The notes beneath the pieces are model-generated. The model did not search any database and was not told the origin of the DNA. It saw only the letters and a list, made by a program, of their open reading frames with translations. 64,000 nt of DNA from Candidatus Wallbacteria bacterium (GTDB taxonomy: Bacteria; Muiribacteriota; UBA6191; JACPRK01): the NCBI GenBank assembly GCA_016190005.1, contig JACPRK010000139.1:24717-88716 (forward strand), read 5' to 3'. Position numbers and translations under genes: made by a program. This document shows, in pieces, positions 1-64,000 of the stretch (the first letter of the stretch is position 1; each line of letters opens with the position of its first letter).

Positions 1-823
1 GACGCCCAGGCAGCGGTTGCGGGTCTTGAGCGGCGCGCACATGACCGAGTGGATGCGTTCACTCCGGATACTCCCGCTCTGTGCCAGCGACCGACCGGCG
101 TCGCCGGCCAGAAACGGCACGCCCTCTTTCATGACCCGGTTGACCACCGTGGAGCTGACCCGCAGCGGCGTCAGCGCGCCCACGCGGTCCGAGCGCCGCA
201 TCGCGAAGGGTTTCAAGCGGCCTGCCGGCTCCTCCTCGAGGAAGACCACGGCAGTGTCCGCCATCAGCTCGGGCACCACCTCGTCGAAGGCGTTGGCCAG
301 CAGGTTTCTTGGGCTCTCCTCCAGACCTGCCGCGTGCATCAGGCGGCCCAGGGCCCGCGAGCGGCGCTCCAGCTTGGTCGGCTTTGTCGCCGAGGCACCC
401 GGACGCTGGGCGGCATGCATCCAGCTATCCAGATCGGGCGGCGGCATCGGGATGGTTGTCCCTTCGACCGGCTCCCGGTCGAACGTGACGCCGGTGCCTT
501 CCAGGGCCGCCGCCTCCCGCTCCGAGGGCTCCCGCTCGAAGAGCAAGTCGGTGTCGGCGATCGTGATCCGGTCGCCGTGCTCCAGCCGCCGCTCGAACGC
601 CGGCTGCGCGTTCACCTGGGTGCCGTTGCGGCTGCCCAGGTCGCGCAACATGACGTCCTCTCCCCGGCGAAAGATCTCCGCGTGCCGCCGCGAGGCAGCC
701 GGAGAGTCGACCAGAATGGTGCAGCCGTCGCCCCGCCCGATCTCGATTCCGGCCATCCCCACCGGGAAAACGGCGCCGACATTGGAGCCCCGCATCACCA
801 CGATCCGCGCCATGGCCATTTCC
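1..823 (-). CDS. FHA-domain plus GAF-like domain protein; N-terminal part only, the gene runs past the window start
   Basis: Reverse-strand translation from ATG 823 gives MARIVVMRGSNVGAVFPVGMAGIEIGRGDGCTILVDSPAASRRHAEIF...GSRNGTQV (FHA-like), then a GAF-like segment ...RSERIHSVMCAPLKTRNRCLGV. GAGGAA sits 6 nt upstream. There is no stop before position 1, so the gene is absent from the ORF track. Confidence 0.6.
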
Positions 824-1077
824 TCAGCAAACCACGCGCCACGTCCGTCACCAGCGCATGGAGCGCGCAGTGCGCGAGATCCTGTCCCACGGCGACATTC
901 CCCGGTGACCGGCGCCGCCTGCTCGGTGTTTGCCCCCGCCGTACTGTAACGTCTATCGCGATTCGTTGAAAACGGCGCCGCGTTCTGATATCATCCCGGC
1001 TCCACGAGGCCTCGAAAGCGGCGCGATGCCGGTCAGCGGCACGACGGAGCCCGCGCGGAAGGCCGCAAGGAGGAGCA

Positions 1078-3093
1078 TTGGCGAACAGGCTGACGCCACA
1101 CGAGAGTGGAGCGTCGCTTCCGCGACTCTCGCGCACCCGGTCCGGTCCGAGCCTGCTGGCGGGCGCGATGCTGGCGCTTCTGGCGGGGACGGCGCTGGGC
1201 CAAGAGGGGCTGCCGGAGGACCTGACGACGCTCAGTCTGCAGGACCTGCTCAAGGTCAGGGTCACGTCAGTGGCCAAGGTGCCTCAGTCGATCAGTCATT
1301 CGCCCGCGGCGATCTTCGTCATTCGCCAGGAAGACCTGCGCCGCTCCGGAGCCACCTGCATCCCCGAGGCGCTGCGGCTGGTCCCGGGCGTGCAGGTCGC
1401 GCGAATCGACGGCAACAAGTGGGCGATCAGCATTCGAGGCGCCGGCAGCCGTTTCTTCAACAAGCTGCTGGTGTTGATCGACGGGCGCAGCGTCTACGAT
1501 CCGCTCCACGCCGGCGTTTACTGGGATGTTCAGGACACGCTGCTGGAGGACGTCGACCGCATCGAGGTGATCCGAGGCCCGGGGGCGACTCTCTGGGGCG
1601 CCAACGCCGTCACGGGCGTGATCAACGTGATCACGAAGCCGGCCCGCGAGACCCTGGGAGGGCTGCTCTCGGCAGGCGGCGGCGACGAGACCCGCGCACT
1701 CGGGGCGTTGCGCTACGGCGCCCAGCTCGGCGACGATGCCGCCTATCGCATCTGGGGCCGATACTCGGACTGGGACGACCTGGTCCGCGCCAACGGCCGG
1801 CCCGGAGAGGACGAGCGTCAGATGACCCGTGGCGGTTTCCGCGTCGACTGGGCGCGGTCCGCACAGGACTCGGTGACCTTCACGGGGGATATCTACGACG
1901 GCACGGCGTCGAACCTGGCGAGCGTAGCCAGCCCTGCGGCACCCTCGCCCCGGATCGATTCGAGCGACATCGCCGCTTCGGGGAACAACCTGCGCATGCG
2001 GTGGCAGCGCACGCTGTCGCCAAGCTCAGACTGGGCGCTGCAGCTGTACTACGACACGAGCGATCGCACGGAGACAGGCTTCCGGGAGGCTCGCCAGACC
2101 TACGATCTCGACTTCCAGCGCCACGATCAGATCGACGAGACGCACGACTTGCTCTGGGGCGTCGGGTACCGGATGGCTTCCGACCAGCTCGGCAACGCGC
2201 CATTCATCACGATCACACCGGCCAGTCGCGACAACTCCACGGTCAGCGCGTTCATCCAGGACCGCATCGCCCTTCGGCCCCAGCGGCTGGAGTTGACGCT
2301 GGGCTCCCGATTCGAGCACAACGACTTCACCGGCTTCGAGCTCCAGCCGACGGCGCGGCTGCTCTGGACGCCGAGCAAGAGCCAGACGTGGTGGACAGCC
2401 GTGTCGAGAGCCGTCCGGACGCCCTCGCGGCTGGAGAACGATCTCGACACGCTCACACTGGGACCGACCTCGCTGGCCCGAGTGACCGGCCGCGAGCTGA
2501 TCGATTCCGAGAAGCTCCTGGCCTACGAGCTGGGGTATCGGACCCAGGCCTCACGCAAGCTCTCGGTGGATGTCTCGCTCTTCTATGAGCGTTTCCTCGA
2601 CCTGGTCGGCTCCCGCGTCGGAACGCCGGGAATCGGAGCCGGTCCCTCCGGCCCCGTGCTGGTCGTGCCATTCCGCGTGTCGCACCACGAGCAAGGCACG
2701 GCCCGCGGATTCGAGCTCTTCACGAATCTCGACGTGAGCGACCGGTGGAAGCTGGGGCTCGGCTTCTCCACGCTCGATCTGCAGCTCAGCACCGCCGGGC
2801 GCGGGAACAGCCCCAATCACCAGGCGCAGCTGCGGTCGTACCTGAAGCTCAGCGCCGACCTGGAGCTGAACACGTCGCTGGCATTCGTGGAGCGGCTCCG
2901 CGACCAAGATGTGCCGAGTTACTTCCGGCTCGATGCCCAGCTGGCGTGGCACGCAACGCCCGAGCTGGACCTGAGCCTGGTCGGACAGAACCTGCTGGAC
3001 GATCGGCACGCCGAGTTCGGAGCGCCGTCGAACCGCCTTTCGCGTCCGGAGATCGAACGGGGGGTCTATGCGAAGGCGACCTGGCATTTCTGA
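1078..3093 (+). CDS. TonB-dependent outer-membrane receptor
   Basis: Signal peptide. Plug motifs VIRQEDLRRSGATCIPEALRLVPGV, RGPGATLWGANAVTGVINVITK and the long beta-barrel region. C-terminal ...ATWHF with terminal aromatic. The true start may be an internal Met (e.g. MLALLAG). Confidence 0.85.
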   Translation: MANRLTPHESGASLPRLSRTRSGPSLLAGAMLALLAGTALGQEGLPEDLTTLSLQDLLKVRVTSVAKVPQSISHSPAAIFVIRQEDLRRSGATCIPEALRLVPGVQVARIDGNKWAISIRGAGSRFFNKLLVLIDGRSVYDPLHAGVYWDVQDTLLEDVDRIEVIRGPGATLWGANAVTGVINVITKPARETLGGLLSAGGGDETRALGALRYGAQLGDDAAYRIWGRYSDWDDLVRANGRPGEDERQMTRGGFRVDWARSAQDSVTFTGDIYDGTASNLASVASPAAPSPRIDSSDIAASGNNLRMRWQRTLSPSSDWALQLYYDTSDRTETGFREARQTYDLDFQRHDQIDETHDLLWGVGYRMASDQLGNAPFITITPASRDNSTVSAFIQDRIALRPQRLELTLGSRFEHNDFTGFELQPTARLLWTPSKSQTWWTAVSRAVRTPSRLENDLDTLTLGPTSLARVTGRELIDSEKLLAYELGYRTQASRKLSVDVSLFYERFLDLVGSRVGTPGIGAGPSGPVLVVPFRVSHHEQGTARGFELFTNLDVSDRWKLGLGFSTLDLQLSTAGRGNSPNHQAQLRSYLKLSADLELNTSLAFVERLRDQDVPSYFRLDAQLAWHATPELDLSLVGQNLLDDRHAEFGAPSNRLSRPEIERGVYAKATWHF

Positions 3094-3097
3094 GCCG

Positions 3098-3667
3098 ATG
3101 GCTGCACCGAGCTTGTTCGCCGAACGGTGGCTACGCACGCTGATGGTGGCGGCGATCCTCGGCTGGGCGGCCCCGCCGGTACCGGCTCAGATGGTCACGC
3201 CGCTGGCCTACCGCGTGAAGGCCGCCTTCGTCTACAACTTCGCGCTCTTCGTCGAGTGGCCGCGTGTTGCGCTGGGGCCCGAGCATCAGACCGTCGTGCT
3301 CGGCATCGTCGGGGACGATCCGCTCGCCACGGAGCTGGAGCAGGTCGACGGCAAGCGGATCGGCACCCGCACGCTCAGGGTCACGCGGCTGGATACCCAG
3401 CAGGAGCTCGGCGGCTGCCACATTCTCTACGTGGGCGCCTCTGAGCGGGAACGCCTTCCGTCCATCCTCGAGCGCGCGGCCGCTCATCACGTTCTGACCG
3501 TCGGCGACATGGCGAGGTTCATCGACAAGGGAGGGATGATCGGGTTCATCATCGAGGGCGAGAGCGTGCGGTTCGAAGTCTGCGTGGCTCGAGCGCAGAA
3601 AGCAGGCCTGAAGCTGAGCGCCAAGCTCCTGCAGGTGGCCCGGCTCGTCGACTGCGGGACCGACTGA
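3098..3667 (+). CDS. YfiR-like periplasmic protein (DUF4154 family)
   Basis: Signal-like N-terminus. Conserved YRVKAAFVYNFALFVEWP ... ILYVGASE ... GMIGFIIEGESVRFEVC pattern typical of DUF4154/YfiR. Start ATG 3098 lies immediately after the receptor stop. Confidence 0.6.
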   Translation: MAAPSLFAERWLRTLMVAAILGWAAPPVPAQMVTPLAYRVKAAFVYNFALFVEWPRVALGPEHQTVVLGIVGDDPLATELEQVDGKRIGTRTLRVTRLDTQQELGGCHILYVGASERERLPSILERAAAHHVLTVGDMARFIDKGGMIGFIIEGESVRFEVCVARAQKAGLKLSAKLLQVARLVDCGTD

Positions 3668-3913
3668 CGATCGGAGACGGAGGAAGAGGCCGCGGGTTCC
3701 GGCCCGGCCCACGTGAGGCCGCTCGTACGGCCTGAACTGGGGCGTTTCTCCGGACACGCCGTGGCGCGAGCGCGCAAAAACGCCACACCTGCAGTGAGTG
3801 CGACGGACGCGCCTGGCCGCAAGCCACGCCTGTAACCAGGGTCACAACACGGGTTCCGGGCGATCGCCGCCCCTGCGACTCAGCCTGGCACCACTCTTGA
3901 TTGACATCCTGCC

Positions 3914-5188
3914 ATGACAGACGCGAAGAGCCAGGGACGAATGCTGAGGCTCCTCGTCGTCGAGGACAATCCGGTGGAACGAGAGTTCCTGTCGGCGGCA
4001 CTCCGGCGAGCCCGCTCAGACCCGATGGAGGTCACCCTCGCCGAATCCCTTGCCGAAGCCCGCAACTCGATCCGAACCAGTCACTTCGACGCCGTCCTTC
4101 TCGACCTGAGTCTTCCGGATAGTGACGGCATCGAGACGTTCCGCCGGGTTCGCGCCGATTCGCCCGAGCTGCCGATCGTCGTGCTGACGGTCTCCGAGGA
4201 TGAAGCGCAAGCCTTGCTGGCACTGCAGGAAGGCGCGCAGGACTATCTCTTCAAGGGGACCGTCGACCGCCAGGCGCTCGTCAGGTCCCTGCGGTATGCG
4301 GTGGAACGCCACCAGCTGCAACTGGCGCTGGAGAGACAGACCCGAAGGCTCTCGGAGCATCTGGAGGTGCTCCGGGGGGGATTTTCGCGTCTGGCCGCGG
4401 GCGACCTGGGGGTGCGAATCAGCGGCGATCTGGCTCCAGGAAACGAGGCCGACGGGCTGACCGGCCTGCTCGAGGACTTCGACCGGACGGTGGAGCGGCT
4501 GAGGTCGCTGAGCGAGCTGAAGGCGCAGTTCTCGTCGATGGTCTCCCACGACCTGCGCTCTCCGATGAACACCATCCTGATGGCGGTCTCGGCCCTGGAG
4601 GCGTTGCCCGACGAATCGGGCGAGCAGGAGCGGTTCCTGGGGATCATCCGGCGAAAGGCCAGCCGCATCCTGCAGCTTGCCGAGGAGCTGCTCGAGGTCT
4701 TTACGATCGAGGCGGGCCAGATGAGCCTGACGCGCTCGGAGGTCGACTTGAACCAGCTGCTCGCCGCTTGCCTGGAAGATCTCACGCCGCAGGCGCTGGC
4801 TCGCCGGCAGGTGCTCCAGCTGCAGTCACTGCCCGGCCCGTCGCGGGTCGTCTGCGACGCCGCGAAGATAGCGCGCGTGGTGGAGAACCTTGTGAACAAC
4901 GCGCTGAAGTACTCCGTCGAGGGGGACACCATCCTGGTTCGCGCAACCCGGGCGGAGCGTGGCAGGGTCCAGATCGAGGTCATCGACCACGGCAGCGGGA
5001 TTCCGGACGAGGACCTCCGGCGAGTGTTCGACCTCTTCTACCGCAGCCCGGCCAGGGAACACCTGACGGCGGGCGCCGGCCTGGGCCTGGGGATCTGCCG
5101 AGCCTTCGTGAGAGCCCACGGCGGCGAGATCTGGGCGCTGAACCAGCCCGACGGCGGCGCCCGCTTCGCCTTCGAGCTGCCGCAGTAG
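3914..5188 (+). CDS. hybrid response-regulator receiver / histidine kinase
   Basis: N-terminal REC domain (LLVVEDNP...DAVLLDLSLPDSDG...), H-box SMVSHDLRSPMN, and an HATPase_c region with NNALKYS, DHGSGIP and GAGLGLGICRAFV motifs. Confidence 0.85.
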   Translation: MTDAKSQGRMLRLLVVEDNPVEREFLSAALRRARSDPMEVTLAESLAEARNSIRTSHFDAVLLDLSLPDSDGIETFRRVRADSPELPIVVLTVSEDEAQALLALQEGAQDYLFKGTVDRQALVRSLRYAVERHQLQLALERQTRRLSEHLEVLRGGFSRLAAGDLGVRISGDLAPGNEADGLTGLLEDFDRTVERLRSLSELKAQFSSMVSHDLRSPMNTILMAVSALEALPDESGEQERFLGIIRRKASRILQLAEELLEVFTIEAGQMSLTRSEVDLNQLLAACLEDLTPQALARRQVLQLQSLPGPSRVVCDAAKIARVVENLVNNALKYSVEGDTILVRATRAERGRVQIEVIDHGSGIPDEDLRRVFDLFYRSPAREHLTAGAGLGLGICRAFVRAHGGEIWALNQPDGGARFAFELPQ

Positions 5189-5430
5189 CCTTGCCGGTTC
5201 GGCGCGCCCTGAGCGCCGATTTCGAGCCCGGAGGCGGAAAGCGGGGACTGGCTCCGGAAGCCAGCTTGAAACCTGGCAATCGTCCGGTCGGCCGGCCAGG
5301 CTTCCGGTGCCCGTTTTCCAACGACTTTACCGCCGCCCGGAGGCCGCGCTCGCATGGCTTGACATGACGGCGGGCGGTCCCCATAATTACGCGACTTTTC
5401 CAAACCGGGATCTCGCAAGGAGTACACAAC

Positions 5431-5871
5431 ATGAAGATCCGAAAACTGCTCTTGCTCGCCCTCACGCTTGCTCTCCCCGTGGGACTGTTCGCCGCAGACG
5501 CGGCCCCGACACCCCAGGACCCGGGAGCCGCCAATCCGCCCGTCGCGTCTCCCAAGCCCGAAGATCCGCCCCCCGCAGAGCCGCCGCCTGCCGAGCCCAC
5601 TCCGCCCGCCCCGCCCGCAGAGCCTCCGCCTGCGCCCCCGGCGCCGCCCGCGCCGGCTGCCAAGGCGCTATCGTGGGTCGAAGTGACGACCTTCGCCCCC
5701 GGGCTCTGCAACTATGACGATGCTTTCAAGGCCCGGATGAAGGCCACCTGCAAGCTCAAACTGCGCTACCTGCGCCGCCAGTGCAACTTCATCGCGATGG
5801 TCAATCCCGACGCCTCCATCCGCGCCAAGGCCAAGCAGATCGCCGAAGACGCCAAGGTGCTCATCGGTTAG
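5431..5871 (+). CDS. secreted Pro/Ala-rich hypothetical protein
   Basis: AGGAG RBS 8 nt upstream. Signal peptide MKIRKLLLLALTLALPVGLFA, a PPAEPPPAEP low-complexity linker, and a structured C-terminal domain with two Cys. Confidence 0.6.
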   Translation: MKIRKLLLLALTLALPVGLFAADAAPTPQDPGAANPPVASPKPEDPPPAEPPPAEPTPPAPPAEPPPAPPAPPAPAAKALSWVEVTTFAPGLCNYDDAFKARMKATCKLKLRYLRRQCNFIAMVNPDASIRAKAKQIAEDAKVLIG

Positions 5872-5895
5872 ACACGGACAACCCTGCCTCCTACT

Positions 5896-5921
5896 GAAGC
5901 CGCTCCGGCCGGGGCGGCTTC
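5896..5921 (+). terminator. putative intrinsic terminator hairpin between convergent genes
   Basis: GAAGCCGC / GCGGCTTC 8-bp GC-rich stem with a 10-nt loop directly after the 5431-5871 gene, followed by TCCCTTTCC. The next gene is convergent. Confidence 0.35.
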
Positions 5922-5939
5922 TCCCTTTCCCCGGGCGGC

Positions 5940-6437
5940 TCAGAAGCCCTGCATCACGCCCAGCGCCGCTTTCGAGGTCACGTAGCGCTGGTCCAGCAGC
6001 CGCAGCCGGTGGCTCATCTCCCGCATCATACGCAGCAGGATGCGGTTCAGAACGGCAGGCTGGGTCTTCTGCATCTGCGTGAAGGCGTCGCGCCCCAGGA
6101 AGATGAGCCGCGCTTCTCCCTTGGCCTCCGCCGACGCCGCGCGCCCTTTCTCCTCGATGAGGGACATCTCGCCGAAGAATTCGCCCTCGCCGAGCGTGCC
6201 AATCAGATGCTTGCGCTTGGCGGTGTCGAGCGAGTAGATGTCGACCTCCCCCGAGAGCACGATGTACATCCCGTCGCCCGGGTCGCCCTGCTGGAAGATG
6301 GACGGACGCATCGGGCTATAGCTGCGAACCTTGGCCGTGCGCAGGAACTCCACGATGTCGTCCTTTTCCAGGTCGCTGAAGATCGCGAACCGGGCCAGGT
6401 CCGTCACCGAGACCGTCTGTCGCTGGTCTGTGGTCAT
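5940..6437 (-). CDS. cyclic-nucleotide-binding domain protein
   Basis: The cNMP-binding fold is recognisable: ...FQQGDPGDGMYIVLSGEVDIY...LGEGEFFGEMSLIEEKGRAASAEA... Confidence 0.7.
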   Translation of the reverse strand: MTTDQRQTVSVTDLARFAIFSDLEKDDIVEFLRTAKVRSYSPMRPSIFQQGDPGDGMYIVLSGEVDIYSLDTAKRKHLIGTLGEGEFFGEMSLIEEKGRAASAEAKGEARLIFLGRDAFTQMQKTQPAVLNRILLRMMREMSHRLRLLDQRYVTSKAALGVMQGF

Positions 6438-6515
6438 GCCGTGCTCAGCCTATCATGCCCCGCGGACCGAATCAGCCGGGCGGCAACATCGCTCCCGCCC
6501 TGCCGGTAGTCCGAG

Positions 6516-7610
6516 GTGATGATCGACCTTTCGAGCATGCACTTCGCGTCGACCCGCTCCTCGAAGTGTCCTTGGCGCGCGCTGGCCCTGGCGCTGGCCC
6601 TCGCACTTCCCTCCCAGGCGGCGGTGCCCGTCGTGCAGGTCACGAAGCTCCTCGACGACTCTTCGGGGGGCTCCTTCACGCTGGCCCAGGTGGGCGTCGT
6701 CGACGGCAAGAAGGTCTTCCTCAAGTCGAACCGCGGCTCCCAGCGAGGCACCCGCTACTCCAACTTCGAATCCGACATCCTCGCCCGGGCGATCTTCAAG
6801 AAGCTCGGAATTCGCTGCCCCGACGCCCGAGTGGTCCGCCTGGGACCGGGCGGCCCGACCTCGAAATGGATGGGGTCGGTCGTCCTGGCGATGCAGTACG
6901 TGGACACCCGCTTCACGCGCGGCAAGGTCCTGATGGGCCACTGGCCGGGCGCCCGCTACGCCCGGCTCGCCGAGTTCATCGACCTGGCGCTGGTCGACCT
7001 GATCATCGGTAATGGCGACCGCCGAGGCGCCAACTTCTTCGTCATGGTGGATTACGACGACGTCGAGGGCGAGCGCGGCAAGCCCGGAAGCTTCCGGCCG
7101 GTCCCCATCGACAACAACTGCGGCTTCGCCAGCATGGTCGTCTGGTCCTTCCCTACCAGCCAGACGAACTTCTTGCCGACCTACAGCGGCGTCGGCAAGG
7201 GAGAGGTCCTCTGCGACCTGGGCACCCTCGAGAACATCGCCCTCGACAGCGAGATCCTGCACGCCCTGCTGGGCGACGCCCGGATGCGGCCGCGACTGCT
7301 TGCCCGGGCGCGCGAGCTCGGAGCCATTTTGACCGACGAGTTCTTCGGCGCCCAGGTCGACGCCCTGCCGGCCGAGATCCTGCCGCGAGCCACCAAGGTC
7401 GACGCCTCCATCCTCGACAAGATGACGAAGCGAGACTTCGAGCCCTCGGCGCTCTTCGGCCCCATGTCGGGTACGCTCGAAGGGAAGGCTCTCTTCGACT
7501 ATCGCAAGGCCGAGCTCAAGCGCGTCTTTGCCTGGCGTCGCGACCACTTGGCCGAGGCGCTCGAGCAGTACTTCCAGGCCAATCCTCCGGAGAAGCCCGA
7601 GGGCGACTGA
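6516..7610 (+). CDS. secreted hypothetical protein with a PI3/PI4-kinase-like catalytic-loop motif
   Basis: Signal peptide WRALALALALALPSQAAVP. Motif DLIIGNGDRRGANFFVMV resembles the lipid-kinase catalytic loop GxGDRHxxN, with N at +5. A downstream PIDNNCGF segment sits at the DFG-like position. Confidence 0.55.
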   Translation: MMIDLSSMHFASTRSSKCPWRALALALALALPSQAAVPVVQVTKLLDDSSGGSFTLAQVGVVDGKKVFLKSNRGSQRGTRYSNFESDILARAIFKKLGIRCPDARVVRLGPGGPTSKWMGSVVLAMQYVDTRFTRGKVLMGHWPGARYARLAEFIDLALVDLIIGNGDRRGANFFVMVDYDDVEGERGKPGSFRPVPIDNNCGFASMVVWSFPTSQTNFLPTYSGVGKGEVLCDLGTLENIALDSEILHALLGDARMRPRLLARARELGAILTDEFFGAQVDALPAEILPRATKVDASILDKMTKRDFEPSALFGPMSGTLEGKALFDYRKAELKRVFAWRRDHLAEALEQYFQANPPEKPEGD

Positions 7611-7652
7611 CCGGCCGCCTCCGGCGGCGCACCCCCGTGGGCGAGCGCCGGG

Positions 7653-8417
7653 TCAGGCTTCCGGATCGCCTTCGCGCCGGACCTCGACCCGGATGTTGGC
7701 GGGATCGCCAACCCATTTCAGGCTCGCCAGAAAGCCGAGGAGGATGCCGGTCAGCATCCGGCCCAGGAACGGCTTGAGCGGCAGCTCGCGGCCGTCGATG
7801 AGGACACGGACCGTCCTGCCGTCCGGGGAGAGCAGCCCTGCCATCTCCGGCGCCGCGGGTGCGATATCCTCGGCCCCGGCGGGCGGCGACTCGGGCTCTG
7901 CGGCCTGGGGCTCGCCGGCCGCAGTCGCGGAGCGCCATCTCATGACGAGGTCTGCCAGCTCCTCGGCGTCGCCGCCCAGGAAGTTTGGCGTACCTGAAAA
8001 GGGGACAGGCGCCCGCACGGTGGCGATGAGCCGGGACGGGTCCGGCACGCGAGAGAGGACTCCGCCGGGCTGGAGCGGAAAAACCTCGATCTTCGGTAGG
8101 TGCGACTGGCTGAAACCCTCGGCCAGGACCAGATCGACCTCGCCCTGGAAGTAGCGGGCCAGCGACTCCAGGCTGGGCTCCTCGCCGACGTTTCTGCGGG
8201 TGAAGACGCAGCGCGGGCCGCTCATCATGACGAGCTGGCTGCCGGCGCGAGCGTGGCGCCAGGTGTCCTTGCCCTCGCGGTCCGGCTCGGCGCCGTGGAC
8301 GTCGTGCTTGAGCGTGCCGACGCGCAGGCCGCGCTCGCGCAGCCTGGGGAGGAGCTGTTCGATGACGGTGGTCTTCCCTGAGCCGGAGAAGCCGGAGACG
8401 CAGAGGATAGGAATCAT
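7653..8417 (-). CDS. mobB: molybdopterin-guanine dinucleotide biosynthesis protein MobB fused to a C-terminal extension
   Basis: N-terminal P-loop ILCVSGFSGSGKTTVIEQLLPRLRERGLRVGTLKHDVHG is typical of MobB. The ~100-aa C-terminal extension is of unknown function. Confidence 0.7.
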   Translation of the reverse strand: MIPILCVSGFSGSGKTTVIEQLLPRLRERGLRVGTLKHDVHGAEPDREGKDTWRHARAGSQLVMMSGPRCVFTRRNVGEEPSLESLARYFQGEVDLVLAEGFSQSHLPKIEVFPLQPGGVLSRVPDPSRLIATVRAPVPFSGTPNFLGGDAEELADLVMRWRSATAAGEPQAAEPESPPAGAEDIAPAAPEMAGLLSPDGRTVRVLIDGRELPLKPFLGRMLTGILLGFLASLKWVGDPANIRVEVRREGDPEA

Positions 8418-8580
8418 GGTCGTGCGGAGGTCGGTGCCCCGCCAGGAGGACGCCCGAGTCCTCCCGACCGCGTGCGGGACGCGTGGAGAGGCCGCAACTT
8501 TCTGGCCAGAGGACCGCTCCGCTGAGCTGGCGGTCGCTCAGCGCGTACCAGAGCAGCGCATGGGTGTCCAGGAGCAGCCT

Positions 8581-8813
8581 CACGGCAAGTAGTCCGCGAA
8601 GTCCTTCAGGTGATCTTCGTCGTCGGCGACGATGGTGATCATGCCCTTCGCAAAACCCGGCCCAGGCCGCTGCCAGGTTTCTGGACGCTGGCCGACGAGT
8701 TTGGCTACGGGCTGCTGGTCGTCGGTAATGACCAACTCTTCGCCGGGGGCGAGCGTCTCGATCAGCTCCTTCAAGTGGGCTTGAGCTTCCCACAACTCGA
8801 TTCGGCGGGCCAT
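8581..8813 (-). CDS. antitoxin-like protein (Phd/YefM-like N-terminus, DUF2281-like C-terminus)
   Basis: MARRIELWEAQAHLKELIE...ELVITDDQQPVAKLV resembles type II antitoxins. The C-terminal DDEDHLKDFADYLP resembles the DUF2281 tail. Confidence 0.45.
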
Positions 8814-8844
8814 CGACTGACCCGTTCGACAACGAGACAACAAG

Positions 8845-9240
8845 TCAGTCGCGAAGCTGATACGGCGCTACGGCGTCCAGCCCCTTGATCCCTTTGTAGT
8901 GCTTGAGGTTTCGGGTGAGCAAGCTCAGCCCTCGGTTGAGGGCGGTGGCCGCGATCAGGCTGCCAGCCATGCCGATGCCGGTCTCCGGTCTGTGCCTTCG
9001 CAGGAGTTGCCGCGCAAGCACCGAGTCGTGTGCCGTCAGCGGCAGCAGGCTGAGCCGGGCTGCAAATGCGTCCAGCTTCCGCCGATCCCAGCGATTCTGA
9101 CAACCCACCACCAGTTCCATGTCCGTCACGACGGACATGGCCAAGCTGCCGGTGCGTGCCGAATCAAAGAACTCGACTGCTTCCGGTAGCCGCCGGATAA
9201 AGTCCACGCAGACGTCCGTATCGACAAGGAAGCGGCTCAC
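8845..9240 (-). CDS. vapC: PIN-domain toxin VapC
   Basis: GTG start overlaps the vapB stop in a GTGA arrangement. N-terminal VSRFLVDTDVCVDF carries the PIN acidic residues, and the C-terminal ...LLTRNLKHYKGIKGL is PIN-like. Confidence 0.7.
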   Translation of the reverse strand: MSRFLVDTDVCVDFIRRLPEAVEFFDSARTGSLAMSVVTDMELVVGCQNRWDRRKLDAFAARLSLLPLTAHDSVLARQLLRRHRPETGIGMAGSLIAATALNRGLSLLTRNLKHYKGIKGLDAVAPYQLRD

Positions 9241-9500
9241 CGCTCCCAGCGTCTTTCCTCGCGCCGCCGCAGTTCCTGCACCCACTTCACGCTGTCCTTC
9301 ATGTCTTCGCGGTCTTTCCACATGCCGCAGGCGGCAAGTTCGCTGAGGGGCCGCTTCGAGTGGCGAACGGGCGTGATCGACTCGGCCTCCAGATCGTCGG
9401 TCAAGACCCTGACCAGCTTGGCCCGCTGCGCGGGGCTGAGTTTCTTGGCCTGGGAGACGACTTCGGCGAAGTTCGGTTTCTGAACGGTGGCGCGAGCCAT
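9237..9500 (-). CDS. vapB: VapB-type antitoxin
   Basis: MARATVQKPNFAEVVSQAKKLSPAQRAKLVRVL... GAGGAGAGGA RBS 6 nt upstream of ATG 9500. 4-nt overlap with vapC. Confidence 0.6.
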   Translation of the reverse strand: MARATVQKPNFAEVVSQAKKLSPAQRAKLVRVLTDDLEAESITPVRHSKRPLSELAACGMWKDREDMKDSVKWVQELRRREERRWER

Positions 9501-10112
9501 GGCGATCCTCTCCTCGAAGAAGATCATACGTCGAGGGAGCGGAGCGGACAAGAGCCGCCATACTGGCCCGCGACGAGGACATTGCTGCCCTGCGACTTCG
9601 TATAGGTGACGTGCTGTTCACGGAAGGCGGAGACAGGGACAAGCCGGGTCGTGGCTGGGTATGGAATGACGAAGCTGCTGAGTGCATCCATCAGAATCAC
9701 ATTTTCCGCGCAAGGCTGTTTCTGTCCGAAGTCGAACCGAGGTTCGTCTCGCTCCACGGCAACACGTTTGGGCAGGAGTCGCGCTCCGCTGGTACTCTCG
9801 AGGCGAGATTTCTCACGAGTAAGCAGCCGAAACTGCAGGCCTGAACCGGCGGGATTTCACGCTTGCTCTCGCCCGCGAACAGGTTGTCGCCATCGTGGGA
9901 GCGACTCGCTGCTCCGTGGCAGCCGCCTCTGGATGAAGATGATCGACAGGCTCTCATCCCTCTCCGGATACGTCATCTCGCGCATCTTCCGCATCAAACT
10001 CGGGGCGGAGCAGGCTCGGGCCGGGTCGAAAAAGCCAGCGGGCCTACGGGCTGAAATCCCCAAGAGCGAGAGCGGCCTCCGATCTCTCGGAAGCCGCTCG
10101 TGGACTGCGCTT

Positions 10113-10199
10113 TGGTGCCGAAGAGGGGACTCGAACCCCTACGGGATTACTCCCACTGGTCCCTGAAACCAGCGCGTCTACCAATTCCACCACTTCGGC
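10113..10199 (-). tRNA. tRNA-Leu (anticodon CAG)
   Basis: Reverse complement GCCGAAGTGGTGGAATTGGTAGACGCGCTGGTTTCAGGGACCAGTGGGAGTAATCCCGTAGGGGTTCGAGTCCCCTCTTCGGCACCA. It has a 7-bp acceptor stem, an anticodon loop TTCAGGG (CAG), a long variable arm, a GGTTCGAGTCC T-arm and an encoded CCA. Confidence 0.85.
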
Positions 10200-10334
10200 G
10201 GAGCGAGGGGAGGGTAGCAGAGATGGCCCTCTGGGTCAAGGAAATCGACGTGGCGGAGCGCGAAGCCAGGACACCCGGCAGACCTGGACCGGACGGCTCG
10301 GGCGCCCGGGAACGTCCTCGTGACCCGGAGCTGC

Positions 10335-11000
10335 TCAGCCCCCTCGAACCAGCGCCTCCAGACAGGCCTGCAGAAGGGCCGGCGAGCCGCCGGAATCGGC
10401 CAGGTAGCGCACCAGCGCAAGCAGATCGCCGAGCTCGTCGACGTCCCGCAACTCGGGAAGCAGCTCGACCGTCAGCCCGAGGGAACCGCAGCGCGCCAGC
10501 GTCCTCGAGAGCACGGCCGGCGTGCTCCAGGGGATTCCGGCGAAGAGACCCGGGCACGGCGACCGCAACGCCATCAGATAGTAGCCCCCGTCGGTGGCGG
10601 GACCGAGGACGACATCGGCCACTCCCAGCAGCTCGAAGGCTCGCCGGACGAGGGGCGCCCCCAGTTGCGGAGAGTCCGAACCGATGACAGCAGCGCGCTC
10701 GTACCCCCGACGGAAGGCCTCCTCGAACGCGCCTGCCATGCGCAGGCCGAGGTCTCCGCCGGACTGCGGCTCGACTGTCCACCCGGGTGGCGCCAGCCGG
10801 CGCGCGCGCTCGGACTCCTCCGCAGGCGCGAAGTAAAGCGCCCTGTCGCAGCCGGCGCCCTCCCCCAGCTCGATCGTCTCCCGAAGGAACGCCTCCGCGA
10901 GCCGCGCGGCCCGCTCGTCGCCAATGGACGCGGCAAGCCGGGTCTTGCAGCTCCCGGGCAACGGGACCTTGGCGAACACGATGAGGAGTTCCTTCGACAT
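10335..11000 (-). CDS. DUF2064 / TIGR04282-family protein (glycosyltransferase-associated)
   Basis: MSKELLIVFAKVPLPGSCKTRLA... DGGYYLMALR matches the DUF2064 pattern. An alternative upstream Met exists. Confidence 0.6.
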   Translation of the reverse strand: MSKELLIVFAKVPLPGSCKTRLAASIGDERAARLAEAFLRETIELGEGAGCDRALYFAPAEESERARRLAPPGWTVEPQSGGDLGLRMAGAFEEAFRRGYERAAVIGSDSPQLGAPLVRRAFELLGVADVVLGPATDGGYYLMALRSPCPGLFAGIPWSTPAVLSRTLARCGSLGLTVELLPELRDVDELGDLLALVRYLADSGGSPALLQACLEALVRGG

Positions 11001-11102
11001 GTGGGGCTCAGGCCGCATCCGGTGAAAGCGCTCGGCTCCGCTTTCCAAGAAGCCGACCGAAACCGGCAGCCGGGCGCGGTTCCGCGGCAGAAGTGAGGCG
11101 CC

Positions 11103-11790
11103 TCATTCCACGTCTGGCGAGAGCTGCGCCTTCAGCGCCTTCTTGGCGGCGCGCGTCATCAGGACGGCGGCGCCGATCGTGGCGGCCAGCCCCAGCCAGT
11201 AGAGCCCCTGCCCCATGGGACCGGGGACCGAGCGCCGCGGCCGGTAAGAAGCTCCGAGGCGCTGGTGACCACCGAACCCAGATAAACATACATGACAGTC
11301 CCGGGGAGCATGCCGAGGAACGACCCAAGAACGTAGTCCCGGAAGCCAACCCGAGTCAAACCCAACGCGTAGTTGAGCAAGTTGAAGGGAATCACCGGGG
11401 AGAGGCGCAGGAGCAAGACGACTCGGAACCCGTCTCGCTCCACGGCCCTGTCTATCGCCTCGAAGCGCGGCTGCCGCCGGAGCCGGCTCTCGACCCACGG
11501 TCTGGCGATCGACCTTCCCAGGAGAAAGGCCGCTGTAGCCCCCAGAACACTGGCCGGAGACACCAGCAGACTGCCGCCGATCGGTCCGTAGGCGAACCCG
11601 GCGCCGAGGGTCAGGACCGATCCCGGCAGCATCGTGATCGTGGCGGCGACGTAGACGATTTCATAGACAATCGCCCCTTCGACGCCATGCTGGCGGGCCC
11701 ACTCGACGACGAGAAGCAGCGATTGCGAGAGCGTATTGATGGCGGCCTCCTCTGCGATCCGAGACTCTCGACGTCCCGCGCGGTCGAGGG
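11103..11790 (-). CDS. DedA/TVP38/TMEM64-family membrane protein, copy 1, interrupted by an apparent 1-nt frameshift near 11215
   Basis: ...VEWARQHGVEGAIVYEIVYVAATITMLPGSVLTLGAGFAYGPIGGSLLVSPASVLGATAAFLLGRS...RLSPVIPFNLLNYALGLTRV matches the paralog at 41547-42254. After PVPWGRG the homologous C-terminus (GLYWLGLAATIGAAVLMTRAAKKAL) continues in another frame, which is ORF 11103-11498. No canonical start codon was found at the N-terminus. Confidence 0.55.
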
Positions 11791-11860
11791 TAACGCCGCC
11801 GGAGCGTGACCCGGGACCTCCTGGCACGTCTCCTCCTTCGAACCGCAAGGAGCCCCCACC

Positions 11861-14362
11861 GTGACCTACGACGAAAACACGACGTATCACACGCCCCGCC
11901 TGTCCCTGGTCGAAAGGCAAGGAACGGCGCTCGCCATCGACGGCGAGACACCCAACTGGATCGCGACCGACAGCCGCGGCGCCCGGCTGCTCGCGTTGCT
12001 CGACGGAAGACGCAGGCTGGCCGAGGTCGTGCGCGCTTATGGCGCCTCCGAGGGCCTCGATACCGCGCGAGCCTGGACCCACGTCCATGACTTCACGCGC
12101 GGTCTGGAGCGTCTCGGAATCGCGTCCCGTAGCGCCCACGTGACGGCGCCCTACCCAGGCCGGGCCTCGGCGTTGCGGCTGGAGCGTCTGTCGGAGCTCT
12201 GGCTCCACACCAACAACAACTGCAACCTGGAGTGCGCTCACTGCCTGGTCAACTCCGGCCCCGCGGGAGAGAGAGGCCTCCCGGGCAAGGCTCTCCGGGA
12301 CGTCCTCGCTCAGGCGCACGCTCTGGGTGTCCGCCGGTTCTACTTCACGGGCGGAGAACCGTTCGCTCGTCCGGACATCTTCGAGCTCATCGAGGTCGCG
12401 ACGAGGGAGCTGGACGGAGAGCTGATCCTCCTGACGAATGCCACGCTGCTCGAAGGTAAGCGGCTCCTGAAGCTGGGTGAGATGGACCGCCAGCGGCTGA
12501 GGCTTCAGGTGAGCCTGGATGGGGCCAGCGCCCGGACCAACGATCCGCTTCGCGGGCGCGGGACGTTCGACTCGATTTGCGCGGGACTGACCCGTGTCGC
12601 CGGGCTGGGATTTCCGGTGACCGTCACGAGCGTCGTGACGCGCGGGAACATCGATGAACTGCCGGGTCTCGTGGGGCTGGCCCGCTCCCTGGGTGTCTCC
12701 GACATCCACCTGATGTGGCTGCACAAGCGTGGCCGCGCGGCGACGGACGGCGGCTTGCACTTCCCCTCGACAGGCGAGCTCGTCAGGCTCACGCGCCGCA
12801 TGAGAGCCCTGGGACAGTCGGAAGGGATCGTGATCGACAACTGCAGCTCCGCGCGCTACCACGTCAACGGCCGCCCTGGGCTCAGGTACGACCTGGGCAA
12901 CCAGGGCTGGGAAAGCCTCTGCATCTACGCGGACGGCAACGTCTATCCGTCGGCCGCGCTCGCCAACCACCGGCCTCTGCGCTTCGGAAACGTGTTGGAA
13001 GAGCGGCTGGAGCGGATCTGGCGCGACAGCCCCACGGCTCGCGAAATCCGCGGGGCCTCGGTGCAGCGCAAGAGCGGCGCTCATGGAGACTTCCTGAAGT
13101 TCTTCACTGGCGGCGGAGACATCGAGCACAGCTACCTCTTCAGCGAGGCGAGGCTCGGCACGGGCAGCTTCCTGGCGGAGGACCCCTACTACGAACTGGC
13201 TCGGGAGCTGGCGCTGGATGCCATGTTCGAGCTGGCGGCCGAGGGCAAGCAAGCGTCGAACGGACGCTCGGGCTACGGCGCGCCTCCCATCTACCACGCG
13301 ATGGGACACGGGACCGTGGTGTGCGGGGCGGACGACATCGACGTGAGCTCCGACCAGGAGGTCCGAACGCTGCACTCCAACTGCGTCCTCGGCTTCGACG
13401 TCGAGAGGCCGCATCGAATCGTCGAGCAGTTCTACGGCGAGGCCGCCAGCGATCCCAAGCCGGGCCTCTGCTGTCCCGAGAGCTTCTCGAGGGAGGACGT
13501 ATCGCATATTCCGGCGGCGGTGCTGGAGCGGGCGTTCGGTTGCGGCTCGCCCGTGACGTTGGCTGGCGTTCGGGTAGGAGAGACAGTGCTCGACATGGGC
13601 AGCGGCGGAGGCATCGATTGCTTCATAGCTTCCCGCAAGGTCGGCGAGACGGGCGCGGTCATCGGCGTCGATATGACTGAGAAGATGCTCCAGGTCGCAA
13701 TGGAGAACTTGCCTCTGGTGGCCGGTGAACTGGGCTACCGAAACGTCGAGTTCCGCAAGGGGTATCTGGAGCGGGTGCCGGTGGATGCCGGCTCGGTGGA
13801 CCTGGTCACGTCCAACTGCGTCATCAACCTGTCACCGGACAAGCGGGCAGTCTTCTCGGAGATGTGGCGAGTGCTGAAGGATCACGGCCGGGTGGTCGTG
13901 AGCGATATCGTCAGTGAGGGGTCCGTGCCGGCGCACCTCAGAGTGAACTCCACGCTCTGGGGTGAGTGCCTGGGAGGGGCTCTTTCGGAGGACGAGTTTC
14001 TCGGAATGCTCGAGGCCGCGGGCTTTTACGGCATCTCTCTTCTGAAGAAGACGTTCTGGCAGGAGGTAGCCGGCTACCGGTTCCATTCGATCACGGTGCG
14101 CGGGTACAAGTTCGAAAAGAAGGCTGGCTGCGATTTCGTCGGCCAATGGGCGATCTACCAGGGGCCGTACAAGGCCGTCGTCGACGAGGAAGGACACCTC
14201 TTTCCGAGGGGGGAGGCCATCGAGATCTGCACCGATACGGCCGCCAAGCTGGAGAGGATGCCCTACGCGGGCTCGTTCACTCTGATCGGCCAGGCCGTCG
14301 AGGGCCGCACGAGCTCGCAGCAGGACACGCCCTGCTGCGAGCCCGGCGGAAGGTGCTGCTAG
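11861..14362 (+). CDS. radical SAM / SPASM-domain protein fused to an ArsM-type arsenite S-adenosylmethionine methyltransferase
   Basis: AAGGAG RBS before GTG 11861. CNLECAHC radical-SAM cluster motif. The C-terminal domain has ArsM hallmarks: GCGSP, the SAM motif VLDMGSGGGID, SNCVINLSPDK and LWGECLGGAL (the conserved catalytic cysteines). The last residues are Cys-rich (CCEPGGRCC). Confidence 0.8.
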   Translation: MTYDENTTYHTPRLSLVERQGTALAIDGETPNWIATDSRGARLLALLDGRRRLAEVVRAYGASEGLDTARAWTHVHDFTRGLERLGIASRSAHVTAPYPGRASALRLERLSELWLHTNNNCNLECAHCLVNSGPAGERGLPGKALRDVLAQAHALGVRRFYFTGGEPFARPDIFELIEVATRELDGELILLTNATLLEGKRLLKLGEMDRQRLRLQVSLDGASARTNDPLRGRGTFDSICAGLTRVAGLGFPVTVTSVVTRGNIDELPGLVGLARSLGVSDIHLMWLHKRGRAATDGGLHFPSTGELVRLTRRMRALGQSEGIVIDNCSSARYHVNGRPGLRYDLGNQGWESLCIYADGNVYPSAALANHRPLRFGNVLEERLERIWRDSPTAREIRGASVQRKSGAHGDFLKFFTGGGDIEHSYLFSEARLGTGSFLAEDPYYELARELALDAMFELAAEGKQASNGRSGYGAPPIYHAMGHGTVVCGADDIDVSSDQEVRTLHSNCVLGFDVERPHRIVEQFYGEAASDPKPGLCCPESFSREDVSHIPAAVLERAFGCGSPVTLAGVRVGETVLDMGSGGGIDCFIASRKVGETGAVIGVDMTEKMLQVAMENLPLVAGELGYRNVEFRKGYLERVPVDAGSVDLVTSNCVINLSPDKRAVFSEMWRVLKDHGRVVVSDIVSEGSVPAHLRVNSTLWGECLGGALSEDEFLGMLEAAGFYGISLLKKTFWQEVAGYRFHSITVRGYKFEKKAGCDFVGQWAIYQGPYKAVVDEEGHLFPRGEAIEICTDTAAKLERMPYAGSFTLIGQAVEGRTSSQQDTPCCEPGGRCC

Positions 14363-14479
14363 AGTCTCGCGGCGCATCCAGGACACGGGCCGCCTCGAGG
14401 TCCGGCTTCAGCACAGCCGCGAGGTGGCCGATCTCCGGTTGCGGCCGCGCTCCATCGAGGTCCAGTCTTGCCCGCTGGC

Positions 14480-16033
14480 TCAGCGTCTCCAGGCGAGAAT
14501 CGTCGACAGGACCTGCTTGACGAGCGGCGTCAGGCGCGTGCGGTTCCACGCGTCTCCCGCGCGCTTGGCGACCTCAGACTGGGTGGGGTAGGGGTGGACT
14601 GTCGACGCGATCTTGCCGAGCCCAATTCCCTGGGTCATCGCCAGCGTGAGCTCGGCCAGCAGGTCTCCGGCGTGCCGTGCCACGAGGGTCGCGCCAAGAA
14701 TCCGGTCCGAGCCTTCTCGCAGGACGACTTTCAGCAATCCCTCGGTCTCCCCGTCCAGGATTGCCCTGTCCACGCCGTCCATCGGTATACGCACGACGGT
14801 CGTGGCCATGCCTCTGCTTCTGGCCTGCTCCTCGGTGAGGCCGACGTGGGCGAGCTCCGGATCGGTGTAGGTGCACCAGGGTATCGTCAGGTCCGAGACC
14901 TTCTGCCTTCCGAAGAAGAGCGCGTTCTTCAGGACGATGCGGGCCATGGCGTCCGCGGCGTGCGTGAATTGAAAGGCAGAGCAAATGTCGCCGGCCGCAT
15001 AAACGTCGGGGTTGGACGTCCTCAGGTACTCGTCGACCTCGATGCCCTTGGCGTTGTACCGCACACCCGCGGCCTCGAGCGCCAGGCCGTCCAGGTTGGG
15101 TACCCGTCCGGCGCTGACGAGCACGTTGTCGACTTCGACATCCAGCGGCCCTTCGTGCGACGTCGCATAGAGGCGCGTGGTACCGTCTTCCCGGCGCACC
15201 TTCAGATCCTTTCCGCAGCAATGAAGTCGAACGCCGTCGCGGTCCAGGGCGGCGCGCACAATCTCCGAGAGCTCAGCGTCCTCGCGCGGAAGAATCCCGT
15301 GCATGGCCTCGAAGAGATGGACCTCGCTGCCGAAGCGGCGAAACGCCTGAGCCATCTCGCATCCGATGGGACCGGCGCCGATGATGCCGAGCCGCCTGGG
15401 CAACGAGGTGAGCGAGAAGAGATTCTCGTTCGTGAGAAAGCCGGCTTCGGAGAGACCGGGCACGGGCGGGGCACCGGCACGGGCGCCGGTGGCGATGACG
15501 GCCCGGCTGAACAGCAGGCGCTGTCCGGACACCTCCACCGTATCAGGCCCTGCGAAGCGGCCGGCGCCCAGGAACACGTCGACGCCCAGATCAGCAAATC
15601 GTTTCACCGAGTCGTGCGGGCTGATCCCGGCGCGCAGTCGGCGCATCCGCCGCATGATCGCCGGGAAGTCGACCCGAATCGCTTCGAAGGGGACCTCGAT
15701 GCCGAGCGCCGAGGCGTCCCGGACGTCAGCGATGGCCCGGGAGGATCGGAGCAATGCCTTCGATGGAACGCAGCCGACGTTCAGGCAATCGCCGCCAAAG
15801 AGCCGGCGCTCCACGAGCGCCACCCGCGCTCCGAGCGAGGCGGCCCCCGCGGCGGAGACGAGTCCTGCCGTGCCGGCGCCGATCACCACCAGGTTGTACC
15901 TGCCGGCCGGCTCCGGGTTGACCCAGTCCGCGGGGTGCACGTTGGAAGCGAGCGCGCGGTTGTGCTCGTCCAGCGGCTCTAGTTCCGGAACCTGAAGCGA
16001 GAGACTCTCGAAGTCGGATGCGGAAGACGTCAC
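14480..16033 (-). CDS. FAD-dependent pyridine nucleotide-disulfide oxidoreductase (mercuric-reductase-like, no NmerA domain)
   Basis: GAGTAG FAD motif, redox-active GGDCLNVGCVPSK, NAD motif GIIGAGPIGCE, and a C-terminal dimerisation domain TVHPYPTQSE. Confidence 0.85.
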   Translation of the reverse strand: MTSSASDFESLSLQVPELEPLDEHNRALASNVHPADWVNPEPAGRYNLVVIGAGTAGLVSAAGAASLGARVALVERRLFGGDCLNVGCVPSKALLRSSRAIADVRDASALGIEVPFEAIRVDFPAIMRRMRRLRAGISPHDSVKRFADLGVDVFLGAGRFAGPDTVEVSGQRLLFSRAVIATGARAGAPPVPGLSEAGFLTNENLFSLTSLPRRLGIIGAGPIGCEMAQAFRRFGSEVHLFEAMHGILPREDAELSEIVRAALDRDGVRLHCCGKDLKVRREDGTTRLYATSHEGPLDVEVDNVLVSAGRVPNLDGLALEAAGVRYNAKGIEVDEYLRTSNPDVYAAGDICSAFQFTHAADAMARIVLKNALFFGRQKVSDLTIPWCTYTDPELAHVGLTEEQARSRGMATTVVRIPMDGVDRAILDGETEGLLKVVLREGSDRILGATLVARHAGDLLAELTLAMTQGIGLGKIASTVHPYPTQSEVAKRAGDAWNRTRLTPLVKQVLSTILAWRR

Positions 16034-16395
16034 AAGGCCCTTCTTTCACTTACCCGGGGAACTGCGCCGGCGCGACACAGCACTGGTGATGGCCCCGGGT
16101 TGGAGAGACGACGGACATTGCGACTCGTCACGCTTTGAATCCGGGGCCACGACGTACGCTCGGCTCCGGGCGCGGAGCGTTACCCGCCGGTACGCCGCTC
16201 GTCTAGCACCCTGAGAATGACGCACAAGAAGCTGCTGCCGGGCTCTACAGGGAGAGAGCCGGGCAACTGCAGAGGAGTTTAGCAGAGCGGAACCGAGGGG
16301 ACTGCTCGGCGCAAGGGCTTCGCACCCGGCGGCGTTCACGACAACCTCCACCGCTGAAGTCGACGCAGTATCCTGGTCTCCTCGAGGAGGCACCG

Positions 16396-17085
16396 ATGGC
16401 ATCGCAAATTCACTTTGGCCCGCAGCTCTTTCGGTTTCTATCCGACCTTTCCCGGCACAACGACCGGGAGTGGTTCCAGAAGAACAAGCACCGGTACGAG
16501 CAGGACGTGAGAGATCCGATGCTCGCGTTCATCGGCGATTTTGCTCCGTACCTCGAGAAGATCAGCCCGGCGTTCCTCGCCGATCCGCGGCCCAACGGCG
16601 GTTCGCTGTTCCGGATTCACCGAGACGTCCGCTTCTCGTCCGACAAGAGCCCGTACAAGACGAACGCTGGGGCCCACTTCCGCCACGAATCGCACAAGGA
16701 CGCCCACGCGCCCGGCTTCTACCTGCATCTGGAACCGCGTGAGGTCTTTGCTGCCGCCGGCGTCTGGCATCCGGACGGCGCGTGCCTGACCCGAATCCGG
16801 CAGACAATCGTGGCCGATCCGGACGGGTGGCGACGGGCCTCGACCTCGAAAGCCCTCCGCGCGGCTGGAGCCCTCGGCGGAGATTCGTTGAGACGTCCGC
16901 CCGCGGGCTTCGATGCCGACCACCCGCTGATCGAAGACCTCAAGCGCAAGGACTTCTTCGCCATCGCCCGTCTCACGCCCGAAGACGTATGCAAACCTGG
17001 CTTCATCCGTGAGTTCGCGAAGACCTGCGAGGCCTTCTCCGGGCTCACGCGCTTCCTCACGGTGGCGCTGGGGCTGCGCTGGTGA
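16396..17085 (+). CDS. DUF2461 (TIGR02453) family protein
   Basis: LSDLSRHNDREWFQKNKHRYEQDVRDP...RIHRDVRFSSDKSPYKTN matches the DUF2461 pattern. Confidence 0.7.
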   Translation: MASQIHFGPQLFRFLSDLSRHNDREWFQKNKHRYEQDVRDPMLAFIGDFAPYLEKISPAFLADPRPNGGSLFRIHRDVRFSSDKSPYKTNAGAHFRHESHKDAHAPGFYLHLEPREVFAAAGVWHPDGACLTRIRQTIVADPDGWRRASTSKALRAAGALGGDSLRRPPAGFDADHPLIEDLKRKDFFAIARLTPEDVCKPGFIREFAKTCEAFSGLTRFLTVALGLRW

Positions 17086-17128
17086 TGGAACACTCGGCGG
17101 TCTAGACAGAGAGCCGGTCGAGCCCCCA

Positions 17129-18322
17129 TCAGAATGCGGCCTGCATGGCCAGCACGAGCTGGTCATCGCTGGTATGGCCACGCCCATCGTTACGCAGATA
17201 GTTCAGCTGAAGCTTGCTGAAGTGAGCGTCCAGGAAGTAGTTCAGCCCGAACGTGGTCGCCCGCTCGACGGAATTCGGCAGCGACAGATCCCGCTCCAGC
17301 GCCTCTCGCCGCACCAAGGTCTGCCAGCGAGTTGCGAGAGTGTAGCCGGCGGTGGCGAACCAGCCGCGCTCGCGCACCGCCTGGTCCCGAGCCGTGATGA
17401 GCTCTGCCTTGAGCACCCATCGAGGGTCAGGCTTCCACTCGAGGTCGTAGCCCATCCTGTCCTTCGCGCCCAACGTCGGACCCTGCCGGCCCCGATAGGC
17501 GGAGACGCCTACTTCGAAACTGGAACTGGGATGCCAGCTCACGAGTCCCGCGACGTCCTTCGCATCGTTCGTATCGTTCGCGTTCAATTCAGTGCCGTTG
17601 AAGAGAGCGAGCCGGAAGTCGAACTCGTCGGAGGCTCGACGGAATTGCACGCCCAGGTCTCGCCTGTCGCCGAAGATGCGGGAGATCATCGCGCGTTCGG
17701 CGAAATCGAGCCGGCCTGCCGAACCGCGGCCTTCCTTACCGATCGGGATCTTGAACTGGCCGAGGTCGAGGAACACGCGACCGTTGAGTCGAGCTCCCAC
17801 ATAGGCGTCCTGCAAGGGGCGGCTTGCCTGGATGATGCCCTGCGGGCTCTCGACCAACGGCTTGGAAGGGTCGAGCATCGCGTAGTAGTAGACGCTGTCC
17901 GTGAGGTCACCGGATATCTTCAGCTCCGAGCGCCGAACTCGAAACGTGTCCGGGGTTGGCTGACCCGCGGTGAACCAGCTCTGAACGAGACCGCCGATCC
18001 GAAGGATTCCACGCTCGGAGCGCGTAGCGACGTTGGACGCCCCGCGCCTCGGACGCGCGTACTCCTCGGGGCCAATTCCGCCTCGAGGGACGATGGTTGG
18101 CAGCGTTTGAGAGACGGGTTGAGTTGCCGCCTCTTGCCTGGCCTCCGAGAGGATCGCTGTCGCTTCGGCCGAAGACAAGACGCCCTTTTCCAGCAGCTTG
18201 CCGATCAGCTTGTCGACGGCGGTGGAACCCGCGGCGTCTGCTCTGGCGGCTGCGACCAGGGCGAGCGCGAGTACGAAGACTTGGCGAGTACGGAACAGGG
18301 AAAGGGCGTTGTTCGGTAGCAT
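17129..18322 (-). CDS. phosphate-selective porin O/P family outer-membrane protein
   Basis: Signal peptide, a beta-rich composition and a C-terminal ...LAMQAAF with terminal Phe. Similar to OprO/OprP-family porins. It sits beside a PiT gene. Confidence 0.7.
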   Translation of the reverse strand: MLPNNALSLFRTRQVFVLALALVAAARADAAGSTAVDKLIGKLLEKGVLSSAEATAILSEARQEAATQPVSQTLPTIVPRGGIGPEEYARPRRGASNVATRSERGILRIGGLVQSWFTAGQPTPDTFRVRRSELKISGDLTDSVYYYAMLDPSKPLVESPQGIIQASRPLQDAYVGARLNGRVFLDLGQFKIPIGKEGRGSAGRLDFAERAMISRIFGDRRDLGVQFRRASDEFDFRLALFNGTELNANDTNDAKDVAGLVSWHPSSSFEVGVSAYRGRQGPTLGAKDRMGYDLEWKPDPRWVLKAELITARDQAVRERGWFATAGYTLATRWQTLVRREALERDLSLPNSVERATTFGLNYFLDAHFSKLQLNYLRNDGRGHTSDDQLVLAMQAAF

Positions 18323-18380
18323 AGCCAGCGGTAGACGCCCCTGCCCCGTGCAGGTAACGCGCGCCGTTACCGGACGCTGC

Positions 18381-19484
18381 CTATCCAGCGAGGCAGGCCG
18401 CAGCGAGCGCGGAGAGGGTTACGGCCAGAGGCAAGGTGAAGATCCACGCAAGCGCGATGCTGGCGATCATGCGCCAACGGGCTTCACCCGTGGTCGCCCC
18501 CAGGCCGAAGAGTGATCCGCATGAGACGTGCGTCGTCGAGACAGGTAGACCCAGGCGCGAGGCGAAGAGCACGAGTGCCGCGGTGACCAGGTTCGCGGTG
18601 AAACCCTGGCCATGATTCATTCTGGTGATGCGCTCGCTCATGGTTCTGGAGACACGGCCCGCATAGAGCAGACCGCCAATGGCCATTGAGACCGCGATCG
18701 CGGCAAATCCGCTCACATGGCTCACCGTCCCTGCCGCCAGTAACAGGGCAGCAATCTTGGGCGTGTCGTTGAGTCCGCGGGCGAACGAGGTGGCCCCAGC
18801 GCTGACGAAGTGCACCCAGTCGAGCGCGTCTTGCGCCTCGACCGACAGGAGGGTGCCGGCGTACCGGCGCTGGCAGGTGGTCAGGACCGGCAGGGCCGAG
18901 GCTAGCGGCATGGCCTGCCCGCCGCCCGGCGCGCCCTGCGGCACCAGCGGCACCCATCTGCCCTCCACGCAGACGCAGTCCGAGGCGGTGACTCCGAGTT
19001 GCAGGCGCAGCCGGCGCAACACCGGGTAGAGCAGCATCGTGAGCACCAGCGCAACGGCCGGCGACAAAAGAAGCGGCGCCACGAACTTTGCGCCGAGGGT
19101 CGAGAGCCTCAGTTCGCCCCCCAGGGCCAATCCCGCACCCACCAGCGCCCCGGTGAGCGCGTGGGTCGTGGAAATCGGCATCGCCAGGCAAGTGGCCAGA
19201 ATGACCGTGCCCGCGGCCCCAAGGGCGACCGCCGCGACGAACGCCTGCTGACCGACCAGTCCATCCGGTACCAGGCCCGCGCCCGAAAAGCTGCGGGCGA
19301 GCTCTGCAGACAAGGCGACCGCACAGAGCGAGCCGCCGAGCGTGGCTAGAGTTCCCCACGCGAGGGCCGTCCGTTGCGAGGCCGCCCCGCTGCCCGCGAG
19401 CGTGGCGACGCCCTTAGAGTTGTCGTTGGCGCCGTTGGCCGCCGACACCAGCAGGGCGGCTCCCGCCGCAATCCAGTCACTCAT
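18381..19484 (-). CDS. pit: inorganic phosphate transporter, PiT family
   Basis: GGAGAG RBS before ATG 19484. Duplicated PiT signature motifs GANDNSKGVATLAGSGAAS and GLNDTPKIAALLL. Confidence 0.85.
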   Translation of the reverse strand: MSDWIAAGAALLVSAANGANDNSKGVATLAGSGAASQRTALAWGTLATLGGSLCAVALSAELARSFSGAGLVPDGLVGQQAFVAAVALGAAGTVILATCLAMPISTTHALTGALVGAGLALGGELRLSTLGAKFVAPLLLSPAVALVLTMLLYPVLRRLRLQLGVTASDCVCVEGRWVPLVPQGAPGGGQAMPLASALPVLTTCQRRYAGTLLSVEAQDALDWVHFVSAGATSFARGLNDTPKIAALLLAAGTVSHVSGFAAIAVSMAIGGLLYAGRVSRTMSERITRMNHGQGFTANLVTAALVLFASRLGLPVSTTHVSCGSLFGLGATTGEARWRMIASIALAWIFTLPLAVTLSALAAACLAG

Positions 19485-19940
19485 GGGATTCTCTCCTGTC
19501 AGCTCGTCCCCGGCGCGAGCTGTCTCCGGTCTACAGTGCGGCCGGGCTGTTCCGGATTCAAGAGACGACGGACGCCGCGACTCGTCACGCTCTGCATCCG
19601 GCTCGACCACGCCAGCGTAGACTGTTCTGGCCCTTCGCCACTCACGGCAGGGTCGGCGGCACGGGTCTGGGTCTCAGCATGGCGCGCAGCTTCTCCGAGG
19701 CAGACGCAGGGCGCCTCAGCTTCGAGGTCGCTCCCGGCGCCGGAATCCGGTTCGAGGTCGAGCTCCCGATCGATCGGGACGACGGTCCTGGGCACGGCGA
19801 GTGGATATCGCCGCGACTACGAGCCCGATCCGCAGGCCGAACGATAATGAAGCTCACTCGAGGACCGGCCTCGCCCGCCGGCCCTGCGCTCCGTGTTACC
19901 TTCGAACCGGATCGGCGTCGTATCGGACGACGAACCCGGC

Positions 19941-20573
19941 ATGACAGCCACCGACGATTCAGGATACGCCTCTCTGACAGACGAGGAGCTCGTGCGGCGC
20001 GACGGCGACGGCGACACCTCAGCTTTCGACATGCTCATCGACCGGCACGCGTCTCGTATTCTCGGCTTTCTCTTTCGTTCGACCGGGGATCGAGCGCTGT
20101 CGGAGGACCTGTTGCAGGAGACCTTCTTGAAGGCGTTCAGGAATAGACGCGGCTGGCGCGGAGAATCGCGATTTTCCACGTGGCTCGTGCAGATTGCGCG
20201 AAACCTGCTGATCGACAGGTTTCGATGGATGGGTCGCTGGAGAAGCGTCTCGATCGACGAGATGGATACTCAACCTGAACGGGCCATCCGTTCGGGTGAT
20301 CCGAGCCCTGAGGAAGCCGCACTGAGACGCGAGAGACACGACGAGCTGCGGGCAGCCATCCTGCGGCTTCCGGAGCGACAGCGAGAAGTCCTGTTGCTGT
20401 CTCGGTACTGCGACATGAGCTATGCGGAGATTGCCAGGCTGACCGGAGTCACGGAAGATGCCATCAAGCAGCTCGCCTACCGCGGCGTGCTGGCACTCAG
20501 ACGAGACCTGACGGGAAGCGGAGAGGCCAAAGATGGAGTCGAACCGACACCCCTGCGACGGAAAAGGTCCTGA
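19941..20573 (+). CDS. ECF-type RNA polymerase sigma factor
   Basis: Sigma70 region 2 (LLQETFLKAFRN...STWLVQIARNLLIDRFR) and region 4 (EVLLLSRYCDMSYAEIARLTGVTEDAIKQLAYRG). Confidence 0.8.
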   Translation: MTATDDSGYASLTDEELVRRDGDGDTSAFDMLIDRHASRILGFLFRSTGDRALSEDLLQETFLKAFRNRRGWRGESRFSTWLVQIARNLLIDRFRWMGRWRSVSIDEMDTQPERAIRSGDPSPEEAALRRERHDELRAAILRLPERQREVLLLSRYCDMSYAEIARLTGVTEDAIKQLAYRGVLALRRDLTGSGEAKDGVEPTPLRRKRS

Positions 20574-21189
20574 GGTCACGGCCTACGTGACGGGAAACCT
20601 CGACGCCGCCGCCCGAGCGGTGTTGGAGGCTCACATGACGTCCTGCTCGGCTTGCCGGGACTCGGAGCGATCGATCCGCGATGTATGGGCCTTGATGGCC
20701 ACGTTGCCGATGGAGACCGTGCCGCACGTCGTGAGGAGAGGGCTGAAGGCGACGATCGCCGCCGAACGAAGTGCCGTCGCGATGTGGCCGGTGGTCGTCG
20801 AAACCTTGCTTGCTCTGGGGCTGTTGACGATGCTGGGCGTAGTCTGCCCGATTCCGATGGTCTGCGAGTTCTTCCACACGGTTGTTCAACCGTTGCTGGG
20901 AGAGCGCTTCACGTTCTTGGCCCATACCATGGCCGCTGCGATGATGGGGCTGCTTCCTCTCGTGAGCGCGGAGCTACTCACTGGAAGGCTCGCAAGTCCG
21001 CCGACGACCCAGCGCCGTCAGCTCGTTGGAATGGGGTACTTCGCGCTGGTGGCCGTGGGCGTGCCGTTGTTGCGAATCCTCCCGCCCGATCCCGTCGCCG
21101 TCGTGAGCTGGTGCGCCGGCGCGGCGGCGGCGGCGTGGCTCTCGATGGAGATTGCGGAGAAGCTCCAGCCGGCCGCGGTCAGCTCGTGA
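20533..21189 (+). CDS. zinc-finger anti-sigma factor, membrane-anchored
   Basis: Overlaps the sigma-factor stop. HxxxCxxC motif EAHMTSCSACRD, then several hydrophobic transmembrane stretches. Confidence 0.6.
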   Translation: MESNRHPCDGKGPEVTAYVTGNLDAAARAVLEAHMTSCSACRDSERSIRDVWALMATLPMETVPHVVRRGLKATIAAERSAVAMWPVVVETLLALGLLTMLGVVCPIPMVCEFFHTVVQPLLGERFTFLAHTMAAAMMGLLPLVSAELLTGRLASPPTTQRRQLVGMGYFALVAVGVPLLRILPPDPVAVVSWCAGAAAAAWLSMEIAEKLQPAAVSS

Positions 21190-21443
21190 GGACTGCTACT
21201 CGGGCTGGCGGGAGCCCTTGCCACAGCCCTCGACGCCGAAGCTGACGCGAAGGCTCAGCCGGCCTGGGCGGGCCGAAGGCGCCCGGACTCGAGGGTGGCT
21301 CGATCTCCTCAGCGCGATTGGGCCGCGGGGGACGCGGTCTCTTCCGAGACATCGTCCCCCGACGGCCCCTTGGATCGGCGGGTTCGGCGACTACGCCGGC
21401 CTTCGCTACTTCAGGCTCGACCACGTCCTTTCCGCGAGCCCCG

Positions 21444-22301
21444 TCAGCGTGAGCTTCCGCTGCCGCCTTCGCGAGGAGCCTCGTTGAGGGACCAATCGTA
21501 GGAGAGCCACCGCACCTGGAATCCACCAGCCGCGATCGCCGCCTGAGCTTGCGGGGGTCCGAACTTGGCCAAGAAGCTCGCGGCGGCCGCGGACTTTCCG
21601 CCCAGTCCGCCGAAATTGCCGCCGGGTGCATACGCTCTCAGGAAATCATCCGCGAACCAGTCGAAAATCTGCGAGGCATGCAACACCTTCGCCGACAGGT
21701 CGATCCGATTGCGGGCCAAGCTCGTGGCGAAGCTGCGTGCCGCCTCGTCGAGCTGGGCGCCAAGTCGATCGCCAAGAAAGGGCTCCGCGCGCAGTTCGGG
21801 GCAGCTCACCGACGCGCAGTTGATGGCTGCGTGCAGTCGCGGGTCTGCGAACTCCTTCCGAAGCACCTCGTGCTCGATGTGATTGAGAGTGACCGGACGC
21901 CCTGCGGCGGTGAAAGTGATCTTGTCCCAGACACCCGGGATTTGACGGATGCTGCTCCGCGGATAGAGCGAGAACCAACTTCCCTGGATCGGGTAGTGGT
22001 CGATGATGACCTTCAGGGTGAAGGCGTTGTAGGCGTTGATCCAGTAGGCGAACCGGTCGTCTCGGCTCCAGGTCGAGAGGGCCTGCGGAGGGACGGCTCC
22101 GAGGGCGGTCACATAAGTATCGAGCCGCGTCCTTCCGTTCTTGAGCGCGGCGTAATCGACCAGTCCGTTGCGGACATGCGCCTTCAGAACCTGGGCGTAG
22201 AGGCCGTGAGTGCGATCGAAGTCACCGGCGAACAGGCCGGACGTGGCTAGGCACGCGCCGATCAGCGCAAGAGAAACGAAGTTGGGTCTTGTCATGTCCA
22301 T
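21444..22301 (-). CDS. DUF547 domain protein with signal peptide
   Basis: TAAGGAG RBS before ATG 22301. ...RFAYWINAYNAFTLKVIIDHYP...AINCASVSCPELR is the DUF547 signature. Confidence 0.7.
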   Translation of the reverse strand: MDMTRPNFVSLALIGACLATSGLFAGDFDRTHGLYAQVLKAHVRNGLVDYAALKNGRTRLDTYVTALGAVPPQALSTWSRDDRFAYWINAYNAFTLKVIIDHYPIQGSWFSLYPRSSIRQIPGVWDKITFTAAGRPVTLNHIEHEVLRKEFADPRLHAAINCASVSCPELRAEPFLGDRLGAQLDEAARSFATSLARNRIDLSAKVLHASQIFDWFADDFLRAYAPGGNFGGLGGKSAAAASFLAKFGPPQAQAAIAAGGFQVRWLSYDWSLNEAPREGGSGSSR

Positions 22302-22425
22302 GCTCCTTAGTCGATCCCCGGGGCAGCCGGCAACAAGCCGGCGCATCCAGGAGACGTCCGCGCCAGCGAAAGGTAACGGCCCAGGTTGGGTGCGTAGGAC
22401 GCCCGTCGGGCTGTGTCAGTGGGCA

Positions 22426-23394
22426 TCATCGAAGCCCCGCCAGCGACAAGATCAGCGCGGACACGCCCATCAGGAAGAGAACCCAGGGGAGGCTCCGAAG
22501 AGGTCGCCGCGCCGCGCGTGCCGGCAAGGAAAGGCGCAGGGTATCGGTACTTGCCGATGCGGGTAGCTGGGATGGTCTCCGGGCTGCCTGGGCAAGAGCG
22601 CGGCTGACGCGGTCGAGGTCCCCGAATCGATCTCTAGGCCGCCGGGCCAGCATCCTGAGGAGAGTATCGCTGGCGAGGGGTGAGAGTTCGGGGCGCAGCC
22701 GCGCCGGCGGAACCGGCGGCTCGGTCATGCGCGCCACGACTTCATCTGCCGGCGAGACTCGGGCAAAGGGGCGGCTGCCGACGACGAGCTCGTAAAGCAC
22801 GACGCCCAGCGAATACTGATCGGACGCAGACGAGGCTCCGGAGCCCTCGAAGAGCTCGGGAGCTACGTAACCGGCCGTTCCCACGACGATGCCGCGGCGC
22901 GTCACGAGCGCGGAGTCGGCCGATTTGGCAAACCCGAAGTCGAGTAGAACCGGACAGTCGGGCTCCGGCATCAGGATGTTCTCGGGCTTGAGGTCGCGAT
23001 GAACGATACCGTGCCGGTGAATCTCCGAGAGGGCCGACGCGAGCCGCATGCCGATGACGAGAGCTTGCCGGACAGGCAGAGCGCCCCGAACGACCAACTG
23101 TCGCAGCGTGGCACCGGCGATCCAGGGAGTCACCAGATAGGGAACCTGATCCACGACCCCGTGCTCCAGTACCGGCACGATTCCCGGATGGCGAAGCCGT
23201 GCGCCGACGCGTGCCTCGTGAAGAAACCGAGCTACCGCGTCAGGATCGTCCACGTGCTCTTCGGAGAGGACCTTCACGGCCACGTCCCGGCCCGAGGCCA
23301 CGCTCCGGGCCTGCCACACCGTCGCGAAGCTGCCGACCCCGAGAACACGGGCGGGCACGTACCGATCCAGCAGGAGCTGCGGGAATCCGGACAT
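22426..23394 (-). CDS. serine/threonine protein kinase with C-terminal transmembrane segment
   Basis: VAVKVL, HRDLKPENIL, DFGFAKS and GTAGYVAPE Hanks motifs. C-terminal hydrophobic helix WVLFLMGVSALILSLAGL. Confidence 0.8.
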   Translation of the reverse strand: MSGFPQLLLDRYVPARVLGVGSFATVWQARSVASGRDVAVKVLSEEHVDDPDAVARFLHEARVGARLRHPGIVPVLEHGVVDQVPYLVTPWIAGATLRQLVVRGALPVRQALVIGMRLASALSEIHRHGIVHRDLKPENILMPEPDCPVLLDFGFAKSADSALVTRRGIVVGTAGYVAPELFEGSGASSASDQYSLGVVLYELVVGSRPFARVSPADEVVARMTEPPVPPARLRPELSPLASDTLLRMLARRPRDRFGDLDRVSRALAQAARRPSQLPASASTDTLRLSLPARAARRPLRSLPWVLFLMGVSALILSLAGLR

Positions 23395-23400
23395 CGCTCT

Positions 23401-24237
23401 TCACGAAGTCTCGATCCGGGAGAAGTAGCCATCTTCGATCCAGTCCTGAGACCACCTCCGAAGTCTCGCGGAGAGCTCGTCGGGCTCCAGAGCCGCGTCG
23501 CGTTGCACCTTCTTCATCGCCTTGGCAAGGCACCGGCCCTGCACGAGCAGGCTCAGCAACCTGTATTCGTCCTGAGAGAGCTCCCTTCTCCAGACGCTCC
23601 AGTTCTTGCGATAGAGGACCGTGAAACTGGGGGCCGCGTCCGGCAAGGGAACGGACTCTCCACGCTTGACCGCCTGCAAGTAGGCGTTGACCGGGTACCC
23701 GAAGGCGCGCAACTGCAGCGTGGGAGCGGCGATGAAGACCGCGCCGCTCCAGTCGGCCGGACGCAGCGTCGCCAGCCCGCGCGCATCGAACGGACCCGGC
23801 TCCTCTGCGTCAAAGACGAGCGTCATCGCAAGCTCGAGCTCGGCCAGATCCGCGAGTACCGCACAGCTTTTCAGGTCACGGAGTGAACGGAGAAAACGAG
23901 GGAGGTGACGACCGAGCTGATTGAGGTTGGGATGAACAGACGGGTACGCCCGGATGTACTCGTCGACGAGCGACTTCCATGCCTCGGCACCGAGCGCGTC
24001 TTTCAACACGGGATAGTCCGTCGCCAGGGCATCTCGCATCCTGAGGGGGTACATCTGTGCGTAGACGGCCAGGCGATCGACAGGCTGCAGTCTGGCCGCG
24101 GGCAAGACGATCTCCTCAGCGCGGGCATCCAGGTGTCGTCGCGCATCGTCGGAATCGACTCCGCACCACGCGCAGTGAGGATGGGTCAGGACAGCCTGCA
24201 TCCATCCTTGGAGCTGACGAAGGGAGGGCTCAGCCAT
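23401..24237 (-). CDS. DUF2063-family protein, partner of the MNIO enzyme (BufC/MbnC-like)
   Basis: Immediately downstream of the DUF692 gene, overlapping by about 8 nt. N-terminal LRQLQGWMQAVL is typical of DUF2063. Confidence 0.7.
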   Translation of the reverse strand: MAEPSLRQLQGWMQAVLTHPHCAWCGVDSDDARRHLDARAEEIVLPAARLQPVDRLAVYAQMYPLRMRDALATDYPVLKDALGAEAWKSLVDEYIRAYPSVHPNLNQLGRHLPRFLRSLRDLKSCAVLADLAELELAMTLVFDAEEPGPFDARGLATLRPADWSGAVFIAAPTLQLRAFGYPVNAYLQAVKRGESVPLPDAAPSFTVLYRKNWSVWRRELSQDEYRLLSLLVQGRCLAKAMKKVQRDAALEPDELSARLRRWSQDWIEDGYFSRIETS

Positions 24238-25095
24238 GGACGGCCTCCGCTCGCAGTGGGGCCGAATCCGTGAGAGGACGGCCGTGACGCGCCTTCATCG
24301 CCTCGGCCAGGAGCACGTCGAAGGGCGGAATGTCCGCGTCCCACTCGTAGATGGTGGTGCGTCCTCCGCTCAGACGGGTCGCAAGCTCGTGGAGCGCCCA
24401 CACCCCGGGGAGCGCGTGGTCCGAGTGGGTGTCGATCAGGTGGGTGCCAACGTCGGTGTGGCCGGCCATATGGAAGTAGCCGACTCGCTCCCACGGGACG
24501 GCTTCGAGGTACTCGACCGGGTCGAAGCCGCAATTGACACTCGAGACGTAGACATTGTTGACGTCGATGAGGAGGCCGCAATCGGCCTCGTCGCACATCC
24601 GGGCCAGGAACTCCCACTCGGGCATCGAACTGTGCGTGAACGCCAGGTAGGTCGACGGGTTCTCCAGGAAGAGGGGCCGTTCCAGCAGGTCCTGGACGAT
24701 GCGAATCCTCGCCACGACGTGCGCAAGCGTCTGCTCGTCGTAGGGCAGCGGCAACAGGTCGTGGAGGTTTCGCCCCGCGACCCCGGTCCAGCAGACGTGA
24801 TCGGAGACCATCCTGGCGCGCGTTCGATCGGCCAGCGCCTTGACGCGTCTGACGTAGGCGCGATCCAGAAGGTCGGTGCTGCCGATGGAGAGGGAAACTC
24901 CGTGCATCACCACAGGGTAGCGGGCGGCCACCCGATCCAGCACGTGGAGCGGGCGCCCCCCCGTGTCGAGATAGTTGTCGGTGAGGACCTCGAACAGATC
25001 GACGGCCGGCCAGTGCGCGAGGACGTGGCCGTAATGGACCGTCCGGAGGCCGACGCCGACTCCCAGGTCGGTGGCAATGGACTGAATGGAGGACA
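24230..25095 (-). CDS. MNIO (multinuclear non-heme iron oxidative) enzyme, DUF692/UPF0276, BufB/MbnB-like
   Basis: MSSIQSIATDLGVGVGLRTVHYGHVL...TDNYLDTGG...HGVSLSIGSTD...ENPSTYL...HMAGH is the DUF692 TIM-barrel pattern. The ORF track extends it upstream to 25441, but that extension is an alternate-frame artefact of the precursor repeat. Confidence 0.8.
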
Positions 25096-25203
25096 TGAGT
25101 CGGTTTTCAGCGGAAGGAGGGCAGGCGACGGAGCCGGGGGGGATCGAGTGGGGGATGGCCCGCCGCCTGCCTCCAGGTACGGAGCGTTCAGGTGAGAAGG
25201 ACG

Positions 25204-25638
25204 TCAGCCCTTGTGGGGCACGGCACAACCGCCGAGACCCTTGCAGTCGTTCTTGCCCGCGCACTCGTTCTTCTCGGTCTTGCAGCCGCCGAGACCCTTG
25301 CAGTCGTTCTGTCCCTTGCACGCGTGCTTGGCGTCCTGGCTGGCACAGCCGCCCAGGCCCTTGCATTCGTTCTTGCCGGCGCACTCGTGCTTGTCCGTCT
25401 TGCAACCGCCGTGACCCTTGCACGAGTTCAATCCCTTGCACGCGTGGCGATCGGTCTTGGCCTCCTCGCTCGCAGCCTTGCTGGAGCCCTCCCCGGACCG
25501 ATCGGGTGTGCGCTCCGCTGCCGCCGGCGGCTCCTGTGAGCTGCCGCTACCCCCGTCCTGAGAGTAGACCAACCCGGCACCGGCGAGCACACCCGAGGCG
25601 ATCGCGCTGAGCATGAGTGTCTTGTTCCTGCGATTCAT
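25204..25638 (-). CDS. bufferin-like RiPP precursor: Sec signal peptide plus a 12-Cys tandem-repeat core
   Basis: AGGAGG RBS. Signal peptide MNRRNKTLMLSAIASGVLAGAGLVYSQ. The core is HACKGLNSCKGHGGCKTDKHECAGKNECKGLGGCASQDAK + HACKGQNDCKGLGGCKTEKNECAGKNDCKGLGGCAVPHKG, with 12 Cys in CKGxGGC / CAGKNxC repeats. It lies directly upstream of the MNIO and DUF2063 genes. Confidence 0.7.
   Translation of the reverse strand: MNRRNKTLMLSAIASGVLAGAGLVYSQDGGSGSSQEPPAAAERTPDRSGEGSSKAASEEAKTDRHACKGLNSCKGHGGCKTDKHECAGKNECKGLGGCASQDAKHACKGQNDCKGLGGCKTEKNECAGKNDCKGLGGCAVPHKG
25207..25446 (-). repeat. in-frame tandem duplication (2 x ~117 nt) encoding the 6-Cys core unit of the precursor
   Basis: Two near-identical 39-codon units. 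The same repeat produces the spurious overlapping ORFs 25192-25539(+), 25211-25414(+) and the 5-prime extension of ORF 24230-25441(-). Confidence 0.6.
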
Positions 25639-25899
25639 CCGAAGCAGCCTCCTTTGAGAAATCGATGGTTCGGTTCCGCCGAGATACGACGCAGCGGGGC
25701 CGGCAAGGTAACTGCGGTTGCCACAGATTTCGTCGAGGACGGTGGCCAGGTGATTCGCGCCATCCCGTTACCTGGCGCCCACTGGGCCGTCTTCCGGCCA
25801 TGAAGACGATGATGGTCACGAGCAGCCTCGCTCGCGTGCTCCGGGCGCCGAGATGGGCTGACACATCGGTCCTCGCGACGGAGGCGGTGCTGGCCAGCC

Positions 25900-26520
25900 G
25901 TGAAAGACGACAGGAAAGTGGGTTCGGCGGTCTCGGCGGATGACGACGAGGTACTGCGGCGATCGTCGACTCAGGAACCTGAGGCCTTCGGGGTCCTGGT
26001 CGGGAGGCACACTACCGGAGTTCTCCGGTTCCTCATGCGGCGTACCGCCGACCGAGCGATGGCCGAAGATCTCGTGCAGGAAACGTTTCTGAGGGCGTAC
26101 TCAGCTCGACGTGCCTGGCGCTCGGAAGGGAGCGTCCTCGGCTGGCTGCTCACGATCGCACGCCGTCTCCTGATTTCGCGCATGCGGAGGTTACGACGGA
26201 GACTGACCGTGCCCCTGGAAGGCGCATCGGAGCGCGAACTCCAGAGCCGGATCGGTGTTCCGGAAGAGACCGTCCTACGGCGAGAGCGTCACGACGCGGT
26301 CCGGCGTGAAGTGTTGCGTCTGAGGCCGAAACACAGGGACGTGATCGTGCTGTGGCTCCACGGAGAGTTGCACTACACCCGGATGGCCGGGCTGCTGGGA
26401 ACGACCGAGGCTCGGGTGAGGCAGCGTGTCTTCCACGCCAAGGAAGCTCTCGAGGGGCGTTTGCACGAGTTCCGACCGGGCGAGGGAGCCGGCGGCAGGC
26501 GACGAACTGCGAAGGGCTGA
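25900..26520 (+). CDS. ECF-type RNA polymerase sigma factor, divergent from the precursor gene
   Basis: DLVQETFLRAYSARRAW...GWLLTIARRLLISRMR (region 2) and DVIVLWLHGELHYTRMAGLLGTTEARVRQRVFHAKEAL (region 4). Confidence 0.8.
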   Translation: MKDDRKVGSAVSADDDEVLRRSSTQEPEAFGVLVGRHTTGVLRFLMRRTADRAMAEDLVQETFLRAYSARRAWRSEGSVLGWLLTIARRLLISRMRRLRRRLTVPLEGASERELQSRIGVPEETVLRRERHDAVRREVLRLRPKHRDVIVLWLHGELHYTRMAGLLGTTEARVRQRVFHAKEALEGRLHEFRPGEGAGGRRRTAKG

Positions 26521-26533
26521 GGAGGACCTGGCG

Positions 26534-26758
26534 ATGGCGATTCGGATCACGGTCTTCATTCGCGTTCAGGCAGGCGCGCCTGTCATGGCCTGCTGCCCCA
26601 TGATTCCCGGTATGTGTGCCACGGGGACCACAGTGACCGAAGTGACGCGAGAGCTCCGACAGCGCGTGCGAGAAGCGATACTGCAGGACCCCTCCTTGCT
26701 CGGCAGCACGTCAGTGACCTTTCTCGATCTCGACTTCGGCTTCGAACCGACCGACTGA
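26534..26758 (+). CDS. small HicB-like / UPF0150-fold protein, orphan paralog A
   Basis: GAGGAGG RBS. ITVFIRVQAGAPVMACCPMIPGMCATGTTVTEVTRELRQRVREAI aligns with the HicB core (…VIPELVTEADSLAEVTENVKDAL) of the bona fide HicB at 48574. No adjacent HicA. Confidence 0.45.
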   Translation: MAIRITVFIRVQAGAPVMACCPMIPGMCATGTTVTEVTRELRQRVREAILQDPSLLGSTSVTFLDLDFGFEPTD

Positions 26759-26833
26759 GAGAGGTCGCCTCCGAGGACTGTGCATCAATCGGCCTCCTCG
26801 ACGAGTACGGCACTGGCGCTCAGGAAGAGCGGG

Positions 26834-28456
26834 TCAATGCTCCAGCCGCAGGAGCCGAACGGGCTCCGCGGTGTAGTAGTTTTTCAGCAACTCGAAGCTG
26901 CCGATTGGCGATGCCCTTCCGAAGGTCTCGGGATACCGAACGGACAGGCGCGGAAGTTCGGCGCCATCCAGCAACAGCAAGTGCGTCGGAGGATAGCGTC
27001 GGAGCCGAGGACCGATGTACTCCAACGGGCGCCCGATCGGAAGGTTCACAGTCGGCAGGCGGTTCTCCAGCGCCAGGGTGTCGGCGATGCGGCCGCAGAT
27101 CACGGGGCGCGGAGTGTCGGCGCGAGCGCGCCGCCCGATACTGTGCGCCGTTTCGAGAAGGCTGTACCGCGGATGGGCGGCCCAGGCAACGTAGTCGAAA
27201 GCCGAAATCGCGATCGCGGCGCCCAGGGTCAACGCGGCCGTCACTCGGAGAAGAGGCCCCCGCCGCCAGAGCTGTTGCAGGGCGATCGCCGCCAGCCCAG
27301 CCATAGACGGGACAAGGATGAGGAAGTATCGCAACGGCTGATAGGAGAGCGAGGCCACGCCAGCAGTCGATACCAGCAGCCATAGCGCCAGAAACCGCAC
27401 CTCGACGGGCGGCATTTCGAAAATCGTGCCCGGCGGCCCGCGCTGAAAGCGACCGGATACTGCATGCCGACAGGCCATTGCCAGCACCCATAACGAGCCG
27501 CCCAGGCCGAGCGGGAAGAGGATTGGCCAGTGGTGCCAGGGCACGCCGTCCTGCAGGAAGACGGCGTACCCTCGGACCATTGCGCCGACTCCTCCGAGCC
27601 GCTGGCCCAGAAGCCGGGAAGTCAGCCAGGCAGCATCCTCCCCGAACGGTTCTACCCAAGAGGCGAAGAAGATCGTGGCACCGGCGGCCAGCGTGGCGGC
27701 CCAGGTGAAGGCGAGCGCCACGGGGGATAACGCAGCACCGCCTCGATAACGAAATCCGAGAACGACGGCGACGAAGACGGCATCGACGATGACCACCAAC
27801 GTCAGGGATACAGCGGAGAGTTTGAATCCTATAGCCAGCAGTCCAACGCAAGCAGAACCGGCTGCAAGACCGTGACTGGCGTGGCGCCGGGCAACCAGCA
27901 GAAGGGCAGCCGACGTCAACAGGAGCGTGATGTAAGGAATCTCAGTCAAGGCAAGGCGGGAGTACATGACGCTGGTGAAGTCCGTGGCCAGAAGAAGGGC
28001 CCCCACCATGGCGAAGGGGCGGCCAAGTGGCCGTCGTAGAAGTACGAAGAGCACGGCCGGTGCAAGCCCTCCCAGCAGGGCAGGGCCGGTCCGCGCCGCG
28101 ATGAGCGAGACCCCGGAGATCTCGAATGCGACTCGCTGCATCGCCGAGAACAGCGGTGTGATCGCGATCGGATTCAGGTCGCCCGGTTGGGTCCAAGTTC
28201 CCTCGAGCGCGTGGATGCGGGCGTTGCGGCTGTACCAACCCTCGTCGGTCAAGAAGACTCCCGATATCTGCAGATTGCCAAGGCGTCCGAGGCTGGCCAC
28301 GGGCGGATCGGCCTGCAACCAGGCCAGTCGGAGACTCAGGGCAAGGGCGAGCAGAATCGCGGCGACGGCCACGTCGACGGCGAAACCGGAGGCACGCAGC
28401 CGGCCGATCATCCGCAGCAACTGTCCGGCGCCGAGTCCAACCACGCCGCGACTCAT
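26834..28456 (-). CDS. glycosyltransferase family 39 (ArnT / PMT-like) integral membrane protein
   Basis: Multiple transmembrane helices. The N-terminal loop has a DEGWY-type motif (FLTDEGWYSRNA), followed by a large hydrophobic core typical of the GT-C fold. Confidence 0.65.
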   Translation of the reverse strand: MSRGVVGLGAGQLLRMIGRLRASGFAVDVAVAAILLALALSLRLAWLQADPPVASLGRLGNLQISGVFLTDEGWYSRNARIHALEGTWTQPGDLNPIAITPLFSAMQRVAFEISGVSLIAARTGPALLGGLAPAVLFVLLRRPLGRPFAMVGALLLATDFTSVMYSRLALTEIPYITLLLTSAALLLVARRHASHGLAAGSACVGLLAIGFKLSAVSLTLVVIVDAVFVAVVLGFRYRGGAALSPVALAFTWAATLAAGATIFFASWVEPFGEDAAWLTSRLLGQRLGGVGAMVRGYAVFLQDGVPWHHWPILFPLGLGGSLWVLAMACRHAVSGRFQRGPPGTIFEMPPVEVRFLALWLLVSTAGVASLSYQPLRYFLILVPSMAGLAAIALQQLWRRGPLLRVTAALTLGAAIAISAFDYVAWAAHPRYSLLETAHSIGRRARADTPRPVICGRIADTLALENRLPTVNLPIGRPLEYIGPRLRRYPPTHLLLLDGAELPRLSVRYPETFGRASPIGSFELLKNYYTAEPVRLLRLEH

Positions 28457-28948
28457 GGGCCTCCTTCCTCGTGCTCAGGCGAGCGCCGGCGACCTCACAC
28501 CGGGGACCAGGGTACGACTGCGGCTGTCCCGGCAGCCGATTCAACCAGGGGAGACGCCCCCGGATCCGGCTGGTAACGGCCGTAACCGGGCAGCCTCAGT
28601 ACCCCGGCGAGAGCGCAAGCTTCGTCCGCATTTGCCAAAGCTCTTCCGCAAGAAGACCGACGGCGAGGATTTCGGTGCCGATCTGCCCCATGGCCGGGAG
28701 CAACCTAGTCCGTCCGTTGCTCACGATCGACCTCCTTCGGTCTGGCACGACCGCCCGGATACGGCAGTAGATAGGCATCACGCTGCGACGTTCGATGCCT
28801 CGGCGACACGCAGGCAACTCTGACTTCATGCAGTCCAGGCCGGAGCGTCCGATCGCATGTATGGACAAGCACACGGGTTCGGAGCATCGTCTGCACGCGA
28901 CTCGCTCGGGGCTGTTACCTCGCGCGGCGAGCAACGTCTTGAGCCCTG

Positions 28949-30835
28949 ATGCTGAACCTGCTCTTGAAATGCCTCCGAACTCGCGCATCATTACAACCGC
29001 CTCAGCGCCCGGCGTGGTTCGCACTGGCGCTGACCTTCTTGGCTGCAGCGCCGCATGTCGCGGCCGAACCCGTAACCGCATCGCTCGAATTTTCCCGGAA
29101 GGCTGTGCAGCCCGGGCAGACGGTGGAAGGCCTCGTCCGGCTTCGCATCCAGCCGGGCTATCATCTCTACGGCCCGGACGAGACGCAGGGCTTGCCGACC
29201 GCGGTGAAGCTCGTGGTGCCTGCCGGGGTCACAGTGAGCGCGCCGCGCTTCCCGGCGCCGCGAGAGGCCCATTACGAGGCGCTCGGCGGCAAGCTGAGGC
29301 TCTACGAGGATGATATCGCCGTCGGGTTCACGCTCGAGGTAGCGCCGGCGTTTTCCGGCAGCCGCGTAGGTGTGAGCGCGTTGCTCGATTACCAGCCCTG
29401 CACCGATCGCATTTGCGAGCGACCGCGGCAAGGCGTCGAAGCGAGTGCCGGGCTTCCGGTGGTGAGCGTGGCGGCAGCTGCGTCCGCCGACTCGCCCGAG
29501 TTGCCGGGCTCGCCGCTCAGGCAAAACCCTCTACGTGTCGCGCTCGACCGTGGCCTGTTGTGGGCGCTGCTCGCGGCGTTCGGCTGGGGCATCGCGGCCA
29601 GCTTCAGCCCCTGCGTCTATCCGATGATCCCGATCACGGTCTCCTACTTCGGCGGGCAATCGAAGTCCGGAAGCACCGCCCGCAGGGTAGCCCTCGCCTG
29701 TACTTACGTGCTCGGCATGGTCACCACCTACACGGCGGCCGGGGTGGCGGCGGCAAGGATGGGGCGAGACCTGGGAGCCGTCATGGCCAATCCGTGGATG
29801 ATCGGCTCTCTGTCCCTCGTGCTGGTCGCGCTGGCCGGATCGATGTTCGGACTGTATGTGCTTCAACTGCCGCGGGCGCTGACCGGCCGACTGCAGGCCG
29901 ACGACCGCGGTGGCTTTCTCGAAGCTTTCTTCCTGGGGCTGGTCCTGGGCTTCGTGGCGGCGCCCTGCGTGGGACCCTTCGCGGGCAGCATCCTCGTCTT
30001 CGTTGCCCAGTCCGCGGATCCGCTCGTTGGCTCCCTGACGCTGTTCAGCTTCGGCCTCGGGATGGGGATGCTCTTCATCGCCATCGCCGTGTCTTCGGGC
30101 ACCCTTGCGCTGATGCCGCGATCGGGCAAGTGGCTGCTCGCGCTGGAACGCTTCTTCGGGTACGTGCTGATCGGCATGGCGATTTACCTGGTTTCGAATG
30201 TCGTCGCGGCATCGGTGGCGACCTGGTTGTTCGGCGCCTACCTGGTCGCCGGCGGGACGTACCTGGGCGCCTTCATGCCCGTGCCAGCCGGGGCAAGCGG
30301 CTGGACACGGATGACCCAGGCCGCGGCGATCGTCATGGCTTCGACAGGCGTAGCCACCGTCATGTCGGGTACACCGTGGAACGGCGCCTTGCGCGAGGCA
30401 GCACGGCATGAGGCGGCCACGAACGGACGCGTGCTCGCCGAAGAGAGTGAAGGCATCCGCTGGTTCCGTTCACTCGAGGAGGCCAGGACCGAAGCCACCC
30501 GGACCGGCAAGCCGATCTTCGCCGATTTCTACGCAGACTGGTGTGTGCCTTGCCGCCTGATGGACCGCACGACGTTTCGAGATTCCCGGGTCGTGAAGGC
30601 CATGGAAGCGTTCATCGCCCTGAAAGCAGACTGTACGCAGCCGAAGATGCCGGCGGCCCGTTACAAGAATGACGTGTTGAAGTCCCCCGTCATGCCCTAC
30701 CTGGCCTTCTTCGGCCCGGCCGGCAACCCGCTTCCCGCCGATTCCATCGAGGGCTATACCGATGCTTCCGAGCTGCTCGCCGCGCTACATTCCGTCGCTG
30801 GGCGCTTTCAGCCACACCGGCAAGACCGCCAATGA
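28949..30835 (+). CDS. dsbD: thiol:disulfide interchange protein DsbD (alpha, CcdA-like transmembrane and thioredoxin domains)
   Basis: Periplasmic N-terminal domain with ...YQPCTDRICERP. Transmembrane core with SFSPCVYPMIPI and AAPCVGPF Cys motifs. C-terminal thioredoxin motif ADWCVPCRLMD. Confidence 0.85.
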   Translation: MLNLLLKCLRTRASLQPPQRPAWFALALTFLAAAPHVAAEPVTASLEFSRKAVQPGQTVEGLVRLRIQPGYHLYGPDETQGLPTAVKLVVPAGVTVSAPRFPAPREAHYEALGGKLRLYEDDIAVGFTLEVAPAFSGSRVGVSALLDYQPCTDRICERPRQGVEASAGLPVVSVAAAASADSPELPGSPLRQNPLRVALDRGLLWALLAAFGWGIAASFSPCVYPMIPITVSYFGGQSKSGSTARRVALACTYVLGMVTTYTAAGVAAARMGRDLGAVMANPWMIGSLSLVLVALAGSMFGLYVLQLPRALTGRLQADDRGGFLEAFFLGLVLGFVAAPCVGPFAGSILVFVAQSADPLVGSLTLFSFGLGMGMLFIAIAVSSGTLALMPRSGKWLLALERFFGYVLIGMAIYLVSNVVAASVATWLFGAYLVAGGTYLGAFMPVPAGASGWTRMTQAAAIVMASTGVATVMSGTPWNGALREAARHEAATNGRVLAEESEGIRWFRSLEEARTEATRTGKPIFADFYADWCVPCRLMDRTTFRDSRVVKAMEAFIALKADCTQPKMPAARYKNDVLKSPVMPYLAFFGPAGNPLPADSIEGYTDASELLAALHSVAGRFQPHRQDRQ

Positions 30836-31371
30836 GGTAACGGTTCGCGATGTTCAAAGAGTGTACCGTCGAGAAGCGTACCGTAGCATCCGTGACTGTC
30901 CGCGGTAGCAGGATTACCGACTGACGGCGGTGGAGGTGAACACGCGCCATGCAGTGGATTCTCGGGGACTTGTACAGGACAATGCCGGCGCAATGAGGTA
31001 GCCTACGGCGACGGGTTCTTGAGGTTGCCACTAGAGGCGCGCTTCGCCTTCAAGGGTGGCACGGCAATCAATCATTCTTACTTCGGCGACGACCGGTTCT
31101 CCGAGGACTTGGACTTCACAATCCTGGAGCAGAACCCCCTTCGAGACCGTCCGTGACGGACTCGAGCCCCTCTTCCGCACCGACCTTTCGTCCGTCCGAA
31201 AAGCAGGGAGCGTGATCTCTGTTGACAGTACCCTGCCGCAACGGCGCCGGCCGTGCATCCTCGGCTCCCCGCCGAGTTCTTCTCGCCGGCTCCCCGGAGA
31301 GCCCCGGCTGAAGCGCGACCGTGGATCGCCTTTGAGCGGGGCCTCCGGAGAAGACCTTCAGAAGAAGAATC

Positions 31372-31926
31372 TCACGAGCCGGCCTCGCGGTCGCCGCCGG
31401 AGCCGGCGGGATAGTCGTCCATGGAGCGCCTCCTGCGAGGCGGCTCCTCGGCCGGTGCCGTTGCTTCCTCCGGCGCGGGAAGCTGCTCGATCCACTCGCT
31501 GACCTGCCGGTGAGCTGCTTTCCCTTCCATCGCCCGGCGTCCCCTGCTGTCGTAGATGACGAAGTGAGGCAGCGCCCGAATGCCGTACTGCTCGGCGACG
31601 GGGGAGCTGAAATCGATGCTCCGTGAGCCGGGCCGGTCGACGTTGATCGTCCTCACGGCGATATCCGCGCGGGCCTCGACCAAGCGCTGCAGCCCGGGCG
31701 CGATAGCCCTGCAGGGCGGGCAGTTGCGGCTGTGGAAGTCGAAGATGGTCATCTTTCCCGGCACTCGATATCGCTCGATGTCGATCTCCAATCCGGCTTC
31801 TCCGATGGCTCCGATCGCCGCCCGGGAGCCGGGTCTCAGCATCTTCGCAGTGTCACCCGAGAACGCCAGGCCGCCCAAGACGGCGAAACCCGCGATCACG
31901 GTCCAGATAGGAACTCTCATTCTCAT
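31372..31926 (-). CDS. thioredoxin-like (TlpA/thiol-disulfide oxidoreductase) protein
   Basis: Signal/anchor N-terminus. Redox motif FHSRNCPPCRAIAP within a thioredoxin fold. Confidence 0.7.
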   Translation of the reverse strand: MRMRVPIWTVIAGFAVLGGLAFSGDTAKMLRPGSRAAIGAIGEAGLEIDIERYRVPGKMTIFDFHSRNCPPCRAIAPGLQRLVEARADIAVRTINVDRPGSRSIDFSSPVAEQYGIRALPHFVIYDSRGRRAMEGKAAHRQVSEWIEQLPAPEEATAPAEEPPRRRRSMDDYPAGSGGDREAGS

Positions 31927-32065
31927 ACGACCTCCTTGTCGTCGAATTCACCTGTTACGACGCCGACCAGCTTGCGACGTAACGTCCCAATCCGTTGGTT
32001 CGCGAGGGTGCCGGTTTCGTGGCCCAATCCCTGAGCCCGGCGGTCGGAGCGAATCGGCCGGGCTC

Positions 32066-33508
32066 TCATGCGGCCAGTGCGGCCGCGTTGCTCGCCGGCA
32101 GCTCCACCTGAAACTTAGTGCCGACACCTACTTCCGAGGAGAATTCGATGGTGCCACCATGGGCGACGACGTGACTCCTGGCGATCGCCAGACCCAGACC
32201 CGTGCCTGCCGGCTTTCCGTGCGTGACGAAAGCATCGAACAGTCGCGGTCTCACTTCGGATGGAACTCCCTTGCCCTCGTCAGCGACTTCGAGCAGGATC
32301 CGATGAGGTTGCGAGTCCAGGCGGACCAGGACTCGGCTGCCGGACGAGCTGGCCTCGATGGAGTTCTTGACGAGGTTGTAGACCACGCGCGCCATCTTGG
32401 TCCGGTCGGCCCGGAGGGATGCGCAGCCCTCAATCTCCGCGACGAGCTTCACACCCCGTTCATCGGCCAGCGGGCGCACGTCGCCGAGAATGTCCTCGAT
32501 GAACTCCACGGCGGCGAACTCGTCGAGATGGAGCGTCATGGAGCCCTGGCTGAAAGCCAGAATGTCGTCCGATAGCTCCGTGATCCGCTCTACCTGTTTG
32601 GCAAGGAGGTGGGCCATCGACTCTCGTCGGGGCCGTTCCTGCTGATCGGAGAGAATCCTGGTCAAGCCAAGGATGTTGGAGAGAGGACCGCGGACGTCGT
32701 GGACGATGGTGGCGACCATGCGACCCACCGAGGCCAGCCGCTCGTGAAGGTGGACGCTCGCGACGGCTTCTTGCATTGCATGGAAGTGTCGGGCTAACCG
32801 GCCGAGCTCCGCCGGCGCGAACAACGGCAGCGGAGGACCGGCGCCACCGTTCGCCGCGGCGTCCATCGCTTCGGCGAGCTGACTCAAGGGGCGAACCAGC
32901 ACGCTGGAGAGGATGCCGCCGAGGAGGATCGCGACGACGAGCCCGGCCAGAGTGACGGTTGCGAGCTCCAGGGCGTCGCGCCGCAGGATCGACCGGATTT
33001 CGCCGGCCTTGTAGTCGGCCTCGAGCAGGGCCACGGTACGCCCGCTGCTGTCCTTTACTGGAGCGTATGCGGACATCCACTCGCCGTACTGATCTTCGTA
33101 GATGCCTGTGCTGGCTGTCACCCCTTGCTCGAAGATGGCGAGCATCTCGGGCCTCAGCTCGTACGGCATGCCTATCTGGGCTTCGTGGCGGGTCCTCACG
33201 ATGAACCGCGTCTGGGAGCCCTCGCGCACCAGCGTGTAGATCTCGGTGTTCAGGCCGTTGCCTTGCTCAATCCGACGCAAATAGCCGGCGAGCTTCCTGA
33301 AGTTGGCGCAGCTGCGGTCGCGGCACTTGGCGAGCTCGGCATGGGCCTCACCGTCGAGGGCTTCCGCCGCCGTCACGGCTATCGAGAGTAGCCGGTCCTG
33401 GGCGAGTCGCGTGAGATGTTGCGACTCGCGACGCAGGTGCAGCAGCCCGGTCGTGACGGCGAAGAGAAGTAGCAGCCCTGCGCTCAGCCCAACAATCCTG
33501 ATATGCAT
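32066..33508 (-). CDS. sensor histidine kinase, paralog 1, intact
   Basis: Transmembrane helix, periplasmic sensor region, second transmembrane helix. H-box IVHDVRGPLSNI. HATPase_c N, G1 and G2 motifs (VYNLVKNSIEA, DEGKGVP, GTGLGLAIARS). Confidence 0.85.
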   Translation of the reverse strand: MHIRIVGLSAGLLLLFAVTTGLLHLRRESQHLTRLAQDRLLSIAVTAAEALDGEAHAELAKCRDRSCANFRKLAGYLRRIEQGNGLNTEIYTLVREGSQTRFIVRTRHEAQIGMPYELRPEMLAIFEQGVTASTGIYEDQYGEWMSAYAPVKDSSGRTVALLEADYKAGEIRSILRRDALELATVTLAGLVVAILLGGILSSVLVRPLSQLAEAMDAAANGGAGPPLPLFAPAELGRLARHFHAMQEAVASVHLHERLASVGRMVATIVHDVRGPLSNILGLTRILSDQQERPRRESMAHLLAKQVERITELSDDILAFSQGSMTLHLDEFAAVEFIEDILGDVRPLADERGVKLVAEIEGCASLRADRTKMARVVYNLVKNSIEASSSGSRVLVRLDSQPHRILLEVADEGKGVPSEVRPRLFDAFVTHGKPAGTGLGLAIARSHVVAHGGTIEFSSEVGVGTKFQVELPASNAAALAA

Positions 33509-33571
33509 TCTCCTGCTCCTTGGCTGGATGGGAAACCACAGACGATGCGTCGACTCCTAGACCTGCTTCCG

Positions 33572-33853
33572 TCATTGCTCCTCGACCGGCAGGGCACCAT
33601 CCAGAACGACGCCGTTCTCGACCTGATCCGAGAGGACGTCGAGCGTGAGGAACGTCACGCAAGTTCCGTCCAGCAGGGTCGGATCCGCGAGGAGGGCGTC
33701 TCTGACGCGCTGCCGCACCCCGCGGGTGACTTCCGTGACGGTCGCTCCAATGACACAGAGACCGGGAATCGTGGGGCAGCATGCGAGCACGGGCGATCCG
33801 GGCTTTACCCGAATGAAGAGAGGTACGCGTAGAGGTTTGCTCGAAAGGGTCAT
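33572..33853 (-). CDS. small HicB-like / UPF0150-fold protein, orphan paralog B
   Basis: MTLSSKPLRVPLFIRVKPGSPVLACCPTIPGLCVIGATVTEVTRGVRQRVRDAL is clearly homologous to 26534-26758. It lies just upstream of histidine kinase paralog 1. Confidence 0.45.
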   Translation of the reverse strand: MTLSSKPLRVPLFIRVKPGSPVLACCPTIPGLCVIGATVTEVTRGVRQRVRDALLADPTLLDGTCVTFLTLDVLSDQVENGVVLDGALPVEEQ

Positions 33854-33883
33854 CGCCACGGTCGTTTGGCCCTCGGGTCGCAC

Positions 33884-34486
33884 CTATTCGGACTCCTTCA
33901 AGAGGTCTTCGACTATCCCCTCGACAACCTCCGGCCGGTAGAAGTCCAGGTGGCGTAGCCGGCCTTGTCGATCCAGAAGGGCCACGTAAGGGGTCCCTCG
34001 CGCGCCATAGGACTCGAAAGTAGCCGTCAACTTTCGATCGATGGCCACGGGGAAATTGAACTGATTGCGCTTGACGTACGCCTGAATCCTGTCTGGCGTC
34101 TGGCTGGCCTGATGCTCGAAGGCCACTGCGAGACCGATGACCTGGAGACCTTCTCGCCCGTACCTCTGCTGCATCTTCACGATGTGGGGGTGCGCGGCGT
34201 GGCAGCCCGGACAGATGATCTGGAACATGTCGAGCAGCACGACTTTGCCCTTGAGTTGCTCGAGCGTCAACGGGGAGCCGGCGACCCACTGTTGAACCTG
34301 AAGGACGGGGGCCGGAACGGACTCGGGCACGGGCACGTAGATGCTGCCTCCAGTAGGCGGGGCCGCCTCCGGAGGTGACTGCCGTGTCGAGCCGGAGCCG
34401 GCATCCTGGGCCGGCGCCGTGATCGCTAGCAGCAGGCCCAGCAACGTCGCTTGGAGGCCACGAGAGAAAATCTGGTGTGCAATCAC
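33884..34486 (-). CDS. periplasmic TlpA-like redoxin
   Basis: Signal peptide. LLDMFQIICPGCHAAHP CxxC motif within a thioredoxin/AhpC-TSA-like fold. Confidence 0.7.
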   Translation of the reverse strand: MIAHQIFSRGLQATLLGLLLAITAPAQDAGSGSTRQSPPEAAPPTGGSIYVPVPESVPAPVLQVQQWVAGSPLTLEQLKGKVVLLDMFQIICPGCHAAHPHIVKMQQRYGREGLQVIGLAVAFEHQASQTPDRIQAYVKRNQFNFPVAIDRKLTATFESYGARGTPYVALLDRQGRLRHLDFYRPEVVEGIVEDLLKESE

Positions 34487-34731
34487 GGGAACCTCCTCAA
34501 CGGTGAGGAGCAGCTCGGGACAGCCACTCCGGCGCCGGCTCGTTCGGCCTCTGCCGCTCGTGGAGATTGACGTGTTCGCAGTGTCCGAGGTAACGACACT
34601 TCAGCCGACTACCGGTGCGTCCTCCGAGCGGAGTGCGAATCTCGACGCGCGATGCGTAGACGGGCGCGATGCCGTGGCCACAAGGACGGTGCGCGCCATA
34701 CCAGGAGCAACGGACAGCAGTTGGTTCAGTT

Positions 34732-35979
34732 TCATAGGCCGCAGCAAGAGTCCCCCTGCTGGGTCGCGCCAGCTTCCAGCAGCGTGGCCTGGTAGCCGGC
34801 CTGGCGGACAGCCTCTCTGAGAGCCTGGATGTTTGGCTTCGGACCGGCGGCCGCGAAACCGACCCGGGCGGTCTTCGTGGGGTAATCGACTGCGGCATTG
34901 AGGACCCCCGGAACGCTCAGGAGAGCCTTCCGAACGTGGGCGGTGCACGCTTCGCAGGACATGCCGCCGATGGACAGCGCCTGCTGCCCGGCGGCGACAC
35001 CGGCCGCCGGCGCGGCGGGCGCGTCGCTGATTCCAATGAGACTGCCCGCATAGTGGGGAAACGCTGCGCCTACGATGGCAAGGAAAGTGGCGAGCCAGAG
35101 CCCCATGCGCCCGAGGCGCCGGGTCCTGGGCGCGGGGACGGCACATGCCTCACCCGATGCACATGCCCGTTCACGGGAGTAAGCGAAGTAGAAGCCCGCG
35201 GCCAGAAGCAGTCCGGTGAGCGTCAGAAAGAGCGGGCGCCATTGCTCGAAGACGGCCCCGGCTCCGGCAGCAGACAGACCCAGGCCGACGAGCATCAGCG
35301 GCAGCCAGCAACACGCGGAGGCCACGACGGCGGCAACGACGGAGCCGGCAAGCAGCCAGGATGTCTTCGGGCCGGTCTGGGCGCGGGAGTCTGGCGCGAC
35401 GGTAGACGATTCCTGCCCGGAGACACGGCAGCACGCCTGAATCACCGAGGGTTCTTCCGAGAGAGCCACAGCCGGCCCTCGCTGGTCGGAGGCGACGGAA
35501 TCGGAGCGCGGATCTCCGTGAACCGCCAGCTGTTGACGGACGACCGTTCCCACGTTGCCCAGACAGCATGAGCCTTGCGGGTTCTCGCGCTCGCAGGCGC
35601 ACTGTCCCTCCTTGACCTTCTGCCGGATGTCGTCCGGCACGGTGCTCTTTCCCGTACGGAGAACCTCCTCGCCTATCGAGGCCGCCGAGTGGTTGAAGCA
35701 GTAGCAGACCGGGCAAGAGAGATCGCTCTCTTTCTGCCAGACAGGGACGGCCACGTCGGAGCGAAGAAAGCGCGCCCCCTGGACGGCCCCGAAGTAGACG
35801 ATGTCGCAATTCTGGGCTGGACAGAACCGATACACGCCGCTCCCGACCCTGCCTCGGCAGGGCTCCCTCAAAAGGGAGCTCAAGGTCTCGTTTGCGACGG
35901 TCTTCCCTCGGGTGCCGCAACCGGGACAGTCGGCGGGCGGGCCGCCTGGGGCAGTGATGGAGCAGCACTTTTCGGACAT
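34732..35979 (-). CDS. fusion: N-terminal Cys-rich metal-binding domain + MerT-like transporter + C-terminal MerP-like HMA domain
   Basis: The N-terminal ~150 aa hold 17 Cys (CC, CPGC, CPVCYC, CAC, CC). Transmembrane region with a vicinal Cys pair, ASACCWLPLMLVGLG (MerT-like). C-terminal GMSCEACTAHVRKALLSVPGV is the HMA GMxCxxC motif. The protein ends ...GDSCCGL. Confidence 0.65.
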   Translation of the reverse strand: MSEKCCSITAPGGPPADCPGCGTRGKTVANETLSSLLREPCRGRVGSGVYRFCPAQNCDIVYFGAVQGARFLRSDVAVPVWQKESDLSCPVCYCFNHSAASIGEEVLRTGKSTVPDDIRQKVKEGQCACERENPQGSCCLGNVGTVVRQQLAVHGDPRSDSVASDQRGPAVALSEEPSVIQACCRVSGQESSTVAPDSRAQTGPKTSWLLAGSVVAAVVASACCWLPLMLVGLGLSAAGAGAVFEQWRPLFLTLTGLLLAAGFYFAYSRERACASGEACAVPAPRTRRLGRMGLWLATFLAIVGAAFPHYAGSLIGISDAPAAPAAGVAAGQQALSIGGMSCEACTAHVRKALLSVPGVLNAAVDYPTKTARVGFAAAGPKPNIQALREAVRQAGYQATLLEAGATQQGDSCCGL

Positions 35980-36094
35980 CTTCAGAACCTCCTTACCGAT
36001 GCGCCCCGTACAGTACTGGCATCGGCAACATCCACATCCCCGGGTAGGGGATATGGTCGCCGGGATGAAAAAAAGAGGAGAGGGCGGCGGGGGC

Positions 36095-36403
36095 TCATGT
36101 TTGCTTCAACAGAGTTGCGAGGACCTGGCTGACCTTTTCGAGGCGTTCGTCGCGGCCGCCTTTCATGCAACTGTCCACGCACGCCTTGAGCTCATGCTCC
36201 AACAGATTGGCTGCGACCTGGTTGAGCGCAGCGCGCACCGCGGCCACCTGCAGGAGAATCTCGTCGGCGCAGCGGTGAGCCAGCACCATGGTCCGCAGTG
36301 AACGCACGTGGCCCTCGATGCGCGCGAGACGGTCGGCGAGCCGCTTCTGGGCGTCTTCGTCTAGATAGGGTTTCGGAACCGGTTTCAGGTGGGACTTGGC
36401 CAT
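36095..36403 (-). CDS. csoR: CsoR/RcnR-family metal-sensing transcriptional repressor
   Basis: GAGGAA RBS. MAKSHL...LARIEGHVRSLRTMVLAHRCADEILLQVAAVRAALNQV...HELKACV matches the DUF156 fold and its metal-ligand positions (C, H, C). Confidence 0.8.
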   Translation of the reverse strand: MAKSHLKPVPKPYLDEDAQKRLADRLARIEGHVRSLRTMVLAHRCADEILLQVAAVRAALNQVAANLLEHELKACVDSCMKGGRDERLEKVSQVLATLLKQT

Positions 36404-36428
36404 TGCGTTCCTCACATCTTGTAGTATA

Positions 36429-36447
36429 TATCCCCCCAGGGGGGATA
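36429..36447. promoter_or_regulatory. perfect inverted repeat TATCCCCCC-A-GGGGGGATA; predicted CsoR/RcnR-type operator
   Basis: 9-bp arms with a 1-bp spacer, about 26 nt upstream of the csoR-like start codon. The G/C-tract palindrome is characteristic of CsoR/RcnR operators. Confidence 0.55.
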
Positions 36448-36636
36448 GCAACCCCTTCTCCTTTCCCACGAAACCGAACCCGAGCGCCTTGGCGAGGTGG
36501 CCGAGCAAAGGGGCTCATTCGTCGTCGCCGCTGGTTAGTGTCGGCTCCAGGGATCGCGCTCGGGCGTTACCCGCACGACCGAAGCTCGTCAGTCCTGCTT
36601 GGGAACTACCTGGGGCACGCCGAAAGGAGGCGCTTC

Positions 36637-37614
36637 ATGCAAACACCCTCTGAGCAGAGCCTCTCGAGTAGAGTGCGAACCCTGCTTCGCGCCGCCATCT
36701 TGTCGCTCGTTCTGGTGGCAGCCCTGCTGCACAGGTTTGCACCAGGGGCGCTCGCGGTCGGTTTGGATCTGACGGATCTGCGAGTCCCTCGAGCGGAGCT
36801 GAGAGGCGGCGGCCCACCGAAGGATGGGATTCCGTCGCTGACGGACCCCGCGGTCGTCAGCCCCGAGCAGGTGGATTTCCTGCAGGAAGACGACTGGGTC
36901 CTCGGTGTCGAGCTCGGTGCCCAGGCGCGGGCCTATCCGCTGAAGCTGCTGACCCAGCACGAGGCCGCCAACGACGTGGTGGGCGGCCAGCCGATCGTCG
37001 CTACCTACTGACCGCTCACCGAGAGCGGGGTGGTCTACTCCGCGCGGCTCGACGGTATGCGGCTGACGTTCGGCATCTCCGGACTCCTCTACCGCAGCAA
37101 CGTCGTGCTTTACGATCGCAGAAGCGGCAGCCTCTGGTCCCAGCTCGCGGGCGCCGCGATATCGGGCAAGTACAGTGGCCGGCAGCTCGTGGAGCTCCCG
37201 TCCCTGGTGACGACCTGGGCGAGCTGGCGCCGTGCACGCCCCGACTCGTCGGTCGCTCTGGCTGCAAGTCTCCGGTACTCGGCCGACCCATACGCCGACT
37301 ATTGGGGCTCGTCCGAAACGATGTTCGACGTGGGCCCCATCGACACGCGATTGCCGGCCAAGGCATTGGTGTTCGGCGCCGTCGTGGGGAAACTCGCGAA
37401 GGCGTATCCACTGAGCGAGTTTCCGTCGACCAACCAAGTTATGCGGGACCGAATCGGCAACGTGAAGGTTTGGCTTTCTCGGGGCGAGACCTCCAGGGAC
37501 TTTCGGATGACGGACTTGACGGGCCGGCGAGTGAGCGGATCGGTCATGTACTGGTTCGCCTGGTCGAAGTTCCATCCGGACACTGCCCTCTGGGCCGGGC
37601 CGGCCGGGCAATGA
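36637..37614 (+). CDS. DUF3179-family protein with in-frame UGA (putative selenocysteine) at the first Cys of the conserved TYCPLC motif
   Basis: AAAGGAGG RBS before ATG 36637. Signal/anchor N-terminus. ...LLTQHEAANDVVGGQPIVATY-[TGA 37009-37011]-PLTESGVVYSARLDGMRLTFGISGLLYRSNVVLYDRRSGSLWSQL continues in the same frame as ORF 37030-37614. A hairpin follows 13 nt downstream. Confidence 0.65.
37025..37043 (+). other. putative bacterial SECIS-like hairpin (stem GCGGGG/CUCCGC, loop UGGUCUA)
   Basis: Starts 13 nt 3-prime of the in-frame UGA. The loop contains GGUCU. Confidence 0.45.
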
Positions 37615-37874
37615 CGAGGCTCGAGCCAGCTCTCCGCTACCGGCCGCTGAACTCCATTCGGCCGCCGCGGTATCAACCCAAGAGGAGCTTCGCCACCATG
37701 GCGGAGAGCGCCAGCGCCAAGGGCAGCGTGAAGATTCACGCGAGCGCGATGTTCGCAGCGAAGAGCACGGGCCCGGCGGTCACGAGACTGGCTGAGAAAC
37801 CATGTCCCAGGCTCATGGCCGTGATGCGCGGGCTCATCGTCGACTACGCGGCGCCGGCGGCGGCCACCCAGCAA

Positions 37875-38678
37875 TCACTTGCCACCCTTGCCGGTTTCAG
37901 AGCCGGCAAGCCTCAGCGCTCGCAGCGCATCTACCACGTCGGCGGGCTCGGAGCGCTGGGTGTAATCCGCGCTCACGAATCGATAGCGGATAACGCCCTC
38001 GCGATCCAGAACGAACGTCCCCGGCACCGGAAGCTCCCCGGAGCGGTCCGCATTGAACTTCGCGAGATCGATGCCGAAGCCGCGGTACATCTCCGCCAGC
38101 TTGGCGGGCACCTGGAAGACGAGACCGAACCCACGCGCCACCTGGTTGCCCAGGTCGCTGAGGACCTCGAAATCCAGCTTGAGCTTCTCCTGCGTCATGA
38201 GCGCGAAGTCGGGCTTCTCGGGCGAGATTGCAACCAGAGAGCCCCCGGCTGCCCGAATGTCGGGCAGGGCTTGTTGCAGAGCATCCAGCTCCGCGTTGCA
38301 GTACGGTCACCAATGCCCTCGGTAGAACGCGACGACCACCGGGCCCTTCGCCAGCAATTCGACCGAGGATACGGTCTTACCGCTCGCGTTAGGCAAGCGA
38401 AAGCCGGGCGCCCTCTGCCCGACCTTCAGGCTCCGTTCCTCGACGCCCGTGCGCCGAACTTCGTCCAGGGCGGCTCGCGCCACCGCGGCCTTCTCCGCGG
38501 GCATCTTCTTCGCCGACTCGCTTCGCATGGCGTCCAGCTTCGAGGCCAGCGGCCGCGGATCTGCCTCGGCCGCCGCGGCCACTGCGCCGGCCGCCAGTAA
38601 CGCCGAAAGCAAAATTCGACTCGAGAGCCCAGTCGTTGTGTCGGTTCCTATCTGCCTGATGGCTTTCGACATGAACAC
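37875..38678 (-). CDS. periplasmic peroxiredoxin-like (AhpC/TSA-Redoxin family) protein with in-frame UGA (putative selenocysteine) in a W-U-P-Y-C motif
   Basis: Signal peptide. ...GPVVVAFYRGHW-[TGA 38309-38307]-PYCNAELDALQQALPDIRAAGGSLVAISPEKPDF...TFVLDREGVIRYRF. ORFs 38307-38678 and 37875-38198 are the same frame, and the region between them is open. A hairpin follows 12 nt downstream. Confidence 0.7.
38276..38294 (-). other. putative bacterial SECIS-like hairpin (stem GCGGAGC/GCUCUGC with one G-U pair, loop UGGAU)
   Basis: Begins 12 nt 3-prime of the UGA in the Prx-like gene. Confidence 0.4.
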
Positions 38679-39003
38679 CTCGCGTTCCTCCGTTTCTCGG
38701 ATCAGTATAGTCGCGGCTTCGTCAACCGAGTCGGCGCCTCAATCCTCGGCGGCCGTGATATCGGCGTTCGCGATCAGTCGTGACCGGCTGAACGTGTCGA
38801 CGAGCGCGCCTGCCCGAGGTAACGCGAGAACGAGACTCGACCGGCGCCGTTACCCGGCTCGTCGTGCGACGTCTTCGAAGGTGATGCCGGAGTTGCTCTT
38901 CAGATGTGTCACCTGCCTTCTGGCACCCTGGATCCTGGTCGCGGCCGCCCTTAAGGGCCGGTGGTTTGTCTGCGACGGGCTAATGCGCCACGAGTAACTC
39001 CCG

Positions 39004-40476
39004 ATGCAGCGGAGAATCGTCGGGCTCAGCCTGGGTCTGATGACGTTCTTTGCGGTCGCGACTGGGGTTTTTCACTATCTGCGAACGTCCACGGACCTCG
39101 AAGCCTTGGCTGACCAGCGCCTGCGGTACATCGCCGCCACGGCCGCGGCGGGCCTGGACGGCGATGCCCACGCGGAGCTCAACAGCTGCCTGGACAATCA
39201 GTGCCCCAACTACGCGAAGCTCACCGAGTACCTTCGAGCCGTCCAGACATAAAATGATCTCTCGACGGAGGTGTACACCCTCGCCCGAGAAGGCGACCGA
39301 ACGCGGTTCGTCTTGAGGACCCAGCACGAAGCCGACTTCGGAGTGTCTTACGATCTGCGTCCGGAGATGTTGGCGACGTTCGACGAGGGCAAGGTCGTCA
39401 CAACCGGTGTCTACTCGGATCGCTACGGCTCCTGGTTGTCGGCCTACGCGCCCGTCCGGAACAAACAGGGGAGGGTCGTCGCCTTGCTGGAAGTCGACTA
39501 CAAGGCCGAGGAGCTTGCTGCCATTCTCCGAAGAGACGCGGCGCAGTCGGCGGTGGTTTGGCTCCTGGGGCTGACGGTCACGGGTCTGCTAGCCCTGCGT
39601 CTTTCGCGGCAGATCGCCGAGCCGCTGACGCATCTGACCGCCGCGGTCGACGCCGCCGCATCCGGAGATGAAAGTCATGAGCTGCCGACCGATGCACCGG
39701 CGGAAATCGGGCTCCTGGTCCGCCGCTTCGGCGAGATGCGAGACGCCGTTGCCAACGCCCGGCGGCAGGAGCGGCTGGCGGTCGTGGGGCAGATGGCCGG
39801 AACGATGATCCACGACCTGCGAGGCCCGCTCACGGTGCTCATGGGAATGACCGAGCTGATGCAGGACGAAGAGGACGGCATCGCGCGAAAGCAGCTCGGT
39901 GTGCGCGTGTTCGAGCACATCAATCGCATCGAGGCGATGGCCCGAGACGTTCTCGACTTCTCGCGGGGTGTGTCGAACATGGAGCGAAGCCGGTTCCGCG
40001 CCGCCTCGGTGCTGGAGTCCGTGGCTGCGGACCTTGCCTCGATTGCGACTAGAAAGGGCGTCGTTCTGCGCGTAGACCCCGAGTGGGACGGGCTCGTCTG
40101 GGGGGACCAGGAGAAGCTGCTCAGGCTCGCCCACAACCTCGTGAAGAACGCGATCGAGGCGACGCCAGCAGGAAGGCGAGTGGTGGTGCGAACGCGCGCC
40201 GGCGCCGGGCGATGGCAGCTTCTCGTGGAGGATGAGGGCACCGGGATTTCACCGCAGGTGGCAGCGAGGCTTTTCGAGCCGTTCGCGACTCATGGAAAGT
40301 CGGGAGGTACGGGGCTGGGTCTGGCGATGGTGAAGAGTGTCGCCGAGACTCACGGAGGAAGCGTCACTCACGCGGCGCGGCCGGGCGGCGGCACGGTTTT
40401 CAGGGTCGAGCTGCCGATCGATCGACGCGAGCCTGGCGGGCAGAAGCAGGAAGCCCGTGAGCAAAAGGCCGCGTGA
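39004..40476 (+). pseudogene. sensor histidine kinase, paralog 2, interrupted by an in-frame TAA at 39250-39252
   Basis: 39004-39252 and 39271-40476 are co-linear with paralog 1: ...YLRAVQT-TAA-NDLSTEVYTLAREG against ...YLRRIEQGNGLNTEIYTLVREG. The stop falls where paralog 1 has Gly/Gln. Downstream H-box and ATPase motifs are intact. Confidence 0.55.
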
Positions 40477-40608
40477 CGCCGGCAAAGCGTTACCCGGCGC
40501 GCGAGGCGGCGTCGAGTCGGCAACTGATCCCGCGAAATCGACGTCGCCGCCGCAGGCGCCCGAGCCTTGCTTCACCGGCGCCGGTCCCGGCCTTCCGCGG
40601 AGGGAGCA

Positions 40609-41196
40609 TCAAGCCGCGGGACGTTTCCTGCGAAGCCGTTTGCCAGCCTCCGGCTCCGCCCAATCGGACTCCAGCTCCACGCCGAGGCCGAGGGCCAGTC
40701 GATTGACGAAGTTGAAGTACGCTGTCACCGCGGCAATGTCGTGAATCGACCGGTCATCGTGCCCGATCTGACGCAGCAGCTCCACGTCGGCTCTCCTCAT
40801 CTCGGCAGGCGTGCGGGTGAGTTTCACCGCGAAATGCAGCATGGCCAGATTAGCCGGCTCCAGACGTGCGGTGCGGAAGTCGCGAGCGATCGCCTCGACG
40901 AGATCCTCGTCGCGGGTGAGACGGAGAAGGACCTCTCCGTGATGCTGCAGTCAGTAGTGGCAGTCGTTGGCCTGCGAAACCACGACCGCGATCATCTCGC
41001 GCTGGCGGCGCGTGAGCGGCGAGCCTCCGAACATCAATGCCTTGTAGAGCGCCATGTGCCCCTCCATCCCTTCCGGATGGACGCCGCTGACGGCCAGGAT
41101 GGCGGGGGCGCTGGCCTGGTCGCCCAGGAGACGTTTGTACGTCTCCTTCAAACGGACCGGGGCTTCGGATGGTTGAATCTCCGTTATCCACGACAT
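40609..41196 (-). CDS. AhpD-like / carboxymuconolactone-decarboxylase-family peroxidase-related protein with in-frame UGA (putative selenocysteine) in a C-H-Y-U motif
   Basis: ...MIAVVVSQANDCHY-[TGA 40953-40951]-LQHHGEVLLRLTRDEDLVEAIARDFRTARLEPANLAMLHFAV... ORFs 40951-41196 and 40609-40842 share a frame, which is open across the gap. A hairpin follows 10 nt downstream. Confidence 0.7.
40921..40940 (-). other. putative bacterial SECIS-like hairpin (7-bp Watson-Crick stem ACGGAGA/UCUCCGU, loop GGUCCU)
   Basis: Begins 10 nt 3-prime of the UGA in the AhpD-like gene. The loop contains GGUC. Confidence 0.45.
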
Positions 41197-41546
41197 AGTC
41201 TATCCTTTCACTCCGGAGGTGACGCCGCGGGCCCGAGCGCGGCGCTCATCGTGTCCGCAGCGAGCGCAGTCGGCTCACGCTCCAGACGCCCCGAGGCGCT
41301 CGAGGTAACGGCTGTCGGCTCGGCGTGCTACAGACCGTCGCCGCGCGGCATCGGTCCGGCCGGCATCGATATCCTGCTCTCGGAGGCACGGCTTCTGCTC
41401 GCAGGCGTTACCCAGGCCCGAGCCGGGCGTCCAGACCAGTGGAGCACGCGAACCTGCCGTTCCCGGCGGCGATCTCTTCGGAGGCGGGCCCATACGGTAG
41501 AGGAGTCGACTTGAGCAGAGCCAACAGCGACCGTGCGACATTCAAG

Positions 41547-42254
41547 ATGGCCAGCCTGGCGATTGCACTTGCCGCGCTGCTGGCGGTGGCAGCGAGTTTG
41601 CCCATTGGCGCGTGGCTCTTGCGGACAGTGGAGTGGATCCGATCGGCTGGCGTGGCCGGCGCGCTCGCGTACGGCGCGATTTACGTGCTGGCCACGGTCT
41701 TGATGCTGCCGGGTTCCGCGCTGACACTGGGGGCCGGATTCGCTTACGGTCCCCTCTTGGGGACCCTTCTCGTTTCGCCCGCGAGCGTGCTCGGCGCGAC
41801 GCTGGCCTTTCTACTGGGACGGTCCGCCGCTAGAGAATGGGTGGTAGGCAAGATGACGGCCCATCCGCGGTTCGGAGCGGTGGACCGCGCCGTCGGCGAT
41901 CGTGGCTTCTTGCTGGTGATGCTGCTGAGACTATCGCCCTTGTTTCCGTTCAACTTGCTCAACTACGCGCTGGGCGCAACTCGCGTGAGGCTGCGCGACT
42001 ACGTGGTGGCATCCTTCGTCGGGATGCTTCCGGGCACGTTCCTGTACGTTTACCTGGGCTCCCTCGTCACCAGCGCAGGCGAGCTGCTCGGCGGTCAGCG
42101 GCCGGCGGCGGGGCCCTGGGGCAGGGGGCTCTACTGGGTCGGTCTGTTCGCAACTGTCGCTGTCGTGGCCTTCGTGACACGCTTCGCGAGACAGGCGCTG
42201 GATCGAGCTCTAGAATCGGCTGATGCCCGAACTTCCGAAGAGACGAAGTCATGA
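41547..42254 (+). CDS. DedA/TVP38/TMEM64-family membrane protein, copy 2, intact
   Basis: MASLAIALAALLAVAASLPIGAWLLRTVEWIRSAG...LPGSALTLGAGFAYGPLLGTLLVSPASVLGATLAFLLGRS...RLSPLFPFNLLNYALGATRV. Paralog of 11103-11790. Confidence 0.75.
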   Translation: MASLAIALAALLAVAASLPIGAWLLRTVEWIRSAGVAGALAYGAIYVLATVLMLPGSALTLGAGFAYGPLLGTLLVSPASVLGATLAFLLGRSAAREWVVGKMTAHPRFGAVDRAVGDRGFLLVMLLRLSPLFPFNLLNYALGATRVRLRDYVVASFVGMLPGTFLYVYLGSLVTSAGELLGGQRPAAGPWGRGLYWVGLFATVAVVAFVTRFARQALDRALESADARTSEETKS

Positions 42255-42265
42255 ATCCGAACCCG

Positions 42266-42610
42266 GATCACCCTACAAGTTCACTCACGCAGCCGACGTG
42301 ATGGCCCGAATCGTGATCGCCAACGCCCTGTTCGGCAGCCGTGGCTCGGGCAGTGCTCTGACGATCCCGTGGTGCACCTGCATCGATCCCGAGATCGCCC
42401 ACGTGGGATTGTACGAGGCCTACGCGCGCAAGCGCGGCCTCGCCGTAGACACCTACACTCAGCCGCTGTCGGAGGTGGACCGCGCCATTCTTGACGGCGA
42501 GGAGGAGGGGTTCGTGCGAGTGCACGTACGGCAGGGATCCGACACGATCCTGGGCGCCACCGTCGTGGCGCGCCATGCCGGGGAGATGATTTCGGAGCTG
42601 ACGCTAACGA
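42266..42610 (+). pseudogene. C-terminal fragment of a pyridine nucleotide-disulfide oxidoreductase (dimerisation domain only)
   Basis: KFTHAADVMARIVIANALFGSRGSGSALTIPWCTCIDPEIAHVGLYEAYARKRGLA...ILGATVVARHAGEMISELTLT aligns with residues ~365-490 of the 14480-16033 protein. It has no N-terminal FAD/NAD domains, and the frame degenerates after ELTLT. Confidence 0.6.
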
Positions 42611-43262
42611 GGAAGATCTCGTCGGGCCGTGCCTGGACCGGCTGCAACAATTTGCGCCGGGCACGGAGATTCTCGTTGTCGACGGCGGCAGTACCGACTC
42701 CACGCGCGAGCGGGTGTCTGCTCGGCCCTGGACGACGTTGATTTCTGCGGGAAGGCCTCCCCGCGGCATGCAGATGAACGCTGGAGTTCACGTCACGCGC
42801 GGCGACATCCTGCTACTCCTACACGTCGATATGGAGCTGCCCCCGGACGCTGTGACTCAGATCGAGAAGGCGACCGAGGGTCCCCAAGTCGTGGGAGGCG
42901 GGTTCCGCAAGCGCCACCGCGAAGCCCCGCCGTTGCTTGTCCTCCAGGACTGGTGGCTGAACACGTTGCGTTCGGGACTTCAGCGCCATCTGGTCGGGAC
43001 CAACGGCATCTTCGTGAGGAGAAGCGTCTTCGAGCACTTGGGAGGATTCAGAGAGTGGTCACTGCTGGAAGACGTGGAGTTCCCGGACCGACTGCGGGAC
43101 CTCGGTCGGGTCGCGTTTTTAACGGGTCCAGTGCTGGTCTCGGCGCGCAAGTATCTGCGGCATAGGACGCTGAGGCAGCGTCTCACGAATGCCCGAGTGA
43201 TGGCGGGATATGGGTGGCTGGGCATTCACCCCGAACAGCTCGCTTCGATCTGCGGGGCCTAG
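42600..43262 (+). CDS. family-2 glycosyltransferase (TIGR04283-like), N-terminally truncated
   Basis: ...EEDLVGPCLDRLQQFAPGTEILVVDGGSTDSTRE...GMQMNAGVHVTRGDILLLLHVDMELP...GIFVRRSVFEHLGGFREWSLLEDVEFPDRLR is a GT2 fold. The first ~15 residues and any start codon are missing, replaced by the oxidoreductase fragment. Confidence 0.55.
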   Translation, partial: DANEEDLVGPCLDRLQQFAPGTEILVVDGGSTDSTRERVSARPWTTLISAGRPPRGMQMNAGVHVTRGDILLLLHVDMELPPDAVTQIEKATEGPQVVGGGFRKRHREAPPLLVLQDWWLNTLRSGLQRHLVGTNGIFVRRSVFEHLGGFREWSLLEDVEFPDRLRDLGRVAFLTGPVLVSARKYLRHRTLRQRLTNARVMAGYGWLGIHPEQLASICGA

Positions 43263-43466
43263 AACTCGACGACCGTCGCTCCGATTTCCGACAGAGCTGG
43301 CTCCCGGGGAGCTGCGCTATCTGGAGGGTCTGGACATGGCGATGCGGCCTCGAGCTCTCGGGAAGGTGCGGTTGCGGGAGGGGCCAGGCGCGCACACGTC
43401 GGCCCGGCGGTTCCTCGAGGCCGGTCCGCCACGAATGGCGCCGCTCAACGCGCTGATCGCGTGGCT

Positions 43467-44465
43467 CTATCTCGCCGGCCTTTCTGCCGAAAGGATGCGG
43501 TTCATCGATTCGAGAAAGTGCTTCATGAACTTTTCCCGGTGGACCGTCATCACGACGTCGACAGCACGACCGCTGCCGGTCGGATCGATGACGGTTCTCA
43601 ACGTCTGCCCCCACATCTCGATCGACACGGGCAACTTCTGCACCTGTGCCAGCTCCGGGGTGTGCGCCAGCACGCAACCCAGGACGTCTCCCAGGTGCGT
43701 CTCGTGGCTTGCGTGTCGTGCCAGTCGTTCCTCGACCCGGGCCACAGTCCAGCTGGCCACTGGTGTCCCCAATCGGCGCCACTCTTCGAGATGCCGCTTC
43801 TCGACCGTGACCTCGAGCGCTGGAGCCAGACCGCTCATCAGGATCGGCACTCCAGATTCGAATACGAGCGCCGCGGCGTCGGGATCGCAGTTCAGGTTGT
43901 ACTCGCTCTTGTAATCGACGAAAATCGTGCCCCGCTCGGTGACGGGAGGAAAGTGCGTCGCGCCACCGACGACCATGAGCTGGCCGATTCGCTTCGGCAA
44001 CTCCGGATCCTTCAAAATGGCCACGGCGACGTTGGTCAAGGGGCCGATGGCCAGGACTTTCAACCCGGGATGCCGCCGCGCGGCCTGGATCATAAGGTCG
44101 ACGCCGTGCTCGGAGGAGACCGGTGTCCTCGGCTCCGCGTCGAGGTGCTGGCGCAGCTCACGGCTCCAGTCTCTGGGCTGTTTGCGACGGAGCAGCGTCG
44201 TGCCGATACCCGCGCCGACGCGGATGTCCGGCCGGCCGGCCAGTTCGAGCAATCGCCGGGCAATACGCGCGCGGGCCCCCGATTCGCCATGAACCGTCGA
44301 GATCCCGACGAGCTCGAGCTCAGGTGTCGCCAGAATGGTCAGCAGCGCAAGCACGTCATCGACGTCGGAACCGATGTCGGTGTCGAGGAAGACTGGGACT
44401 CGGTCGCCGGCCAGGCAGTTTGCCGAGCTGCATGCGAGCAATGCCACGAGAATCCAGGCTCTCAA
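43467..44465 (-). CDS. inosine-uridine-preferring nucleoside hydrolase family protein (secreted)
   Basis: Signal peptide. N-terminal aspartate cluster VFLDTDIGSDVDDVLAL is the IUNH calcium-binding motif. ...GPLTNVAVA... Confidence 0.8.
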   Translation of the reverse strand: MRAWILVALLACSSANCLAGDRVPVFLDTDIGSDVDDVLALLTILATPELELVGISTVHGESGARARIARRLLELAGRPDIRVGAGIGTTLLRRKQPRDWSRELRQHLDAEPRTPVSSEHGVDLMIQAARRHPGLKVLAIGPLTNVAVAILKDPELPKRIGQLMVVGGATHFPPVTERGTIFVDYKSEYNLNCDPDAAALVFESGVPILMSGLAPALEVTVEKRHLEEWRRLGTPVASWTVARVEERLARHASHETHLGDVLGCVLAHTPELAQVQKLPVSIEMWGQTLRTVIDPTGSGRAVDVVMTVHREKFMKHFLESMNRILSAERPAR

Positions 44466-45568
44466 CTGATGACCTCCCGATGGATGCTGCTGCTTTGCGG
44501 TTCCAGGACCAAGATGGTGGCCTGTCGCAACACCTGGCGACGCTTTTCCTGCGAATCGACGAACGGCGAGTTCGCTGCGCCGATGACGCGCCGGATCATC
44601 TCGAAGCCGGCCATCTTCAAGATCGACTTCAGGAGACCGTCATGTCGCATTTCGTCAAGGTAGGCTCGCAGGAAGGCAGCGTACGGCACCGGACGGGCAA
44701 GCGAAATGGTGAGCATCAGCAGATGCGCAAGCAGCATCCCGGGATCGAACCACGCGGCGCCCGGATCGCAGAGCTCGGCGTCGAGGACAGTGGCGCGACT
44801 GCCCTCCCGCACGAAGATGCTCTCGCCGTGCAGATCCCCATGCGTCAGGACGCTTGGCTCGCCGGACTTGAAGTCACTTTCGAAGCTGCGAGCCTCCGCA
44901 GCAAGACGCTCGCCGGCCTGCTCGAACAGGTGAGCCTGTAAGACGGCGAGGCCTTCCCCACCGTCGCGGGAGCTCCAGATGGCGCGCATCTGCTCGGGAT
45001 GCTCCAGCGGAAGTGTGAGAACGTAGGGCCGATTGGCTGCGGCTGTGGGGTTGTTCCGAAAGCCCGCAGGTACTTCCAGCGAGAGACTCCCTCGGTGAAA
45101 GCGGCCCAGATCGCGGCCCAAGTTCGCGAAGAACTGCGGCTCCGGGAAGGCATCCGACAGAAGGCACCTTTCCAAAGACATCGATGGAGCCAGGTCCTCC
45201 GCGACCAGGACGCGATTTTCGATGTCCTGGGCGAGGATCGAGGGCACCCACCGATCGAGGAAGGCCTCGCTCGAGGCTCGGTAGTAAAACGCCTCGAACG
45301 CGAGGCGGTCCTCCGGAAAACGTATGCTCGGGTATCTCTCGAGGGCACCTCCCGCGGGCACGTGCTTGACGACGCACGACCCCACGACGCGCCCCGACAG
45401 GTCCACGTACGAGACTCGCCGGACACGATTGATGTTGCCGCTGATGTCGTCGACGCGAGCAGTGACCTGCGCGTCGCCGGCAAGTCTAGCCTGAACACCC
45501 GTTCGACGAAGGTACTCCTCGAAGTCTGCTGGCGAACGTAGTTCGCGGGACGAGAAGCAGTCGCTCAA
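44462..45568 (-). CDS. methylthioribose kinase-like / aminoglycoside phosphotransferase-family kinase
   Basis: Brenner/APH-type motifs LTHGDLHGESIF and LDAELCDPGAAWFDPG resemble MtnK. The 4-nt overlap with the nucleoside hydrolase gene suggests an operon. Confidence 0.6.
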   Translation of the reverse strand: MSDCFSSRELRSPADFEEYLRRTGVQARLAGDAQVTARVDDISGNINRVRRVSYVDLSGRVVGSCVVKHVPAGGALERYPSIRFPEDRLAFEAFYYRASSEAFLDRWVPSILAQDIENRVLVAEDLAPSMSLERCLLSDAFPEPQFFANLGRDLGRFHRGSLSLEVPAGFRNNPTAAANRPYVLTLPLEHPEQMRAIWSSRDGGEGLAVLQAHLFEQAGERLAAEARSFESDFKSGEPSVLTHGDLHGESIFVREGSRATVLDAELCDPGAAWFDPGMLLAHLLMLTISLARPVPYAAFLRAYLDEMRHDGLLKSILKMAGFEMIRRVIGAANSPFVDSQEKRRQVLRQATILVLEPQSSSIHREVIS

Positions 45569-45706
45569 TTCACATCACCCGAGCCCATGTCGAGCTGCCG
45601 AGGCTGCGCCTGGCTGGCAGCACGCGCAGTCCGAAAGCGTAGTTGAGCACACCGAATGCTATCACGGGGGAGAGGCGTGGCAGCGGCCCGACTCCGGGTC
45701 CCACGG

Positions 45707-46984
45707 TTACTTGCCGGGAAACTGGTGCAGGAAGATGTAGTCGTTGGAGCTGGCACCGGCGTGGCAGCTCGCGCACATGCCGACGACTCCCTCTGCCATG
45801 ACCGCACCGCCTGGCGCAAACTGGGCCCAGAACCAATCCCCGCCGGATGCATCGTATCCTCTCACCTTGTACATGACCGTGGTCGCCTGGAGCTGCAGAC
45901 CGGTCCCGTTGTCCTTCAGGTTCTCCTTGACGATGACTGAACCGTTGGACATTCCGGCACCTTCTAGACTCGCCACCGCAGCTCCGTTGATCCAGACGCG
46001 GGCCTTGGGACCGTGTGGGGCACCGGAGTTGAAGACACCCTGCCGCTCGGCGAACTGCGCCCAGCCCTGGTAGGGGTCCGTCACCGCAATGAGCTTGAAG
46101 AGGGCCTGCCCATTGGGCTGCACGCTCATCGTTCCCAGCCCCGTCGAAACCGTGGACGAGAGAGATAGCCCCGATCGATCTTCCCGGGCGTTCACCACGG
46201 CGCCGAACTCTACCGTCTGTACGCCCGAGTCCGGTTGCACCTCGACGGCAAAAGAAATCGCCAGGGTTCCCGCGGCGGCCACCATGACCGGGAAAGCAGA
46301 GGAGGTCACGGCGGTGACTCGCGAACTCGACGCGACGAGCGCCGCAGAGGTCACGGTGATCTCCCGGGAGTTGGGGTTGAAGATGTCGAGCCAGGCGACG
46401 AACTCCGAGCCAGGGGCGGTCGTAGTTGGCAGGCCGCGCAGGCCGGCAAGCGAGGCGCTTTTCAGCGACGAGGAACTGCGGCCAGGGTCCGTCCCCGCGC
46501 GCAGTTCGGCAAGGTCGCTCACTCCGTCGTTGTCCGTATCGGCGGACGCCGGATTCGTCCCGATTGAGAACTCGCGAAGGTTTTCGAGACCGTCGCCGTC
46601 GGGATCGGCCTGCGGATCCCCGTCGCCCTGGAAGAACCTCCGTTCCCACTCGTCGGGAAGCCCGTCACCGTCACTGTCGGTGAACAGCCGCACGACGGGC
46701 CTTCGAGCTGTGGCTACCTTGACGAGGTATCCTCTCCCCGTCTCCAGGGAGAAGGGTGGCGTGCCGAGGGACGGGATGTACGGCTTCCACCTTCCTCCCG
46801 AATCGAGGCGAGCCACGAAGTCCGCGCCGGTCTCCAGTGTGAGCTCTCGACTCGTGAGCGCTCCTGTGGTGAGTGACGAGAGAGGGAGACTTACAAGGTT
46901 CAAGCCTGCATGAAGCTCGATCGGTACACTCTGGGCCAAGGCGCGTGAGGGCTGGAGACAGGCGGCGGCAACCGCCAGAACCAT
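45707..46984 (-). CDS. secreted protein with thrombospondin type-3 (calcium-binding Asp) repeats and a C-terminal CxxCH heme-binding motif (cytochrome P460-like tail)
   Basis: Signal peptide MVLAVAAACLQPSRALAQS. DSDGDGLPDEWE, DPDGDGLENLREF and DTDNDGVSDLAEL repeats. C-terminal ...GMCASCHAGASSNDYIFLHQFP. Confidence 0.6.
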   Translation of the reverse strand: MVLAVAAACLQPSRALAQSVPIELHAGLNLVSLPLSSLTTGALTSRELTLETGADFVARLDSGGRWKPYIPSLGTPPFSLETGRGYLVKVATARRPVVRLFTDSDGDGLPDEWERRFFQGDGDPQADPDGDGLENLREFSIGTNPASADTDNDGVSDLAELRAGTDPGRSSSSLKSASLAGLRGLPTTTAPGSEFVAWLDIFNPNSREITVTSAALVASSSRVTAVTSSAFPVMVAAAGTLAISFAVEVQPDSGVQTVEFGAVVNAREDRSGLSLSSTVSTGLGTMSVQPNGQALFKLIAVTDPYQGWAQFAERQGVFNSGAPHGPKARVWINGAAVASLEGAGMSNGSVIVKENLKDNGTGLQLQATTVMYKVRGYDASGGDWFWAQFAPGGAVMAEGVVGMCASCHAGASSNDYIFLHQFPGK

Positions 46985-47643
46985 GATCGTCGCCGACCGC
47001 CCGTGGCGGCAATCGAGCCTCCCGAGTCGCGAACCGTTCTCCGGTGTCATCTCATACCTCCTGGAGTCCCAAGGACTCACCGTCTGCCACCCCGCCTCAG
47101 AGGGGGTGAACCTGGCAAGGCCAGGTGCGAACACGGATCGTTCGCGGCGAGAACCTGCTTCCTCCGGACGACCGCCGTTCAGCGAGTCAGACTCGTTGCA
47201 TCCGCTGAGGTAACGGTCTCTTTCCCCGGACAACACTCATTCGTTACCCCGGTCACGACGGCTGGCTCCGGCCGCCGCCGTTCGGGCACCGACCCCTACG
47301 AGACCAAGACGGTGCTCTTCACCGAATGCATGACGAAAGGGGCGCCGAACAAGCTCGTGCTCGCCCTGCCGCGCCGTACCACGTACTGATCCCCAATCGG
47401 CGCGTACTCTCGCACCTGAGTGAGGAGGATTGCATGCCCGAATCGTAGCCTGCGCCGGGGCGCCTGCGAACGCGGGGGGCGGTCGTCAGACGGCAACCGG
47501 AGCGTCTGGAACATGAGCACCGGCAAGGTCTGACCTCGAGGAAGAGATCCGGGAGCACCTGCGCATAGACGAGTCCATCGCCGGTGAGCACGCCGAGAGT
47601 CGTGCCGACGAGCGCTCGCCCGCGAGCCCGTGACGGCCGCCGG

Positions 47644-48500
47644 TTACTTCTGGTTCTCGCCCCCGCTGGCGATGTGAAGCGGATCGCTCTCGCGAGTCAG
47701 GGACAGCTCGAGATCCCAGGCCGAGATGCCGCCGTCGGTGAGACGCTCCACCAGCGGGAAGACCTTTCCCGAGAGCGCCGGGTCGAGATTCAAAAGGTGC
47801 AGCAACTCCTTTATATTGACCGGGATCGCGGGACTACAGCGGCCCTGGTAGGGGTCGCGCCGCATGCACTCGAGCAGTTTCCCATGGAAGTCGAGCTCCG
47901 GGCTCGACAAGGCCGAGTCCAGCTCGTCGAGCAAGGCGGTCACTACGCCCTCGATCATCATCAGCTCGATGGCAGAGCGCCGATGCAGCTTGGCCAAACG
48001 CCTCGACTGCTTGTCGTACTCTTCGCTCGGCTGGCCCTCGAGCGCACCCTCGCCGGCGCATCGACTAGGAACACGTACAGCGGTCGTCCGGGGGCCGCTC
48101 GAGCGAGATGAGCGAGCTGGCGAGCCAGGCCGTCACGAAAACGAATGCCGCTCGTGGCACCCAGGCCCGGCAATCGTGGCGTCACCTCGCGCAACTCCGG
48201 CGTGGGTCCGGACACCGATACGAAGACGACCTCGACATTGCTCATCGTGAGCCTGCCGCTCGGTTTGGCCGGCGTGGGGACCAGGGCGGAGGAAGAGGCC
48301 TGGCCGAAGACCGAGGACGCAGTCAGGACGGCCACGAGGCAGTTCACCAGCGCGCGGCTGCGCATCCCGATGAGGATGGCGGCCTTCCACGGGCTCGCGA
48401 GGAGCTCGAGGCCTCGAGGCATGAACTCCTGAAGGAGCCGCTCCGAGAAGTCTGCAGACAACAATTCGATAGCCTCGCCCCTCGCTGGGGCCTCCCTCAT
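47644..48500 (-). CDS. hypothetical secreted protein, apparently frameshifted (ORF 47961-48500 joined to ORF 47644-47997)
   Basis: The downstream frame stays protein-like upstream of its annotated start (...EGALEGQPSEEYDKQSRRLAKLHRRSAIELMMIEGVV...). The upstream frame degenerates into Arg/Ser-rich junk after ...PLYVFLVDAPA. This suggests a 1-nt indel near 48035-48045. Confidence 0.3.
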
Positions 48501-48573
48501 GGAGGATATTGCCTGAAGTTCCCGTTTCTCAAGGGATGGCTCTTGCGACGGCCGGGAGCCTGCGCGTGCTACG

Positions 48574-48837
48574 ATGAAAGGGACAATGAGCCGAGTTTAC
48601 AAGATACCGCTCTTGCTCACACCACAGGCCGGCGGTGGATTCACCATCACGAGCCCGGTGATTCCTGAACTCGTAACGGAGGCGGACAGTCTTGCGGAAG
48701 TGACTGAAAATGTCAAAGACGCTCTGTTAGCCGTTCACGAGATCTATGAGGAATCCGGCCGCGAGTTTCCCGCGAACCTGCTTCAGGACACCGACCAGGC
48801 TCCGGTCTGCTTCGAGCTCTTGCTTCCCGCCGCATGA
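48574..48837 (+). CDS. hicB: HicB-family antitoxin
   Basis: ...GGFTITSPVIPELVTEADSLAEVTENVKDALLAVHEIYEESG is the UPF0150/HicB N-terminal fold. ATGA overlap with hicA. Confidence 0.7.
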   Translation: MKGTMSRVYKIPLLLTPQAGGGFTITSPVIPELVTEADSLAEVTENVKDALLAVHEIYEESGREFPANLLQDTDQAPVCFELLLPAA

Positions 48838-49046
48838 GGTATCGCGAGGTTGCCCGCAAGCTGACAAAGGTGGGCTGCCAAGAAATTCCCCGCAAGAGTG
48901 GTGGCTCCCACCGGAAATGGAAAAATGCCAGCTCTGGCATGACGGCGACCGTGCCGGACTGGGGTTCGAAGGATCTCAAGGAAGGTACCGTGCGGGCAGT
49001 GGCTCGACAACTGGGGTTGGATTGGGACAAATTCTCGCAGGCCTGA
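48834..49046 (+). CDS. hicA: HicA-family mRNA interferase toxin
   Basis: MRYREVARKLTKVGCQEIPRKSGGSHRKWKNASSGMTATVPDW...LKEGTVRAVARQLGL matches the HicA/YcfA pattern (GSH..., VP.H). Confidence 0.75.
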   Translation: MRYREVARKLTKVGCQEIPRKSGGSHRKWKNASSGMTATVPDWGSKDLKEGTVRAVARQLGLDWDKFSQA

Positions 49047-49123
49047 TCGCGGGCTCGGGAGCAGGAAGATCCGTTCGTCGGGAATACCATTGGCCCGCAG
49101 CGTGCCGTGGCCACCGAAGCGCT

Positions 49124-49966
49124 TCAACCCTTTCGACCGCTTTTTCCCGGCTCGGGTAACGCCCCCGTGCGCGCACGAACGAGGACATAGCCGCCATGCG
49201 GCTCCCGCCAGATCACGACCTCGCACGGAGATCTCGACGCGGCCGGAGACGCAGGGTGCACCACCCGGCGGCTCGTCAGGGAACCGACGCCGAAATCCTC
49301 GAGCCGCAGTTGAAACAGAGACTCCGGGCCGCCCGGTCCCTGCCAGTACGTGTAGGCCACCGGGTGGCTGCCCAGCCGGCACGAGCGGCCGCCCATGAGC
49401 GTGTGCCCGGGTCCGAGTGCCGGGAAGCTCACGGGGAAGCCCATCGAGCTCGACAAGAACTCGGCGACCTGCCGGGGGTCGGAGCCCTTCACCTGCAGAT
49501 GGGGCGTGTTCATGTGATCCTGGGTCGCCAGCAGGGCCAGCGTCTGAAGCGTGGCCTCCTTGTCCGACCGGAGGCTCGAGATCCCGAACCAGACCATCAG
49601 GACCACCAACGCGATCGACGACGCCAGCGCGAGTCGGCGCCCGGCGAAGAGGCCCAGCGACCTCATGCGTCCAGGCGGTCGCGAATCCAGTCTCTGCACC
49701 TGCGGTTCCGCTCCGGCCTCGGGGGGGGCGCATTGGTCCGCAAGCAAGAGCAGCCGCGGCACCAGTCCGGGGGGCACTTCGACCTGCCTCAGCGCGATGC
49801 GCAAGGCCTCGTCCCCACGGATGAGCTCGAGCCATTCCTGCCGGGCCCACTCCGGACCGCGCGCCACGTCTTGCTCCAGTTGACGGCGCACTGGATCATC
49901 GGGCGGCAAGACCGAAGCCTCGGCCATCGCTTGCCGCAGAAGCTGTCGATCGTCGCGGCCGCTCAT
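49124..49966 (-). CDS. anti-sigma factor-like protein with periplasmic C-terminal domain
   Basis: Overlaps the sigma-factor stop by 4 nt. A central transmembrane helix LALASSIALVVLMVWFGI. Position and architecture are typical of ECF anti-sigma factors. Confidence 0.5.
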   Translation of the reverse strand: MSGRDDRQLLRQAMAEASVLPPDDPVRRQLEQDVARGPEWARQEWLELIRGDEALRIALRQVEVPPGLVPRLLLLADQCAPPEAGAEPQVQRLDSRPPGRMRSLGLFAGRRLALASSIALVVLMVWFGISSLRSDKEATLQTLALLATQDHMNTPHLQVKGSDPRQVAEFLSSSMGFPVSFPALGPGHTLMGGRSCRLGSHPVAYTYWQGPGGPESLFQLRLEDFGVGSLTSRRVVHPASPAASRSPCEVVIWREPHGGYVLVRARTGALPEPGKSGRKG

Positions 49967-50523
49967 GGACTCCTCCGCTTCAAGGTAAGAACGTTACCCC
50001 GTTTGCCGGCGCTGTCGTCAAGCCGCTGTCGCAAGAAGCTACGGGCCCGGTGGACCCGAGAGAGCACCGTGCCCAGGGGCAGGTCGAGCTCTCGGGCCGT
50101 CTCCCGGCAACTGACTCCCAGTAACAGGACCATCAGAAACGGGAGCTTGAACCGATCGTCCATGGCGTCGAGTGCCGCTTGCAGCGGCTCCGAGCATTCC
50201 GAATCACCCTCCGACGCGTCCCGTGTGGGCGTGTCGGCGTCCTGGAGCAGCTCGACACTGTCGTCGACCTGGGGACGCCGTCCGAGATCGCGCAGCAGGT
50301 GCGCGTGGCGGAATCGCAGGATTCGGAATAGCCATGCCCGAGCGGAGGACGGTTCCCGCAGATCCGGCAGCGAACGCCAGGCTTCGGTGAAGGTCTCCTG
50401 GACCAGATCCTCCGCTGTTTCGCGGCGGCCCGTCAATCGGAAGGCGATCCGGAAGAGCTCCTCGGAGTGGTCGCGGACGAGCCGTTCGAAGAGGGGCCGG
50501 AGCTCGTTGGGAACGGTCTGCAT
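49963..50523 (-). CDS. ECF-type RNA polymerase sigma factor
   Basis: DLVQETFTEAWRSLPDL...RAWLFRILRFRHAHLLR (region 2) and FLMVLLLGVSCRETARELDLPLGTVLSRVHRARSFLRQRL (region 4). Confidence 0.8.
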   Translation of the reverse strand: MQTVPNELRPLFERLVRDHSEELFRIAFRLTGRRETAEDLVQETFTEAWRSLPDLREPSSARAWLFRILRFRHAHLLRDLGRRPQVDDSVELLQDADTPTRDASEGDSECSEPLQAALDAMDDRFKLPFLMVLLLGVSCRETARELDLPLGTVLSRVHRARSFLRQRLDDSAGKRGNVLTLKRRSP

Positions 50524-50539
50524 TTCGCCACCGGCCCTT

Positions 50540-51889
50540 CTACTTTTCTCCCGCCATGCAGTCGATCAGCGCCTCACGAACCGCGGCCCCGCGGGCGACT
50601 TGAAGCCGCGTCCAGGCGACGACGGAGTCGAACTCTCGCTCGCGGAGCCGGCCCCTGGCTTCGATGACGGCGTTCTCGGCTTGCAATCTGTCGAGAAACG
50701 TACCCAGTCCCGCCCGGTACTGGCTGTCGCTCACCTTCAGTGCGGCGCGGGCTTGCTCGAGCTCCTCGAGATCGACTTCTTGCTGCTGCCGCAGGTTCTC
50801 CATGTCCGCCAGGGCCTGGTTCACCTCCAGCGTCGTCTGCTGCCGGACGTCCAGCAGGCGCGCTTCGGCTTCGAGAAGCCGGGCCTGGGCCTGGGCGATA
50901 CGCTCGCCGTAAACCGAGCTGACATCCAGGGGCAGCTTGACGGCGACACCGCCTGCCCACTCGAGATCGCCATCGGGGGATCTGGCGGTATTCGCCGCCC
51001 CACCCGAGAGGAAGCCGACGACCTGGGGTTTGCGAGTCGCTCGGACTGCCTGAACCTCGGCTCGGGCCGCGTCGACGGCCTCTTGCGCCGCAACGACCTC
51101 TGGGCGGGCCAACTGCGCGGCCTGAAGCAGACTCGCCGCCGAGGGCAAGGACCGAGGAGCCTGTCGAACCGGAAGCAGCTCGCGTGGAGATGAGGTCGAT
51201 TCGCTGCCGGCGAGCGAGGTTTCACCGAGCGCGCGCCTCAAGGCGCTCCACGCCTGCGACCTGCGATTCTCGGCGGCCGAGACGAGCCCCCGGGCCCGGG
51301 CGACCTGGATCTTCGCGAGGCTCGCGTCAATGCCGGTTCGAAGCCCGGCCCGCAAGTAGCTCTCGGCCTGGGCGGCGAAGGCCTGCCGATCCCGCAGCAG
51401 ATCGCGATAAATGGCGAGCAGGGCATCCTGCTTGAGCATCTCGACGAAAGCGCGGGTCGCTTCCAGGCCGACCTGGCGCCGTGCCGCCTCGGTTTCGCTT
51501 CGAGCCGAGGCGGCCTGGTAGGAGAGCGCTCGATCCCGGCTGCGGAGCTCGCCGGAGTCGTAGAGGCGCTGTGAGATGTTCACGCCGGCGGCGTTGTCGG
51601 CGACGAGTTGGGAGGAGACGATCCCTTGCACGCCCAGGCCAGCGCCCTTGGCGCCGGAGAGGCCGTCGACATGCACGGCCTGCAACTCCACCTGGGGCCG
51701 GGTCGCACCTTCGACCTCGCGGCGACGGGCCTCGACTCCCTTCACGCGAGCCTGCATCCCGGCGACTCGCGGATGGTTCAGCTCGGCCAGCGCGACCGCC
51801 TCGAGAATCGACAGCGGGGGAGCGGCCGCGCCTGTCGGCATGGGCGCCGCGGCCACCATCGCTACGATCGCAAGAGCTCTCCGAAACAT
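50540..51889 (-). CDS. TolC-family outer-membrane efflux protein
   Basis: Signal peptide. Two repeated coiled-coil/beta-barrel halves with the LxxAxxxxPxL and RxxYxxGxxxxLD-like patterns typical of OEP. Confidence 0.7.
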   Translation of the reverse strand: MFRRALAIVAMVAAAPMPTGAAAPPLSILEAVALAELNHPRVAGMQARVKGVEARRREVEGATRPQVELQAVHVDGLSGAKGAGLGVQGIVSSQLVADNAAGVNISQRLYDSGELRSRDRALSYQAASARSETEAARRQVGLEATRAFVEMLKQDALLAIYRDLLRDRQAFAAQAESYLRAGLRTGIDASLAKIQVARARGLVSAAENRRSQAWSALRRALGETSLAGSESTSSPRELLPVRQAPRSLPSAASLLQAAQLARPEVVAAQEAVDAARAEVQAVRATRKPQVVGFLSGGAANTARSPDGDLEWAGGVAVKLPLDVSSVYGERIAQAQARLLEAEARLLDVRQQTTLEVNQALADMENLRQQQEVDLEELEQARAALKVSDSQYRAGLGTFLDRLQAENAVIEARGRLREREFDSVVAWTRLQVARGAAVREALIDCMAGEK

Positions 51890-51901
51890 CGCCTCAACTC
51901 C

Positions 51902-53092
51902 CTACTTCGGTGTGGCTGGCGCGACCGCCTCGACCTGCACCGCTTCGCCGTTTGGAATCGAGTCGGAGGCGCCGAGACCTAGAATGGCATCCGGTGCGAG
52001 CGGTGTGAGCGTGTCGTTGTTCTCGAGTCCGAGGACCTCCACGAACCCGGAGATGTTCGCACCTAGCTTGGCCGGCCGGCGCTGGAGTTTTCCGCTCTCG
52101 ATCAACACCAGGCATGCCTTTTTCGCGACACTGACCACGGCTTCCTTGGGAACGACGAGCGCGTTCTCGCGCACCTCCAACACGAGTGTAACCCGGGCAA
52201 AAGCGCCGCCGGGGATTGTCCCATCCGAATTCTCGACATCGAGCTCCGCTGTCAGGGTCCGGGAGCCAGGCTGCAAGACTTCGGAGAGGCGCGAGACTTT
52301 CGTCTCGAGCTTCTTTCCGGGCACCGCGTCGATCGTCACGCGCGCGGGAGTGCCCAGGTGCACGCGCCGGCTCTCGGATTCAGGCACGGAGAGAGTCAGC
52401 CTCAGACGAGACGTGTCGGCCAGGTGCAGAAGTCGCGCGCCGTCCGAGCGGGATGACCCGGCCGCCGGGACGAAGGCCCCGGGATCGATCCAGCGATCGG
52501 TGATGACGCCGGCGAAGGGCGCGAGCAGCACGGTGAGGTCCTGCATGACCCGGGCACGCTTGGCCCCTTCCCGCGCACTGGAAGCTCGAGCCTCTGCGAG
52601 CTCCACGGCCCGCCGTGCGACTTCGGCCCTTGCCTTGGCTTCCTCGACTGTCTGCAGCGACACGCCCTCGGGTGTCTCCTTGCGGACGGCGCGCAGACGA
52701 TCGTAGGTGATGGAAGCCAGGCCTGCCTCGGCCCTGCGCTGGGCGACCTCGGCCTCCGCTTCGGTGGCTCGAGCCCTTGCGGCGGCGGTGTCGGCCGAAA
52801 GCTCGGGTGCCTCGAGCACCATCAGGGTCTCGCCCGCCTTCACGCGGCTGCCGCGATCGATGCGAATCTCGCGCGCATAGCCGGAGACTCGAGCAAAGAG
52901 GTCGATCTCCTGCCAGGGCCGCAGGCTGCCCGGCAGATCGATCGTGCTCTCGACGGTCATCCTGGAAACAGTCGCCGTCTTGACAAGGGGGCGACCGTCC
53001 TGCGCGTGGGCGAACGTCCCCTGGGCAGCCAGCGTCATCGAGGCCAGCAGCGCCGCCGCGCGGCGTGCTTTCGGTCGGTCAAGGAACAGCAT
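51902..53092 (-). CDS. efflux RND transporter periplasmic adaptor (membrane-fusion protein, HlyD family)
   Basis: Lipoyl/beta-barrel signature ...VESTIDLPGSLRPWQEIDLFARVSGYAREIRIDRGSRVKAGETLMVLEAPEL, then a long coiled-coil. Confidence 0.8.
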   Translation of the reverse strand: MLFLDRPKARRAAALLASMTLAAQGTFAHAQDGRPLVKTATVSRMTVESTIDLPGSLRPWQEIDLFARVSGYAREIRIDRGSRVKAGETLMVLEAPELSADTAAARARATEAEAEVAQRRAEAGLASITYDRLRAVRKETPEGVSLQTVEEAKARAEVARRAVELAEARASSAREGAKRARVMQDLTVLLAPFAGVITDRWIDPGAFVPAAGSSRSDGARLLHLADTSRLRLTLSVPESESRRVHLGTPARVTIDAVPGKKLETKVSRLSEVLQPGSRTLTAELDVENSDGTIPGGAFARVTLVLEVRENALVVPKEAVVSVAKKACLVLIESGKLQRRPAKLGANISGFVEVLGLENNDTLTPLAPDAILGLGASDSIPNGEAVQVEAVAPATPK

Positions 53093-56000
53093 TCGATGCC
53101 TCCGGGGGCAGCTTCGGCTTCAGCAGACGGTAGAGCGCCGGCGTCAGCACCAGGGTCATGATCTTCGCTCCCAGCAGTCCCCCTATCATGGCGCGTGCCA
53201 GCGGCATGGCTGCCTGGCCCTGCGCCAGCGCAATCGGAACCAAGCCGAGGATGGCCGCCAGCGACGTCATCACGATCGGCCGCAACCTTACGAGACAGGC
53301 CTGCTTGATGGCCTGCTCCCGGTGCGCGCCCTCGTGCCAGAGCTGATTCGCGAGATCCACGAGGAGGATGTTGTAAGAGGCCGCCAGCCCGATCATCGCG
53401 ATGACGCCGAGCAAGGACTGGATGTTAAGAGTCGTGCTCGACAGATAGAGTGTTACCAGCACGCCGGAGAACCCCATGGGAACGGTCAGCAGCACCACGA
53501 AGGGGTCGACGAACGAACGGAACTGCACGACCATCACGAGGTAGACGAGCACAAGCGCGAGCAACAGGCCCAGCAGCAGGCCGCCGAACGAGTCGCGCAT
53601 TTGCTTGACCTCGCCGGCGCTTCTCAGTCGCAATCCTTCCGGCAGCCGTTTGCTCTCTTCTGCGAGGATGCCGTCGACGTCGCGGGCCACGGCGCCCACG
53701 TCGCGGCCCAACACGTTCACATAGACGTCGATGACGCGCGTGATGTTGCGATGACGCACCTCGTTGGTCGTGGTCTCCAGGGAGAGAGTCGCGACGTCCT
53801 TCAACACCACGGGCTTCTCGGTACGGGCCGAGACAATGGGAATGTCCTTCAACGAATCGAAATCGCGGATGAGCGTCTCCGGATACTGGGCTCCGACGAA
53901 GTAGTGGTTGCCGTTCTTGTGATCGATCCAGAAGGACTTGGCGAACGACACCGACGAGTTGAGCGCCGTCGCGACGTTCTGCACGACGTCCTCCTGCGTC
54001 AGCCCGAGAGTGGCTGCCTTCACCCGATCGACCTGGAGGCGAATGAGCGGGAAGTCGAGACGTTGCTGGATCCGGACATCGACGGCCCCTTGGACTGCGC
54101 GTATCTTCTCGACGAGTCGCTCGGCGACCTCGCGGCCCGCTCGCATGTTCTTGCCCTCGATCTGGATGTCGATCGGAGAGGGAAGTCCGAAGTTGAGGGC
54201 CGCGGTCATCAGGCCGCCGGTGTCGAAGGCGAGCTCGGCTTCCGGCAGGGACGTCGAGAGGACTTGCCTTAGCTTGGCGGCCCAGTGCTGAGCACTGTGG
54301 GCGCGGTCTCCAGAGAGCTGGATCGCGATGAAGGCGTCGGAGCCGCCCGTGTTCGGCGTGTAGGCGGCGGGCCAGTCGTTGAAGACGCCGATATTGGAGA
54401 TCATCGTAACGATTTCGGCAGCCGGAATGACTTCGCGAATCCTCGCCTCCGCGCGCTTGACGATCTCCTCCGTGCGATGCAAGTCCGTGCCGGAAGGAGC
54501 CCGCAAGAGCACCGTGAATTGGCCCGAGTCTACGGCTGGAAAGAGCTCCTGTCCGATGAACGGATAGAGCAACCAGCTGGAGCCGAAGATCGCCAGGCTC
54601 ACCGCGCTGACGATCCAGGGATGGAGCAGGCAGACGTCGATGACAGGGCCATACAGACGCTCGAGGATGCCGTGCGCGTCCTGACCGTGCGTGGAACGTG
54701 CGCTCTTGGAGGCGGGCGGCGAGAAGTGCGCGACGCACGCCGGGATCACCGTCAACGAAAGGACATAGGAGGCCGCCATCGAGAAGACGACGGCCAGCGC
54801 CAGCGGTGTGAAGAGAAAGCGCCCAAGGCCGGTCAGGAATACCACGGGAGAGAAGACGACCACGATGGTGAGGGTCGCGACAAAGACGGGAGTTGCCAGT
54901 TCGCCCGCACCCAGGGTGGCCGCCTCCGCAGGCGAGCGACCTTGCTCCAGGTGCCGCATGGAGTTCTCCAGGACGACGATTCCGTTGTCCATCAACATGC
55001 CCACGGCCAGCGCCAGGCCGCCCAGGGTCATCGTGTTGATGCTGCCGCCCGTGAAGTAGAGACCGATGAGCGCCGAGAGAATCGAAAGCGGCAGCGTGAT
55101 CAAGATGAAGAGCATGGAGCGCCCGCTTCGCAGGAAAAGTAGAACCATCAACGCGGCCAGCAGCGCTCCCAGCACCGCCTCGTGCTCGAGCGCCTCGATG
55201 GCCGCGCGGACGAAAACGGTCTGGTCCATGTCGATCTTCAGGTCGACACCCTTGGGCAGCCGCTCCAGGATCAGTCCGATCTGTCCGCGGATCGACTCGA
55301 CGACGTTGATCGTGTTGGCGCCGGGCTGCCTGTAGACGGGGATGTAGACCTGACGCCGTCCGTTGATGCGGACGATGTTCGTCTGGATCTCGGCCGTGTC
55401 CTGGGCCGAGGCGACATCCTTCAGGAAGACGGGACCGGAAGCGTCGACGCGCAGCGGGATATCGTCGAGTTCCCTCACGGCGCCTACCATCGCGTTGGAG
55501 TCGACCTGGTACTCGATGCCCCCCAACCGCGCGATGCCTGTCGGAATCAGAACGTTGAACCTGTGAATCCCTCGCACGACATCCATGGGCGACATGTTTC
55601 GCGACTGAAGCTTCCACGGATCGACATACGCGAGGATCCGCCTCAGCTTGCCCCCGAAGACGGCCGGAGTGACTACTCCGGAGATCGACTGGAGCCGGTT
55701 CCGCAGGTCGTAGTAGGCGATGTCGTAGAGCTTGGTTTCGTCGAAGGTCGGGCTCGATACGGTCACGAGGCAAAGGGGCAGCGCTGCCGTGGGGTCGTAG
55801 GGCATGACCATCGGCGGAACGGTGCCGGGCGGCAGGTAGTAGAGATCGGACATCGCCAGGGTGGAGACCTGGGCCAGCGCCGTGTTCGGATCGACATCCT
55901 CGTTGAAGAAGTCCCGTACCACGGATACGCCGACCATGGACTTCGCTTCCTGCCAGGCAATCCCGTTGGACTGCCCCGTCCAACGCTCCAGCCGAGTGGT

Positions 56001-56189
56001 GATGTCCTGCTCCATCACCTCGGCTGGCATCCCGGGATAGAGCGTCAGCACCTGCACGGCAGGTGTCTTGAAGATGGGAAGAAGGTCGACGGGTATCCGG
56101 CTGACGGTGACCGCGCCTAGCACGAGGATGGCGAGGCCCAGCACGGCGACGGCGTGAGGATTTCGAACGGCCAGGCGGGCAAGGTTCAT
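53079..56189 (-). CDS. RND-superfamily efflux permease (CzcA/CusA-like heavy-metal or HAE family)
   Basis: 1036 aa with 12 transmembrane helices in a duplicated 6+6 arrangement and large periplasmic loops. The N-terminal LLPIFKTPAVQVLTLYPG is typical of the family. Confidence 0.85.
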   Translation of the reverse strand: MNLARLAVRNPHAVAVLGLAILVLGAVTVSRIPVDLLPIFKTPAVQVLTLYPGMPAEVMEQDITTRLERWTGQSNGIAWQEAKSMVGVSVVRDFFNEDVDPNTALAQVSTLAMSDLYYLPPGTVPPMVMPYDPTAALPLCLVTVSSPTFDETKLYDIAYYDLRNRLQSISGVVTPAVFGGKLRRILAYVDPWKLQSRNMSPMDVVRGIHRFNVLIPTGIARLGGIEYQVDSNAMVGAVRELDDIPLRVDASGPVFLKDVASAQDTAEIQTNIVRINGRRQVYIPVYRQPGANTINVVESIRGQIGLILERLPKGVDLKIDMDQTVFVRAAIEALEHEAVLGALLAALMVLLFLRSGRSMLFILITLPLSILSALIGLYFTGGSINTMTLGGLALAVGMLMDNGIVVLENSMRHLEQGRSPAEAATLGAGELATPVFVATLTIVVVFSPVVFLTGLGRFLFTPLALAVVFSMAASYVLSLTVIPACVAHFSPPASKSARSTHGQDAHGILERLYGPVIDVCLLHPWIVSAVSLAIFGSSWLLYPFIGQELFPAVDSGQFTVLLRAPSGTDLHRTEEIVKRAEARIREVIPAAEIVTMISNIGVFNDWPAAYTPNTGGSDAFIAIQLSGDRAHSAQHWAAKLRQVLSTSLPEAELAFDTGGLMTAALNFGLPSPIDIQIEGKNMRAGREVAERLVEKIRAVQGAVDVRIQQRLDFPLIRLQVDRVKAATLGLTQEDVVQNVATALNSSVSFAKSFWIDHKNGNHYFVGAQYPETLIRDFDSLKDIPIVSARTEKPVVLKDVATLSLETTTNEVRHRNITRVIDVYVNVLGRDVGAVARDVDGILAEESKRLPEGLRLRSAGEVKQMRDSFGGLLLGLLLALVLVYLVMVVQFRSFVDPFVVLLTVPMGFSGVLVTLYLSSTTLNIQSLLGVIAMIGLAASYNILLVDLANQLWHEGAHREQAIKQACLVRLRPIVMTSLAAILGLVPIALAQGQAAMPLARAMIGGLLGAKIMTLVLTPALYRLLKPKLPPEASNAVP

Positions 56190-56773
56190 GAGCGAGCGGC
56201 GGAAGCGCGATCGGCGATTCCACTACCCATGTAGTGCCCTGCGGGGGGCGAATTATTCCCGAAGCGAAGGAATCAGAGCTGGCGCCAGGCCTGGGCGAAG
56301 GCTGACCAGCACCCGCCGAGCCGAGCGGCGGAAGTGCGGGTGGGATCGAGGTCGGCCTCAGCCCTGCTGATGCCGCCGTCCATCTGCCGCGAGTAGCGCA
56401 GGTCGCGCAGCGGAGCGATACCGATCGGGGTGGACGCCGATGACGTCCCAGGCGAACGGGTTCGCCGGCATCGGGCCGGCAAAGACGGTCTCGGGGGCCG
56501 GTCCCCGGAGGGTGAGCCAGACGGAGGCGTCGTGGCGCGACGTGTAGCTGAGCGCAAGCATCGCAACCTCCTCGGTTGGGTCGATCAGCTAGAAGTCGAC
56601 GTTTTTTTCGGTGATGCGTGTGCCGTCGGCGGCGGAGGCGTCGACGTCGCGACGCTCGGGCAGCAGCCCGAAGGAAAGACCCAACCAACGGCACCGCTTT
56701 TTGGCCGCGATCGCCCGAGGCCAAGGCGTCCTTCCCTGGCGCTCTGGCCGCGCCGGTGAGATGCTGGGCTCCG

Positions 56774-59125
56774 ATGGGCGGCGGTGTGCACGTTCCCGGG
56801 TATCGGGTCCTCTCGAAGATTGCCTCGGGCGCTTCGGGGACAGTCTATCGCGCGCTCCAGGAGAACCTGCAGCGCGAGGTCGCGCTCAAGCTGCTCGCCA
56901 TTGGACTATTCGACGCAGAGGAGACCCAGGCGCGCTTCCTCCGGGAAGCCAGGCTGCAGGCCAGCCTGTCGCATCCAAACCTGCTGGCCGTGTACGACGC
57001 GGGGACTGCCGGTGGCCGGCCCTATCTGGCAGTGGAGCTGGTCGACGGCGGCAGCCTACGCGACCGGCTCAAGACCTCCGGCGCCCTCGCGCCCAGTCTC
57101 GCCGCGCGGCTGGCGGCAGCGGCGGCCGAGGGGCTCGCATGCGCCCACTCGGCTGGGATCGTCCACCGGGACCTCAAGCCCGAGAACCTACTCCTGAGTT
57201 GCGACGGCGTCCCGAAGCTGGCCGACTTCGGCCTTGCCAAGTCGATCTCGTCGCAGCAGAGCGTCCTGACGGCCGGCGGCATCCTCCTTGGCACGCCCGG
57301 CTACATGGGCCCCGAGGTGATCGAAGGTTCTGCGGCGGGGCCGGCTGCCGACGTGTACGCGCTCGGGGTCATGCTGTACGAGATGCTCCGCGGCCAACGT
57401 CCATTCGAGGGCGAGAACCCGAGCGTCGTGTTCCACGCACAGCTGAGGGGCGAATGGACGCCGCTGCCACCCGGGGTGCCTGGAGAGCTGGCGGCTGTCG
57501 TCGCGGATTGCCTGCAGGTAGACCCTGGCCTGCGTCCCGTGGCGGCGTCTATCGCGGCCCGGCTCGGCGAGGCGCTCGGGGCGCTCGACAGACCCGGGGG
57601 CGTGCGGACCATCGCGGCCCGTGCGGTGCCGCGCGTTCCGGTAGCGGAGGCGCCCACGAGGCTCGCGCGGCGCGACCCGCCGCCACCCGCACGGTCGAGG
57701 CTATGGTTGGCCGTACCCGCCGTGCTGGCGGCCTTCGCCATCTGGGTCTTCTCGCGCCCGGAGGAGCCGAAAGCTCCAAAGGCGCCTCCGGCGCTACCGG
57801 CTCCTCCAGCACCCGTTCCGACGACGCGCTTGCCCACAATCGCGCACTTGACCGCGGGCTCGAACGCCGTGCACCTCTGGCTACGCGAACCCGCTCCCCC
57901 CGGCTTGAAGCTCGCTTCCTGGAAGAAGGGCGGCCCCTTGCGCACCGTGCGCGACTTTCCAGCCGGGGCTTCCGATCATCTCTTCCGGGGGTTCGATCCG
58001 GCCGCCGAGTACGAGTGTGAGTTCACTGGCGCCGGCGCCACGGTGCCGTGCTCGTTCATCACACTGGAGATGGCCGGTCCCCAGGGTGGTATCGTCGTGG
58101 CCCGGGGCGGCAATCTCTTCGACACTATCTCGATGGTTCAGAACGGACCATCGCTCGGGCTCTTCTGGCGCCGCCACGACCAGGAACAGGTTCGGGCGCA
58201 GTTCGCTCGTAGCGCCGACGGCGGCGTCACCTGGAGCTCTCCCGAGACGCTCTTCCAGCAGGTCGACCTGTTCCCGGCGATTGCCCTGGGCGACGGATTC
58301 GCCGCCGCCACCATCTCGGGACGCGCTGTCGCCGGTGCGATCGCCGGTCCGCTCTCATTCCGGACTTTGGAGCCGGCGACATGGCGATGGAGCGCGCCTC
58401 GCTTGGCCGGCCAGGCCGCCCGCGATGTCGTGGCCCTCGCGCCAGCCGGTCATTGCTTCGCCGGCGTAGGAACCCCTCCGCACGGCCTAAGGCTCGCCAG
58501 CACGCGCATCGACAAGCCGGAGGTCCCTGCGTTGACACCCATGTTCGGGCTGCCGGCCTTGTCGGGGTCACTCCGCCTGGTCTCTTTCGAGGGCCGCTGG
58601 TATGGCGTGCTGCGTCGACCGATGGCCAACGCACTGGGGATGGAGCTGGCATTCCTGGAATCGGACGGCCCGACCCTGGAGCGTTGGAAGCCCGAGGTCG
58701 TGCTATCGACGCCCGGAATGGACGTGATTGACGGCGACATCTACGCCAGTAGCGCGGGCATCATCGTCTCCTACGAGGCCGAATCTTCCGTTCACACCCG
58801 GATCCGCGCGCGAGGCTCGGGCGGGTTCGGCTCACCCCAGCGGTTGGGCAACGCCAGGATGAGTCAGAGCGGGCCCCGGTTGCTGACACGCCAAGGAGCC
58901 CCGGTCCTCGTGACGGTTCGGACTAACGTGCTCGTGATCACGAAATCGATCGACCTCTGGACGAGCCCCACCGACTTGGGTTTCATCGATCACCGCAGGT
59001 TCCACCTGCCGATGGAACGGCCCGCCGACCTTGCGTACGTGTTCCAGGGGGAAGACATCGTCCTCGCTGGCTACGAGAAGCCCGACAGGCTCGTCTGCTA
59101 CGTGCTGCCGTATCCGAAAGGTTGA
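56774..59125 (+). CDS. serine/threonine protein kinase fused, via a transmembrane segment, to a C-terminal BNR/beta-propeller-like domain
   Basis: Hanks motifs GSGASGTVYRA, VALKLL, HRDLKPENLLL, DFGLAKS and GTPGYMGPE. Transmembrane helix LWLAVPAVLAAFAIWVF. A C-terminal SADGGVTWSSPE BNR-type motif within a ~450-aa beta-rich region. Confidence 0.75.
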   Translation: MGGGVHVPGYRVLSKIASGASGTVYRALQENLQREVALKLLAIGLFDAEETQARFLREARLQASLSHPNLLAVYDAGTAGGRPYLAVELVDGGSLRDRLKTSGALAPSLAARLAAAAAEGLACAHSAGIVHRDLKPENLLLSCDGVPKLADFGLAKSISSQQSVLTAGGILLGTPGYMGPEVIEGSAAGPAADVYALGVMLYEMLRGQRPFEGENPSVVFHAQLRGEWTPLPPGVPGELAAVVADCLQVDPGLRPVAASIAARLGEALGALDRPGGVRTIAARAVPRVPVAEAPTRLARRDPPPPARSRLWLAVPAVLAAFAIWVFSRPEEPKAPKAPPALPAPPAPVPTTRLPTIAHLTAGSNAVHLWLREPAPPGLKLASWKKGGPLRTVRDFPAGASDHLFRGFDPAAEYECEFTGAGATVPCSFITLEMAGPQGGIVVARGGNLFDTISMVQNGPSLGLFWRRHDQEQVRAQFARSADGGVTWSSPETLFQQVDLFPAIALGDGFAAATISGRAVAGAIAGPLSFRTLEPATWRWSAPRLAGQAARDVVALAPAGHCFAGVGTPPHGLRLASTRIDKPEVPALTPMFGLPALSGSLRLVSFEGRWYGVLRRPMANALGMELAFLESDGPTLERWKPEVVLSTPGMDVIDGDIYASSAGIIVSYEAESSVHTRIRARGSGGFGSPQRLGNARMSQSGPRLLTRQGAPVLVTVRTNVLVITKSIDLWTSPTDLGFIDHRRFHLPMERPADLAYVFQGEDIVLAGYEKPDRLVCYVLPYPKG

Positions 59126-59389
59126 GAGGTGTTGACAAAAGGAATCAGAAGCCGCTCTGGATGCGGGTTATCAAGGCGCAAGCCGGTCAGAGCTGGCTGA
59201 GCGCAAGATCCGACTAGATCGGCTCCAGGAGCGGGCTTAGCGCGTGTCGAGTTCCTTACTATGTCAACACCCTCTTGAACGAGATGGACACAATTCTCAA
59301 GGCTCAGACCTGCCGCGGCGTCCAGTTCCGGACGGGATCCATGGCCCTCCGGACGCGTAACTATACTGGCGCTCCTGGTGCCGCTGTTC

Positions 59390-59551
59390 ATCAACGCGTT
59401 GACGCGCACGCTCGACCTGGCGCAGGCGATGGACGTGCGCTGCTACAAGGCGGGCGGTGTCCGAGGCCGCTTCCGGGTCTACCCGATCGCCGAGGCCGAT
59501 CTCGTCGCGCTGGCTGCCGCCAGCGCGCTGTTCCCGCTTCTCTTCCGCTAA
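59390..59551 (+). pseudogene. possible C-terminal remnant of an ECF-transporter T component (EcfT/CbiQ-like)
   Basis: Frame ...LALLVPLFINALTRTLDLAQAMDVRCYKAGGVRGRFRVYPIAEADLVALAAASALFPLLFR-stop resembles the EcfT C-terminus, including the LAxAMxxRGY signature. No start codon or upstream body was found. Confidence 0.25.
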
Positions 59552-59657
59552 TGACGACCAAGGGCCCCTGGAGAAGGCGGGGGAAGTCGAGGGCTACGGC
59601 GGGAGGCCGCGCGCCCCGGCGCACCCTCCCCCGAGTTTCGCGAATCCCGACGGTGCC

Positions 59658-59996
59658 CTACTCGGTCAGCAATCCGGAGGCATCGAGCAGCGAGTCCGCC
59701 CATTCGTGTGCCGTCTTGCACAACTCGGAACGCCTGGACTCCTCCTGCGCGATGGCGTTCCAGTTCGAGGACCATCTGGTCAAGAGGCGTTGACAGTCTG
59801 CGAGCTGAGCTCCTACTTCCGTGTCGGTATCAGGAGCAGCCCACTCGACGAAGTAGCGTGTTTCTTGGAGCACGGCGAGTACCAGCCCGCTACTCTTTCC
59901 GTCCTGGGAGAATGAGGAGATACGCTCCAGATTCGCGGCAATCGCTCCGAGGCGCGTAGACTTGGCAAGCCGCTGAAAACGCTCCTGGCCAGTCAT
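59658..59996 (-). CDS. hypothetical protein
   Basis: 112-aa ORF with protein-like composition (MTGQERFQRLAKSTRLGAIAANLERISSF...). No recognised family. Confidence 0.4.
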   Translation of the reverse strand: MTGQERFQRLAKSTRLGAIAANLERISSFSQDGKSSGLVLAVLQETRYFVEWAAPDTDTEVGAQLADCQRLLTRWSSNWNAIAQEESRRSELCKTAHEWADSLLDASGLLTE

Positions 59997-60014
59997 CCTC
60001 GTGTCACTCCTGCG

Positions 60015-60359
60015 TCAGGAGGTTGCGCGCGATCGATTCGACCATCGCGCGGGTCTTCTCGTCCTGGATGACCATGGAACGGTTCCCCTGACGCGGTCTG
60101 ATGTTGATGGGGCTTCAAAGGAAATCTTCCGGGTACCCGGCTCCCAATCTGCGCCCCAGATATCAACCTGATGACTGCCGTTCTCCAGGAGCAGTTCCTC
60201 GCAGTCGGCATGAAACTCTCCGCCACCGGACAGAATCCCTCTCCGCACATCAACAGCCAGTTTGATGAAACGGACGTGGAAGGAGAGCATCTCCTGAATC
60301 TCCTGGTCGGTAGCCTTGGAGCGAATCAAATGAATTCTCACGCTGGATTCGACGCTCAC
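60015..60359 (-). CDS. hypothetical protein, locally low-GC
   Basis: MSVESSVRIHLIRSKATDQEIQEMLSFHVRFIKLAVDVRRGILSGGGEFHADCEELLLENGSHQVDIWGADW. The Ile/Lys/Phe-rich composition is unlike the neighbouring genes. The C-terminal ~30 residues look degenerate, so a frameshift is possible. Confidence 0.4.
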   Translation of the reverse strand: MSVESSVRIHLIRSKATDQEIQEMLSFHVRFIKLAVDVRRGILSGGGEFHADCEELLLENGSHQVDIWGADWEPGTRKISFEAPSTSDRVRGTVPWSSRTRRPARWSNRSRATS

Positions 60360-60683
60360 TCAGTGATGATGTTGCCTGACCGACTGCAACTCAGCTGCGG
60401 TTTCCAGAACAAGTCTCGCTCGAGCCTTCATCGTGATCGCCTCGCTTTCCGGCGTTCTCGACCTCAGCCAGCATACCGCAAGATGTTGGCGGCGCTCGAC
60501 GGCTTCCGTCACGCATGGAGATCCGGCGACCTGGAGGCCATAGCGACAACCGCCGCCCGGCTTGCCAAGGACCGGCTCGCGTCTGAGCCGCTGCTGGCGA
60601 CCTTCGCCGACGTCGCCAGACGGGCGCTGGAGAGGCGCTCGAAAACCTGTTGAGGCAGCCCCTGCTCGATTTCTCGATCCGGC

Positions 60684-61940
60684 TCAGTCGAGGGCGGCCT
60701 GGCCAAGAAGAGCCGACAGTGGGATTGCCCAGATGCGCTTGCCGATCTGCTCGGCGACGCGACCGCAGTGGAGGACGACGCCGTGGGGTGCGAGGGAGCC
60801 ATACTGTTCGAGGAAGACGCGCATCGATCTGAGATCGTCTTGCCGCACCCGAGAGGCCGACTTCACCTCCACGGGAAGAACCCGATCCGACGTTTCGACG
60901 ACCAGATCGACCTCTTCGCCCAGCGTCGTCCTCCAGTACATCGCTTCCGGCCTGGGAACCTGCTGTTCACGCCAGGACAACAGGTCGGAGAGGACGAGGT
61001 TTTCGAGTAGAGGCCCGATCAGATTGCTTCGGGCAAGCTCAGTCTCGCTGCGAGCGCCCGCGAGAAACGCCGCCAATCCGGAATCGCAGAAGTAGAGCTT
61101 GGGGGCCTTGATGAGCCTCTTCGTGCGATTCACCGCAAAGGCAGGGAGCCGGTATACCAGAAACGATGTTTCCAGCAAGTCGAGATACCGGTGCGCCGTC
61201 GCCTGCGGCAAACCCACGTCCCGGGCCATCTCGGACTGGTTCAGAACACAGCCCGAGCGAAGAGCGGCCGCTCTCATCAAGCGCCGGAAATCGACGAGAT
61301 TATGAATCGACGCAAGGGCGTGCAGATCGCGCTCTATATAGGTCCGAACATAGCCGTCGAACCACTGCAGCCCCTCGGAGGCGTTCCTTGCCAATGCCGG
61401 CCTGGGGAAACCGCCGGCCAGGACGGCAGCAGCGATCGCATCGGCCGGTGGGTGCTCGCCCTCCATGCGCGAGGGATCTTCGAGGAGCGTCTGCCAGGCC
61501 CCCGAGCTGGCCTTCCCTGCCCGTTCGCCGTGTGTGAGTGGGTGCAGTGTGAAGTAGGCAGCGCGGCCAGCCAGCGATTCGGATACGTTCCGCATCAGGG
61601 ACAGGTTCGCCGAGCCGGAAAGCAGGAATTGCCCGGGCCACCCACGCTCGTCGACCACCCGCTTGATGGCCAAGAGCAGCTCGGGACTTCGCTGGATCTC
61701 ATCGAGCGTGAGCGGCCGGCCGGTGGATACGACTGAATCCGGATCGCTCTTGACTCGTTCGAGCAGGTCGAGATCGTCGAGCGTGCGGTACTCACGGTGT
61801 GGCGGCCCGAGCAAGAAACGAATCAGCGTGCTCTTTCCAGTCTGGCGCGCTCCTGTGACGACCACTACCGGAAAGGCGGCCAGCGCCTGCTGGATCGGCC
61901 CGGCAAGCGCCCTGGGGAGCTTCCGTGTCAATTTATTCAC
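60684..61940 (-). CDS. AAA-family ATPase with C-terminal DUF4143 domain
   Basis: Walker A VVVTGARQTGKSTLI, Walker B/arginine region, and C-terminal ...KLYFCDSGLAAFL typical of DUF4143 proteins. Confidence 0.8.
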   Translation of the reverse strand: MNKLTRKLPRALAGPIQQALAAFPVVVVTGARQTGKSTLIRFLLGPPHREYRTLDDLDLLERVKSDPDSVVSTGRPLTLDEIQRSPELLLAIKRVVDERGWPGQFLLSGSANLSLMRNVSESLAGRAAYFTLHPLTHGERAGKASSGAWQTLLEDPSRMEGEHPPADAIAAAVLAGGFPRPALARNASEGLQWFDGYVRTYIERDLHALASIHNLVDFRRLMRAAALRSGCVLNQSEMARDVGLPQATAHRYLDLLETSFLVYRLPAFAVNRTKRLIKAPKLYFCDSGLAAFLAGARSETELARSNLIGPLLENLVLSDLLSWREQQVPRPEAMYWRTTLGEEVDLVVETSDRVLPVEVKSASRVRQDDLRSMRVFLEQYGSLAPHGVVLHCGRVAEQIGKRIWAIPLSALLGQAALD

Positions 61941-62222
61941 GAAGTGAAGGATATTCCTTCATTAACTGATTCTCAAGGAAAGCAGACCGATTCCGCAGCG
62001 AGCCGGGACCGAATGTCACGTTGCCCGGCGCGGTGAGGCCTTGGCAGCGATGCAGCTCCGCTGGGTCGTGATCGACTTTTTGGGGGCCATCCCGGAGGTC
62101 GCCTCGCGCCTCGTGTCGCAGCCGGGCTGACCCATCAGAAGACGCCCTTCGAGGCGGAGGCGCCGATCTCGTCCCGGCGAAGAGACATCGAGTGTGCCCG
62201 ACGCGCTATGCTTGTGCGCCAG

Positions 62223-64000
62223 TGAGCGTCGAGGGAGTCAACGGCACCGGTTACCCAGACTCGCTCTCCGAGCTGATCGCCCGCTGCGAGGCCGTCATGG
62301 AGAGCGCTTCGCCGCGGGCCAAGATGGCCTTCGGCGCGGCGATGTGGCAGCTGGTCCGAGGCGCCGGCTCCGAGAGCGTGCCAGCTTCGACGGCCCGGGT
62401 CGACAAGAACGTCTTCCCCGCGGGCGCCGCAGCCGACGCTCTCCTGAAGGCCCTGGCCGTTTGCGGCGGCGTGCGCGAAACCGAGGACGACAGCGGCAAC
62501 GCCGCCTGGGCGCTGGCCTCGCCGGCCATCATGACCGACTGGCCGCGCCTGCGCGAGTTCATCCGCGCCAACAGCGCCCTCCTGAAGACTCGCGACGAGG
62601 TCGCGGAGAAGGCCCGAATCTGGACGTCGCGCGGCGTGCAGCCGCAGGATCTCATCCCTCCGGGCCCCGTCCTCGAGGCATGCCGGGAGCTGCTTGAGCT
62701 GATGAAGGGCCGGCTGCTGCCAGCCGAGGTCGACTTCATCGAAGCCTCTCTGTCCGAGGAAGACCGGCAGCTCTCGAAACACCTCAGCCACCGCATCAAG
62801 AAGCGGCTCCGACCCCTCGTGCGGTTCGCCAGGTCCCACCCTTCCCTTTGTCTCTTCGGAGTGTTCTTGCTGGTCCTCTCCCAGGTCTGGCCACTCTTGC
62901 CGCTCGAGGCCATCTCGGACTTGCTTCGTCGGCTGCGCAAGGACTTCAGCGCCCCCAGCAGCGGCGGTCCGGACCCGACGCTGGCCGATTTCGTCTCCCA
63001 GACCCGACGCGGCCTCTCGAAGCTCCCCAAGCCGAAGAAGGCGCCCAAGCCCGGCGACGGCGACGGTCAAGAGGAACCCGAGTCGGGTGGCAAGAAGTCC
63101 TCGTCCGACAGCGGGCCGGATCCCGCGGATGGCAACGACCCGGAGTCCCCGGAAACTTCCACCGCCGGGCCGGCAAAGAAGGCGGCCGAGCTCCACAAGC
63201 CCACCGCCGACGAGCTGGCCCGAGAGGCGCTGAAACGAATCGACGCCGCCCGCAAGGACCGCCGGGAGCCGGACGCGGCCGCCAAGATGATGCTTCGGGT
63301 CAGCCTCTCCATGGGTATGGACCAGGGCGCCGTCTGCACCGGCTCCGTCGCCGTCGAGTGCGCTTCCTTCAGCCCCTCGGGCGCTGTCGTCCTGACGGGG
63401 GACCGGGACGGCTGGCTGCGCGCCTGGAGCAACGCCCCGCAAGGACCGCCGGCGCTGGTCAGACAGACGCAATCCGGGCTAGGGCCGATCACCTTCCTGC
63501 GAGTCGCCAGGAGCGGAACCACCGTCGCCGTGAACGAGCGGGGCAGCTTTAGGCTCTTCGACTCCCGCGGACAACCTCAGGGGCCCGTCACGACAACGGT
63601 GGGGAACGGCGTGGTAGTCGCGTGCGTGGCGGCATCCTCCGACGCGCGATGGCTGGCGCTGGGCAGCGAGGCGGGTGCGATCCGGGTCGAGCGAACGGGC
63701 AGCACGACTCAGCCGACGCGGCTGCAGGCCAGCTCGGGATCGGCCACGGCGCTGGCAATATCCGACGATGGCGCCTACCTGGCATGCGGAGGCGACGGCG
63801 GACAGGTCGAGATCTGGGACGTCCGGGAGAAGCTGCTGAACAGCTCGCTCGACATCGGCGCGCGGGTCCGGGCGCTGGCGTTCACGGCCGGCGCGGAGCG
63901 GCTGATCGCGGCAGCGGCAGACGGCACGGTGAAGAGCTGGAAACGCGAATCGCCGAGCGACAGGCCAGCGCACAACCCGGGCAGATCGCCGCTCGCCTGG
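62223..64000 (+). CDS. hypothetical protein with N-terminal helical domain, transmembrane segment and C-terminal WD40-type repeats; 3-prime end beyond window
   Basis: Open frame from about 62193 or 62223 (GTG) to the window end. Hydrophobic segment HPSLCLFGVFLLVLSQVWPLLPL, a Pro/Lys/Asp-rich linker, then repeats (...VLTGDRDGWLRAW..., ...LACGGDGGQVEIWDV..., ...AAAADGTVKSWK). It has no in-window stop, so it is not in the ORF track. Confidence 0.55.

Follow-up and report, generated by a model that had tools for sequence, protein, structure and literature searches.

A divergent AhpD-like gene of the TIGR01926 family with an in-frame UGA, a predicted selenoprotein gene

The AhpD-like gene and its surroundings

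The stretch of DNA analyzed here, referred to below as the window, is 64 kb long and carries on its minus strand a complete gene (41,196 to 40,609) for a predicted AhpD-like (TIGR01926) selenoprotein, whose translation gives 195 residues plus stop and contains one in-frame UGA. The frame of 196 codons runs from an ATG at 41,196–41,194 to a TGA stop at 40,611–40,609. A Shine-Dalgarno-like AAGGA, recognized by reading the sequence, lies 6 nt upstream of the ATG (41,203–41,207, minus strand), and the N-terminus, MSWITEI, agrees with the consensus MAWIxxI in an alignment of homologues. The sole internal stop is codon 82 (40,953–40,951, minus strand), the position of the predicted selenocysteine, Sec82. 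The codons TGC-CAC-TAC (C79-H80-Y81) stand directly before this UGA and L-Q-H-H comes after it, which gives the motif N-D-C-H-Y-U-L-Q-H-H within the translated segment ...VVVSQANDCHY*LQHHGEVLLRL...; the C-H-Y-[TGA] motif that a first-pass annotation had reported for 40,609–41,196, without naming a strand, is therefore exact in the translation of the minus strand. A mechanical list of open reading frames cuts the gene in two, namely an 81-residue N-terminal ORF and a 77-residue ORF that begins at a later ATG. The protein ends in a basic tail (...GKRLRRKRPAA) that is absent from the conservation among homologues.

The gene looks monocistronic and lies in DNA with a G+C content of 66%. On its 3′ side it is convergent with a sensor histidine kinase gene (39,271–40,476, plus strand), while on its 5′ side it is divergent from a gene for a VTT/DedA-type membrane protein (41,325–42,254, plus strand), and a scan of its surroundings for promoters and terminators found none. 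At a greater distance, the window has a number of redox and metal-stress genes; their products are DsbD, thioredoxin-fold proteins, bufferin-type RiPP maturases, a CsoR-type repressor, a fusion of a CopZ N-terminal domain with MerTP, an FAD oxidoreductase, glycosyltransferases of the TIGR04282 and TIGR04283-like types and a radical-SAM/ArsM fusion. General synteny was absent when 13 window neighbours were compared by tblastn with 240 homologue loci (120 Sec-type, with TGA at codon 82, and 120 Cys-type). The exceptions are a planctomycetotal locus (L058), where VTT/DedA is fused to a full-length FAD oxidoreductase and accompanied by a glycosyltransferase and a DUF3179 gene, and two loci (L006 and L079) with a peroxiredoxin-like (Prx-like) gene near the AhpD-like homologue; in the first of these two, from a Thermoanaerobaculia genome, the AhpD-like and Prx-like Sec genes are adjacent and convergent. 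Since the neighbourhood is mostly unconserved, no firm function can be drawn from the genomic context.

Family, fold and the UGA column in homologues

When U82 was entered as Cys, the product matched the NCBIfam profile TIGR01926 (peroxidase-related enzyme) with 142 bits against a cut-off of 81.8, in one stretch that extends across the TGA (residues 3–174, profile positions 2–174 of 178). The AhpD core domain TIGR00778 (46 bits over a 51-position core) and the Pfam CMD family (PF02627) also scored above their cut-offs, and the matches to TIGR01926 and CMD confirm the carboxymuconolactone-decarboxylase/AhpD assignment made in the first-pass annotation. In every respect that can be tested here, the protein is a member of TIGR01926. 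The AlphaFold model of the read-through protein (pLDDT 92.5, pTM 0.87) consists of a single all-helical AhpD-like domain, for which Foldseek gave TM scores of 0.80–0.83 to 3c1l, 2pfx, 2prr and 6k40, and only weak similarity (TM 0.44–0.54) to the Mycobacterium tuberculosis AhpD structures 1gu9, 1knc and 1lw1. The solved Cys-type relatives (2pfx, 3c1l, 2prr, 2oyo and 6k40) were matched with E-values from 6e-31 to 3e-19. According to the model, an 81-residue product ending at codon 82 would lack more than half of the AhpD-like domain. We know of no substrate for any TIGR01926 protein.

Several other assignments were considered and rejected. Three families that carry the NCBI label '(seleno)protein' (NF041238, NF053654 and NF041047), as well as TIGR04169 (arsenosugar biosynthesis-associated peroxidase-like), do not include the protein, because its scores were far under their cut-offs: NF041238 (AhpD_rel_CFYUT) gave 49.2 bits against 175, with only the C-terminal part of the 357-position profile matched, and TIGR04169 gave 22.8 bits against 120. 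Membership in the latter fails despite the presence of a TIGR04283-like glycosyltransferase gene 1.3 kb from the AhpD-like gene. Canonical AhpD of the AhpC reductase type was also discarded; full-length similarity is missing, and the gene is flanked by those for the histidine kinase and the VTT/DedA protein rather than by ahpC.

The residues expected at an AhpD-type active site are all in place. Glu67 (codon at 40,996–40,998), Cys79 (40,960–40,962) and His86 (40,939–40,941), all encoded on the minus strand, are invariant together with Tyr81 in an alignment of 31 sequences, in which residue 82 is Cys in nearly all rows. Cys79 is the first residue of the C-x-x-U motif; Glu67, 12 residues before it, and His86, 4 residues after Sec82, are predicted to act in a proton relay. 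The spacing E-x11-C-x-Y-U-x3-H is identical to that of the proton-relay sets of PA0269 (Glu36, Cys48, Tyr50, Cys51 and His55) and of M. tuberculosis AhpD (Glu118, Cys130, His132, Cys133 and His137; PMC3141380).

The closest relatives found in a search of 5.8 billion proteins (331 matches) are only about 50% identical, and, as no near relative was found, the protein is regarded as a divergent family member. Among the best 120 of the 331 homologues, the U82 column holds Cys in 110, 'W' in six and Leu in one. Residue 82 coincides with the second Cys of N-x-C-x-Y-C in all printed structure alignments, including those with 2pfx, 3c1l and 2prr. The first-pass annotation had proposed an alignment with TIGR01926/AhpD members as its check, and there the second Cys of CxYC falls exactly on the TGA column. 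The top database homologue (P0001) shows 'W' at this position, but its DNA (L001) reads TGT CAC TAC TGA ATT ATT CAT CAT at the motif; hence, the 'W' arose because a gene caller translated the TGA.

The TGA recurs widely. A scan for the codon pattern V-S-x-x-N-x-C-x-Y-TGA-x-x-H-H in one genome per species (185,579 species) revealed TGA at the residue-82 codon in at least 120 species genomes, where about nine chance matches would be expected (an estimate that assumes equal base frequencies over 596 Gb and both strands). Nearly every TGA locus listed is a full-length homologue, 38–54% identical to the present protein, whose frame continues for about 100 residues past the TGA. Altogether, 121 TGA loci were compared, including L001 and an assembly of the present gene (L002). 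For the most part, the TGA-type hosts among the matches listed are uncultured members of the Gemmatimonadota, the Acidimicrobiia and other Actinomycetota, the Planctomycetota, the Acidobacteriota, the Chloroflexota and the Halanaerobiales, besides others. Moreover, Sec-type proteins make up eight of the ten nearest relatives of the AhpD-like protein in a combined BLAST ranking.

The downstream hairpin and the decoding of UGA

A putative bacterial SECIS hairpin follows the UGA at 40,940–40,921 (minus strand), occupying nt 14–33 counted from the U of the UGA. It consists of the 5′ arm ACGGAGA (40,940–40,934), the loop GGUCCU (40,933–40,928) and the 3′ arm UCUCCGU (40,927–40,921); the perfect 7-bp stem, the loop and the distance of 10 nt from the UGA that had been noted before are all found, the last being exactly 10 nt. 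RNAfold adds a G.U closing pair, which leaves a GUCC loop on an 8-bp stem, with an energy of −10.4 kcal/mol. A published model of the bacterial SECIS allows a loop of 3–9 nt with an upper stem of 4–16 bp, a G in the first two loop positions, a UGA-to-loop distance of 16–37 nt and an energy of −7.5 kcal/mol or lower (PMC13188914), and the hairpin lies within all four limits (6-nt loop on a 7-bp stem, GG at the loop start, 17 nt of spacing, −10.4 kcal/mol). The last two bases of the His86 codon are at the same time the first two bases of the 5′ arm.

We then compared the fold with shuffled sequences. Against dinucleotide shuffles, the hairpin in a 39-nt context reached z = −0.76, with 42 of 200 shuffles folding equally well, and in a 56-nt context z = −0.06, a rival long-range pairing being the minimum-energy fold; against mononucleotide shuffles, the 26-nt local segment gave z = −3.49. 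Taken alone, in DNA of this G+C content, the hairpin is not beyond chance, and its support comes from the comparison of homologues.

For this comparison, the 45 nt after the UGA of Sec-type homologues were folded and the energies and z-scores were measured on nt 11–36, while the Cys-type control was obtained from a metagenome scan with the same pattern carrying TGY in place of TGA, from which 94 true homologues were kept. Most Sec-type homologues listed have a hairpin at the same place, with loops GGUCU (40 cases), GGC, CGGGU and GGG. The mean energy was −9.35 kcal/mol in the Sec-type and −3.65 kcal/mol in the Cys-type set, and the median z was −1.58 and −0.07, respectively. Stems of 5 bp or more with a GG or GU loop start at nt 17–24 were present in 93 of the 114 Sec-type homologues among the matches listed, versus 9 of the 94 Cys-type ones. 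The difference in energy (Mann-Whitney p = 7e-23) persists in every G+C bin, which is to be read with the sets in mind, as they come from different collections, differ in mean G+C (0.67 vs. 0.54) and lie at unequal distances from the query. Pairing is also maintained through sequence change: among 46 homologues with a common register, 95.7% of the cells are paired versus at most 49% when the partners are slid by 1–3 columns, pair 15–29 changes from CG to UA in five sequences, a change that involves the third, synonymous base of the codon for His86, and pair 17–27 occurs as GC, CG, AU and GU (with double changes from GC to CG or AU). The register of the present hairpin is rare, being common to about 5 of the 114 Sec-type homologues among the matches listed (L115 included); compared with the usual G22-G23-U24, its own loop, G21-G22-U23, is one nucleotide nearer the UGA, and the 3′ arm of the hairpin lies one codon further downstream.

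The hairpin leaves its mark on the encoded proteins. After the U, Sec-type sequences mostly read HH-[GR]-x-G-L-R-R, whereas Cys-type sequences mostly read HH-x-E-A-L, the Gly-Leu of the former being explained by the GGUCU loop, which encodes Gly-Leu. The Sec-type homologues thus provide a clear example of a SECIS shaping the protein sequence. A few Cys-type genes with the G-L motif (e.g., L149, L160 and L200) keep the hairpin, which in these genes may be the remnant of a former SECIS.

As regards the machinery for Sec incorporation, none of about 50 ORFs of the 64-kb window that were scanned with NCBIfam proved to be selA, selB or selD, and a tRNA scan and Rfam found no tRNA-Sec (selC) there. 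An 87-nt 'tRNA-Cys(GCA)' called by ARAGORN at 50,130–50,216 was considered as a SelC-like element and rejected, because an ORF for an ECF sigma factor encloses it and Rfam gave no call there.

Screening the window for coding frames with a single internal TGA revealed a second selenoprotein candidate, an AhpC/TSA (Prx-like) gene on the minus strand (38,672 to 37,875), 2.3 kb from the AhpD-like gene. Its in-frame UGA (38,309–38,307) stands in the motif FYRGHW-U-PYC, the Pfam AhpC-TSA match (96 bits) extends across it, and a hairpin, GCGGAGC-UGGAU-GCUCUGC, lies at 38,294–38,276 (nt 16–34, 7 bp, −13.8 kcal/mol). Homologues of this gene have TGA at the UGA codon in L006 and L079 and Cys in L176. 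A selenoprotein family of Prx-like UxxC proteins has been described, and clustering of its genes with AhpD-like genes has been reported (PMC2398784, PMC13188914). At its N-terminus, the Prx-like protein has a hydrophobic stretch resembling a membrane anchor or an export signal. The remaining in-frame TGA pairs screened in the window did not hold up; 22,426–24,294 proved to be two adjacent genes, for an HvfC-like protein and a Ser/Thr kinase, and at 9,524–10,138 the coding was not convincing. The presence nearby of a second redox gene with UGA and hairpin suggests that the source organism decodes Sec, and we regard it as a probable selenocysteine user.

Interpretation and comparison with known systems

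Our collective results make it very probable, as judged from sequence comparison, that the AhpD-like gene is a genuine selenoprotein gene in which the UGA at codon 82 is read as Sec. By its anatomy and by comparison with homologues, the hairpin 14–33 nt downstream would act as a bacterial SECIS as the ribosome nears the UGA; SelB.GTP.Sec-tRNA(Sec) would bind the G-G-U in its apical loop and bring Sec into the A site, in place of release factor 2.

Other explanations of the UGA were weighed against this. The change of a Cys codon (TGC or TGT) to TGA could have left a pseudogene that yields an 81-residue fragment and whose downstream part is decaying; a single base change turns TGC into TGA, the Sec machinery was not seen within the window, and the hairpin alone does not exceed chance. 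However, the downstream 92 residues match the profile in one continuous stretch and keep the invariant residues, and the TGA recurs in at least 120 species, followed each time by about 100 conserved residues. Moreover, the positioned GG-loop hairpin goes with TGA and not with TGY, and the nearby Prx-like gene has the same layout of UGA and hairpin. Hence, we consider a pseudogene very unlikely. Slightly less credence still is given to a read-through of the UGA as Trp, Cys or Gly without selenium, whether through a reassigned code or through a tRNA that is near-cognate or acts as a suppressor, a reading to which the 'W' given by gene callers in six of the best 120 of 331 homologues and the odd ARAGORN tRNA-Cys might seem to point. 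That tRNA call, however, is the one placed inside the sigma-factor ORF, and TGA is an ordinary stop in the window, where it ends 44 of 61 complete ORFs; since the genes that end in TGA cover their family models up to the final position and finish where the profiles finish, a reassigned code (code 4 or code 25) is excluded. Furthermore, a UGA codon that takes the place of a redox Cys and has a SECIS-type hairpin after it bears the signature of Sec.

An error of sequencing or assembly that altered a single base of an ordinary Cys codon (TGC or TGT) is the least likely of the explanations considered, and its chance must be put as very slight indeed. The DNA comes from an uncultured source, with one other assembly for comparison, but this Logan assembly of SRR12113422 (L002) is identical, TGA and hairpin included, although both assemblies may go back to one sample or to related ones; in addition, such an error would leave the hairpin and the many TGA homologues unexplained. 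A Logan contig of 975 bp carries the AhpD-like N-terminal fragment, its gene being called as 81 residues.

Reading the UGA as Sec bears chiefly on annotation. Standard gene callers give the 81-residue fragment or place Trp at the UGA, while the correct call would be a selenoprotein of 195 residues. Together with the Prx-like candidate, the AhpD-like gene marks the organism as a probable Sec user, and it adds a divergent sequence to a widespread family. The value of the finding lies mainly in the correct annotation. It raises no new question of biology, the recoding mechanism, the motif and the family all having been described before.

The gene product is best explained as a cytoplasmic AhpD-like thiol/selenol oxidoreductase of 195 residues. 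By homology, Sec82 would stand in place of the second Cys of C-x-x-C, just before the N-terminus of a helix, and could form a reversible selenenylsulfide with Cys79, with Glu67, Tyr81 and His86 serving as a proton relay as in AhpD. In M. tuberculosis AhpD, the residue at the corresponding position, Cys133, is reportedly the attacking nucleophile, as described by Koshkin et al. in 2003. A selenol at this position would offer a lower pKa and a higher nucleophilicity than a thiol. The enzyme might then reduce an oxidized partner (a peroxiredoxin-type protein, a small disulfide or a peroxide) and be re-reduced by a cellular thiol system.

As to such a partner, the AhpD-like protein could possibly form half of a selenium redox relay with the Prx-like selenoprotein, from whose gene only the histidine kinase gene separates it, or act as a peroxidase-like accessory of a scattered arsenosugar-type set (VTT/DedA with the FAD oxidoreductase, the TIGR04282 and TIGR04283 glycosyltransferases and the radical-SAM/ArsM fusion, partly as in L058). 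We regard these proposals as unlikely, but if either were true, an uncharacterized family would gain a defined partner.

The E. coli fdhF SECIS, the reference for bacterial SECIS elements, is a hairpin directly 3′ of the UGA within the coding region, with G-G-U-C in its apical loop at about nt 21–25 from the UGA. The putative hairpin described here likewise lies directly 3′ of the UGA in the coding region and has a G-G-U-C loop; unlike the fdhF element, it has no bulged U in the upper stem, and its loop is one nucleotide nearer the UGA. In comparison with M. tuberculosis AhpD (1knc, 1gu9), a lipoamide-dependent adaptor that reduces AhpC, the spacing Glu-Cys-x-His/Tyr-Cys-x3-His is identical, but only the core domain matches (TM 0.44–0.54) and there is no operonic ahpC; the sole peroxiredoxin-like gene nearby encodes a hydrophobic N-terminal segment and is set apart by the histidine-kinase gene. 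The N-x-C-x-Y-C-x-x-x-H string of 2pfx, 3c1l (Mlr4105), 2prr, 2oyo and 6k40 (Deinococcus radiodurans DR1765) is conserved, except that these proteins have Cys at the second position, where Sec is predicted here. DR1765 is the nearest studied relative; according to a published summary, its deletion mutant is sensitive to H2O2, and complementation depends on the CxxC cysteines (PMC8945050).

The closest counterpart is the AhpD-like CxxU family itself. On record since 2005, it was first reported as a selenoprotein family from the Sargasso Sea metagenome (27 sequences, COG2128; PMC1088965), ranked fourth in abundance among the prokaryotic selenoprotein families of the GOS data with 299 sequences (PMC2398784), and is entered in a 2026 catalogue as 'AhpD-like protein, TIGR01926, CxxU' (PMC13188914); these three reports bear out the statement of the first-pass annotation that AhpD-like CxxU proteins are a documented Sec family. 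The present protein shares with the family the profile, the predicted Sec in place of the second Cys and a SECIS-type hairpin with a G-rich loop directly downstream. It differs in its identity of only about 50% to the nearest Sec- or Cys-type relatives found, in its basic, non-conserved C-terminal tail and in the 6-nt loop GGUCCU in a rarer register, the usual loops of the family being GGUCU, CGGGU or GGC. The AhpD-like protein is best placed in this known selenoprotein family as a new and divergent member.

Codons downstream of the Sec position and translation of the family in databases

Among the matches listed, Sec-type homologues of the AhpD-like gene (loci L003-L122) mostly read HH-[GR]-x-G-L-R-R in the first 12 codons past the Sec codon, the Gly-Leu pair being encoded by the SECIS loop GGUCU. 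Over the same 12 codons past the Cys codon, HH-x-E-A-L predominates in Cys-type members (L123-L242). Gly-Leu and a hairpin persist in a small number of Cys-type genes (L149, L160, L200, and L221) and may be relics of a SECIS that has since been lost. We also found that tryptophan is stored at the Sec position in six of the best 120 of 331 database homologues (P0001, P0013, P0015, P0030, P0069, and P0089). The DNA of P0001 carries TGA where the stored protein shows Trp; thus, public gene calls mistranslate members of the AhpD-like family, and other public calls truncate them.

A competing fold at the hairpin and a rejected tRNA call

When the 56-nt context of the SECIS-type hairpin was folded (window 40898-40953, minus strand), the minimum-energy structure paired GAGGUCCU, comprising the loop and the 3' side of the hairpin, with AGGAUCUC, which sits approximately 25 nt downstream (-15.2 kcal/mol). 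In this predicted fold, the GAGGUCCU/AGGAUCUC pairing is in competition with the SECIS-type hairpin.

ARAGORN called an 87-nt tRNA-Cys(GCA) at 50130-50216 on the minus strand, and Rfam reported no tRNA at this position. Given this, along with its location inside an ECF sigma-factor ORF (49963-50565; TIGR02937, 77 bits), we regard the call as a false positive and reject it as a SelC-like tRNA.

Neighbouring genes in the window

A VTT/DedA-type ORF followed by a partial oxidoreductase occupies 41325-42741 on the plus strand; the oxidoreductase part, 3' of the VTT/DedA ORF and in another frame, includes no more of a pyridine-nucleotide disulfide oxidoreductase than its C-terminal dimerisation domain. 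The window copy looks internally deleted or frameshifted, because the homologous VTT domain in a Planctomycetota genome (L058) forms a fusion with a full-length oxidoreductase (765 aa). A DUF3179 ORF (37012-37614, plus strand) may be 5'-truncated, since its match is limited to profile positions 66-229 of 292; DUF3179 homologues also lie near the AhpD-like gene in L058 and in two further homologue loci (L062 and L030).

Copper, mercury, and redox-stress genes are clustered at 22426-36514, including BufB, a bufferin-type MNIO maturase (24230-25546; 334 bits), its HvfC-like partner (23401-24294), DsbD (28943-30835), thioredoxin-like and ResA-like ORFs, a CopZ-N-terminal/MerTP fusion (34732-36105), and a CsoR/RicR-type repressor (36095-36514). 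Moreover, an arsenosugar-type gene set is dispersed across the window: a TIGR04282 glycosyltransferase (10335-11102, minus strand; 200 bits vs. a cut-off of 134), a radical-SAM/SPASM domain fused to an ArsM-type methyltransferase in an ORF of approximately 830 residues (11810-14362, plus strand), a PRK06370-type FAD oxidoreductase (14480-16045, minus strand; 781 bits), and a TIGR04283-like glycosyltransferase (42495-43262, plus strand), whose 157 bits fall under the cut-off of 182.

A Prx-like selenoprotein candidate and a pair of Prx-like and AhpD-like genes in L006

The second selenoprotein candidate of the window is an AhpC/TSA (Prx-like) gene at 37875-38672 on the minus strand, with an N-terminal hydrophobic segment and the motif FYRGHW-U-PYC. 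Its TGA (38307-38309) is followed, beginning 12 nt past the codon, by a 7-bp hairpin with the loop UGGAU (38276-38294). The corresponding codon is also TGA in the homologues of a Thermoanaerobaculia MAG (L006) and of L079, and encodes Cys in L176. In L006 (6379-7400), Prx-like and AhpD-like genes, each with an in-frame TGA, are convergent, their ends separated by only approximately 18 nt. Clustering of Prx-like and AhpD-like selenoprotein genes has already been noted in the literature (PMC13188914), and the convergent TGA pair of L006 resembles this published arrangement.
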